A stretch of DNA of 63,506 nt, the filler included, from Catajapyx aquilonaris (lineage: Eukaryota), in NCBI GenBank assembly GCA_000934665.2. It is 3 parts of 3 records of this genome, joined end to end, with 100 filler letters (N's around TTAATTAATTAA, not from the genome) between each part and the next. Parts side by side here need not be neighbours in the genome. Positions count along the whole stretch, not along the records: positions 21,329 to 42,400 come from KZ539487.1; 2 more parts are not named here. One strand, given 5' to 3'. The notes under the pieces are model-generated. The model was not told where the DNA came from and ran no database searches. It worked only from the letters and a program-made list of their open reading frames with translations. A program made the translations under genes and the position numbers. Positions 1 to 63,506 of the stretch are shown here, piece after piece. Within the stretch, counting starts at the first letter, position 1. Each line of letters opens with the position of its first letter.

Positions 1-1040
1 AAACAGTTCTCTGTCACTAGGGTCGTCATCATTTCCAACTGGATGACTATAATGATGCTGATACTGTTGCAATCAAGGTAGCAATCCGTCTCTTTTTTTA
101 AAAAATTGATTTCATACTTGAAAATAGGAATCCCAGTCAAGATTATTTCCTACTTTTCCGAAGGGGCCATACCTGTCAGTGGGACTCAAGTAACCTGCAT
201 TTTAACCAGTACCAGGCTGTTGCAATAGTTACTGTCGGTATCTAACTGAGGAGAGAGGAAAGATTGTGAGAGTAGGTTAAAAATAAAGGCACCATCAATC
301 AGTGGAATCTTCACTTCCAGAACATGGGAGCCTATACAAGTAATTTTAACATTTTTCCACATCACATCATATCATTTCATAATCATAGGGGGTCTCAGCG
401 TGAAGCCCAATTACTTCATTATCGACTGGTTAGAAGACGTTTTATTTATTTTCTCGACAGTCTCTGGAGGGCCCAGCCTGATTTTTGGCAGTCCCCTAGA
501 ACATGACCTGGCCTTTCATATGACATATAAATTTTCAAAATCGAAGATGCATCAATTCCTTAAAAACTAGGTCAAAGGTCACATTACGAAAATCCATGGC
601 ACGGAGCAGACATTGCGTAATATTTTTATTAAAGTGGCTTGTTATGATTCCTCTAACTGTGATCTACACGTAGATATGCTCACCATCCGGATACGACCAA
701 TAGAAAAAAAGTTATTCAAGAAAATGTCCGAAAAACCGCGCCGCGTGCTGCCCGATGGTAACAATTTCCGTGACTTACCACGCCGAACAGGTCAAACCAA
801 TTAATGCGAAATTTGGCCCGATACCATATCTCTATGAACCCTACAACTCTGCCAAATTTCGTCAAAATCGGAGATGGGGAGGTAAATTCTTACGCCAAAG
901 TGATCGAATTGACATGGACTTACCCTCTTATTAAATTATGGTTCCTGGACTATACAATCATATACCCATATGCATTTGTCTCCACTGAGCAGAAAATATC
1001 TGTAAACTCCTTCACACCACCATTGCAAGTGGAAACTCAC

Positions 1041-8995
<7,955 letters not shown>

Positions 8996-9730
8996 CCTCG
9001 TTCTTTGACCCTCTGCTGCTGCCCTCCACTACAACTGACGGGCAGATTATTATGGTATGCAGCCTTTGCAGGACGGATACTGAACGGATCCTCGTTGTTG
9101 TCCCTGCACACTCTCTTATTCGTCCCTCTTTGGTCGACGAATAGTGCCAATAACTCACTTGGATGTCAGTCTAAAGGCCAGGCCCCCATGCTTCCCTCAA
9201 CTGACCAACACCAACCGACATCACATTCCATGTAATTTCTTTTTTTTCTTCTTCTTTTTCTTTTATCATTCCTTTCATAAGACCAGATGACTAATACCCA
9301 GGTACCAGCTGAAGCGAGCTGAATGCACCATTCCTTCGCTACCTTGAAACACCTTCTAACATAAACTAAACACCAACAGATACTTTATTAGTGCCTAACA
9401 ATAATAATTATTATAAATAAATTGCAAAAAGTGAATGGCGAGAGCACGGCTGGCGAGAGCAGGAGAAGGATTGGAACCAATATGGCTGCCAGGCGCCTCT
9501 CGATTCAAATCACTATTCAAACGTGATTCACAGTTTCAAACAAACACGGGAAATGCAGACTTCCGTCGCTTTTTTCTTCATAATAATAATTATTATGTAG
9601 CCTACCTATGTGGCGAGGAATGGGACATTTTCATGTTTCATGTTTTTTTTTAAAATATATATTTGCTGTGTTGGGAGACTTGGGACTAATACACGCGTGA
9701 TTGTGTATACGCCAACTATTTATGCAACCC

Positions 9731-10199
9731 AACCGAAGCAGTGGTAGCGGAGGGGATTTGGTATCCGGCTGCTAATCGGGAGGTCCTGGGTTCGATCCCC
9801 GGTGCCGGCAACTCTGACCGTGGTTTTCTGTGGTTTCCCACGGTCCCTCCAGGGAAATCCCGGAGTTGTTTCCGTAATAACAGGCCACAGCTGCTTCCTA
9901 GCTTCCCTTCCTATCCTTGTCCCATAGGGTACCTGAGGAGGTGCGGGGTCTGTGGGGAGTTTCAGATCCCGCACCTATAGGGGGTCATCTCTGGCGAACG
10001 GGCCCCGTGAGGGACTGCACACGACCCCCAACATATAGACAATGCACTGGCACCAGTGTCCCTCCCTCATATCCCTATCCTTCCCTTGCACCGGAGAGAA
10101 AAAGAAAAAGAAATTCAGAAAACTGATGGTGGTGTGCCACCCCCCAAAGAGGCCCTTGATGCGTAGCACGGGGTAAAATAAATAAAAAAAATTAAAAAA
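9731..10199 (+). mobile_element. tRNA-derived SINE, family A
   Basis: B box GGTTCGATCCC, central GGTTTTCTGTGGTTT...AGGCCACAGCTGCTTCCT block, A-rich tail, 13-bp TSD ATTTATGCAACCC (9718-9730 / 10200-10212). Confidence 0.92.
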
Positions 10200-11781
10200 A
10201 TTTATGCAACCCGTGGTTTCTCTGGCATACTTAATCCACGCATGAGTGATTGCAAAAACAACACTGGCAAACGAACTAGCGGAGCCGTCGTGATATGCCT
10301 ATTCAGTGCTTTAAAAAATAATAATAATAAATAGAAATACCGATGCGGTGTGACGGAATAAAGTTTTTTTCTTCGTCCTCCCGGTTTTATGCTAACAGAT
10401 CCATTGCTGTAATTACAGTGGACAAAAATGCATTCGCACCACAAAAACAAGCTGCAATATTATGTTTCAGTCTGAGAAAAAAGTCAACGGTCCCATTTTT
10501 CTTCTGCCTCCCATTCTTCCCTACTCTCCCATATACAGCCAAATTATACTTAGGCCTATACGGTTATATTGATAAATACAGTATACGACATCATGTCTTG
10601 TGGATACGAATATGATGGTTGGACGATCGGTTTTTGTTTTTCTTGGGCCTGTTTTGACGACAGCGTCTACCTTTTCTGGAAGTTCCGATAGACCTACTGC
10701 TAATCACACAATGGATAGAGTCACTAGAGTGGGGGTTTGAAATGTCGCCAAAAATGTAATGAATGAGTATTTGCAATAGTTGTGTGAATTAAGAGAAGAG
10801 AGAAAGGTCCCCCTTGCTTGTAGGCCTAATTAAGGTAAGGGCAGGGGTCAAAGGGATTGGTAGCTCCCTCGGAACTTACATAAAAGGTAGACTCTGTTGT
10901 CAAAACAGGAGGCCCGGGAAAAACTCTGGGATTCCCAGTTTAGAGTCAACTCCAATACAATACGTGTGTGGGCTACTTTCAAGTCACTCTTGCAACACCT
11001 AGTGTCATCGCCTGTCACGTATGTAATTGACGCACGCGTACTTCTTAGCATTATTCTGACTTTGCAAATCTTCATGCTGATTTAATAAAAGTCAGCGTAC
11101 TATCAATTAGTGAGTTCTGCTTATTCAGAAAAGCTACTGTAGCCTAAGTGCTAATTTTATTGTAGGCCTTGGTAAGTCAATGTGATATGATCACGATCAC
11201 GATCACAATAAACGTACACGGTTTCACTCTACCGTAACGTACTCCGTACTATAATTATAGGCTACACTGCAGCACTTGTTATCAAACAGTTTCTCAATTT
11301 CTGTTATAACCAACTGTGTGTCGTAATAATCATTACACTGTACGCCCGCATCTAACGCAGCAAAATAAAATAAAAAAATCGTATGCTACCGCCTTTTATT
11401 TAAAGCTGACTTCTGGCTACTCATTACAGCATTACTAATTTTGTGTGATTTTTTAAAATTTTCTGAATTTACCGAATCAGTGGTCAATCATATTATGTCC
11501 GAGACGACGTGACTTTCTACACGTGGACGATTTCCGAAATGAACCTTGGAAACGAAAGTAGATGGGAAGGGCTGGACAAAAAAAAAAAAGACACAATGAA
11601 GGATCCCCTTCCATTGGCCAACTCTTTCGAGAATCATTGCGAAAACGCCACCCCCGAAGAGAAAGTTCATGCCAGGCAAACATCCCGCCTGGCCTACACC
11701 CTCACATGGGAAGCAGTCCTACCGTAGCACTCGGACCTGTTCCAGCTCCCAGTCAGACGACACAACATTGCAAGAACCAAC

Positions 11782-14700
11782 ATGCGCCTCATTTTGGTGA
11801 GTTTTGAAATAATTGTATATTTCATAGCAGAATGCACAAGTACAGAGAACCACGCATCGCAACAAATACGATCTGGTCTTGCCTAGTTTGCATAATATTT
11901 CGGAGAGTTGTTATGACTTTCCCAGTTTCCCTTCTCATTATACTTGAAAGCCTGATTTTAGCGGCCGTAATTAGAGTGCAGGAAGTCCTACTTGTCTTGA
12001 CTCATTCTAATTTTTTTGGTGAAAACGACAGAAGAAAGATACGCCCCTATCAAGATACTGTAAGTGATAAGCCCATAGAAAAGCAACAACGATTTGTGGG
12101 AAAAAAAAAGTGAGCAAGTTCTTTGCAATAGTAATACATCTGACTATACAGCATAGTTGATGATGCTGTACCAATTCAATCATTGCTAATGCATCTTAAA
12201 AGCTTTTGTGACACCATTGTTAGGATATAATATGATTTTAGCGCAGTTCATCGTCAGGATAATTGACACCATTATTGTGTCCTGAACTTCGTAAAGATAT
12301 CGCCGAGAATCTTTTACATCAAAGTAATTCGAGTGGATAGTGAAGAAAACGTTCGTAGATTTGTTGGGGACGATGTGACCGACTTTCAGTGGTGGAGAGA
12401 GCAAGAGTCAAGATTTTGGCATTTCGCCTTTGAAATCTTCGGATGGCAGGTTACAACATAAGGATCCAATTCAATGTTTCAAACTTTGAATATTTATTCT
12501 TAATATTGAGAAAAAGTTTTCATTATGCATTGCTGAATATGTGCCAAGAGAAAGTGGAACTGTATTTATTACTTGAGAATTTCGCACACAATGCAGTTAT
12601 ATTATCAATTTCTTGGGATTGCGTCATTTTTAAACGCTGTATACAGTTCATTCCCATAGGCGATATTACTGGACGATGAAAGTTTCAGGTGAATAATTGC
12701 CCGAGTGGTTTCGATACGTGCACGTAACTGACTGCATGCAATTGGCGTGTGCCTCATGCTGTGGAATTATCATCAATTTATGAATTGCGCATTACTTTCG
12801 CTATAATGGCAAACATAGCACTTGCATATTTTGTTTTTCAATCTTCTTGGCAGTACGATGAGGAAAAGATATACCCTCAAGTGCTTGGGAAACATTTCCC
12901 ATTACTCATGTCAGTAGGTTTCACATTTCCCTGAAGTAGGAGCAGCTATGAATACAAATAAATTAATATACGTAGCTGTCGTTTCCTCTTGCTACATGCA
13001 GTATATCGGTGCCATTTTCTAATGCCCCGCCCGAAGCAAATATGATTATGCGTAAGTTCAACAACACTCCCCAACACATTTATACAAAATGCAAAGTAGC
13101 TCCAGTATACATCATTGATTTGCATTTTAAAATACAGGCAGCATGTCTCCTCCATCTACTGAGCTGGTCACCTAATTCGCTCCACTGGGCTGACACCCTC
13201 CCAGTGGGGTACCTCATATGGGGCACACCATTCCTCTACTCCACCCTCAACTACACCATCGATCCTGAGCAAGCCTACAGGGACCGGCCAAAGTACCAAG
13301 CAGACCACGGAAGGAGGGGGCAGAGACTCATCAACGAGATAGGAAAGGGTCAGAATGTAATGGTCAGGAACAATGGAACCAAGACTGTTTCATGGTGGAA
13401 TCAAGTGCAAGGACTTGGATTAGTGCCTGTGCGAAAGTGATTTATTGTGATGTGTGGTTCTCTCCATGTGGACAAATGGGGGTGTTCGCCGGTGTTGAGT
13501 AACAGTAGGAATGACAGTGCAATTAAAAGTGACTAACTCTGGAAAGTCTGGATATAAGAGTCTTCAAGGGACCACGGAAATCAGTATCCTATGAGCTATG
13601 ACTGAGGTTTCCTATTTGCTATTTCCAAATACACAGGCCATAATATTTATGGAAGTATGCTGGGACCTGTCTTTTGAGTTGGCTATAATGGAGGGTTGCA
13701 TATAGCCACGTCTCTTATATTAGGAATAAACTGTACATTACAATAAAGATCACCAAAACAATAGCAAAAAAGTAGCCTTGATGGATAATTATAATGTAAT
13801 ACAGAATAATATTTTTACAGGTCCCTCTAATTGTCTAATAGCTAGTTGCTTGAAGTTACTCTGTATGTTCTTATCAAGACAGTGAATGTAACTAACTTAT
13901 TGAATTTGCTGTGTCAAGGGATATAACACTAGGTTTTGTGTTCAATCATCTCTGTAGTAATACAAGAAGATACGATTTATTGCCTAACTTAACATCATTA
14001 ATGAAAAATATTTGTATGGATATTAGCAACATTTACTGAAGATACATGTTATTGACTACTGAATGTATGTGCCTGGAGTCTTCTCAGAATTATACTTAGT
14101 GGTTGACAAATGTGTGTCTGTGAAATCCCATGTTGGGCATTATCCTACTATCCTAAACGTGATTTTATCTTTGTTAGTGTCTGAAATATCTACATTACAG
14201 GAGTAAAGAAATTTTTTGAATCACATCGGATATAAATGACACCTAGCTCATATTAATACCTGTGTAATTTGGCATCAGCCATTGAAAGTGTTGTTGTTGT
14301 TGTCGTGGTTTTTTGCCATGTGACACCCTAATTTCTCAACTTCACATTGCAAGTACATTGTTCTAAATCAACCTAGTGCAGTACAGCTCCTACGAAAGTT
14401 ATAGAAATTTTACATTACAACAGGCTACCCTTTTCCAATCTCTTTCAGTTTGTTCTCATTCTAACAGCAACATGTGACCCCCAAACATCAGGCCAAATCA
14501 ACCCACCTGGCATCCTAACTGGAAATCAGCCACTAACCTTCAGGCAAGAGAATAGCAAAACAAACATAGACCAAAGCATTGAAAGAACACCATTTCGTTT
14601 GCCAGTATCACCATATCCATTCCAACAAAGGTAAGCCTGCTTACATACTGGAAAAACAAATGTGAATTCCACTTGCTGTTTGCTTCCAGGCCTAAATACA

Positions 14701-14810
14701 GGTATCCATATTATGACAAGGATGGCAAGGGGAAACTTCTCTATGGATATGGAGATGAGAACCAGCTGTTCGAATACAAGAACTTTGTTCCACTGGAGGG
14801 ATATTTTTGA
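11782..14810 (+). CDS. Predicted small secreted protein (about 169 aa if all exons join), family unassigned
   Basis: CAAC-ATG at 11782. Exons: 11782-11796 (MRLIL|gtgagt); 13138-13348 (AACLLHLLSW...YTIDPEQAYRDRPKYQADHGRRGQRLINEIGK; otherwise reads on to a stop at 13440); 14468-14630; 14690-14810 (RPKYRYPYYDKDGKGKLLYGYGDENQLFEYKNFVPLEGYF*). All phases are compatible; the 13348 donor (gtcaga) is weak. Confidence 0.65.
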
Positions 14811-15089
14811 ACAAACAGTTTGATACAATGTGAGCATATATTTTTAATGAGACTGTACATAAGGGTGGAGTGACTCTTCACATCATCCGACTGTGTTATT
14901 TTCCCTGTTGAATTGCATGTATCAAAGTATAAAAACAGGTGGTATAGACTCCTAAGCCACATTTTCCACTTTCTACAACCTCACATCATCATCTTAACAG
15001 ATGTTAAAAGTAACTGATTTTTAACTTAAATCCAACTGTAAGGCATAAAGAAAATAGTTATCTCACCTCAGGTTAATCTATTTCCATAA

Positions 15090-15486
15090 GGCCCTTGCCA
15101 CACTAGGGGGAATCTCCGCGAAAGAATTTCTGGCACGGTCTGCTCAAAAATTTCAAGCATATGGAAGTACACGGGATTCCATCGAGATGAGACACACTAC
15201 GGTTTTTCCGTCGTTCCATCGAACACCAGTGGAAGACAGGGGAAAAAATCCGCTCCATTATCCATCGGGGACAATAATCCCACTGCAATACATTGATTCC
15301 GCCGGGGGAATGCCACACTACTGACTGAAAAAGGGGGTTTGCTGGCATGGAAATCAGAGGGATTGGTAGCTGAAAAGGCCGCAAGGCGGCAGCAGGGGCG
15401 ACGGAAATTCAGTGTGACAAAACGTTGCAAAATCAAACCGCGCCAGAAATTCTGTCATGGAGATTCCGCCTAGTGTGGCCAGGCCC
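15090..15486. mobile_element. PIF/Harbinger-type MITE
   Basis: GGCCCTTGCCACACTAGG / CCTAGTGTGGCCAGGCCC TIRs, TAA TSD. Confidence 0.85.
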
Positions 15487-16737
15487 TAAGATTCGGGGGA
15501 AATAGCACCTTGGGGGCCATTCATCAAGTATGCCATAACATTTGCAAGTTTATTACTTCCCTCTACCTCCATCATGCATTGTCAGGGCAGACTGGCTATA
15601 CCCTCAATACGCAAGTTTCTTTTCAGGAATCCAGGAAGAACGTCTGAGATATAATTACGAACATACCATGTCCGCTAAAAGAGTAGCAACCATTCACCCT
15701 AGCCTCCCTGGCAGTACCTGTAACTACTTATCAATGACATCTTTAACTTCATTCACTATAAAATTATTTTGTAGCTACAATGTTCAGAGAAAAATTTGCT
15801 GTAATTTCAAACTGTCCACACCCCCCACTACATGGTCAGACAAGTTGGACTCAACACTCCCTCCTGCCACCTATGAGTATGATACACTTGATGGATGACA
15901 TGTTGCAAGGAAGACAAGTGTAACGCACGGCCTGCAATCCACTATAAAATGTCAATGGTTTCAACTATTTCAAGATCTTTAATCAACACCAACAGAGCCT
16001 TGAACATGGACTTGAACCAACTAGGGCACAGTCCAACTCTTCCACCAGGTATTGAATAGAAAAAACCATGCCTGTCAGGGGCAAGTCAAGTCTTCTAGAT
16101 TTCATAGAAGGATAGGCAGGTGGCAGCTCTTAATGCAGGTGCAATACTGCTGGGAGAAAACCACCCTGGAATCACTGCGCAAGAGGTACGTGAAAGTATA
16201 CAAAATTAATCAATGGCCAGCAAGCCTTCTGCCAGTGCCCAATTATGTGATCTGTGCAATATTGTTGCTTGCTTCGTCATGGATTCCATGCTGAACTTGC
16301 ACCGGGTAGATTCAAGGCCTTCGTCGTCTCATACTTCTGTCAACATGCAGTGGAAGTTCAACTCACTGCATTTAAGTGACTACAATCCCTTGAAATTTTA
16401 GAGTGAATAACAGGCTTACTGGTTGCATGTTGTCTACTTGAAAAACTCAACTTGTTCCTTCCTATATTGTTTATAATGGGCCAGCATATAATGAAATAAC
16501 CATCTATAGGTACAGATGAAGTGGAATGCCGCAATGTGAATAACTTTAATCAGTCTCTAACCTCACATTTGATTTATGAATAATGTTGGGCAACTTAGCA
16601 GTTTCCAAATTGTAGCCCAAGTTCCTACTTATGCAAAAGGATCAAAAATGCACTTTTAATGATTGCAAATATGACTATGAAAGAACAATTTTGGACAAAT
16701 GCTGAAATTATGAAAACTGGCAAAAAATTTCGAAACC

Positions 16738-19700
16738 CTACACATCGATGAATGGTGGTGACCAACCCACCCTGTCCCCACTTCCCCTGAAGCCATCACG
16801 GTAGAGTGTGACAAAGCCAGAGCACCTGGATAGGGGTCCTGACCACTTTAGGAATGAGCCACAACACTCATTGTTCATCAAGTAATGCTGCTGGTCTGTG
16901 TATCTGTCACCAATGGGATCTGAGTTGGCAGGTACCCAAGCAGAGTTGCCTCCAGGTTGAAAATTCTTCCCCAGTGTCACAGTCACCTGCTGAAGTAGCT
17001 CATCATCTGTGTCATCTTCACCACTGCTGGTAGAATCAGAGCATCCTAGGGTTGCCAGGAGAAGGCTTGTGGTCAACATCTGAGCTGGAATGGTGCTGCT
17101 ACCATTGTTGGGAGTCAGTGTGGAAGCTGGATCATCATGAACAGAAGAACCAGTTAGAAGAGAGTCAGGGGAGCAGATACGGGTCACTTGGGAAGCCAGA
17201 ACTGTGAAGCCCATCAGCGTCATCAGTGTTGCCACATGGCTCGCCATGCACACAACTGACACCTGCAAAAAATTAACAATTTTATGAGATGACTACACAC
17301 AGTCACAGAAACAAAAATACAATGAGTACCTGTGGCTGTCCTCACAACATGAATATATTAAATATTAATAAAAATATGATTTAAAAAAATCCAACACACA
17401 TTTTCATTGCAGTGCAGTACTGTATACTTAAGGCCTGTGCACACTAGAGTTGCTGGCTAAGCGCTGCTAGAGGCAACCAATCACAGCCCAGTTTGCTCCA
17501 CTCAGCTTTACGCCGGTATGCGCAGCTCATAATAGTTTTTTTTTTTCCCCCCCGCTCCGCTCACACTCTATACACGCAAAGGAGCCAATGGAGAGCTAAG
17601 ACGTCACCAAGGGATGGGGTTGATTGGTGTGCAGGGCCACTGTGGCTCCTCTGGTGAGCTATTCATTCACTCAGGCAGGCCAGGAGATTGACAACACGTT
17701 GTTGGGTATAGGAGAAGACACGCCTAACAGGTTCTGGGGGTTGGGAGATGTGAGGTGGCATGGGGTTGGAGAAAGGGTGTTGGGGGTGAGGGGTGGTGGC
17801 TTCCCACCCTGGTTTGCGACAGTGTCTTGAGTGTGAACACGACAATGAAACGGAGCGACAGTGACAACAAAATGAACGGGAGCGGCTCGTAGCCAGAAAC
17901 TCTAGTGTGCACGGGCCTTTACACTGTAAATTCAAGTAACTAAAACTTGCATGGTAGAAAAACAAATACTCTGCCTACAGTTCAACAATTCAAAATATCA
18001 GTTACCTGTCTGCACTCACTACAGCAGTGGTTTCCTTTTACCTTTTACCAACTCCAGCCCCCTAAACATTTTTCCATAAATCCCATTCCTCCCCTCCCCC
18101 AGCCCCTCCGACAAATGCTCCCTTTCCAGAAAACATACACTCTGAACAGCCGTAAAAATGGTGCAATTGACACAGACATTGCAAGTTGAGGCCAGGCTCA
18201 CGACCCCCTGCGACCCACTGGATGGAAACCACTGCACTAAGGAGATATGGCATCCTACTAGGCCTAGACTTCTCACCTTAGCAACATTTTCTAGTAACAA
18301 GTCCCAGCATTTGGCCCAGTCCACTAGCCTGGATAAGGAATGGAGATCAGCGTAAGTGAACCATCCCCTGTCCATTGCTGCCTTTCTCCAGGCTGTGTGA
18401 CCCTCAACCCAGCACAGCTTTGCCTCAAAGTCCTCCTGAGATGCCACCAAGCTCCAGTCCAGTGCCTCCAAAAAGTCTATTTCCAGCTGGTTCAGATCTT
18501 CCAGCTCTAAGTCTGAGGCCTTTGCCCACTGTCGGTTGCAGCAAAAGCTTTCGTCGTCCTCTTCAGTAAGGAACTTATGGGCTACCATCTGGAAATAACA
18601 AACAAGAATTTTATCAGGTTGCCATTATTTTGAGATGTAGGTTAAAATTCCACTTTCAATGCAATAAGGCATTCCAAATGTATCATGCTTTGTAATAAAT
18701 TGTTTTAAAATGAACCTGACCATTGACACAACAAACAACTTGGCAGGTGATGTCCGATCCAAAAAGTAGGAGTCACTGATCTTCAGCCGGTCCAAGTAGA
18801 GTAAGGCAAGAACAAAGGAGCTCGGAGAGATAGAACCAGGGCGGGAAACTTTGGCTGCATGGTCCACACTTAGCTGGTCCAAAGTGTCGCGGAGACCTGC
18901 TTTGGTGAAGATCTCCACAGCTATATCTAGATTCATAATTAAAGTGTGTTACTTATACTACAAAGTGCTGACTTAACCGCAAGCATCCCTAAATGTGATG
19001 TGGCCAAATAAAATGTAGTAGGGAGGCATGGGGGTCTGGTGGTTACACCCCTGGCCAGCCAAGCGGGATGCCGGGGTTCAAATCCCGTCCCCGTCACCTC
19101 AGCTTGGCCGGGTCTTTTTCCGCTTTTCACCCAACATGCCGGGGCAGAATTACACCCCCTACTCTGCCCAAGGCCAGGAGAAAAGGTCTGGTGTATATCA
19201 GAAAGTCAGAAACGACTATAATTACAGCGCCCTCCCCGGGGACCTCCTCTTCCCCCCTACAAGGGCTCCGCCCAATCACCAGGTATATTTTAAACAATAA
19301 CAATAACAATAACAATAACAATAATGATAACAATGCAGTAACAGCCAAAATTTTCGAAATTGAACTGGAGATCNCCCTAAATGTGATGTGGCCAAATAAA
19401 ATGCAGTAGGGAGGCATGGGGGTCTGGTGGTTACACCCCTGGCCAGCCAAGCGGGATGCCGGGGTTCAAATCCCGTCCCCGTCACCTCAGCTTGGCCGGG
19501 TCTTTTTCCGCTTTTCACCCAACATGCCGGGGCAGAATTACACCCCCTACTCTGCCCAAGGCCAGGAGAAAAGGTCTGGTGTATATCAGAAAGTCAGAAA
19601 CGACTATAATTACAGCGCCCTCCCCGGGGACCTCCTCTTCCCCCCTACAAGGGCTCCGCCCAATCACCAGGTATATTTTAAACAATAACAATAACAATAA

Positions 19701-20578
19701 CAATAACAATAATGATAACAATGCAGTAACAGCCAAAATTTTCGAAATTGAACTGGAGATCATAGTTCAGTAACAATATGTTTTTGAAAATCCAAGCCTC
19801 TTGCTGCATAAGTTGCATTTTGTTTGGTCATTACATAAATATCCAGTTTAATATCATTGTTAGTAATTCCCTCTTGGAAAGTACTTGAATAGCTCAGTTT
19901 TAAAGAAGTGAATTTGATGATATTTTTTTAAAAACTGCATTTCATCTATATATAAATCACCTCTGTCATTGAGGCAAACAAAATGTACAGTACCTGTCAT
20001 AGCTGTGCTGGGGCACTGAACGTTTCGCATGGGTCCATTTCCATAATACAAAGTCTTCTTGATTCGTTGTACCAGCTCTTCATGCTCCCGGAAAACCTGC
20101 AAGCAGTTAGACCACACATGAAACAAATCTCCTGTAATTTCATTGCATGTGACAAAATTGCACCTGTGTCACACTAGTCACATATCTGATTGCGACAAAT
20201 CTCCTGAAAATTAAACAGGCACTATTTTATTGCAACATTGACCCCTCTTTAACTCCCAAACGCTCTACTTTACTGGTAAAGGTGTGGCTTCCATGGCTTA
20301 AAATTTTGTAGTGTGTAGGTGCACCTTGTTTCTTTCACTCCACATGAGATTTGCAGCAGGGATATTTGTTTGACATGTGACCAGGGTATTACACTGCTAA
20401 TGTTACACATGAGACTGCAACAGCAAGTAATAGCATATTGCTCAAGATGCAAGATGACGAACCCTCATCTGGAGTCGTATAGACAAGCTGACCAAAATTG
20501 GCACCTTCTACCCATGTTCCCATGCACATTTACCTCGGGATCATCTTCCATGATGCTCAACGGGTCGAAAGGTATCAT
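16738..20578 (-). CDS. CNPPD1: Cyclin Pas1/PHO80 domain-containing protein 1, 5 coding exons, about 396 aa
   Basis: Exons 20578-20534, 20096-19994, 18926-18721, 18588-18277, 17262-16738 are phase-consistent. Motifs: RIKKTLYYG, ISPSSFVLALLYLDRL, LFVVSMMVAHKFL, LNQLEIDFLEALDWSL, RGWFTYADL, then a hydrophobic TM-like segment. The start codon is inferred. Confidence 0.92.
17431..17918. mobile_element. PIF/Harbinger-type MITE in a CNPPD1 intron
   Basis: AGGCCTGTGCACACTAGAGTT / AACTCTAGTGTGCACGGGCCT TIRs, TTA TSD. Confidence 0.85.
19021..19332 (+). mobile_element. tRNA-derived SINE, family C
   Basis: B box GGTTCAAATCC, (AACAAT)n tail; homologous to 28136-28443. Confidence 0.85.
19408..19720 (+). 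mobile_element. SINE family C, second copy (probably assembly duplication)
   Basis: Same as 19021-19332 including flanks, separated by a single N at 19374. Confidence 0.7.
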
Positions 20579-21228
20579 TCTTCTTCTGTCAGATCCACCT
20601 CCTCCTTCTCGATGGGAATCTCTGGAAGGGTTCGTTCTCGAAACTGGAAATGGCAAGAACTTGTTAGTGACAGTTAACTACATGCACACTAGTCTTCATG
20701 CTCAGAGCAGACTATGGAATATAAGGTGAGGGTAGGTCATGCTCCTGAACCACAGGGGTTGCGCCAGGCCTGGCCAACTGGGAGGCCTACGCGCCTTGTG
20801 TACCTGAATGCGTGCGTGCCTGGCCTTGTATCCGAATGGTGACTCTCTGGCCCCAGCAGTCCTTCCCCTAGCGACGCAGTAAATCAGGCTCGCCAGTCGC
20901 ACCGCAGGATGTTAGTCACGCAGGATGAGACATCCACCGAGAATTTTGCCTCTCAGGTTCTCGTTCTAGGGCTGGGGCGAAAGTAACGTAACAGCTGCGC
21001 AGCGGGATTTGTAATAACTAATATCACCACTGGCAATATTAATCAATTGCGTTTCTCTTGCGCGAAAACGTGCGACACGTAGCCTATACTAACATGCCCA
21101 AAACATGCCTCTGTTTGCACAGCAATAGGTATTATTTAGGACAGCTGCAGGTTATAAACCAAAGTTCTCTGCCCAAGAGATCGCTAGGCAATAACACTTT
21201 ATATACGAGGTCAGTTGTTTATAAAAGC

Positions 21229-21328
21229 NNNNNNNNNNNNNNNNNNNNNNNNNNNNNNNNNNNNNNNNNNNNTTAATTAATTAANNNNNNNNNNNNNNNN
21301 NNNNNNNNNNNNNNNNNNNNNNNNNNNN
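21229..21328. other. Artificial contig-joining spacer
   Basis: 44 N + TTAATTAATTAA (stops in all six frames) + 44 N; the same construct occurs at 42401-42500. Confidence 0.95.
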
Positions 21329-21624
21329 GGTCATCAATATTTCAACAACGCAAAACATATATTATATTGGAAAATCACTTCTTATCTAATGCTGCGCATT
21401 AATACCGTATATGGACATAATTATAGCCTACTGTACCTATATCGTATACAGTACAGCATACCAGATTTTAAAAGTATTAAATGTATGATATATTATACGT
21501 GGACATACATAGGCTATATGATGCAGGTACCCGGGTCAACCTAATAACCAATACATATAAATTATCATGGAAGTAATTAAGTAAACTAGTCTGCTGCGAT
21601 GTGCAACATAATATACAGTCAAAG

Positions 21625-21726
21625 AACTACAACTACGACGACGACGACAACAACAGGCCTAACAACAGCAACAACAGGCCTAACAACAGCAACAACAGGC
21701 CTAACAACAACATCATTAATAATAAC

Positions 21727-21782
<56 letters not shown>
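21625..21782. repeat. Simple repeats (ACN)n, 21-bp unit repeats and (AAT)n
   Basis: Directly visible; AACAACAGGCCTAACAACAGC is repeated. Confidence 0.85.
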
Positions 21783-21783
<1 letters not shown>

Positions 21784-24144
21784 CGATAATAGTAATGGAT
21801 ACCTCGCGATATGGCTCCTTGAGTCTTTTAGGGGATGATATTTCCAATAACGGTCTTTAATCATTGCCCGAAAAAAACTACATAAGACTCGGATATCAAA
21901 AAACCGCGCAAATCAGTCTGTCCAAACCGAGTCTGTTGTAGCTAAATACACAGGTCATAGAGTACGTGAGTATGGCGGGACCAGTCTGCTATAACCAAGG
22001 ATCGGTTGTAGCCGAGGATGTTATATCCGGATTCAACGTATACATTTTTTGCATGCAAATATGAAATGAAAACGTAAGCATATGCATAGCGGTGAGCGGC
22101 AGTTTCCCCCCGCGGCTGGCATCAGCGCCTCGAGCGGCATGCAACGGAAGCGTGCCAAGCGGCCCCATAAGGAACCCTTCTGAATACGGAACCTGGTTAG
22201 AAAAAGCCTTGCTTTTAAGGCCTTTGTGTCGCATGATCTTGACATGACTGTACATAAACCGTCACCCGGTGAACATCCCTCACACAAAATGGCCGACTTG
22301 TTCTTCTCCAGATAATTTGCCGGAATATTTTTGGCCAAAATCCCTCCTTGCCCGACGGAGGAATTGGGGTGAGTGGTCCACCTTCCTGTAGAGATTGGCC
22401 AGACTCTGCCTGCCTCATGGAATGCACAGAGTGACCATCACATGAGAAATGAAGATGAGTCCTGCAGACGTGTGCTGCGTCCCAACTTGTCCCACGCTCA
22501 GCTCGAAGGTCTCCTTCACTTTGCCTCACAGGACATTGATGATGGGCAGGATGAGTGCGGACCAACGGTGGAGCTGAAGAGTGGTGCGCTTCCCAAGTTC
22601 ATACCAAAGACAGGTGCTTTTAGTGTTTGTTTGGTTCACAGTCAGAGCATGTCATGTTCCAACTGGTGTGACCAACCCCAAATGGTGTTGCATTTTAGTG
22701 ACGCTGACTGAAACTTAGGCAACTCTGAGCAGTCCAGCAAAGGGGACTAAAAATTCCAGGGAATCTCCAAAGCTGCCATCAGTGGCCAGAAAGGAGCCAG
22801 TAGCATTAGCTCTTGGTAGCAGTCAGCACAGTTGTAAAGAGGAAGGAAATTGCTGGATCCGCACTACCACAAGTGTAAGCGAAAAGGATAGGGTGCTACC
22901 TCGTATAATCCTCTTGAGAATTATTATCAGTCGCAGATTTTGTTGCAACAGGGTCATTTTGAGCTGTTAATGCCCATGTTTTGTCGGGCCTGCTTGAGTC
23001 AATATGATGGCTCTAATGACTTAATGTGCACTGTGCAAGGGCGGTTGATTCTCAGAGATGTCAGACTCGGAGAGCCAAAGCAAATAGTTAAACCATTATT
23101 TAATTCCAGATATGATCTTTTGGTAGGATTCATGAGGCCCAAGTTGCCCAAAGATGTGACTGATTTTTTTACATGTCCATTAATTGCTCGTTAAAATTGG
23201 AAGCAATGTTGCTAAATGTGTTCATTTGCACTTGTGTAGCCAGTGTTGCAAAATAATTTGGTAAGTAGACTATATCTGTTAGTTAAGAATTGTCATCACA
23301 AAAAATCAGTTGCAATCTACCGTTGTTTGAAAAATTGAAGTGAAAGTTATCACACATTTTTTGTGTCTCCTGCCATGAAAGTGGAAAGAAATGCAAAATC
23401 CAGAATTGTAAAGGCAGCCAAAAGCATAATCAGTTTAACATTATCACCCAACATAATTATGGACCTCTTCCACCAAAGATTGTCACCATCGTAGGTAAAA
23501 AACTAGCCAGGAATATGTTGTCACTTTCAAACCCAGATTTTCATAACACACTATGAAAAGACTGCAGGATTACTGTGATTAACCTTTTCATTGGTATTAG
23601 AAGAAAGAACCTGTACCGTCTGCACAATATAATCAGTTTGGGGATGATAATTTTATTAATCCTGGCCGCAGAGGTGGAGATCATCCTGTACAACACCATG
23701 CTGAAGGAGTACAGGAACAACCAGCTCAAGTGTGGACTGCGTGGAACATGGTGGCCACAGCGCTGGGCAGGCAAGGTACTGCACATCCTGGTCACACCGG
23801 GGCAAACTGAAAGTGTCGATGGAACAGTTGCAGAGTACGCTACTGCTCCGTTTTACAGCCGAGGACTGTGAGAGCAGATGAAAGACCATCAGGGATAAGT
23901 ATGTGCGGTACAAACGCATGGTGAAGACCAGGCCCACTGACATCGACTACTTTCCAGCGGATAGGTGGCCAGTGTATTGCTGCCTGAGTTGCCTGGATGA
24001 GGTCATTTCGGACAGGAGGTATCAACATTTCTATGCAAGCATTTTTATAAGCAACTTCTCAGAGAAATACCAGTCAGTTACATTGGGATAAAGATTGTGA
24101 TGATCCTCTCTGAATGCTAGCAGAGTGATGGTAGCCAACAGTTA

Positions 24145-25097
24145 CAGTAAAACTTCTATAAGTTGAATCTCCATGGGACCAGAAAAAAACTTCCAGTTAT
24201 AGAAGACTCGAGTTAGAGAAGTTTGGAATTATTTAAGCACAGAACTCTATCAGGAAGCCTACCTTTATATCCAGCGACAAAAGGTGTTCAAAACTTAATA
24301 ATAACTGTCACTATCACCCTTGCAATGTTCCTCATTGTTTTGTTGTAATAGAATCTCTATTATGGGCATTTGCCTACTCTTAGACTCAAGCACTAGATGC
24401 GGCACCCGGCGTTGCCCGGGAAGAATTGAATGAAGGGAAAACACCTGCCAGTAGCCCCGTCAAAATTGTCACGCACAGAGAGCGCGATGAGAGTTTTCCC
24501 AGCCGTTTTGGACTTGACAAAACGTGGACTTTTGCACGTGCGACCTTGTCCATCTGCTCCTCATTAAGCCGCCGGAGAACAATAGCATCTCTCCAGTGCT
24601 CCGTCCCGCCACCTGGTGACAAACTGGATGTACTCTAATCCTACCTCAGCTGCTACCCCGCCCGTCCTCCCCACCCAGACCACAGATTGCAGGCAAATGA
24701 CGCTTGGCAGGCGGACAGACGGACAGAGACGACAGACTCACAAACGGCTTTATTTATATAGATTCAATTGTCACAATCGAGTCAAACACTTCGTTCGGTA
24801 CATCTGATAGACGGAGATCAGGATATTGAAGCCTTTCTGTACATGTGGCCTACTCTCTACCCTTCATCTTGGAAATGAGAAAATTTTCCGTACTCGCCAA
24901 CATGAACTTCGACTTAGGGAGACTGCAAATGCATTGATAGCGCATCGTAAGGCCCTGCCAGCACTTCGAGTTATGGAGAACTTCGAGTTATAGAAATTCG
25001 AGTTAGGGAAGTTTATTTCCTATTATTTTACATTGTGACCAACCAAGCTCATCATTTTGTTCGACTTAGGGAAGTTCAACTAATAGAAGTTTTACTG
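24145..25097. mobile_element. pogo/Tigger-like non-autonomous element
   Basis: TA|CAGTAAAACTTCTAT ... ATAGAAGTTTTACTG|TA. Confidence 0.85.
24393..24762 (-). mobile_element. Non-autonomous Helitron nested in the pogo-like element
   Basis: Minus strand starts A|TCTATATAAATAAA and ends with the hairpin CCCGGGCAACGCCGGG then CTAG|T; internal (CAGA/CGGA) microsatellite. Confidence 0.85.
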
Positions 25098-25104
25098 TAA
25101 TTTC

Positions 25105-25877
25105 GGAAAGTCTATCGTTTATCCGCACATAGCGACGCGGTGCTTCAAACATGTTGGCTACGCGTCGCAAACAACCGGTTGCCGGGAGAGCACAACAAAG
25201 AGCGCCTTCTTACCCCTGCCACGCGAACCGTTCAGACGAGTGCTAGGACCCCAGTATTAATGAAGGAGGTGAGAATAGCCACGATGGTTGCTGCAGTCCG
25301 TTAACCCAAAGAACGATATGATGTCACACCAGCCGTGTTTTCTGAGCGTGTGCAGTAGTATGCCTGCAGAGTGAGTCGTGGGCATGATTGGAGGGGAGAG
25401 CCGGGTGGTGGCGGGCGGAACTTGGCGTCATGTAGTTCGTTGGTTTAACGGACTGTGTGAAGGTGTACTTCGCGCTTGGCAAAGCCACAATAACGTTCGT
25501 TGGCCTGCGGCGCCACAAGACGGACAGTAAATGTTGCGGATAAAGAAACCCACAATAAGCGCCCAGCTCCGCTATCGCTCCGCAAAAACTAAAAATATCA
25601 CGCACGGGCGACGTACCGTGCCTGGCAGGGCCACAACAACGTACAGTACTGTTGCGGTAACAAAAAGCCATACAGCAACACCAAGACAAAAGGCTATTCC
25701 ATCCACTTAATCACCTCAAAATCCCGATTTGAATCCCCGAAAGGCCGAAAAGAAAAATAAAGCACAGTTCCATGTAACCATGCAGCAGTATCAATAGGCA
25801 CCCGATTGTTTGCGACGCAACGTTGCCAACCGTCGGGAGGCCTTGTTGTTAACGTGCGGATAAACAATAGCTTATCC
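25105..25877. mobile_element. TIR element with 8-9-bp TSD (possibly Mutator-like)
   Basis: CTATCGTTTATCCGCAC...CGTCGCAAACAA is mirrored at about 25800-25877. Direct repeat GTAATTTC(G) at 25097 and 25878. Confidence 0.7.
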
Positions 25878-26225
25878 GTAATTTCGCCTTGTTCGTATGT
25901 GGCTAGTGTGCAGCTGGTGAAGATGTTACGTAGATGATTTTATCAGAGTTCTCTTTCATGCAGGACAAGGCGATCTCGTCAGGACTATGATGTCAACCAG
26001 AGTGATGCTCTTTACATGATGGAGGGCTCCACAGAGGAAAATTCTGGTGAAGGCATGGAGGAGGAGATGATGATTCCAATTCAGAATAATTATGCTGAAG
26101 GTATGGAAGAGGATGTCAAACCACAGATTTTAATTCAGGAGGTTTCGGCTGAAGGTGTTAGAGAGGACGTTAGGCAGCAGAGTGCAGCTGAGAAGAATTC
26201 CGCTGAAGATATTTGGAAGAGAATG

Positions 26226-27778
26226 TGTCACCACAGTCCGCCCGTCACTATCCTTGGCGGAGTGGTCAGCGCCTGCCTCCACTAGGAACTTGACGATGTC
26301 TAGACAGCCGCCGTGGCAGCATAGTGCAGAGGGGTGTACAGGGCCGGACTGGCCCGGCCAGCTGACCGGCGATCGCCGGTGGGGCCAAAGGTGGGGCCAA
26401 AGTTTTCCGCAGGGGCCGGTAGATCGCGGTCGCCTGGTTTCGGTCAGTGGATGGGTTTGCCTGAACAATAATTATATTTAAAAAAAATCTTACCCTTGAT
26501 AGCCTTTCTGGCTTGTCGGGGGACATTCCCCCCACAGCAGGTTACATAATATATTACAGTATATGCACTCATAATTTGGTAAGGCTCAAAGGCTGATTGA
26601 ACATTTGAACTATCGGGAGGGGGGCCCGGCACCTTTCCCGTCTTGAAGGTGCAAAATGTTTGGGGTCACTGGTCAGAAAGGGACAAATATAACAGGTACC
26701 TTCAATTAGGAACCCTGACTTCATCTGGTCGCGACTCACGCTCACAGGGCAAGAAATAAGCATGCCAAGTCACTTCTTCGGCCACCAACAGGATAAGAAT
26801 TTCAGTGCATTTTCCGAGTCGTGCTCTCACAATAAATGACATACAGTATTGACAACCCTATGTACTGAACCCTTGAGGGCTCACCATCTGGGACCAGCCA
26901 AGAGCTGAAGAAGCCAGTACTGCATGCCCTTCTTGTGGAGGCACTACATGACTGGAGAACACGCAGCACGGTGAACGGTCAGTGACAGTGGCGGATTTGG
27001 GGGGACGGGGGCACGGGGGCACGTGCCCCCCCCCCCCCCCNNNNNNNNNNNNNNNNNNNNNNNNNNNNNNNNNNNNNNNNNNNNNNNNNNNNNNNNNNNN
27101 NNNNNNNNNNNNNNNNNNNNNNNNNNNNNNNNNNNNNNNNNNNNNNNNNNNNNNNNNNNNNNNNNNNNNNNNNNNNNNNNNNNNNNNNNNNNNNNNNNNN
27201 NNNNNNNNNNNNCCCGGAAATGTAATGCAACAATATAACTTTTCCTTGCTTTTATAATACTTAATACCGTACCAATTTTGGTACAATAATGTGAAGGTTA
27301 TGGGAACGGTAAATGACTGAGAAATTGGGGGCCAACACGATTTAACAGCCGGTGGGGCCAACCACTAGCCAGTCCGGCCCTGGGGGTGTAGTTGATGAGG
27401 CCAGGGTCGTTCAGGGTGGCCCCTTCTTTCAGGAGGAAGTCAACCACTGCCAATTGGTTTTCACGCGCCGCGTAGTGGTCCTCGTCCACGTCCTTGGCCT
27501 TGACCTCCGCCTCTCCGCGGATCAGGTGGCCGCAGGTGGAGGGATGCCCACTCATGGCGGCCAGGTGAAGGGTGGTGTCCTCCGACAGCCCTACCAGGTT
27601 GACCGGCCATCCTTCCCGCACCAGGTAACAGACCACCTCATCCTGCCCCCACATGGCCGCTCCAGCCGTTGGTGTCGTCCACCAGGCACACCAGTCCTCA
27701 GATCCCAGTGCGCTTCTCCACCATTCCTTGCACCTCGCTCAGTCTGCCATGTTCGCAGGCCATCAGAAAGGGCAGCCT
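26226..27778 (-). pseudogene. Ankyrin-repeat pseudogene exon split by a hAT element
   Basis: Acceptor at 27779-27780. Reads FLMACEHGRL...*...TTLHLAAMSGHPSTCGHLIRGEAEVKAKD...NYTP | LHYAA / HGGCLDIVKFLVEAGADHSAKDSDGRT, with an in-frame stop, deletions and a frameshift. Confidence 0.8.
26339..27382. mobile_element. hAT-type non-autonomous element (contains an N gap and a probable nested CAGTGGCGGA element end)
   Basis: CAGGGCCGGACTGGC / GCCAGTCCGGCCCTG TIRs, 8-bp TSD GGGGTGTA. Confidence 0.9.
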
Positions 27779-27960
27779 CTGGGGAAAAATATTGGCCACA
27801 TTAATACTTACTTATCAAACAAATAGCAGCAGAGCCTGTTCTTCCCATGGCCTGTTTCCTGCCATGGACAAACAAACAAACTTTACCATACATGTACGAA
27901 GTTCTTGCAAGTGCATTAAAATAACTGATGAGCAACCGACCACCTAATTTTGCATTCAGC

Positions 27961-28399
27961 TTTTTTCCTCATACCAATTGTAAGGTATTGCGAACAAGAT
28001 TGTAATGGTATGAATAAATTAATGCTATTACCATTGCGTAATAATTAAATCTCACATTTACTGTATAGTAATTAATGATATTACAATTGTGTAATAAATC
28101 TGGCATTTAATTACACAGTTGTAATACCATAATTAGCGGCATGGTGGTCTAGCGGCTATGCCGCTGGCCAGCCTAGCGGGAGGCCGGGGTGCAAATTTCG
28201 TCCCCGTCACCTCTGCTTGGCCAGGTCTTTTTCCGCTTTTCACCCGACATGCCGGGGCAGAATTGCACTCCCTATCTGCCCGGGGCCAGTAGAAAAGGCC
28301 TGGTGTTTTTCACAAGTCAGAAATGACTCAAAAATTACAGCGCCCTCCCTAGGGAACCTCCCCCTTCCCCCCTAAGAGAGCCACTGGCTCTATCACGGG

Positions 28400-28449
<50 letters not shown>

Positions 28450-28524
28450 CATAATTACACATTAACACCATTGCAATCATGTTCTCAATACCTTTCACAT
28501 GCTTTCACATGCGAGAGGAAAAAA
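27961..28524. mobile_element. AT-rich MITE carrying a SINE insertion
   Basis: TTTTCCTC...AAGGTATTG.GAACA.GATTG.AATGGT is mirrored at about 28468-28524. Confidence 0.55.
28136..28443 (+). mobile_element. tRNA-derived SINE, family C
   Basis: Homologous to 19021-19332; (AAT)n tail; 14-bp TSD TAATACCATAATTA. Confidence 0.9.
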
Positions 28525-28533
28525 TAACAATTA

Positions 28534-28892
28534 CAGTGGAGCATCGATTATCCGAATAGAGTCTGCCCAGGGGGTGTTCAGATAACTGATCATTTACGGG
28601 AAAAAATTGTACCGGTGTCATAGGAGCAATATGAAACTAAGAAACAGTGAAATTAACCACAAAACAGTATATTTTCTGTCACAAGCACGTCTTAAAAATA
28701 CTGTACAGTAGCACTGACTTGGCTGGTCACGTTACTCACCTAGGCTGTTGCCAGGGAGGAGGAAATAGCTGCAGCGCCACAGCACCAGCGGACACTAGCA
28801 AAACCACATAGTGTTTTTTTTTGTGTTTTTTTAAAATTTGCCGACCCAAAATCGTTCGGTTGATTGGTGTTCGGATAATCGATGCTCCACTG
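28534..28892. mobile_element. Tigger/pogo-like MITE
   Basis: TA|CAGTGGAGCATCGATTATCCGAA ... TTCGGATAATCGATGCTCCACTG|TA. Confidence 0.9.
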
Positions 28893-30331
28893 TATTAGGA
28901 ATGTAGGAGGATGAAAGGCCATGCCGGGCCATCCTCCTTAAATATTAATTTTCAATGTATTAGGAATGTGGTCCACTGCTCAATAATTTTGTTCAACTTC
29001 AAAATAGGAGTAAGAGTGAGAAAGACTCTGCTTTTAATTTTTAGATTGCCAGTGAAATATTTACAATGTTAATTTAAAAGTCTGCCATTGCACAAATTAA
29101 AAAGTTGATGGCATTTATCTGCTAACGATTAGCAATTACAGCCTGACTTCGCAGATCCGCTGCAAAACCTGTTGAAAATATTACATTAACTACCTATTAG
29201 AATTAATGGCTAATTATCTTTTCACTATTAATTTCTGCATTTAAAATCTTACTGATCTTCAAATTAGTAATTGCTAATTTGAAGATTATTAATGACTAAT
29301 ATCTGCATTTAAAATCTTACTAACTTATAATAGTCAATCACTTATTATACCGGTATGAAATCTTGCTAAATTTTTTTTTAGCTTTTTAATTTTTTAAATG
29401 ACTAATTAGACCTACTAATTATTAGATTTTCATGTTAGTAGTTTTTAACTTGCAATTTCACCATTTGAATCCTACTAGGGGTAAACCATACAGTGATGGA
29501 CCACTGCACCTTGGTTCTTTAAGAAATGGGCCGTGTAAATGACATAACATGAAGAAATGATCATGGTGTGACACCTGTGGTCCCTGGCATGAACTAGGTC
29601 AAAATCAGTCCTCAGCGGGCATTGGAAGAGCAGTAATGGCATCTGACACAGAGACCTACTGGTCATGTTGGAATGCAGCTGGTAAATGTTAACTTTTTTC
29701 TTAAGGACTTTCTTGCATTGTAAGTGTGTTTCTGGTCTCATAAATATCCCGAAAGAAATGTGAGGTATATGAAAGTATTGGTCTAGAGGTGCTTTATTGA
29801 AGCATGGGATTGAAACCAGTCCCTTTGTTCAGGAGTATTAATTCATTAGGATGGCCATGTCTGTCCAGCGTCTAATGACATTTCATAGTGATGGCCATGC
29901 CATGGACATTACTGTGTTAGGCTTTAAAAATTGAATGCCACATATGTAGGCCTAAGTATCATGATCACGAGAATTATTCTTGGAGAGAAATGACCGCAAT
30001 GATTTAGGAGGAAATACACAACAATAGCAAATCCATAGGCTTATCTTATTGTGTGTAACCGCCAATGCCTATTCTTGTATGTGACGAATACTTGCAAAAT
30101 AAAATAATCAGTGATATTTCCTCCCAATCTGTACAGGCTTTTGAGTGACTTTATCTCACATCAGTTAGGCCTACCTTCCTAATACCGATGGGGTCCCTAC
30201 TTTGGTCCCTACCGTAGCAAGACTATTGTTTTGCTGCCATGGCCATCACTATCTTGACACCTGGCCATTATTACTATCTGGATGGGTGGCCATTACTGTC
30301 TTTTAGGTAGGATATTTTGTGCATTTAAATA

Positions 30332-30332
30332 T

Positions 30333-30401
<69 letters not shown>

Positions 30402-30732
30402 CCTTGGGTAGTGCCTGACCCTGGGATATGCAGCACGGACCTTTATTGTAACTTGTAGTACATAGTACAGTGAAACCATAATTTTGAAACGCCCAGGCCC
30501 ACGGGCAGGATGACAGGAGGGGATGTGCAAGGTGCAGTGCAATGTCTCATGTGTGGTCGTTCTGTGAACTCCCCCGGGTGGTTTAGTCTATTGGAAATAC
30601 CATCCGAGACCAAGCCAGAGATGACCCTGAACTCTGCACAAGATGAAGGGGGTGTCCCTAGGCTGGGATTGAACCCGGGACCTTAACATCCGTGGGCGCA
30701 TAAGTTACCGCAGCACCACTCCGCCTCCTTTT
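30332..30732 (-). mobile_element. tRNA-derived SINE, family B, with (TTA)n tail
   Basis: B box GGTTCAATCCC on the minus strand; head and body homologous to 2700-2925; flanking direct repeat CATTTAAAT. Confidence 0.85.
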
Positions 30733-31024
30733 CATTTAAATGTATATACACATTCTGATAGATTTTTGTGAATGCCTGATGATGCAAAAATATTATATTA
30801 TATAATATATCGTTCGAGATCTTGTTTAAATCCACGTAAGGATATGTCCGAGTTGTTTTCCTATCTTCACAGTGTGATCTTTTGTCATAAAAAGTAGGCG
30901 GAAAGGAATTGCCGAGAGTTAGCTTGTTTAAATGTACGTAACATATTATGCGAGTTGTTTACCTATCTCCATTGTGTAATATATTTTTTATCGCAAGCAG
31001 AACACGGAAAGGTGTCATTTTTTG

Positions 31025-31475
31025 ACTAGTTGCCGACGTTATGCCGCAAAGTGAATTTTTCATGACACTTCTCGAAGGCCAAAAAATTCCCCCTGTGAAC
31101 CCTGGATAGTGCAAATCTTTGCCTGTCTAATGAATTAATGATATATTTGAAACTTATAAATCGCCATTTCCAGCATATGCATTAAGAAAACCTTGTTTGG
31201 CATGATACAAGGTACATATATGAAAATTAACATGTACATGTTAATTTTCATAGGGAACCATACCATAGTTAAAAAGTTATTGAGGAATGTTTGGGTTGGT
31301 CGCGACCCCATTTTATGATAGTCAAGTAACCTGCGACCCCCACCCCCCTCCCCGGTTAGCAACAACTGCATTAGACAGACAAAGCTTTGCACTGTCCAGG
31401 ATTCACAGGGGGATTTTTTGGCCTCCGAGAAGTGCCATAAAAACTCATTTTGCGGCGTAACGTCGGCAGCTAGTC
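31025..31475. mobile_element. MITE with about 105-bp TIRs
   Basis: GACTAGTTGCCGACGTTATGCCGCAAA...CTGTCTAATG is mirrored at about 31368-31475. Confidence 0.8.
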
Positions 31476-31971
31476 CCCCATTTTGTTTCTTTTCAAAATA
31501 AAATCCTACCTACTGCTCTGAGCAGTTTGCAGCAGTAATTTTCACGAGCCGTTCCATACAGTACTTGAGAATTGCTTGAGTAAGACCTATGGTACAGATT
31601 AAATCAATTGGTGAAGGTCTTACGTGCGCCTGCCTTGTTTCAGTACTTTCATTTCGCCACGGAGGTCTTACTACCCTTTTTTTCACTCAAGGGAATGTTT
31701 TGGATCTTATTTCAGTTCTTTTTTAAACCCCTTCGCAATACCAGACATACCGCCATCGCCTAGGTTGTCGCTTACACGTACTCTGAAGACAAGGACAAGA
31801 TATTTTACAAATAATAACAGCTACAGTGATATACGTATCATATCATACTAACACCTTTATGCTCTACACTACAGTCTGCACTATGAATGTATTGGAGACG
31901 ATTTTCGTCGCCTAGAGGCCCCTAAAATTATTATCAGAGAGATAGTCGTAAAAAACGAAATTCGAATGCTA

Positions 31972-32270
31972 CCAGCCAACGAACGGTTAGTCTAATTTAA
32001 TTATGAAATAGCCTACATGCTAAAATATATGGAATTTATACATTGAGAACTGTACAAGACGAATTTGCTGAAATCGTGGTATACTTTGCAAGAATTCAAT
32101 CAATACTTATCTGGGGCTTGCCTCCGTCACATCTGAAAACTCCCAAACTTATTTAATTTTCGCGAAATGCGACGATTTCAGCAAATTCGTCTGGCACGTT
32201 TCTCAAGGTAGATATTCCGCATATACTGTAGCATAATTTCATAATTAATTCAGCTTAAGAGTTGGCCGGT
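31972..32270. mobile_element. Degenerate palindromic MITE
   Basis: AGACGAATTTGCTGAAATCGT / ACGATTTCAGCAAATTCGTCT plus flanking imperfect inverted arms. Confidence 0.55.
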
Positions 32271-32340
32271 AATACCTGACGATGGCGATGGCAATGGCAA
32301 TGGGGATATAGCAGGTAGTGAAGGGGTTAATAGTAGGCTA

Positions 32341-33291
32341 CAGTTGAATCCAGATAAAACAAACTTCAAGAGACTGCGGAAAAAGTCTGTTAAAACCGAG
32401 GTCTGCTATAGCCAAATAGTCACGCAATGAAAACAGAGATTTCTGCTTTCAATGTGGCTGTACTATGCACTACTAGACTACATACCACCGAAGCAGTAGT
32501 GGCGGAGGGGATTTGGTATCCGACTGCTAATCGGGAGGTCCTGGGTTCGAGTCCCGGAGGCCGGCGGTCCTGACCTTGGTTTTCTGTGGTTTTCCAAGGT
32601 CGCCCCAGGAATAATTTCCGGGATCGTACCGTAAAATAGGCCACAGCTGCTTCCTTCCTCTCCCTGTCCTGGAGGAGGTGCGGGTTAGTCGGGGGTTTCT
32701 AACTCGCATCTAGGGGGTCATCTTGGCGAACGGGCCCCCTGAGGGACTGCACACGACCCCCAACTTGATGACATTGCACACGACCCCCAACTTGATGACA
32801 TTGCACACGACCCCCAACTTGATGACATTGCACATGCACCAGTGTCCCCCCCTCCTATCCCCACCCTGTCCCTGCACATAGTGGTATTCCACTCCCCTAA
32901 GAGAGCCCATGGCTCTAGCACGGGGTATATCTAAATAAAAAAAAAAAAAAAAAAAAAACTAGACTACATACCGATTAATGCAATCTGTCAAAAATGTACT
33001 ATTAGCTCACTCGAAAATGATGAAGGACCAAAATATCCGAAATTATCTTCTGCCGTCTCCTTTGTGCAAAATAATATTGTACCTGGAAAAGTATATTTTC
33101 CCACCGAGGGCCAAGAAATGGTGTCTTAAACTTATACCCGAGTCCCGAGGTGATGTGAAAATGAGCCTGTTACGCGTATGTACTTCTGTCAGGAGTAAAA
33201 TACACAGGGCCTTATGGAAGCATGCCAGGACCAGCCTTTATAACCAAAAGTATGTAGTTATAGCCGAGGCTGTTATATCCGGATTCAACTG
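32341..33291. mobile_element. pogo/Tigger-like MITE with a SINE insertion
   Basis: TA|CAGTTGAATCC.GATA.AACA ... TGTTATATCCGGATTCAACTG|TA. A related right end lies at about 22000-22040. Confidence 0.8.
32487..32957 (+). mobile_element. tRNA-derived SINE, family A
   Basis: Homologous to 9731-10199; poly-A tail; 15-bp TSD ACTAGACTACATACC; internal 27-bp unit repeated three times. Confidence 0.92.
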
Positions 33292-34167
33292 TAATAAGTA
33301 TGATGCGTTCACCCCAGAGCAGCGGGATAACATTTCGCTAACAATATGGCAAGGTGTAGATAAGAATTGACATTGCTAGGTGATAGAATCATGAACAAAT
33401 GAAGTATTTGACGGCAAAAAATTGGTGAAAAAAATCATAACTTCAATCTTGCAGCAGGTGGAACTGTGAGGTTTTGAACATAGATCCGCACCATCCTACT
33501 GCGCATTCGGCTGGCATTCGGCCCTTTGATGAAGAAACCAAATTCCGAATAGTTATTGAGCAAAAAAATAGAAATGTATTTTATATTGGATTTTACTTGT
33601 TTGTGGCTTTTTGAAGACGAATTGAGTTTGGCTGTAAATGGTAGGAATGCACTTCACCGGTGGGGATCTGCCTTCAAATTTTGGAAGTGGTGCCTGCAGC
33701 AGAACTTGAGTTCGGGCGAATTTTATAAAACGTAATAACAACAAGTAGGAAAAATTCATTGTTGAAAGTTGTTGTAAGGACTTACTAAGGGGCTCCCGCC
33801 CCTAAAATACGCGGATTGAAACAAGCTTTCGAACTATGTACTGTACGTATAATGTTATTTTTTGGTCCATTTTCCTGGGACTTATTTAGAATCAAGCACA
33901 GGGGCCAGTGTTTAAAAATTCGAATTCATTCGTAATCCATTTTTAGACGCCACTCCTGTTCTGAGGACCTAAGACTGATTTGGTACCCTGGATGGTGACT
34001 TCTCTGCTGCTCTGAATGGACGAACAAGTGTCAAAGTGGTCTGAAGACCAAGTCCAGCAATGGCTCAAGCGAGAGGGACTGGAGCCTTTTTGCGAAGCGT
34101 TTGCTGGTATAAAGTACATATGTAGGATAAAGAGTGAGTACCTTGTCTGATAGTACACCCTATAGTT

Positions 34168-35181
34168 GAAGGGGTCGGTGAGAGATAATCGTATGCCACA
34201 CGAAGTTGTTTTTGAGAAAAACACATTTAAAACTTTGATCAAATCTATAAATCAGAGTCCTTTAAATGTATGACTTTCTTGAGCGCCAATTACATGTTGA
34301 TGTCGTTTTTTACTCGTATGATGTTTCAAAAGTTGCTAACTTTATGATTTCGTATTGTAATGATTTCTTTTTTGGAGCTATGTTTCACTAAATGTGGCTT
34401 ACGACTATATCAACCTGTATTTTAAAGTAAAAGTAAAGGAGCATTGGTTTTCAGCATTATTATTTTTTAATTAAAAATATATCATCTTAGGCTATATGGG
34501 GAAAGTCTTTCTATTATGATTAAAGCAACAAAATATGCAACAAAGCATTTCCGTATCACTGCTGAAATAATAATATTAATTTTCCTCATTTTATAATCGT
34601 CCGTCTTCGCTTTCCTCCTCCCTTTCGACATTCTTTTCTTCCCCAGTGGATGGTATCGAGGATAACGATAAAAAGAAATCCTGACTTGTACTTATGGAAT
34701 CATCTTCCGGAAACGATCAGGTGGGCCCATAGTTTCGTTTCAAAAAAATTGTGGCTTATTATTTGAAACAGATATAATCATAAGCCACAATTTTTTTGAA
34801 ACGAAACTATGGACCCACCTGGTCGTTTCCGGAAGATGATTCACTTCTGGATGGCTTCCATGACTCGTCAGAGTCAGTTGAACTCATGTCAGATTCTTGC
34901 TCACTTGATTCCGTCGCCACAAATAAACGGTTTTCTCGCAGATGAAGAAGACCCTCCTTCTCCAATGGCGGCCATCTTGGTGTGGCTTACGATTGTGACA
35001 CCACTGAATATTTGTCACTTTTCAAAATCTGAGAAAATCGTAGAGATCTCATAGCCGTCTGTTCACGATATTCGAAACTGTACTGTGTCCATAGGTAAAC
35101 CGGTGCTGCCACAGTAGGAATATGCCTGTATCTCGAAAAATATGAAATTGTGGCATACGATTATCTCTCACCGACCCCTTC
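34168..35181. mobile_element. TIR element with 4-bp TSD
   Basis: GAAGGGGTCGGTGAGAGATAATCGTATGCCACA perfect TIR, AGTT TSD; internal hairpin at about 34697-34842. Confidence 0.88.
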
Positions 35182-35273
35182 AGTTGTATCAATCGCACTC
35201 CCACCGGGGTGGGTCATTGTGACCCAGCCAGTACTCCTGTTGCTGTTTTGTCATGTCATATGTTAGACGCAAT

Positions 35274-35830
35274 TGGGTCATTCCACGACAGTATTCAGGG
35301 AACGTGGTGGCTCAACCAACTCCGATTTTCTTGAAAATTTTCATACATGGGGAAGACGTTTCAAAATCCGAAGTTTTAACTCCGTAGGGCGGCGATTTTT
35401 GAGTTGCAGAGTACTGAAATTCATTTTTTATCTCCATAAGTAACAGTCTCCACCTAACCAATACAGGGTGGACCAACTTCAAGTGTCGTTTTATAACGGC
35501 GATTAATAGCAGTGATTTTGCGATGACGTAGCAGCGACGTGTAAAATGTCCCACTTCGGCGCCATCGAAAATATTAGCTGCATGTGGTTGCACAGTGTTC
35601 AGCTAATATTTTCGATGGCGCCGAAGTGGGCCATTTTACACGTCGCTGCTACGTCAGTATTCTGCAACTCAAAAATCGCCATTTTTGAATCGGCCATATC
35701 TCGGCTCCATATTGTCATACGGAGTTAAAACTTCGGATTTTGAAATGTCTTCCCCATGTATGAAAATTTTCAAGAAAATCGAGTTGGTCGAGCCACCACG
35801 TTCCCTGAATTGACGTGGACGAATGACTCG
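35274..35830. mobile_element. Foldback MITE with about 120-bp TIRs and an inner hairpin
   Basis: ATTCAGGGAACGTGGTGGCTC...AGTTTTAACTCCGTA is mirrored at about 35717-35810; inner palindrome at about 35525-35655. Confidence 0.8.
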
Positions 35831-36552
35831 CTTCGAAAAAAAAACTCAAGGTCAAAATTTTACGATTGGAAGAGCATACGTGAATAGGGCTTCCAAAATA
35901 AATAAAAATCAATCTTTTTGGGTGGCCTAAATCTAAAAAAAAGTCGGAAATAATGTCAAGGTTTTGGAAAATAAACGCGGTCGTTCTGTACAGTCATGCA
36001 CAGTCTTTCCGAAATATAGTGAAACCAAGGGGGAAGGAGCAGTTTTGCGGGATGTGGTAAGAGAGGGGTGGGGGGNNNNNNNNNNNNNNNNNNNNNNNNN
36101 NNNNNNNNNNNNNNNNNNNNNNNNNNNNGGGGGGGGGGGGGGGGGGGGGGGAAAGGCTGTATATGTCACATATGTACCAATCACAGACCACCATTTCACC
36201 CACGTGACAACATGGAGTCCTCCATCTTGTCACGTTCAGAGTAGTGTGGATAGCATGTGGACTTTCTCCAGCATTACAGAGCTTTTAGGGGCACAAGCGA
36301 TCCAGGTAATCATGAGTCTTGTCTGGTATCTATACATACCTGATTGCACCATCCTTGTCAGATGAAAATTTAATTTGAACATAAAATGTACTGCTTTAAG
36401 CAATATTAGCATGTCTGCTTTCTTTCAGGGGCAATGTCTGCGTGTCTTATGATGTTATGATTTATTATCCATATAGCGTAAAACAATATATGGCTAGCAT
36501 TCAGTGATTCATTTCTGATTAAAGCAACAAAAATCTCAGTTCACTCTTAACT

Positions 36553-39092
36553 GTGTACCACTGCAATGACAGAATTTATTACTGTCCTGTCAATACATGC
36601 ACGGTGAAAAAGAGGACAGTCAGAAAACTTGTTCAGCATGTGGGTTTGCTTCATGGCCAAGAAAGTGGTTTTCATCTGGTGTGTGGCATTAATAACTGCA
36701 GTAGGCAATATTCAAAATTTCTCTCATACAAAAAACATGCATTGATTTTCCACAAGGAGGTGCCATTAGACAATAAGCAGCACATAGAGACACACAGGGG
36801 TTCAGCTTCCTCTTCACATCAGGGAGAGCAGCAGGCTAGCTTAGACAGTACACTGATTAACGGAAGAAGTATCAGGGCTATCGAACAGGATATTGAGGTT
36901 ACAGGCACAGGATTTCAGACTCATGATATGGAAATAGACCAGAAGTCGGTGTTTATTTCTAATCTAAGGGAGCATTTTGCCATGCTATTTTTAAGATTAA
37001 GAGAAAAGCAAGCGGTTCCCAAGTCTTTACAAACAAATTTAGTACCTGATGTGGCAGTCCTGCTTCAAACAATTAATGATGACTACACCAATATGATACG
37101 GCAACAGCTGGCCTGTGATAACGTTGAGATTTCTGAAGAACTTCAGAGTATCCTAGCAGATGATACATTTACTATGGCCTTGGAGCAAGTGAAGACAGAA
37201 TATAGGCTCAACAATTTTTGCAGGCGCCAGTTAAACTTGGTAGAACCCGTTCAGGTGTCACTTATGGGTGTGTATGGAAGCAAACACACATTTCAATACG
37301 TGCCCATCCTAGCCATTGTTCGGGTTCAGTTAAACGACCCGGACGTATTGGCTCAGGCACTGAGATATCAGAAAAAACATGACGAACATCTGACAGATTA
37401 TGGGGACGGGAGTATTTGCGAAAAACACAATCTATTTGCGCAAGACCCTACAGCCATCAAGATACACCTGTACACTGACGAATTCGAGGTTGCAAATCCT
37501 TTAGGAGCTAAGCGGGTGGTGCACAAAATTCTTGCAGTGTACTTTACAATAGGAAACCTTCACCGTAACCACCGCTCTCAGCTGAGGCAGATTCACCTGC
37601 TGCTTTTAGCAAAACACAAGATTTTGAAGTCCCTCACATATGCAGATGTTCTGAAGCCTCTTATTAAAGATGTGACATTGTGTTGGAACAGGGAGTGAAT
37701 TTTGACACTCCGCAGGGCCGAATGATTTTCCGTGGAGCCATTGCAACAGTTTCCACGGATAATTTGTCCGCTCATACTGTGTCAGGATTCAAACAGAGTT
37801 TTAGCAAGGGGCGGGCGTGTGTGCCGCGTGTGTATGGCCACATCAAAATCCATGCATCGCCCTTCTGAGCAAGAGTTCCTTCTCAGAACCCCCGAAGGTC
37901 ATGAAGCCCATGTGAGAGCTGTTGAGCTTCGACCTGCTGATTCCAAAATATATGGGGTCAAAGGCCGATGCCCATTGTCAGAATTGATGTACTTTGATAT
38001 TTTCACATGTTTCCCTCCAGACATTATGCACGATATAATGGAAGGGGTTATTCCTCTCGTAATCAAGTGCGTTTTACGTCATTTCATTGATGTTACAAAG
38101 TACTTGTCAAACGGGACGTAAATCAGGAAATTAAGAAGTTCAATGAAGGGAGAGCAAAGCATGACACACCAGTCTTAGAAATCTCGCCAGGGTCGTTGTT
38201 GGACAAGGGGAAACTGTTAGGATCTGCGAGTGACAAGTTCGCCTTTTTTCTGAGGTTGCCCTTTATCATTGGCCACTTTGTTCCAGAAAATAATAGCACC
38301 TGGAAAATGGTCTCCTTTCTGCGGGACATTTGCGACATCATATTTGCACCGACTGTCACAAAAGAGTGGGTTGCAGTTCTCAATTACCAAATACAGTCAT
38401 TCATCATGGAATTTACTAGACTCTTCCCAAATAAGATAATCCCCAAAATTCATTACATGGTACACTACCCAAGGATGATTTTAGCCTTCGGTCCACTGCG
38501 GCACGTTTGGTGCATGAGATACGAAGGGAAGCGCCGATATTTCAAAAGACTTGCTCACATTACGTGCAATATTAAAAACATATGCCGTACACTTGCAACT
38601 CGACACCAATACAGACAATGCTGGGAAAACAAAACTGGTGCAATAGATCAATCTGGACCGAAGGCTATGTCAGCACAGGTTAAAAGGAAAGTCGAATCTC
38701 TGCCTCTAGAAATGCAGGCAGAATTGAAAGTATGGTATAGCGATGTTGAGCCTGAGGAGTGTATTTTAAAAGTTAATGCTCTAGATGTAAATAATGTCAG
38801 CTACAGAGTAAACAGCTTTTATGTGGTAGCAACTATTCATGGGGAAGATATCCTAGTGTTTGCCAAAGTGTGCAATATCATGTGCTTCAGGGACTTATGG
38901 TTCATTTGCTGCCAAGTATACATCTCTCAGAAGTGGTCAGAGCACTTGCATGCATACAGAATAAAATCAGAATATGACTGGGCAATTTTTAGACCAGGAA
39001 GTGAACTTGACAGACACGAGCTGTTCCCCTGGTCTGATGACGTCGGTGAAAAGTGGATTTCTTTACCATATAGAGTGACATCCAGACCATGA
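36553..39092 (+). pseudogene. CMC (CACTA/EnSpm-like) DDE transposase with N-terminal C2H2 zinc fingers, intronless, three frameshifts
   Basis: Two C2H2 fingers; motifs IHLYTDEFEVANPLG, DNLSAH..GFKQSF..GRVCRVC, FPPDIMHDIMEG, PKIHYMVHYP, FGPL..VWCMRYEGKRRYFK. Spread over four frame segments with shifts at about 37680, 37812 and 38105. Confidence 0.88.
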
Positions 39093-39191
39093 ATATCGAA
39101 AGAAGCAAAAGCAAACAAGAGATACGGTACTTGGACCAAATGAAAGCATGTTATTATTTTCTTAGCTTTTAAGTATTTTGTAAATTTATGG

Positions 39192-39224
<33 letters not shown>

Positions 39225-39225
39225 G

Positions 39226-39311
<86 letters not shown>
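39192..39311. repeat. (ATT)n microsatellite
   Basis: Directly visible. Confidence 0.95.
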
Positions 39312-39312
<1 letters not shown>

Positions 39313-40080
39313 GGAAGTTCAAACCTTTCCTTTCAAAAAAGGAAGCTGATGGTCTCATTCGGTTCAAGTGCCTTATAATCGGGTGTGCGGGCAGAGAAAT
39401 TAAGGTTGAATGATTCTGATATTAGCTTTGCTGATTCATTCTTTCACTGAACATACATTGCACATGCGCTGATATTGTCCTCACCTCCCACCGATCACCA
39501 AATAATGCCACAACAATGCTGCAAGCCGCTCCAATGCCAAATTGCGTTATATACTCACCTCTATGCTCATGTGAAAGTGAATAATTTTTAAAAGGCCTTG
39601 TAGATCATTATGGATAATGAATCATATGTAAACTTGCCGTAAGACAGATCATCAAGAGAACTAGGCCAGATTTCACGTGGTGAGTAAAAGTAGCCACAGA
39701 TTTTGCCTAAAAAGATTGGGTCACACTGAGACTACTAGAATAGTCATTGTCAAATATTTTACTAAGTTTCTAACGTAGTACCTCTTCTACAGTACTTGCA
39801 TATTGATTAAACTTTAAATCAGGCTTCAGCAGCAGCATTTTATGCACCAAGTAACTTAAATAATTTTGCTGTCAAAAGTTACTGGCGAACTGGTCTGAGA
39901 CACATTCAGACACTTAAATTACTAACGTGAGTGTATTCCTGAGTCAGGAGCTGGCGGCAATAAATAAATAAATTCGATATTATGTTAATCTTCCGACATC
40001 ACTGACCATCCCATTTATGGGGAAAAGTCGTGATGGTTTTTGTTTGGTTATTTGTTTCATCTTTTGCATTTGCGGTAGGC

Positions 40081-40573
40081 CAGGGATATTCAACTGGCGG
40101 ACCGCGGTCCGGATCCGGACTGCGACGCAATTTTGTCAGGACCGCGACAATATACAGGACAGTTTGAAATAGCATGATAAATTACTAATTCATGATTTTT
40201 TTGGGGGAAAAAGTGCTACCAATTTCATCAAATACACACCTATTCAAATCTCCCACAGATAACCTAGGCTCGTGTGACCTTGAACCCCCCAAAAAATTTC
40301 GCCTGCGGCGGGCTCGTTCCCCGCCCTTTACGGCTTGTTCACCTTTTGCTTACGAAATGGGCCCCCTCCGAAATTCTTCTGCCTACGCCCCTGTACAGGA
40401 CATCATAAAGGGCAAAAATGTCTTGATAGGCCCTTCTACCCTTGCTGCACATGTTTCTATTTTCGAATATGAACCCTGTGGTACCATATAAAATGGGGGG
40501 GGNNNNNNCGGACCTTCAATGGCCCAGGTAAGGTAAATACTGGACCTTGTCAGAAACTAGTTGAATACCCCTG
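40081..40573. mobile_element. hAT (Charlie-like) MITE
   Basis: CAGGGATATTCAACT / AGTTGAATACCCCTG TIRs, 8-bp TSD CGGTAGGC. Confidence 0.9.
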
Positions 40574-42400
40574 CGGTAGGCCATCGTTCTGATCCACAAT
40601 TACAAATTAATGCTAACAAAATTGGTAATTAGGCCACAGTCACTTTTTTAACAGTTATTGATATTTTTTCAGCTGAGTCTATTGATGGCGAAACGCTTAC
40701 GGGCCTGACTGAGGGCATGATTTCCCGCCTCATCCCGCCAATGAAACACCAAGTTAAGTTTATTAAAGCCAGAGCCAATTTAATGCAGAAAGGGTGGGAA
40801 GACGTACAAGAAGAGGAAAGTGCTTGCGATGATAATGTACGGTAAGTCTACAAGCCCAACTATAGGGAGTTAACAGTCCACAGTTAAAGTAGAAGTTGTT
40901 GATAGTTTATCCCAGGCAACCATGCAGTTTTAAAATGACCAACACTAACAAAAAATGTGTCACTGATTCTTGGCCAAAAAACAAAAAGCAACAATTTAAA
41001 TAAATTGGTCTGTGGGGTAAATATGCCAAAACCTGTTTCCTTTACCTTCTTCTTGAATGGGAACTTGCGCAGTCTATTGTACAGTACCACTATATTCAGC
41101 ATTTTACCTCATTATCACAAAGTAGACGTTCCGATTTAATTTACTCCCCCGTTTTCTTTATCCCCCCTTAAAAAGTGAACATTTCTTTAAAAAGTGAAAT
41201 TGTTTCAATTAATTTTTTTCCAGGGATATGGCGCCAGTTGTAGGCCTACCAAGACAAGGAGAAGAACCGTGGCCGGTGGATTACCTCCATTACCAACAAA
41301 TGTGCAGGACGCACTGAAGGCAAAAGATGCCAATTTTTTTAAGCTGCCACGATCGAGATTGCGGGATGCTCTCATTGCAGCTCTCTATGAAGATCTGTCT
41401 CGCTTCATGTAAGTGTCTAATCACAGTTTTAATACTTGTTCAATAATTCAGGCAAATTTCAGAAGACAATTAATATTGTTACAGGTATCTAGAACGAAGG
41501 CAGTACGATGAGGTTATCAATGTCCTTCTTGCAAGGTACATCTTCCTGAGAGCACACAATGGAGCAGTACGTACTTGCATTTTGTGACTCTTATTACTGT
41601 CCAATCACGACAACTTGAAACCTTGACTTGGCCCAAAAAAACAGTACAGGAAAAATTCCTGCACAACACTGGGAATTTTAATTGCACTGAACCCATCCCC
41701 TGCCTGCAGTAGCACACCTATGATGAAACCATGTGGAACTATTTTCAGCGCAGTGCACGTCCTTTTTTCCCTTTCTTCCCTCTCCCCCCCCCCTCCCCCG
41801 GTCTCCTCCAAATCCTCCTAGGTGGATATGTAACCTATTTATTATCAAGGTTCGAAATAGAGCGGTTAGAGGATATGCCGTATAGGCCTACTTCAAATGC
41901 CATGATTTTTAAAGAGTATTTACTTGCAGGCTATCTTGAAAAAATCCCTCACAGGGAAATTTAAGAAGGAGAGACTCCATCTCTCCGACAATGAGGAGGT
42001 GAGGAAAGCAAAACAGAAGTTTGGGAGGCCAGGAATTTCCGGCCGACCCTCAGGCCAGCGAGAGGAGGTGGGACCTCTACCACCCTGCAAAAGGCGATCA
42101 GTAAGACTTTTTAAAATGCAGTTGTTGCTGCGAAGCTTGTTCGTTTGCTTTTATTTATTTGTAATGTTTGGCATATATTTTCTTTCAGACTGACATCCCG
42201 GAGTAGTATCCCACAGCGGCTTACGGAGCCTCATGGAAAAATTCCGCAGTGTCGCCACCGTCTATGCGAGTTTAACATGGGAAAGCGCCACTGCGGCCAT
42301 TTCTGTAACTAGTAAATATGCGTGGGAAGAGTCTCCAGCCAATCAGGAGGCTCGCCGAGAAGCTACGCTTTGAAAAGCAGCGGCGGCCCGCGCGGCAGTG

Positions 42401-42500
42401 NNNNNNNNNNNNNNNNNNNNNNNNNNNNNNNNNNNNNNNNNNNNTTAATTAATTAANNNNNNNNNNNNNNNNNNNNNNNNNNNNNNNNNNNNNNNNNNNN
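42401..42500. other. Artificial contig-joining spacer
   Basis: 44 N + TTAATTAATTAA + 44 N. Confidence 0.95.
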
Positions 42501-42531
<31 letters not shown>

Positions 42532-42688
42532 TTCCATTGCTATCTCAATGAAAGGTCAGCCAAATGTGGTTGAATGTAGGAACAAGGTTTACAGATATGA
42601 CAGTAGCAAGAATGAAATAATTCCATCTGATTACAGTATTCATTTGTATGAGATTAGACTCATTTGCATATATAATTATTGTAATTAA

Positions 42689-43197
42689 CCCTTTCATTCC
42701 TGAATTTTTTGGGCCGTTTCTTCTCTTTTTGAAAAAAATTTGTAGTAGGAGTGATATAATGAAAAACAATGTTCTTCAATATTTATCATTTTTACTCGTG
42801 GTGGTCCTTTGGAATGTAAAAATGCCGAAAACATTCCCCTACTGGGTGTTCCAGAAAAAAAATTTAAAGCCAATTAACTTTAAATGCAATTAAATTAATT
42901 TAAATTTTTAAAATCACTATAAAATTGTTACGATGGTTGCAAAATAATACTAAAACACTGCACTATGAGAAATTCCTAAGAGTCCAGACTTATGGGACAC
43001 CCTGTAATTACGCGGCCGGGTGGGGGGTTGTTTACCTTTCAAGGGCGCGAGCAAATATAACAATCCGACTTTGTGGGTGCTGAGTCACCATCCACTAGAT
43101 GCCACAAGAAGTTTGACCCACAAAGTTTGCCTTCTGCATGCGAACGCTTTGCCGCCAGATTAATTGTTGCCATATGGCTACAGTGGGAATGAAAGGG
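42689..43197. mobile_element. piggyBac-like MITE
   Basis: TTAA|CCCTTTCATTCC ... GGAATGAAAGGG|TTAA. Confidence 0.8.
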
Positions 43198-43734
43198 TTA
43201 ATCAAGGCAGTAAGAAACATACAAATCCCTCTGGTTGTTCCTGTGAAAATCTGGACTGTTTGTACCATTGCAAGCGAAAATATGGAGGTGACTGGTCACA
43301 GAATGAATTAGCGATCCCTGAAATGACGGGAGGTACTGGCAGCAGGATGCTATTGTGTACAACCCATGTCACACCTGAAAAGCAGTCGTCATATCTTATG
43401 GCTTAAGTTGCCTCTGACCTCTGTTCCAGCTCTTAACAAACCAACCTGCAGCAGGCTCCATCTTTTTTGCTTGCAATGGTATATAAAGTGGAAGGATAGG
43501 TGCAATGAATATTGAGTTTCTGTAACAATAACACAATGTGCTTTTAATAATTATTTGTCTTGTAAAGGCATTTCTGTTGGGAAGCATTAATTATTATTGT
43601 CAATTTTGTTGTTGTAAACAAGTAATACAAGAGTGTAAGTTGCCAATCACTTAACCAGAGCATCTTTGGAATATTGAAGTAAGTCACAAAGTAGAATAAG
43701 AAGGACTAATACCAATACTTGTACATAATTTCAG

Positions 43735-46700
43735 CCAAATCTGTACCCAACTGTGGGTCTTCAGACTCCTGGTGAGGTGGTAGATGCCAACTTTGGGCAG
43801 CAGCCTTTTGTCTATGACATCGAGGACCTGATGAAAGAGCTGAGGGCAAGGATGAGGCTCACTATTGAACGATTCCCTGCACCTGAAAGGCCAGGGGAGT
43901 GGCAGAATGTGCTTTACAAGTGAGTGTAATCATTCTGGATCTATTGAAGCGACATATGTATAACTAATGAAATTTCAGAATGGTTTCCACTTACCTGGTG
44001 CATCATGGTTATTGTGCCACTGCTGAGGCCTTTGCACGCAGCACAGGACAGGTCATAGATGAGGAATTGGCCTCTATGAAGAACAGGCAGAGTAAGGAAA
44101 CTTGTAGTACAGACATTTGCTTTCTGGAGCTTGATTGTTCACTTCATTCATTTACTAGGAATCCAGAAGTTGGTCCTGTCTGGTCGCATGGGGGAAGCCA
44201 TAGAGACAACTCGAAGGCTCTATCCTGGACTTCTTGAGCGTAATGCAAACCTCCTGTTCCTCCTTAAGTGCCGGCAGTTTGTCGAGATGGTCAATGGAAG
44301 TGACTCAGAAGTCGCCAGGTCCAGCTCAATTTCTGGTTCTTCAGGTTGTGCCAGGTATAGTACTGGTCGAGTTCCATATTAACTGAGGAATGTGGCCACA
44401 TATTAAGCATTTATTTGTTTTGTACGAGGGGCGTTCATAAAGTTCGCGCCTTGTGGTTGAAGGAAAAGAAAGAAATGGTTCAAATTGCATGCATGTGTTA
44501 GTCTTTCTCTCTATTTTAATCCTGCAGAGTCACACATTTTTCCCAGCGATGTACGACCTGTCAGGCACCACCATTGTAGAAGTCGACACTCTGTGCTTGA
44601 AGAATGTTTTCAACCTCTGTTGTTGTGGTGGGGGGGCCTTGTGTTTCTCTCTTCACCTCAAAGACCTGTCCGGCTTGGGAGACCCTGCCAGTAGATGGAA
44701 CTGCCACCGGCATAGCTCTTCGGAGTCATGGGAGAAACAAAAGCTCCCCTGACCACGACAACAGAGATTGAAAATATTTTTCAAGCACAGACTGTCGACT
44801 TCTACAATGCCAATGGCTGACAGGTCATACATTGCTGGGAAAAATGTGTGACTCGGCAGCATTAAAATAGAGAGAAGGACTAACACGTGTGCAATTTGAA
44901 AAGTTTCACTCTGTTTCTTCAATCCGAAGGTGCTAACTTTATGAACTCCCCTCGTAATGTTGCAGTTTGAAAGTTTCTTTTATTGGATTGGATAGGCCTT
45001 CTTTGATATAATTAATCAATTTTCGGAAGGGTAATTTTTTACATACCGATACTATTGACATCTCAGAGATACGGGTGTATTTAAAATTTGCATTAGGGGA
45101 TATTCTACAATACCGTGAAGTTTGGGTCACCGATGGCAACGAAGCATGCCTGGGCAAACTCCAGAAATCTTGACACAGGCCTGTGGCTTAATTCCTGGCA
45201 GTCTCTTGCAAGCCTGGCCCCATCAGTCAGGCAGGCATGGGCTGCCTGACACGCCTGCCCTGTGAGGTGTGTCCACAATAATAGTTCCTTGCAAATGGAT
45301 TGTTTCAAATTTTAAACAGTAACTACTGAATAACTTTATGATTGTGAATGACTGATAGGATTTTGGTGAATGAGGCTAAGCCATAAGAGGTCAAGGTCAT
45401 CCCAATTTTCTCTGGATTTTCATGAGGACCGGAATTTTGTCGCCATCTGCAAAAATTTGTGGACCTACCCTTCGTCACCTTTGTAGTTCGAAAATTATGA
45501 TTGCTTTATAATGTGAGAAAAGGGAAAAGGCTACAGAAATTGCATAACGTTTTCAGAAGAAAACTTGTTTCATTGTTAAAATCACTAGCATGCCATAAAT
45601 GTCGCATGTCCAAGATAGATCATTATATACTCTATCAGAAGGCAGACAGGTTTTTAAGTATTTAAGCTGATGCCATTAACCCTTTCCCTGCCATGTCTGT
45701 GTATTACGGACACTTACTTATCATATATGAATGCGGTTTTCAGCATATTCACAAGCAAAACAGGGAGAACGTACCACAAAAATTACATGCTCGAGTGTTT
45801 TGTCTGACATTTTGATATGACGTCCTCCTCAGTTGGCCACATTGGAAGAAGTGTGCAATGATAGAGATTGTATGAAGCCTAGCTCAAGTCTGGGAATTTA
45901 GCAACTAATTAGATGGGTTTCTAAGCAGTATTTCGCATAGAATCGTTGTTTGATCCCGTATACTTCACCGCTACATTTTTTTCCCCGAGCCCTGGGAGTG
46001 TGTAGAAATTGGTATAGCTGTTGTGCCACACATGGCCTAGACTACGGGAGCAGCACAGTAGTTCGGGCGGGAGCAGCAATTCAATGCGGTTTGAATGATG
46101 AATGGGGCTAACACGTTGCGTTGGTGAGATATTGAATTTTTTTTAAATATGATTGTCATGCATGAGTTATTGATAAGTCATGTGGGGCGAATAGTGATGG
46201 CCAGAGAGTTAAACAGGAGAGCAATGCCACAAAGATGATTGGACAATATAGTCGTTAATCTGACCAAAGGACGAATTCCACATTTTTGCTCAACTAGGAT
46301 TATGGCCTCTGCCAGCACCATCTAGTGTTGGGTCACATTCTGCCAAAATGGCGAGCATAGTAATGTAACAAGTGGAGTCAGAGTTAGAACGGAAAATCAA
46401 AATGGTATCCTATGTATTTGCCTACCTAGCGGTTTGCGGGTTTCTTTTGACTCTCCTGTAAAATTATGCAAATATTGAATTCGTCCTTTTGTCAGATCAA
46501 CAATGATATATATGGAATGTTTTAAGATACTTATTTGTTGTGCTAGGGATACAGAGTGGAAGTTCAAGATTGGGAGTGTTGTTTTTCCCTAATTCCATGT
46601 GATTCCAGTTGAACCATTCATGAAACTGCTTCTTAATAACAACAGACATGAATGGCTCACTGACTAGCATTTTAAATGGATTTAGTGTAATACTATAACC

Positions 46701-49700
46701 TGTGGGTTGCAACATTTACCAAGTCTTGTTCCTTTCAGGAATGGAACTTCCTCCAAGTCAGCAGCTCAGCAGCTGGGTCAGTCGTCAGGAAGCTCCTCCA
46801 TCCAGACCTCAGTTATCCAGTCGACCAAAAATTACCACCAGTCCCATCACACCTCCCACTCATCCCACCCTTCCCATCACTCCTCCTCTTCCCACTCCTC
46901 TTCCTCCCACCACCACCACCACCATCACCACCACCACCACCATCATGGACGAAGTGGCAGTGGCAGCAGCAGTAGCAGCATTGCCAGCACCACCAGCAGT
47001 GGGAGTGGAAACAACAATAACAGCAACAGCACAAACAATAACAACAGCAGCAACAACAATTCGAGTGCACCTAGTGTGGAGGAAATGAACCTGGTGAACT
47101 CTGCCATGAATGGCGAGTCCAAAAGTGGGGTTGGGGAGGGGAGGATGGAAGAAGGAGGGAGTGGGGAGGGAAGTGGAAGTGTCAGTGGTGGCGGTGGAGC
47201 GGGAAGTGCAGGTGACAACAGCGGTGGGGGAGATGGACCTGACACTGGTGAAGAGAGGATGGACATGGAAACAGAAAGGAATGGATACAGTGCCCACACC
47301 AATGGATTTTCTGGTGGAAATGCTGGATATTCAAATGGCTTTCAAAATGGTGTTTCTCACATGGACGGGGAAGAGGAAGAAGAGGAGGAGGAGGATGTAG
47401 ATGATGACGAGGAAGAGGAGGAGGAGGAGGAAGATGATGATGATGAGGAGGATGGGCCCCACCAGGACGAGGAAATGGGTTAGTACTTGTGATGGGGGGG
47501 AAATTGGTAGTCTGAGATGTGGGTTGTGGTGAAGCATTGTGATATTCAATTATATATGCTAGAGGCATTACATTTTATGTTGGACAGTGTCTTGCAGCAT
47601 TTATGAAAGAAAATGTGTGTGAGGACATCGTTACCTGCATTATTGGCGTGTTAGTTACATAAAGCATTCCATAGACATGAAGCCTATTACTGGCTGCCAC
47701 TTAATAGCCTGTTAGTTTCACTTCCTGGCTCAGAGGATTACTCTCTTGGATTTCAAGGTTGAGTTCAACTGTCCTTGGCTAATGATGGGTCCTGAAGAAG
47801 TATTTTAAGTCATGCAGATTCATTAGGTAGCAAGTAATCATTGACTTGATACACATGATACTCTGATTTTTTAAAGTTTGCGCTTGTCACCAGTTGCTAC
47901 TGCAGCTATGGTGACTTGCTCATCAATGACAGCAAGGGTGACGTAAGTCCTAACTTGAAAAATATCTGTGTATAAATGGTAAGATTCAGAGAGGTGGCTT
48001 GCCACATCGTCCATTCTGAGCATAAAACTGAGTTACAATCATTCTGCTGCAAACTTGATACAATTCAGCTTTCCAATCCTCAAAATGTATTGACTTGACG
48101 TGATTGTGGCCTTAGAATTCAAAGTTGGAGTGACTATATTTTTGAACAATTGTTCTCAGTTACTATACTGACTGTGAGCTTTATGTAACCAAGGTCAATT
48201 CCCTGGACACATAGTTACCCAGGCAGTGCATTGTGAGGCCTATGGAGTGAGCCTGAAGATTAATAATCTCTAATACGAATGTATGTGCATGTGCAGGGAA
48301 ATTATTATAATATAACATCAGTGACCTGCACTCATTGTCAGTTGATTAATCAGATGGAATTGGAATGGTTTGCTTCCAGCAAGAAGCATTGGTATGAAAA
48401 GTGAGGAAGTTTACTCTAATGGGTCTGTCATACACACGCTGCGCGAGCTGAGTCCCACGTTTTCTCGTCGTGCGCTGCGCCCAAAACCTGTCAGACAGCA
48501 AGCGCACGCCACAAGAGGGGGTGGTTCGTGGTTGGGAATAATAAAGGGAACACAGGAATGGAACGGCAAGGAACGTTCCGCCGTGAAAAACCACCAGTCA
48601 CGCTGCTGTTCTGGGGGACCTCCTCCCGTGCTCTCTCTTTGGAATCCGTGTTCTGCCGAGTCCACACGTCCCAAATAATGGGTTTCTCCTCAATGCATGC
48701 AACCATGCCACAAACACCTCGTCCGATAATGTTGCAGCCGGGTTGCAGCCATCTTTTTTTCTGACCAAGGAACCGGCAGGAAGTGGAGCAGGCAGGCCGA
48801 GGGGTGGTCGCGGGGAGGGGTGGGCAACATGGTGCGAAAGGTCTCGACCAATCGTGGAGGCAGCGTAGGACGTAGCGAAGTACCAGAGCCTAGCTGCGTT
48901 CCCCCACTTTCCACCCCAATTTCTGGTTTCAAGTAGGCCTTCCGGGCTCAGCGCGGCGCCACGAGCACCAGTGTGACAGGGCCGGCGAAGGAAAGTTGGC
49001 TCGCTGGGGCCCGCGCAAGCGGCGCAGCGTGTGTATGACAGACCCATAAAGTAACAAGGAACAATGAGATGGGGACTCAACTGCTGTTATAGAGCGGGAT
49101 GTCCCATCTCTTTCTTTGTTATCGTATATGTTTCTCTCTCAGGCTGCTGAGCAATGTTCATGTCAATAAGGTGGTGCCCAGTTGTTGGATGCCATTTTTA
49201 CTTAGCAGGATAAGCATCAAAATAGGCAAAATTGGTATTGTTATAGAAATGTAAGCAATATTGAATGTTTTCACAGCACGCAGATCTTAAAATTACACAG
49301 CAAAACGATTCTGTTTTTCTTTATCAGGAGAGTAAGACTAATTGTGGGATGCAAGTTCATCTTGCTTATCATATGCTAAGGGAGAAATATTCAGCCCTTG
49401 TAATACCTTGAGTAAAACTTGCCATAGTCTGCATGACATTTTTGACTGCATGTAAAGATACTTGTCACTCACTACGCCAGCCAAACTCTTTGGAAATTCA
49501 AGCATCATGAAATTTGCAGCAGATTCTGCCCACCATTGCCCTCTCTATCCCTCAGTCTTCAGAGTCACAAGTGTCACACGTCATAATGTGGCAAATATAA
49601 GGAAATTATAGATGTTCATTACAGTAGTAGTTGCGTAATTTTTTGTGTACCGTATGCCACTGCTTGTCTTATACATGTGTAGGCTAAGTGGTACATTATT

Positions 49701-52700
49701 TTGTCGCATCTAGACTACTGAATGTGTACAAGTTGTTAGAGATGTATTTGGTGATGGGTACAATCCCTCATCTCATTCATAATACCATCTAGACACTGAA
49801 TTGGCTTCATGTGGGTTGCAAAGAGTGACCAGTATGAAAATATTGTTATAATTATTGTTCTAGTGTAAATAAGTAATATCATATGACTGTTCATGCATAG
49901 AGTGGCACACCCGTCAAAGGAGAGGTGACCACATTTGTGAAAATGTTCATCTGGTAGCTATACCGGCCTGCTAGTTGAGACAAATCAACTGTATTAAATA
50001 CCAGTCTGGGCACGTATCATGTGATATTCTGTCCTGTTGGTCACCCTTGTTTTATATTGACCTGCCACTCTGTGCTTGAATATATGGTACTGGGGTTGAA
50101 GGCTGCAGCTTATCGTCGCTGTGGAGTCAAAACCACGTAACTCGAATAATACTAATTTTTCAGGAGAGCAAAAAAACTAAATACAAAAATTACACTTGCA
50201 TTGAGATTTAATTGCTTCACCTGGCCATATCTTCGCTCCTATTGGGCAAAAAATTACGCCGTTTTGATGGCAGATGCAGCGCAAAATCCCTGATTTTCAG
50301 GATCAAAAACCCGAAATCGGCCGAAAAGCGAGTTACGCGGTTTTGACTCCACAGCGACGTTATGCTTCACAAGTAGATGTGTCAAGTTTGTAGAGTCATG
50401 GCATTGTCATCTGAAATGCATTCTGAGGTGTCAAACATTTCACTAATCAAGTTCATATTATTGTTACTGAGAAATTTGAATATTATAGGAATGGGTATGA
50501 TGGAAAGGATCTCTTGAAATGTGACAGTAAATTTTTGAAAATTTTAGGGTTTAGGGGCATTGTGCATGATTATCTACAGTAGCAGTTACATTTTAATAGC
50601 GGGCATATGTTTACATGTTGTATTGTATAGAGGGCCACAAAATCCTTTTGCATAAGGTTTTGCATTTATTTTACATGTTTTCAATTGTGTATTTTTATGC
50701 CTAGGGCTTCATATGACATATGCATAGGCCACTTGCTTTGTTACAGTAATCATTTATGGATAACCCAGGTTAGTTCAGACATCAGAGGTGTCATGAGGCA
50801 ACAGGTATACTGCATCAAGATGACGCTCCAGCACATTGTGCTGCACCAGTTAGAGAATGTATTGACCATCAATTCAGTGGATGTTGTGAGCCTTGAAGCC
50901 ACCTCCCGCAAATTGTCTCAAGAGTTCCGAACTCACGAAATCTGTAAAATTATTCTGTCACTATTTTCTGTACATTTCTCCATATTTTTTGAGACCTTTT
51001 GCATTTTAAAAAACCTATTTTTATTATAAATTTATAGAATTCAATTGTAGGCACAGAGCAGCCCCATGCAACTCCCACCCTTTCTATATGGTGACAGTAG
51101 GGATACTTACAGAGTCTCCGTCTTGGTACTGGTGTCACTCGCTCGGTGGATCAGGCTGCCAGGCAAATTCAGCGGACGCCTTTTGAACCAACCCATAGAG
51201 TCAATAGTACAGCACCCTCAGTCATATTCTGCAAAAAGAGCTAAAGAGCTAACATGGCTAGGATAGTCAATAAACTCGTATTATAGTCATATTCTGCAGA
51301 TTCTCTCACAGCCACATGGCAACCCGATCCCCCACAGTGAGCCAAAATTCTAGGCTGCCCAAGACTTCTATATTACACTATCGTATCAGGAGTTGCGTGG
51401 GAGTGGTACAGAGTTATGTCCTCCCCTCAAACAAGTTGTAGTATGGGGTAGAAAAATAAATAACCTAATTCCTTGAATGATGGACTGGTAGAGAACCATA
51501 CTCCATATTGAATTTCATACATTTAACACCTTATGGCCCTTTGGCATTTGTGGAGAGAAAATTGGTGAACTCCACCTTGTGACAGTTGACTTATTGGCAT
51601 GGAAGAGGATGTCCAGAAGAAGGGCAGGAAAATGTCAAATTTTTACAGAGAAGTTGTAATTAGTATGCAAAGGGACACTACATATTCTTTGCTTGAACCA
51701 TTTGTGTACTGGGTTAAGAAACTTACAAGCATGACTTGGTGTCGTGCTACTCACTATTGTAAAGGGACGGTTCTTTCACTAACTTTTGCCTTACTAGTGG
51801 TGAAGGTTTCATAGCACCACAGGATGCCATGTTCCAGAAGGTTTTTTGCGTCGAGTGCTCATTCATGAAAAAAGGAAGGTGGCGTACTACAAATGTTCTT
51901 TTAACACACATCTAACAAGCAAAAGCTATTGGAAACAGTCATTTACAGTCTATGCATAGTTTTTGTTACCATGAACCTGGAAGTGACACTTTCATGACAC
52001 ATCTTCCTTTTGCTCATGGTTGAATATGGGCTTTCTTTACCAGCATGATTGTGAAAGTGTGGTATGTCATCCATTAGTTGCCACAAAGCTCTCTAAGTGT
52101 ACCATGAACTTATATTTCAATTCAATTTGGTATTGGAGTGAAGTGGTGAATTACACTTGACTTATGGGGAGAAATGGTCCAAGTGGGCTGTGGAATTATT
52201 ATTTATCCTTCTGTAAGTTGACCATGGTCAAAAAAGTTGCAACTTTAGGCACTGCTTTGCAACCAGACTAGTATTGTATATTCCTCATAACTTCTAATGT
52301 CATCATTATGGGATGCAAATCTTTCTGAACTTCTAGCCATGTTTTAGACGTCATCATTTATGCTTTCCCCCCCCCCAAATAATTTGTGTAATTATGTGCA
52401 TTGGAGTGGGCATGCACTAATTTTTCAGCAATACTCAACATATAATGCACTACTGGTACACGACAGTGCAATTTTACCAAGCTCCCTGTATGTTGGTGAT
52501 AGAGTGCATTGCAGCAGAGTTTGTATTGCCATAATTTTGCTGTAGATCAGTATCTGTAAGTCTTTCTTGCACCCTTAATTTTAACCACGTGGCATTGCCC
52601 ATTCAATATCTGAACCCCCATGAACCTGTAATACCCAGGTATTTCTAACTCTTGTTCTACACCGTCACTAAACCTGTATTCAACACAGGAGTATGCAAAA

Positions 52701-55700
52701 CTTTCATTTTAAGAAGTAATTTGCTATTGTGGATTGACTTTATCAGCCATGTACAGGGACGTAGTGGAAGAGTGGTTTAGGTGAAGCTGTAAATGATCAC
52801 AGTAAAACATTTTACTTGGTAGGAATGCCTACACAAGCAGCCTGCACAATCAGTCTTGTGCAGTGTTGTGGTAGATTTGACAGATTGTAATGGTGGAAAG
52901 GGACCAGGCTGCTCATGAGAGCAATGTGAATTGTTTGAGACAAGATGGAGGTGGAACAGAAGATATTGGGACTTCAAAACTAGAACATAATCTTATAATC
53001 TTGGCCCTACCTACTAGACAGTGGCACCACATGCATGATTCAAAGTAATGTTGCATCCTCACATAAAAGTTGCATTCTTAAGTATCTTGGCTGTAAGTAA
53101 AGTCTTGATCATACACCCTGTTCCCATTCTTAAGCCGGATCCACACTGGGTTATTATCTGGCAAAGGGAAAATCTCCCAAGTACTGTCCTATGTGTTATT
53201 CCTGTATTCCTCCCTCTCCCACTTTTCCCAATGTGCGCTCCACATTACATTGGAGAAAACCCTGTTGGAGGGGATCGACTTCCAACATGTGGTCAATTGA
53301 CAATCTCCGTGGGCCCACCCTGACAAAGTGTGATGAATGGGCGGTACTGAGCATGCGGGGAGGGAGGAACCAATGAGGATAGGGCACCTCGCAGGACTCT
53401 GACCAATAAATAGAAACAAGGATAAATTTTCAAGTCCTCATGTGATGTCATGAATTGAATCGGAGAAGTGCCCCACACTGACTCAGTTTCTCGCAACCTC
53501 TCATAATGGAACTGTTCCTTGAGAGAAAATAACCCAGTGTGGAACCCGTTTTAGTGTCAGTTGCTACCACAACTCTTCCAATTTCATTATTAGGATAGAG
53601 TTGACCTTACTGGCGTGCGGGAGGGTAGTAGTCGGTGGGGGGGCAGCGGGCTTGTCGCAAATATAGGTCTGTATCCACAAGGAAGAAAGGTTAGGCTTGT
53701 TTAGGTTAGGTTGGTACAGCATACCCCTTCCAAAATCCGAAAAATCAATCTTTGCATCCTTGCCTTTGTGACATAGCCAAGCTGCCCCCAGCCACCACTC
53801 ACCCTGCCGGCTCCTGCACGCCAGTAAGGGTTACTCTTTCTCATTATTATCCACAGGGAAGGTGGTACACTGCCTAAGGTTACATCTCAAACAATGAGAC
53901 ATTGTAAATCTGCATTAAGTAGCCCACTCTCTCCAATAGTGCATGCACACTCTAATCCCACATACAGGTTGAGATGTAGCTGTGAGTATGTGCATGCATG
54001 ACTAAAAGAAATCATTCATATATTGTTACTTCACCTTGTTGAAGATATCAACTCAAGCTCTATAAAACACTGTACCTATTTCTTTGCCTACTTATTCTTC
54101 ACTGGGAATATTTATACAAGTACATATAAAGTGGATATTTGTGTAGGGCAAATGTACGAGTTGCTGCTTCCAAAATTCAGCTCATTTTATGTGGCCATGT
54201 GGGAGTTGAAAAATTCGAAATCTTAAAAACCTTTATGTAATTTACATGCACAAGTTTTGAGAGTATTCTGTGAGGTTGCCTTCAAAATTTTGTGTTTCAC
54301 CTAATATGTGATTGACCTCACTGTAAACTGTTTTAACCATTAAAAGAGCATCACTGATGAGTCTCCCATGGAGCATCAATCTTTTGATGCTTTTTTGTTG
54401 CTTTTTTGTTGCTAAAAAGCATTACAATAGCATGTTCCATGGGAGACTCACTAGTGATGCTCTTTTAATGGTGTGCAGTTGACAGTGTTGGATTATAACT
54501 CTCATCATTGTAATATTTTGCATTTTCTATTAACTGGAATACATTTAAAGTGACAGACTGGCTTGTGGGAGATGAGATGAAACATTCCATGTTTTAGCAT
54601 ATGGGATTAGTATGTAGGTGAAAGTTGACCACGTCGAATTTTTAACAGTGACTTGTCCATTAGTTGTGAGAATTGTATCTCATAGTGGTAGACAAGTTGG
54701 TGAATTGTAGCAAGAGCAACTGGAAAGGGGGTGGCATCTTTAGGGAACATGTTTAATCACAGAGTGCATTTGTGGAATTGGCCATGTAGTGCTGATATAC
54801 ATTCAGGTTGTAAGGGGGATAGTTGTTAAATAAGTAACTTAAATAAAAAATTTGTAAGTAGAGTGAACCATACATATTGTTTAAAAATGACATATCTCAC
54901 CAATGTCTCCATCCCTTGATGGATGTTTTTATTTGCTTCTTTGCCTACATTTGTGACAGCTTATTTTACAATGTTTGCTCAGATGTGGACCCACCTCACA
55001 ACCGTCGGCAACTGTGTGGAGGCAGCTCAACAGCGATTGAAAGAATGCTTCAGTTTGGTCGTGAGCTACAAGCACTGAGTGTTTCCCTTCGATTGGAACA
55101 AGGCAAGAGTGAAGCCAACAAGAAAATGTTACAGGTAGTGTGTCTTCTGGCTTGGTTGTGCCTGGCTTATTTATTATGTGAGGTAATCTTTGATGTTATG
55201 ATTTGGTTGTTGTTGTTACAGGATGTGTTCAGCCTGCTGGCCTATGCTGACCCTTGGAGCAGTCCAGTGGGGTGGCAACTAGACCCTGTTCACAGAGAGT
55301 CGGTGTGCAGCACACTCAACTCTGCCATCCTAGGTAAAATGCAATACATTATGGTTGCTTCATCATATGCTGAAGAGTATCTCAAAAAATTCTAGGAGTC
55401 CCAAAGGCTGCGAGCTGCAACAAAGGTACCTTTTAAGCCTTCTGAAATTCTAGTCTTCAACGTCCTAGTTGACAATTAGTGTAAGTTTTTGAATTTTAGA
55501 CACATATTTAGGTACAGTATACTATTCCATGACACTCAAATGGGCTGATGTGAAGGCCATGGAGCGTGTCTTGAAGCCATTGCAGGTTATAAGGAAGAAT
55601 CTCTGGATCTTGGTAATACTTGCAGTTGGTTGGAGAAGTCATTAATAAGCTCTGTTGCTGTGAAACCCACAACAAAGCAGGAAGAAGTCAGACCGGCATG

Positions 55701-57334
55701 GATTTGTACTGGAAACAGACACATGAGGCAGGGAGGTGTGACAACCCCTGAGTGTAACAACACACATACTTCTGAGCTAAATAACAACAACCAAGGCAGG
55801 GAGGAAGCATTTCACTCAAAAATATATGGTCATGACAAAGAGAGAGGAGTGCCTCTCTTGGAGGCTAATTTGAGCTTCAGGTCTGCTATCATATATTTTT
55901 GAGTGACTGTACCTGGCAGTATTGCAGGCTGTGTCAGGGGATGGCCAATGTGGCCAGTAAATATGGTATTTTGATCTAAAGGGAGAATCAGAACTCCAGG
56001 TCACTGCCACCAGCATGTTCATTGGTCCAAAAGAAGCCTAATTGGATGAATGAGAAGTGTTGAAAATTCAGCTGTTAATGATATTGATGGTGTTTGGTTG
56101 CCCTTGAGACACAAGTGACCACCTGTGTGGTATCTCATCTGGAATGGATGCACAGAGAAGCTCCAAATGTCCTAAGCATAGTGGAAGTCATGCACTTCAA
56201 TTATCATCATCTGCTTTGTTATCAGTTAGGCTTTCAACATTTCTGACGTCTTCATTTTAGACCCTGGAACCAAGGAACCCTGGTGGGAGATTGACCCAGT
56301 ATAGTTGAAGGATTTGGAGGATGCATGTGTAGATTGCTTTTTTGAATGGTGATGAAGGGAGAATATTATAGCTATACTAGCCAGGGCTCAAACATTCCAA
56401 CAAAAACCTTAGAGAATCACCCACGATTCCCTGTGATTTACATGGGGATTTGCCATCAAAACATGAGATTCATTCAGATTCACCCCGTGGCACGGGTACC
56501 AGGCAGAGGCGATTTTGCATTGAAACGAAATGCAAAATTGTCACCAACTTTTTGATTGATATAGTACAACAGATATATCTCATAGTATTGCAGTATTGTA
56601 TTTCATCCAATGAATCTGGTACCCTGGGTATGCTTTGCTTACGGCATTCAAAATGTGTGATATAGGCTTGCAATTTAGGGATCTCCACACTGTTGGCTGC
56701 ATACCCAAGATGGAATACAGTGAATTTTTGCTGCATTGGTCAGGAATTGGCCCAAAACACTGACGATGTCATATACCATTTTGAACCAATAACCAAGCCG
56801 TGGAGTGTGCACCACAAGTGTGATATGCTCTCTCCATCTCATCCATGTTGCCTGAGCCAGGCTTTCATGGGAGTGGTATTCCGTTGCTTGTGATTCTGCA
56901 CACTTGGGCCCTGGTCACACTTGCAACAAATCTACCTTGATAATGCAAGACACAGGGTGACTATCTAAGAGAAATTTTGTACTGTGGAAGCTGTGCCCCA
57001 TATTGAATAGAGCATGGAGCCTGGGGGCAAAGAGGAACATGGCCACAATATTGCAGGAAAATATCACCTGTTCTATTTTCAGGAGATTTGTTGCATGTGT
57101 GACTGGAGCACTGTGATGTGACGCAAGTGCCAGCAGTTCAGAGTGAAAATGAGAAAGCAAGTGGTTCTGGTTTTGGAGTTGTTATTGCCCTTGCTTTCAG
57201 AATCTTTGAACCTTCCTCGGCGACCTCCAGTGGAGATGGCCCTCGCACACTCCAAAGAATTGGTGGGCTTAATGGCTCGGAGTGGAATTGGGTCTTGCGC
57301 ATTTGCAGATGTGGAGGAGCTGCTCAGACACTGA
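43735..57334 (+). CDS. RANBP9: Ran-binding protein 9/10 (RanBPM, CTLH complex scaffold), 5'-partial, 7 exons
   Basis: Exons: 43735-43919 ([22 protein letters not shown], end of SPRY); 43979-44091 (Lis[15 protein letters not shown]); 44159-44318 or 44354 ([18 protein letters not shown]); 46739-47478 (low complexity); 54983-55134; 55222-55333 ([25 protein letters not shown]); 57201-57334 (GSCAFADV...stop). Confidence 0.95.
44425..44954. mobile_element. mariner-type MITE with long TIRs
   Basis: TA|CGAGGGGCGTTCATAAAGTT ... AACTTTATGAACTCCCCTCG|TA; about 200-bp imperfect arms. Confidence 0.85.
45680..46208. mobile_element. Degenerate piggyBac-like MITE
   Basis: TTAACCCTTTCCCTGCCAT ... ATGGCCAGAGAGTTAA; weak TIR match. 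Confidence 0.45.
46258..46497. mobile_element. Small MITE
   Basis: ATCTGACCAAAGGACGAATTC / GAATTCGTCCTTTTGTCAGAT. Confidence 0.7.
48420..49046. mobile_element. PIF/Harbinger-type MITE, GC-rich
   Basis: TGGGTCTGTCATACACACGCTGCGC perfect TIR, TAA TSD. Confidence 0.88.
50114..50359. mobile_element. MITE with 4-bp TSD
   Basis: CGTCGCTGTGGAGTCAAAACC.CGTAACTCG TIR, TTAT TSD. Confidence 0.85.
53598..53836. mobile_element. Short TIR element with (TTAGG)n; related to 1571-1797
   Basis: CCTTACTGGCGTGC / GCACGCCAGTAAGG TIRs; the body is the reverse complement of 1571-1797. Confidence 0.75.
54337..54472. repeat. Hairpin or miniature foldback element
   Basis: ACCATTAAAAGAGCATCACT..TGAGTCTCCCATGGA is mirrored at about 54435-54472. 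Confidence 0.75.
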
Positions 57335-59299
57335 CCTCTTACTCACTGCCAACAACTAGACTACGCCAATGCTGCTCCCACCATGGTGGCGTCAAATAAC
57401 AAGGAACACCAAGCCTGGCCCGTCTCGCATCATCTTATGGTCCACAAGGGGGAGGGGTGAAAACCATCAACAGGATGCTACTGCAACAACAAGACAAACC
57501 GCAACAATAATAAGTAGATAAGACATTGGAACAAGGAACAGACTTGCAATGAGAAAGCTTGAATGTGTTGGTGAGTTCAGGGACTTCATTTCATGATACA
57601 TTCAGTTATGGACTTTGTTTGCTCTGTCCTTTTTTTTAAAAAAATCCTGAGCCTTACTGAACACTAGTGCAGACATGTGTACTAACTTGTCATCATGAAA
57701 GCTGGCACATGGAAGGTGTCAGTTTGAGTATCAGTAAACTCCTCTCTATCCTTTGTCCCCCCCACATGTATAGTTACGTGTGTAGAGTGCAGGATAGAAG
57801 GTACCAGGAAAGAAAAAAAAGGTGACATAGCAGCTGAACACATGGGGGAATTTCCCAGGATTTTCTCGAATAATTTCATCACAAAAAATTTTCACCTCCC
57901 CTGATGGCGACCTCTTTGTTTCTATTCTCGAAGCAAACGATAATGTCCATGTACAGAAAATAATGAGGAGGGTAGGAAAAACGATGGCTGCAGTGGGGCA
58001 ACCGTGATAACGTAATATCTGCGAGGTTTTTCCAATAATGGTAAACACTGTGGAGGGTCCAAAAAAGAAAGGTAATTTAGCTATCATTAATCAGGGGGGT
58101 ATATCTTGTGGTGGGGGGAGGGGGAAAAGTGATATTTTTCCAACTGCCAATATTGCCATGCCTCGGCAACATCGACGCCATAAAAGATTGGCTGCCGTAG
58201 GGTTGATAAGTGCACCTATTCACCAACTGGAAAGTATGACTTAGACCTCCTTTGTACCCCCTCCCTACCTCCTCCCCAACTTCCTTCCACCCTCCCCGTT
58301 GCCACTGAACGAAAAATACCTTTCGCAGGTTTGTACATAAAATTGTTCTTATATATAATTAATTATTATTATGTTTATTATTATTATTATACTAGAAGCA
58401 TATTTGTAGTGAAAAGAGCGATTGAGCGATAATGAGTTACTGCAAATTTACTTCACCCTTGCCCTCAGCATGATTGCTGTTGCTGTCTTCGCTACTAAAA
58501 ATAAAAAATAAAAAGAATCGTATAAAAATAATAATACTATGGAAATAGGGGTTTTCAAGTCGAGAGGTGTTATTTTTGTGGTCATTTGTACTTTTTGTCC
58601 TTAATTTGATTGAGCAGATGCTTATGGGATTGTTTACTCTTACCTTTTTGCCTCCCCCCTCCCCCCATATGGTTAATGACTGTGACATGTAAACTACCTT
58701 CCTGTTTTATGTTTGATCACTTTTTCCTTCACAGAGGTGAGCGCCTATTTGAATAATTTCCTCTCTAGTAGGCCATGGTTAATGAGGCAGAATAAATACT
58801 GTAAACCCAAAAAAATAAATAAGGGCACTGTTGTCACTTTTAGCTCTCGCATCCGTGCAGCCAAAAAAAAGTGTGACTTGAAGAATAAATGGGTGCTTGA
58901 ATGTGTCTACGAAGAAAGATTGAGAGATACGAATGAGTGGGAAAAAACAGAGAAGTTAGTCGGGTCTCCCATTTTAGATCCTGCTGGCGTGAAGAAAAAT
59001 TAATTATAATTATGACTTAAAAAGGACCTGTTGGTTTTTTTGTTCTTTTTACTGTAATGCACTCCAACTGTATTTAATCCTGAAGGAAAATAAAAATTGT
59101 AATTACAGAGGAGTCCACGTAGTTTCTGTACTAGTCTACCCATCATTCACTAACAGGGGTCATTACTGTGTGAACTACATGTGGCCCTCTCACTTGGACA
59201 TAGCCATTACCAGTTGGCACACCCCGCTTGAGCAGCATTTCTCAACCAGGGTTCCGTGAGAAATAGTAATTGTGTCCATGATTGTGTGGGGACGCTACA

Positions 59300-59520
59300 T
59301 GCACCTAGGTGATGAGTCAGCGCATAGGGACAAAGTCACGCCTAGCCAATTCTATGTACAGTACTGTCCGGCAACCGTATTTCGCATTACGGTTCCGGGG
59401 AATGGGTGCGTCTCCGTACCCTTCCGACTGACGTCACTGGCCTCCTTGCTGGGCTCCCATTGGCCGCACTGAAAACGCATCCCTTTGGTACCAAAGGCGG
59501 GGCAAATGGGGTGGTGGGGG
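59300..59520 (+). promoter_or_regulatory. Putative G-alpha-o promoter
   Basis: GC/CpG-rich stretch upstream of exon 1 with TGAGTCA (59313), palindromic CRE TGACGTCA (59429) and a reverse CCAAT (ATTGG, 59459). Confidence 0.45.
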
Positions 59521-59853
59521 AGCGTCGCGGAGAGAGGGGAGAGGAGAGGAGACAGGCAGGGGGGGCTGCTTCGCCCGGTTTAGTGATCGTCTGTTGGGCG
59601 CCCGCCGTGTATGGGTGTAGTCAGGCAGCGGCGCCTGGCGGTGGGGAGCGGAGGGACGGGGAGCCGCTCATTTCGGTGCTGGTGATAATATATCCTTTCC
59701 TGAATAATATCCCCCCAAGAGAGAAAAGTGCGGGAGTGTGAAGTGTCGCATGTACAGGGATTCCAGTGCCGCCGGTGAGGGTTGCCTTCGCGCCTGGTGG
59801 GAGTGTGGAAGAGCATCGTGGATTGCCAGGGCGTATCATATCTGGTAGGGAAG

Positions 59854-59971
59854 ATGGGGTGCGCCATGTCTGCGGAGGAGCGCGCGGCGCTGGCTCGCTC
59901 CAAGCAGATAGAGAAGAACCTGAAGGAGGACGGGATCCAGGCGGCCAAGGACATCAAATTACTACTGCTAG
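59854..59971 (+). CDS. GNAO1: G protein alpha-o subunit, first coding exon (118 nt)
   Basis: [40 protein letters not shown]|gtgcgt: MGC acylation motif and the conserved phase-1 intron after KLLLLG. Confidence 0.95.
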
Positions 59972-62900
59972 GTGCGTTCCATCCCCCATGCATGGAACCG
60001 GCATTTTTTTTTGCTTCGTATGGATGGTGTCACACCCCCTCCACCCCTCCCCCACCTCATTTGACAGCTGCCTTCCGAATCCAACATGGCCGCTTCGGTT
60101 CTTCCTCTTTTTTTTCTTCTTTTTTTCTTTTTTTTCTTTTTACGGGTACTCACCCTCCCCCTCTCCCCTCCCTGCTCCTCCGCTCGCACTCCCACCGATT
60201 TACATAGCGCCGATTCTGGCCGCTTGGAGGCGACATGGATCGGCCCCTGAATGCGACGTTGACAAGTCGACTGGAACCGGTTTTATGCCTGGATTTCAAT
60301 TTTCTTAAAAAAAAAAAAAATGGGAGAGAAAAAAATTGCGGAACTTTTAATGGCTTTGCGCAAAAATGTGCATAAAAATGGAATGGGAGTGTTGAAGAGC
60401 CAGTCAGCCGAAATTTCAATTTTCGTGTAATTTGCCGGATTCAATTTTGCAATTTGCAGTGCAGTTCATGTGAGAAAAACTGACAGGAGATTGGACGTGG
60501 TCGAAAGAGATGATAAAATTGGAGGCTTTCATGTAATGAGGGATGTTCAGTGCAATGCATTTCACATCACATGGAATGAAACCTGTCTATAACGGAATCG
60601 GTCGTCAGTTTTTTTTGTATTTCCTTACTGAACAGGTTTCCGTTACGTACTGTAAGACAGGAATACATTGAAGAGCCATGCTCGAAGGTTGGTAGTGGAG
60701 ACTTTTCCATTATTCGATTACGTGTAATCACTTTCCGTAAATAAGCTACTTATTTGTGATTACACGACAGTATATACAACATAACCCCTTTACTCAAGAC
60801 CAAACAAAAATTACCGTAATGGACAAGTTTTCGCTAAATACAGGGCCCTTTACAGACACATGTTTCTCCATATTTTGCAAAAGAAAAACTGTATTAAAGA
60901 ACCAGACTTTTCACAATAATGTAACTCGTAACAAACCTGTATGTACCAGAACAAGTAGAACTGAACATTTCAGGCTGATTTGTGTTCTTTGCGTCCTTTT
61001 TCCAATTGATTGACGTAGTCGGTACAATTTTTATGTAGCTGCTATTGATTTGCTCTCCTCGAAAGCGCAGTTGCAGATGTTGGAAATGTGATTGATGTCT
61101 TATACATGTCTTTTCAGTTGGCCATGCCTAGCCTATATTACCATTCGAATGGCATGTAAATATTGAATGTTTTGTAAAAAGCCGAATTATTGTGCGAATT
61201 ATGAACTGAATTTGAAAGCATCGTCCCACTCCCACTAATATCAACTTGCAGGCATTAAGTGAATTTTGTTGCAGCAGAAAATGCTTATGTAACACTAATT
61301 TGTCTCTCGCATCTTCAAGTCTGGGCAAAATCATCCGTCTGATTGGCAGAAAAAAATCTGGCTCGTTCATTTTTACTGCAGTATGCAGCGTACGAAAAAT
61401 GTTTTTAAAAAATGTCTGACTACAAAAAACAGCATTTTTTTCTGACAGATCGCCAGCTATATTGCTGTTTACAGCACTGCAGAGTCTACTTTCGCATACA
61501 GATGTTTTTTTATGACCAGTTTTGCACGCAGCATGCTTGTGTCAGGAAATTGCAAAAGAAAGATCACTAGAAAGCGGATCAACTTTGACTTTTTCGGCAA
61601 TAAATCTGACGCATACTTCAGATTACGTGTGAAGATATGTGTAGGTATTGCTTCCAGATGGTCGATAATATTGTGTGGAAAAACTTCTGAAATAGCTTCC
61701 TGCCTTTCTCACAGCCATTGACTGCCTTCTCTCTCTCTTTTTTTTCAAATGGGTCATTGAACCTGTTGTTCTCGTTACTGGAAGCTAATTTTACCAGATA
61801 AGTATTGATCACAAGGAGGGGGTGAAGTTAGACTGCACCTAATCAAGGAGACAGAATTGAAATACCTGCTGGCCTGATTCTCACACAACATGTGATCGTG
61901 AACAAATATGATATTGGACATTAGGTTGTGTGGGGGATGGGCGTGACTCTTAATAAAGGGGAAATGACTGGTGTTGTATGGCAAATTGATAATAGGGTAG
62001 GCTCGAAAGCAGGACATATGTCGTTAAGTTTTTTCCGGAATGGGCAGATTAGCTTATGAAAAATTTTCATATCAGCAGGGGTTTTCCCAAGCACATCCGA
62101 TATTTCAAGCTCAGGTTTCTCGACATTATCAGAATGCTGTTAAGCTATCCGGTAATAGGGCCTACTTGTCATAGTTTGGAGTGTTTCTGACATGCCATTT
62201 TTTCCACCCTCTGAACCACTTTTAAAGTCAACTATATTTGTTCGATAGCTTGGCTGCTACAGCACTGTTGGAAGGGACGTACAGCTTGAATTTTCCCCCC
62301 CCTATTTCAACTGTTACAATTTTGCTTCCAAGCAGCTAAAACATGGTAATTGCTGCATCAATCTGGCCAGTGTGTACGCAGGTGAATTACATTCTTCTCA
62401 AAAGGCAGGTTGTACTGTGGCTAGGAACCGGTTTTTTGGCTGCAAAAGTGACAGGAAAATTGACAATTTTATTCAGTGAAATTCCACTTTCTTGTGACTT
62501 TTCCAGCCGCAGAAAGTGGTTTGTGGCAACCGGCTCTAAGTGATAAAGATATCTTGACAAGTGAGTAGGTGAGAGCTTAGTAATATGGCTCCATTTGTAT
62601 CTTTGTCAATCTAATAGTAATGCAGAAATCTTGTAGGCTGATGCGTTACTTCTTAGTTCTTTCTTGTCAATTGTTACATCTGGGTCACATGCTAAAACTG
62701 CTGACCTAACATGTTCCATACACAATTATTTAGTCTTTTAGAGGAGGGATTGAGTGACTCATCACTCATCAGGTATAAATTATATGCACGCTCACCAGCA
62801 CGAGCAGCTTTGTATTGAAAGGGTATTTTGTCTAATAACGTATGTGCGAAATATTTTCGTGAGTAATTTAACTTTAATTTATTCAATTTTTAATTTGTTT

Positions 62901-63412
62901 AATTTTTGCCAGCAATGAATGACATCCATTCAAGATTAAACCTTCCTTAGTGATAATGTAACCAAACTTGGAGCCTTGAATCGCTTTTAGATTTTGGCAA
63001 GATTATTGTAGAGTACTTTGTTGTTGTTTTTTATCTTGGACGACCAAAATAGTAATAACGTAAAAGTTTGTTACGGGAGATGCGCAGGTATATGTGCCAC
63101 GTGGTGCTTCGTCGCTGCCTCGCGAATGTTGTTATGTACAGCTCAGATGTTTGCAACTATTTAACAGCATAACATATCATAAATATGATAATAATCCGTA
63201 TAAGAAAGTGACTTCATCCCCTTTATACTGTATAACCTTGTGTTTCATTATACTGCATCTATGTAACGTAACGTTTTAAAAATTGCAGTATTCATGCATG
63301 ACTGCTGACTAGCACACAGTGTGTCACAAATTAAACTCGACACGTGGGACATACTATTATAAATTGAATCGCGTAACTTGCCGTGTTAATCTGTCATTGC
63401 AAATATAACTGA

Positions 63413-63506
63413 CTAGCAGGATACCCGGCGTTGCTCGGGTTATGAAAGACTTTTCCATAGGAGTGACTCATTGATTTAGTAGTAACCTTTGCAATAATTA
63501 TGGCTA
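63413..63506 (-). mobile_element. 3' end of a Helitron (partial)
   Basis: ACTAG...ACCCGGCGTTGCTCGGG, the same terminal hairpin and CTAG as at 24393. Confidence 0.7.

Follow-up and report, generated by a model that had tools for sequence, protein, structure and literature searches.

Two separate small secreted proteins, rather than one, are very probably encoded between positions 11782 and 14810 of a 63,506-nt stretch of Catajapyx aquilonaris DNA (hereafter the window, i.e., the whole stretch that was analysed). By sequence comparison, the last exon is orthologous to Drosophila CG34115, an uncharacterised gene known to databases, and the middle exon probably represents another, unnamed family of about 98-aa secreted proteins, through a distant link. 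Each protein adds a member to a family that already exists but is uncharacterised and has no Pfam model. Judging from its sequence context, a 15-nt leader exon at 11782 is rather likely to be common to the two products, through the acceptors 13138 and 14449. The complete model, with a shared leader, two mRNAs switched by an RNA stem and two cuticle proteins, has in our opinion about an even chance of being correct.

The locus lies on the plus strand of contig G000:C3738. It is flanked upstream by the DM14 domains of CC2D1 (5819–7599) and on the other side by a cyclin-type domain (18019–18624, E 2e-5), both on the minus strand. These domains agree with the placement between CC2D1 and CNPPD1 given in the original prediction, the name CNPPD1 for the cyclin-domain gene being one that we presume, as the earlier reader did. 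The four exons then proposed are all bordered by GT–AG and join in frame into 169 aa, and reading through the second exon to 13440 does give a 105-aa product. With a generic scoring matrix, the canonical 59-nt intron (14631–14689) has the best donor among the 183 GT sites of 11700–14900 and the best acceptor among the 186 AG sites of 11800–14900, and the donor of the leader, at 11797, ranks third of the 183. Two exons (14688–14807 and 13138–13437) are coding beyond chance. The single 169-aa product did not hold, since its two halves correspond to two families, found as separate proteins in wasps and ants; the secreted character of the products, as judged from hydropathy, and the existence of alternative forms including one of 105 aa are supported. 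As for the earlier statement that no family could be assigned, it stands for Pfam, in which none of the four window pieces or of seven full-length relatives has a family, but not for the last exon, a CG34115 orthologue, nor for the middle exon, which probably falls with a hymenopteran family.

The homologue search suggested with the original prediction was productive for the last exon, the family found being uncharacterised. The translation of 14688–14807 matches 139 of 179 candidates at E≤0.001, together with 68 cluster representatives. The named matches of CG34115 type come from a range of winged insects and from several crustaceans, namely a copepod, a barnacle, a porcelain crab and ostracods; searches of the ESM Atlas returned unnamed clusters or nothing. 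When the fly protein (Q0E906, 77 aa) is used as query, this exon is the sole match in the genome (E 3e-12), which indicates a single copy. Insect members consist of a signal peptide and a short core, the 46-aa core showing a median identity of 89% to fly in the 98 of 120 insect sequences for which it could be measured. Tyrosine makes up 20% of the core. In Catajapyx, the predicted second exon (14449–14630) would provide the remainder of the signal peptide, recognised by hydropathy alone, and a variable linker, and the last exon (14690–14810) a 40-aa Tyr/Gly-rich conserved core and the stop codon, for a total of 105 aa with the leader.

Signal peptide and 40-aa Tyr/Gly core are common to this protein, Drosophila CG34115 and the insect and crustacean orthologues (62–77% identity for the top matches), and the intron before the core and the phase-0 intron in the signal peptide occupy the same places. 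Of the 25 loci listed, 12 likewise have the phase-2 intron that interrupts the Arg codon preceding the core, and in all 13 insect loci where the signal-peptide exon was found, which represent few lineages, this exon starts at a phase-0 acceptor. The C-terminal end of the Catajapyx protein is of crustacean type, whereas the Arg-codon intron is insect-like. Compared with Drosophila CG34115, the Catajapyx protein has about 45 additional linker residues, and the gene apparently lacks a leader exon of its own. Five metagenome loci (L032–L036) match part of the core and suggest another intron position in some crustaceans. Past the stop codon of the CG34115-like protein, neither AATAAA nor ATTAAA occurs in 14811–16000; the TATAAA at 14928 may be a variant signal.

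The family of the middle exon was reached indirectly. This exon (13138–13440), the predicted terminal coding exon of an upstream protein of 105 aa with the leader, is distinguished by its GC content (0.58–0.59 over 13140–13349, versus about 0.3–0.4 in introns). A direct homology search with 13138–13437, restricted to lengths of 55–175, gave zero candidates. The route was a fused wasp model, P0106, whose N-terminal half aligns to the exon with a pairwise E of 1e-7. Within lengths of 89–286, this half retrieves 15 proteins, every named one from Hymenoptera; 14 of them are free-standing, 89–122 aa long and equipped with their own signal peptide. Wasps, bees and ants are the groups in which the family is known so far. 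Alignment of exon 13138–13440 to this second family by hhalign gives a probability of 92.8 (E 4e-7). The profile score of 13138–13437 is 22.2 bits, against 6.8 for the best of 1000 shuffles, and in a comparison of 10,770 six-frame segments only the exons of the ant orthologue itself rank above the window exon (E 1.7e-4). With the wasp protein P0182 as query against the genome, exon 13138–13440 is the sole match (E 0.077). A match on contig C946, obtained with an ant paralogue at E 0.06, was judged to be due to chance; since E values of about 0.06–0.077 are also reached by such a match, position and motif carry the family assignment.

The motif shared with the hymenopteran family (e.g., Vespula LOC122627698 and Polistes LOC107071764) comprises invariant Pro, Pro, Arg, Tyr, Gly, Gly, Ile and Gly positions, and the hymenopteran genes are likewise placed upstream of the CG34115 orthologue. 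In contrast, identity is just 19–30%, the C-terminal tail is longer in Catajapyx, and the Catajapyx core has no internal intron whereas the ant second-family gene has one. A butterfly model, P0174, contains a piece of the second family, and no member was found in termite-gut or crustacean-type contigs, where the flanks may be too short.

The same motif bears on the idea, put forward in the original prediction, of a prohormone cleaved and amidated at a G-RR signal. A neuropeptide precursor of this kind would agree with a signal-peptide-like start and one G-R-R string; this string aligns to an internal motif of the second family, however, and the two residues that follow the Gly are dibasic in none of 38 relatives, so that the prohormone idea fails. 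G-[KR][KR] is also absent from the mature part of all 104 insect CG34115-type proteins, and we regard this reading as very improbable.

The two families are neighbours in Hymenoptera. In the ant, contig L029 has the two genes on one strand and in the order seen in Catajapyx, the second-family gene preceding the CG34115 orthologue by about 1 kb; each gene carries a phase-0 coding leader of its own, and the gene downstream is unrelated to the window flanks. No other protein of the window matched any of the loci compared, and the pair has thus been kept together while the flanks differ. Consecutive locus numbers are found for the pair in Polistes dominula, Vespa crabro, Acromyrmex, Temnothorax americanus and Mischocyttarus. 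In Trachymyrmex cornetzi, T. zeteki and Atta colombica, the pair is annotated as isoforms X1/X2 of one locus, and such merging of two proteins usually reflects overlapping transcripts. A diverged second-family paralogue was also noticed in L029 (1–378, minus strand), head to head with the family gene; no counterpart was found in the Catajapyx genome.

Both modules occur in one protein in 4 of 255 proteins. A fifth candidate, P0100, which matched a regular expression, was discarded for want of support from the profile. These four proteins could be read in favour of a single fused 169-aa product in Catajapyx, either as the main form or as a minor third isoform; the fused model is in frame and its acceptor, 14468, ranks third of 186. 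Yet the four look like gene-prediction fusions: their names are of the gene-prediction type (hypothetical, DBV15_, jg), an additional, internal, hydrophobic signal-like stretch is present in three, and in one the order of the modules is reversed. The junction 13348/14468 of the original prediction is itself unfavourable. Its possible donor (13349–13354) is weak (score 1.25, rank 10 of 183), lies inside the conserved motif, where its use would delete the second Gly of a G-x-G motif that all 38 relatives retain, and is probably not the main site. On the acceptor side, 14468 sits 19 nt past another AG, at 14449, which scores as well or better and should capture the splice. A fused product is accordingly considered quite improbable, and fused gene models at the CG34115 locus would represent a recurring annotation error.

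With two products preferred, the question becomes how the second one starts. Acceptor 14449 ranks second of 186, is in phase 0 with an open frame, and adds six mostly hydrophobic residues, which leads us to revise the start of this exon from 14468. Since exon 14449–14630 has no upstream in-frame Met, it needs a leader. The proposed one (11782–11796), five codons that would begin the signal peptide of both products, is followed by a phase-0 donor at 11797; it is the top-scoring ATG-to-GT phase-0 mini-exon in 9400–13100 and lies in single-copy DNA. Joined to it, the CG34115-like protein reaches a hydrophobic peak of 3.23, close to the insect family median of 3.34 (5th percentile 2.58, n=105).

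The alternative is that of two ordinary neighbour genes, as in ants, the downstream one having its own weak-donor leader within 13441–14448 and the stem described below being due to chance or unrelated to splicing. The separate leaders of ant L029 both have modest donors (−1.48 and 1.37 on the same matrix), and since true ant leaders score so low, an own leader could be hidden in Catajapyx. Candidates do exist at 14110, 13598 and 13511, and a TATAAA at 14231 lies upstream of exon 14449. Against this, the 28 phase-0 candidates of 13441–14409 all score at most 0.38, compared with 4.39 for the 11782 leader, the one at 14110 scoring −3.12, and no ATG-to-donor exon past the 14231 TATAAA figures among the top 14 phase-0 candidates listed. 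Three of five alternative leaders give peaks of 1.85–1.94, under the 5th percentile; those at 14110 and 13598 give acceptable values (3.03 and 2.93, respectively), and two alternative leaders fall in a dispersed repeat. Separate leaders appear a rather unlikely arrangement, the shared leader being preferred.

A candidate poly(A) signal for the upstream product, ATTAAA at 13522–13527, stands in single-copy DNA, where its use would end the upstream mRNA. A dispersed repeat begins directly after it (13544–13745), with at least 39 other copies among the best 40 matches scored, and two AATAAA (13725 and 13742) are found at the end of this repeat.

A repeat scan revealed complementary arms at 11844–11867 and 13440–13463, which bracket the upstream exon. 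The core of this predicted stem (11844–11862 with 13445–13463) has 19 uninterrupted pairs and a stacking energy of −36.1 kcal/mol. Its two G-U pairs form on the coding strand alone, the best helix of the other strand being −27.6. The 5' arm starts 47 nt past the leader donor; the 3' arm begins at the final base of the upstream stop codon and ends 59 nt before the ATTAAA. The arm pattern, with one mismatch allowed, occurs at exactly these 2 places in the 286 Mb genome, which rules out that the arms represent a repeat family.

None of 472 dinucleotide shuffles matched the stem, but this test alone overstates it, and real windows are a fairer control. Strong inverted repeats are common in the Catajapyx genome: at an arm distance of at least 200 nt, a helix as strong as the stem or stronger is present in 39 of 92 real windows, most of the top matches listed at this distance being near-perfect short-range inverted repeats. 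At distances of at least 1000 nt, the proportion is 3 of 92, so a distant helix of this strength can be found elsewhere, as expected if the two genes simply had separate leaders. What argues against this last reading is that the arms are unique and that one is placed at the leader donor, the other at the upstream stop, with a positional probability of about 0.003, a post hoc figure. The arms also have competing local structure (mean unpaired probability 0.39 and 0.36), and no stem of like strength was found in the ant locus, a single and distant one (best −25.0). Provided that the leader is shared, our analysis somewhat favours a functional stem.

This type of mechanism is already known from Nmnat. 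In the fly gene, a terminal exon has its near acceptor flanked by complementary boxes, which must pair for the far acceptor to be used (PMC2724269). The Catajapyx stem resembles that of Nmnat intron 4 in having its boxes around the near acceptor, the second one before a poly(A) signal. Two differences are worth stressing: according to the same study, conservation of the Nmnat boxes extends over 12 flies and their role was tested by mutating them, whereas the Catajapyx stem is a predicted one; and Nmnat swaps the C-termini of one enzyme, while the choice here would be between two unrelated proteins sharing five codons. Looped-out exons are also reported to be included less often in human genes (PMC8052449).

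The proposed mechanism can then be formulated as follows. One promoter and one five-codon leader would give rise to two mutually exclusive mRNAs. Splicing of the leader to the near acceptor, 13138, would yield a terminal exon, with cleavage past the 13522 signal and translation of the 105-aa upstream protein. If the stem forms, acceptor 13138 and its exon would be looped out and the leader would join 14449, leading to the 105-aa CG34115-like protein. Both proteins would be secreted and would most likely enter the outer cuticle during its deposition, where the Tyr-rich β-hairpin core would pack or be cross-linked. If leader and stem are real, they would offer a compact example of two unrelated secreted proteins between which an RNA structure decides.

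The cuticle part of the model is suggested by fly expression data, as covered by 12 of the 16 supplements of PMC4883753. From 42 to 96 h, CG34115 in the pupal wing goes through 3.4, 480, 185, 41, 65, 9.5 and 5.6 FPKM. The rise from 42 to 52 h is 142-fold (PMC4883753); the authors put epicuticle deposition at 52 h, and only 70 genes change more than 100-fold in either direction in this step. CG15649, assembled in the same dataset as a locus adjacent to CG34115 and placed in the same expression cluster, shows a parallel series (1.0, 759, 218, 73, 82, 3.0 and 0.8 FPKM; PMC4883753). It is a lead as the candidate fly member of the second family.

Both Catajapyx products recall cuticular families (CPR, CPCFC) and the crustacean larval factor in being small, secreted and aromatic/Gly-rich, with expression of the fly orthologue during cuticle deposition. 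Sequence signatures are less eloquent. Neither the R&R chitin-binding consensus (Pfam Chitin_bind_4) nor another cuticle Pfam was found in the four window pieces and seven relatives, and the label 'CPR type cuticle protein' carried by the Cimex orthologue in UniRef has no Pfam backing. The mature cores of both proteins are cysteine-free, and Cys occurs in the mature stretch of 2 of 104 insect CG34115-type proteins; the cysteine motifs of CPCFC, Clf and FCP3 are absent from either mature core. The crustacean relative P0168 contains Gly/Tyr/His-rich stretches, which we take to be like those of cuticular proteins. The crustacean larval factor differs by its ten Cys (PMC6391395), the Catajapyx cores having none. 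At the structural level, no relative of solved structure was found by sequence, the AlphaFold models are of low confidence (pLDDT 62.6, with three strands, and 52.5), and Foldseek gave no match to them at E≤0.001. From this analysis, a cuticle component appears the likelier nature of the CG34115-like protein, with some reserve.

Other observations would be explained if the CG34115-like protein were not a building block of the cuticle but a signalling ligand or matrix factor secreted by muscle or epidermis. The conservation of the 46-aa core over the 98 insect sequences (median 89%) and its single copy in Catajapyx would suit a ligand. Expression of CG34115 in the muscle of embryos and larvae has been reported (PMC10671637, PMC4440730) and fits a secreted signal equally; the gene changes 16.5-fold in lamin-mutant larval muscle (PMC4440730), and embryonic lethality is reported for a start-codon allele (PMC10671637). 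This lethality is disputed, because the P insertion used to assign it is viable over a deficiency (PMC4978919). The absence of processing sites and of Cys, the sharp and high wing-epidermis pulse at the epicuticle stage (PMC4883753) and the composition of P0168 speak against a ligand, which we consider rather unlikely, the cuticle role remaining our preference.

No molecular function of CG34115 is given by any of the four papers naming the gene in the literature searched; PMC6634974 and PMC8728971 give gene placement. Neither CG34115 nor CG15649 is named in the bee integument supplements. Four motif strings and six identifiers are absent from the full-text literature searched, supplements excepted, and no description of the gene pairing, shared leader or stem was found in the literature searched by gene name, motif, identifier and topic.

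To our knowledge, the proteins of the epicuticle layer are poorly known. A conserved pair with a sharp pulse at the epicuticle stage would provide testable candidates for this layer, for which fly alleles exist. More speculatively, an old hexapod gene pair might encode two unrelated epicuticle proteins, forming one transcription unit in the Catajapyx lineage, where a five-codon leader could serve either protein and the stem would set their ratio; the pair would have stayed linked and co-expressed into winged insects (CG34115 and CG15649 in the fly), with own leaders there. This broader scenario is only tentatively proposed.

Several other features were noted in the window. A MITE, presumably PIF/Harbinger-like, occupies 15089–15487, with 54-nt inverted ends, TAA on both sides and at least 39 further long matches among the best 40 scored. 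A second MITE-like element, with 50-nt inverted ends, lies upstream of the leader (10648–10909). A stretch of about 390 nt is repeated almost identically on each side of a single N at 19374 (18939–19773) and may be an assembly duplication. Further along, an ankyrin-repeat coding piece is found on the minus strand (27298–27738), and long transposase-like frames without a Pfam match extend over 36523–39092. CTLH-domain exons span 43971–55395, in what we take to be a RanBP9/10-like gene, and the sequence near 59850 presumably has a likeness to a G-protein alpha first exon.

What the first reader, a model, noticed from the sequence alone, without database searches (positions are those of the whole stretch)
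34016..42100. Transposase nested inside the intron that splits a SAM domain: a two-gene CMC/EnSpm-like unit
Seen: an intronless zinc-finger DDE transposase (36553-39092) lies on the same strand inside the 6.5-kb first intron of a spliced gene. That gene's SAM domain is encoded half before (34016-34106) and half after (40673-40841) the intron. Later exons resemble SAMD3-like proteins (WP..Y, LYEDL, KFKKER). Established: CACTA/EnSpm elements encode a transposase plus an accessory protein, by alternative splicing in maize En/Spm; SAM domains oligomerise. Inference: both ORFs belong to one element, where a splicing choice would set transposase versus SAM-regulator output, and vertebrate SAMD3 may be related to such cargo. 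I found no TIR/TSD immediately around the transposase, which argues against an independent insertion.
Basis: partly seen in the sequence, partly recalled or inferred. Interest (0 to 1): 0.72.

Follow-up and report, generated by a model that had tools for sequence, protein, structure and literature searches.

The report
Dead two-gene transposon, transposase inside intron
This is a decayed copy of an animal cut-and-paste transposon whose transposase gene sits inside the intron that splits the SAM domain of a second, SAMD3-like gene, a layout that recurs in many related elements of other animals.

Summary
A SAM domain is split by a phase-1 intron (34107-40672), and a roughly 840-codon zinc-finger DDE transposase (TP, 36568-39092) lies in that intron on the same strand. 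The TP is not intact. It has three frameshifts and no start codon. Exon 3 of the SAM gene is also frameshifted, and a scaffold linker cuts the gene at 42400.

I fetched 80 contigs that encode TP relatives, which form 64 clusters.
- SAM exon 1 lies within 400 nt upstream of the TP in 20 of 44 testable clusters.
- Exon 2 lies downstream in 15 of 37.
- Some exon of the SAMD3-like gene lies downstream in 19 of 20 clusters with at least 3.5 kb of flank.
- All 154 exon hits are on the TP strand, and the splice positions are conserved.
- A tree of the SAM exons recovers the TP clades.
- More distant TP clades carry the same gene body behind a PB1 domain, placed after the TP.
- Profiles of that body retrieve fish proteins named SAMD3-like.

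Three things remain open. I found no outer termini. No RNA data were available. An 18-bp inverted repeat with TGT direct repeats flanks the TP in this copy only and is unexplained.

The parts
34016..34106 (+). SAM-gene exon 1: ATG plus the first ~30 residues of a SAM domain, ending at a phase-1 GT donor
   Evidence: Sequence. Exon-1 HMM E 3e-11. The profile hits solved SAM domains.
34107..40672 (+). Intron 1, which holds the transposase. Relatives span about 2.8-3.3 kb from exon 1 to exon 2. Later insertions have enlarged it here.
34168..35181 (.). Secondary insertion: non-autonomous element with 33-34-nt perfect inverted ends and a 4-bp AGTT duplication
   Evidence: 2 matches in the window, 0 expected by chance.
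35293..35810 (.). Foldback (long hairpin) repeat, also secondary
   Evidence: pairs I2, I3, I5, I7.
36076..36128 (.). Run of N inside a poly-G tract (an assembly gap between exon 1 and the transposase)
36456..36473 (+). Left arm of the 18-nt inverted repeat around the transposase, preceded by TGT
36568..39092 (+). Transposase pseudogene: C2H2-type zinc fingers plus a DDE core. It has three frameshifts (about 37680, 37815, 38090) and no start codon. The conserved acidic residues are kept.
39192..39311 (.). (ATT)40 microsatellite
39609..39626 (-). Right arm of the 18-nt inverted repeat, followed by TGT
40673..40841 (+). SAM-gene exon 2: the second part of the SAM domain (IDGETLTGLTEGMISRLIPPMKHQVKF) plus a linker
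   Evidence: Exon-2 HMM E 5e-19. The AG acceptor lies 8 nt before the IDG motif, as in all relatives. The Atlas lead points to SAM families at 0.82-0.87.
41224..41408 (+). Exon 3 (WPVDY / LPPLPTNVQDAL...LYEDL), with a frameshift between the two motifs
41485..41566 (+). Exon 4 (YLERRQYDEVINVLLARYIFLRAHNGA), which corresponds to exon e4 of relatives
   Evidence: by eye; it did not reach E 1e-3.
41930..42100 (+). Exon 5 (KFKKER...AKQKFGRPG). The later exons (e6-e9 of relatives) are missing because the scaffold ends at 42400.
   Evidence: Exon-5 HMM E 7e-19. Linker seen.

Best explanation
The region is a dead, partly assembled copy of a two-gene DNA transposon of the CACTA-related (CMC / animal 'TRC') kind. 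One gene encodes a zinc-finger DDE transposase (TP). The other is a multi-exon gene for a SAMD3-family protein: an N-terminal SAM domain followed by a helical body.

In this lineage the first SAM exon lies upstream of the TP and the remaining exons lie downstream, so the whole TP ORF sits in the SAM-splitting intron.

Inferred mechanism, not shown: one promoter upstream of exon 1 drives both genes. Splicing exon 1 to exon 2 removes the TP and gives mRNA for the SAM protein. Retaining the intron gives the TP message, in which the exon-1 frame is a short upstream ORF that ends just before the TP start codon. The SAM protein, or its PB1-bearing counterpart in sister clades, would act as an oligomerising accessory factor, as TnpA does for En/Spm.

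In the window both genes are broken and later repeats have filled the intron.
For: Shown:
- The TP has 3507 relatives at E<=1e-3. Full-length ones are 810-850 aa. 11 of 50 match Pfam Transposase_21.
- In 80 fetched contigs (64 clusters at >=95% nt identity), exon HMMs gave 154 hits at E<=1e-3, and 0 were on the strand opposite the TP.
- Exon 1 lies within 400 nt upstream of the TP in 20 of 44 testable clusters. Exon 2 lies within 1.7 kb downstream in 15 of 37. Some SAM-gene exon lies downstream in 19 of 20 clusters with >=3.5 kb of flank.
- The acceptor AG sits 8 nt before the IDG motif in 24 of 24 rows.
- The donor sits 4 nt after the last Phe codon. It reads GT in 15 of 21 relatives and GC in 4 of 21. 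The window has GT.
- The TP start codon lies 33-244 nt after the donor in the 19 of 21 relatives where a start codon was found. In 18 of those 19 the exon-1 frame stops before it, and in L022 it overlaps by 8 nt.
- The TP is a single intact ORF in 37 of 64 clusters.
- In the quick TP tree, one 29-row clade with 100% SH-aLRT support holds every nested form, including the window.
- A 64-column tree of exons 1+2 recovers three TP clades with the fewest possible changes, matched by 0 of 200 shuffles.
- In outgroup clades the same gene body starts with a PB1 domain and lies 42-1486 nt after the TP on the same strand. The association therefore does not depend on an intron insertion.
- In L001 the TP start codon lies 5 nt after the stop codon of the SAM-type gene.
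- In L041 a perfect 19-nt inverted repeat encloses both genes (E 4e-06).
Against: - No outer terminal repeats or target duplications were found for any nested element. In the systematic scan, only 1 of 15 testable loci (L041) gave a strong pair.
- In the window itself an 18-nt inverted repeat with TGT on both sides flanks the TP alone. That pattern is what an independent insertion would leave.
- 24 of 44 and 22 of 37 testable clusters lack a detectable exon 1 or exon 2.
- L001 and L003 show a different gene order.
- Pairwise identities of the SAM exons and the TP correlate only weakly: Spearman 0.33, with 63 of 5000 permutations as high. For exon 2 alone the value is 0.28, with 208 of 5000.
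- Shared clades could partly reflect host phylogeny.
- The loci were chosen for having a TP, so SAM genes without a TP could not be seen.
- The links from exon 1 to the TP and from the TP to exon 2 in this genome cross two N runs. The independent contigs stop at the poly-G tract and the ATT repeat.
Confidence: 0.72

Rival explanations
1. The TP is a self-contained 3.17-kb transposon (36456-39626) with its own 18-bp terminal inverted repeats and a 3-bp TGT target duplication. It inserted into the intron of a SAMD3-like gene, either by chance or because the family prefers that intron.
For: The inverted repeat exceeds chance, arising in 0 of 400 and 1 of 400 simulations. Only these two copies of the 18-mer occur in the window. 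TGT flanks both arms. A 3-bp duplication is the CACTA size (recalled).
Against: None of 12 relatives with both SAM exons has an inverted repeat around the TP above shuffled expectation. Nor do L001-L004. The conserved distance of 33-244 nt from donor to TP start, the conserved splice sites, and the presence of the same gene body next to the TP in non-nested clades are hard to obtain from repeated independent insertions. The repeat does not begin with CACTA or CCC (the CCC core is described in PMC1636069, passages). A 3-nt match has a chance of about 1 in 64.
Confidence: 0.12
2. The SAM gene and the TP form a fixed host locus. This could be a domesticated pair, or a host gene family duplicated together with a resident transposase. 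It is not a mobile unit.
For: No outer termini were found. Hundreds of SAMD3-like proteins are annotated as ordinary genes in fish.
Against: The family is large: 3507 TP relatives and 882 hits to the accessory body among only 8000 scored candidates. Several diverged copies occur among the fetched contigs, and intact and decayed copies coexist. The window copy is decayed in both genes, as expected of a neutral repeat.
Confidence: 0.08
3. The nesting is an assembly artefact. Three contigs (exon 1; TP; exons 2-5) were joined wrongly across N runs.
For: N runs lie at 36076-36128 and 40503-40508. The independent contigs of about 3.07 kb end at the poly-G tract and the ATT repeat.
Against: The order and strand obtained match those in the independent relatives. 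A wrong join would rarely produce that by chance.
Confidence: 0.03

Closest known systems
Maize En/Spm (Suppressor-mutator), the type CACTA element
   Same: One transcription unit gives an accessory protein (TnpA) and the transposase (TnpD) by alternative splicing (PMC1636069, passages). From recall, the transposase ORFs lie in the first intron of tnpA. Here too the TP ORF lies in the first intron of the accessory gene.
   Different: The accessory protein here is a SAM (or PB1) plus SAMD3-type body, unrelated to TnpA. Exon 1 is coding and carries half a domain. No CACTA termini were found. The TP matches Pfam Transposase_21 only at or below the cutoff. Splicing was not observed.
Animal 'TRC' elements such as SmTRC1 of Schistosoma mansoni (DeMarco et al. 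2006, PMC1636069; passages read)
   Same: These are animal CACTA-related transposases with a Transposase_21 core. Relatives are reported in sea urchin, Ciona, zebrafish and mosquito. A shorter spliced transcript encodes a non-transposase protein proposed to act like TnpA.
   Different: That paper found no similarity between SmTRC-PrA/PrB and anything in other animal TRCs. The accessory gene here is conserved across many animals. TRC termini start with CCC and have 2-bp duplications, and neither was found here.
Vertebrate SAMD3 and fish 'SAMD3-like' / 'PB1 domain-containing' proteins
   Same: Profiles of exons e6 and e9 of the element gene hit these proteins in collinear order, with e6 at about residues 265-325 and e9 at the C-terminus (E 1e-17 to 1e-24). 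From recall, human SAMD3 has a SAM domain followed by similar motifs.
   Different: The fish hits I examined begin with a PB1-like beta-grasp, not a SAM domain. Pfam gives weak PB1 matches. The fold search gives Z 9.9 and 9.6 to PB1 domains. No tetrapod SAMD3 was compared. The direction of any relationship (capture or domestication) is unknown.
Other two-gene DNA transposons (PIF/Harbinger with a Myb-like partner; fungal KDZ/Plavaka-type elements carrying TET/JBP genes, PMC12730594, search listing only)
   Same: A transposase travels with a second, non-catalytic or cargo gene.
   Different: The partner proteins differ, and those cases do not place the transposase inside an intron that splits a domain.

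Membership tests
CMC (CACTA-Mirage-Chapaev) / Pfam Transposase_21 (tnp2) transposases | DDE transposase core that matches PF02992 | tested here: inconclusive
   The window pieces match only Plavaka PF18759, at 22.3 bits against a cutoff of 26.3. The closest full-length relative, P0001, scores 28.6 bits, exactly the cutoff. 11 of 50 relatives match at E<=1e-3. The conserved Asp, Asp and Glu columns are present in the window copy.
CMC / animal TRC | Terminal inverted repeats starting with CACTA (plants) or CCC (animal TRC) | tested here: not met
   No such termini were found around the genes in the window or in 80 loci. The window's 3' end is missing, so the test is incomplete for the window itself.
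CMC / animal TRC | 2-3-bp target-site duplication | tested here: inconclusive
   The only candidate is the TGT that flanks the inner 18-nt repeat. The outer ends are unknown.
En/Spm-like two-gene organisation | Transposase ORF inside the first intron of the accessory gene, on the same strand | tested here: met
   Window. Relatives.
En/Spm-like two-gene organisation | Both products arise from one transcript by alternative splicing | not testable with these tools
   No RNA holder was listed.
SAM domain (Pfam SAM_1/SAM_2) | Sequence match to the five-helix SAM domain | tested here: inconclusive
   The first half is met: the exon-1 profile hits residues about 2-28 of solved SAM domains. The second half is not: the exon-2 profile gave no SAM hit among 9 rows. 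The Atlas gave only a lead at 0.82-0.87. The spliced domain could not be submitted as one sequence.
SAMD3 family | Helical body homologous to proteins named SAMD3 or SAMD3-like | tested here: inconclusive
   Relatives' exons e6 and e9 hit proteins with those names. The window keeps only exons 1-5, which match the relatives' exons, and lacks e6-e9 because the scaffold ends. tblastn of the fish proteins found nothing in the window's exons. No tetrapod SAMD3 was tested.

The most novel reading that the evidence does not exclude
An old, widespread lineage of animal CACTA-related transposons carries a dedicated accessory gene of the SAMD3 family. Its N-terminal module has been swapped between two unrelated head-to-tail polymerising domains (SAM and PB1). 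Its confidently modelled 250-residue body has no relative among solved structures. In the SAM lineage the transposase was enclosed by the domain-splitting intron, so that splicing or intron retention chooses the product. Vertebrate SAMD3, a gene of unknown biochemical function, would then be a domesticated copy of this accessory gene, or its captured ancestor.
Probability: 0.35. Interest if true: 0.8.

Novelty: new variant of a known kind. Interest (0 to 1): 0.66.

Why it matters
If the unit is real, it gives animal CACTA-related transposons a conserved accessory protein. DeMarco et al. (PMC1636069) looked for one and did not find it. It also offers a clear case in which a transposase is switched by splicing of a domain-splitting intron.

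It would tie the SAMD3 family, including hundreds of fish genes annotated as ordinary genes, to mobile elements. That would make the function of SAMD3 testable, for example as an oligomerising partner of a transposase.

For genome annotation, 'SAMD3-like' gene models next to such transposases should be treated as transposon genes.

I found no paper that links SAMD3 or SAM domains with CACTA/EnSpm elements in the searchable library. Repbase and subscription journals were not searchable.

Tried and rejected
- **No genome.** No whole genome is held for this window, so copy number and shared termini in this genome could not be tested.
- **Searches with no result.** A word-index protein search with the TP C-terminal piece ('longer') found nothing. 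The same search with the exon-3 peptide found nothing. A look-up of earlier findings by TP sequence found nothing, and so did a look-up by the word SAMD3.
- **Self-search.** No second copy of either gene occurs in the window.
- **RNA.** No RNA holder was listed.
- **Outer termini.**
  - Inverted-repeat scans of L022 and L051 gave only chance-level pairs.
  - Paralogue boundary comparisons showed nucleotide similarity confined to coding parts.
  - A scan for CC[CT]TAGT-type ends showed no pattern.
  - Seeded scans and blastn-short on 15 testable loci with the last exon gave one strong pair in L041. They also gave a 12-nt pair in L028 and L029, which are the same locus, at E 0.01-0.02.
- **Poly(A) signals.** AATAAA or ATTAAA occurs within 400 nt after the TP stop in 9 of 21 relatives, which is not informative.
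- **Exon-2 profile against solved structures.** No SAM hit.
- **Fish SAMD3-like proteins by tblastn against the window.** No hit in the exons.
- **Fold searches.**
  - For the full fish protein only the N-terminal PB1/ubiquitin-like domain matched.
  - For the 252-residue body alone (pLDDT 89, pTM 0.84), the best VIA Z was 5.5, the only row at Z>=5 among 48,161 chains. Foldseek found nothing at E<=0.001.
  - This does not show that the fold is new.
- **Rejected reading.** My first reading was an ordinary independent insertion into a host intron (75%). I dropped it.
- **Technical.** timed out and was repeated with default filters. The careful tree search did not finish, so one search is the quick tree.


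Full report
**What is in the window**

The window is animal DNA. Neighbouring ORFs carry CC2D1-type DM14 domains, ankyrin repeats and a cyclin-like domain.

Two N44-TTAATTAATTAA-N44 linkers lie at 21229-21328 and 42401-42500. They show that the window is a chain of scaffolds, so the finding lies in the piece 21329-42400.

The SAM gene has five visible exons.
- Exon 1 (34016-34106) reads MDEQVSKWSEDQVQQWLKREGLEPFCEAFA and ends at a GT donor in phase 1.
- Exon 2 (40673-40841) follows a polypyrimidine tract and an AG, and reads ..ESIDGETLTGLTEGMISRLIPPMKHQVKF...
- Exons 3-5 lie at 41224-41408, 41485-41566 and 41930-42100.
- The scaffold ends 300 nt later, so any further exons are absent from the assembly.

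**The transposase (TP)**

The 391-residue first piece has 3507 relatives at E<=1e-3 in the representative library. The best are 34-40% identical, and full-length ones are 810-850 aa.

Alignment of six of them to the window shows the TP running from 36568 to 39089. Frame changes occur near 37680, 37815 and 38090. No in-frame ATG lies after the stop at 36520.

The conserved Asp, Asp and Glu positions of the family are present.

Four contig assemblies of public reads from one sample, probably the source of the genome, reproduce 36160-39180 with no difference. The frameshifts are therefore in the reads. Those contigs end at the poly-G tract and at the ATT microsatellite, so they do not bridge to either SAM exon.

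The family assignment is weak.
- 11 of 50 full-length relatives match Pfam Transposase_21 at E<=1e-3. The best scores 28.6 bits, exactly the cutoff.
- The window pieces reach only Plavaka, below its cutoff.
- An Atlas look-up of the C-terminal piece gave eukaryotic hypothetical-protein clusters. One of them has DUF4218 in 20% of its members (a lead only).

**Is the nesting chance, or a unit?**

My first reading was an independent insertion. A note from an earlier agent (e1-7499975) said that a second copy in this genome has the same layout, so I tested for recurrence myself.

With an alignment of 50 TP relatives I fetched 80 contigs from the metagenome collection, each with flanks. tblastn with the window's exon peptides placed exon-1-like sequence just upstream of the TP and exon-2-like sequence just downstream, on the same strand, in many of them.

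I built HMMs from these hits and from further conserved exons of the best-preserved loci, then searched all six frames of all loci. This gave 154 hits at E<=1e-3, none on the strand opposite the TP. The order was always exon 1, TP, exon 2, 3, 4, 5, then e6-e9.

After collapsing near-identical contigs to 64 clusters, the counts were as follows.

| Test | Result |
|---|---|
| Exon 1 within 400 nt upstream of the TP | 20 of 44 testable clusters |
| Exon 2 within 1.7 kb downstream of the TP | 15 of 37 |
| Any SAM-gene exon downstream, with >=3.5 kb of flank | 19 of 20 (the miss is L055) |

The splice sites are conserved.
- The acceptor AG is 8 nt before the IDG motif in all 24 rows, which are 19 distinct rows including the window.
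- The donor is 4 nt after the last Phe codon. Among 21 relatives it reads GT in 15, GC in 4 and is unclear in 2.

The TP is one intact ORF in 37 of 64 clusters, so live-looking copies exist elsewhere.

**Co-descent**

- A quick maximum-likelihood tree of 40 TPs puts every nested form, including the window, in one 29-row clade with 100% SH-aLRT support. The window sits on a long branch and is at most 35% identical to any other row (the careful search did not finish).
- A tree of the 64 exon-1 plus exon-2 columns recovers three TP clades with the minimum number of changes, matched by 0 of 200 shuffles.
- The correlation of pairwise identities is weak: Spearman 0.33, with 63 of 5000 permutations as high. 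For exon 2 alone it is 0.28, with 208 of 5000.
- Host phylogeny could contribute to this agreement.

**Other arrangements of the same pair**

- In the outgroup TP clade the whole accessory gene lies after the TP on the same strand, starting 42-1486 nt after its end. It consists of a PB1-like exon, a 'WP' helical part, a middle part and a C-terminal part.
- A sister clade inside the 29-row group has exons 3, 4, 5, e6 and e9 downstream but no detectable SAM exons. It has weak PB1 hits after the TP.
- In L001 the SAM-type gene comes first, and the TP start codon follows its stop codon by 5 nt.
- The partnership therefore does not depend on the TP lying in an intron. That argues against repeated insertion into a favoured host intron.

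**What the second gene is**

- The exon-1 profile hits the first 25-28 residues of solved SAM domains, including liprin-beta-1, ANKS1B, SHANK2, STIM1, neurabin, ETV6, polyhomeotic and SARM1.
- The exon-2 profile alone found no SAM chain. An Atlas look-up gave SAM families at 0.82-0.87, which is a lead only.
- A profile of exon e6 from 22 loci retrieved 882 proteins at E<=0.01 among 8000 scored candidates. They include fish proteins that their sources name 'sterile alpha motif domain-containing protein 3(-like)' and 'PB1 domain-containing protein'.
- The e6 HMM hit all 120 listed proteins. The e9 HMM hit 19 of the 120, always collinear with e6. In 152 TP relatives used as a control, e6 had 0 hits and e9 had 1.
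- Pfam finds no SAM domain in the 16 such proteins I scanned, and weak PB1 in 3.
- An AlphaFold model of one of them (P0164, 30-row alignment, pLDDT 79) has an N-terminal beta-grasp. It matches PB1 domains at Z 9.9 (rmsd 2.0, 73 residues aligned) and Z 9.6.
- The 252-residue body modelled alone (pLDDT 89, pTM 0.84) found no convincing structural relative.
- The resemblance of the window's motifs to human SAMD3 is from my memory and was not tested.

**State of the window copy**

Both genes are broken. The TP is broken as described above. The SAM gene changes frame in exon 3, between WPVDY and LPPLP, where 15 relatives read [FW]P..Y.LP.FP in one frame.

Two secondary insertions explain part of the long intron. 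One is a 1014-bp element with perfect 33-34-nt inverted ends and an AGTT duplication. The other is a 518-bp foldback.

**How it probably works (inferred)**

In intact relatives the TP start codon lies 33-244 nt after the donor. The exon-1 reading frame, if left unspliced, stops before the TP start in 18 of the 19 relatives where a TP start codon was found, and overlaps it by 8 nt in L022.

This fits one promoter. Splicing would give the SAM protein. Intron retention would give a message in which a short upstream ORF precedes the TP. This is the logic described for Spm/En (PMC1636069, passages).

No RNA data could be obtained, so this remains unshown.

**What argues against this reading**

- No outer termini were found for any nested element. 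The only strong pair enclosing both genes is a perfect 19-mer in L041, which belongs to the non-nested sister clade.
- In the window an 18-nt inverted repeat (one mismatch) with TGT on both outer sides flanks the TP alone. A repeat that long arose in 0 of 400 and 1 of 400 simulations.
- None of 12 nested relatives, nor L001-L004, has such a repeat. I therefore treat it as specific to this copy and unexplained. It could be the ends of a TP-only derivative, a structural repeat, or chance.
- It keeps the independent-insertion rival alive at about 0.12.

**Literature**

Searches for SAMD3 or SAM domains together with transposon, transposase, EnSpm, CACTA or domestication found nothing relevant. 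A broad DDE survey preprint does not mention such a gene in the passages I read.

DeMarco et al. 2006 (PMC1636069, passages) describe animal CACTA-related elements with alternative splicing. They report no conserved accessory protein.

Repbase and non-open journals could not be searched.

**Verdict**

The two-gene reading is well supported by comparison. The splicing switch, the element ends and the tie to tetrapod SAMD3 remain to be shown.

Noticed in passing
window 21229-21328 and 42401-42500: N44-TTAATTAATTAA-N44 blocks, which are six-frame stop linkers. The window is therefore a concatenation of separate scaffolds, and adjacency across these points is artificial.
   Followed up: partly
window 34168-35181: A 1014-bp non-autonomous element with perfect 33-34-nt inverted ends and a 4-bp AGTT duplication, containing an inner 67-nt palindrome (34697-34842). 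It was inserted 61 nt after the exon-1 donor.
   Followed up: partly
window 36456-36473 / 39609-39626: An 18-nt inverted repeat with TGT direct repeats around the transposase. It is beyond chance in simulations and absent from all relatives examined. Its meaning is unknown.
   Followed up: yes
P0244 (797 aa, fish), mapped on L062-L078: An annotated protein joins the N-terminal roughly 490 residues of the transposase (zinc fingers and half the DDE core) to the PB1-type accessory gene. It is either a real alternative splice product or a gene-model fusion.
   Followed up: no
L001:4582-4800 and L003:5346-7903: The accessory gene lies upstream of the transposase. In L001 the stop codon and the TP start codon are 5 nt apart. 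This is a third gene order within the same family.
   Followed up: partly
L041:1097-1115 and 12327-12345: A perfect 19-nt inverted repeat, 168 nt before the transposase and about 155-170 nt after the last accessory exon, with no target duplication. It is a candidate element end or subterminal site.
   Followed up: partly
model m5d66dafe738e (P0176, 252 aa): The conserved body of the SAMD3-like proteins gives a confident model (pLDDT 89, pTM 0.84). Its best structural match is only Z 5.5 among 48,161 solved chains.
   Followed up: partly
window 5819-7599 (-), 18019-18624 (-), 27298-27738 (-), 59779-60207 (+): Ordinary host genes: CC2D1-like DM14 domains, a cyclin-like domain, ankyrin repeats (all Pfam), and an exon whose peptide reads like the N-terminus of a G-protein alpha subunit. 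The last is from recall, since Pfam gave no hit.
   Followed up: partly
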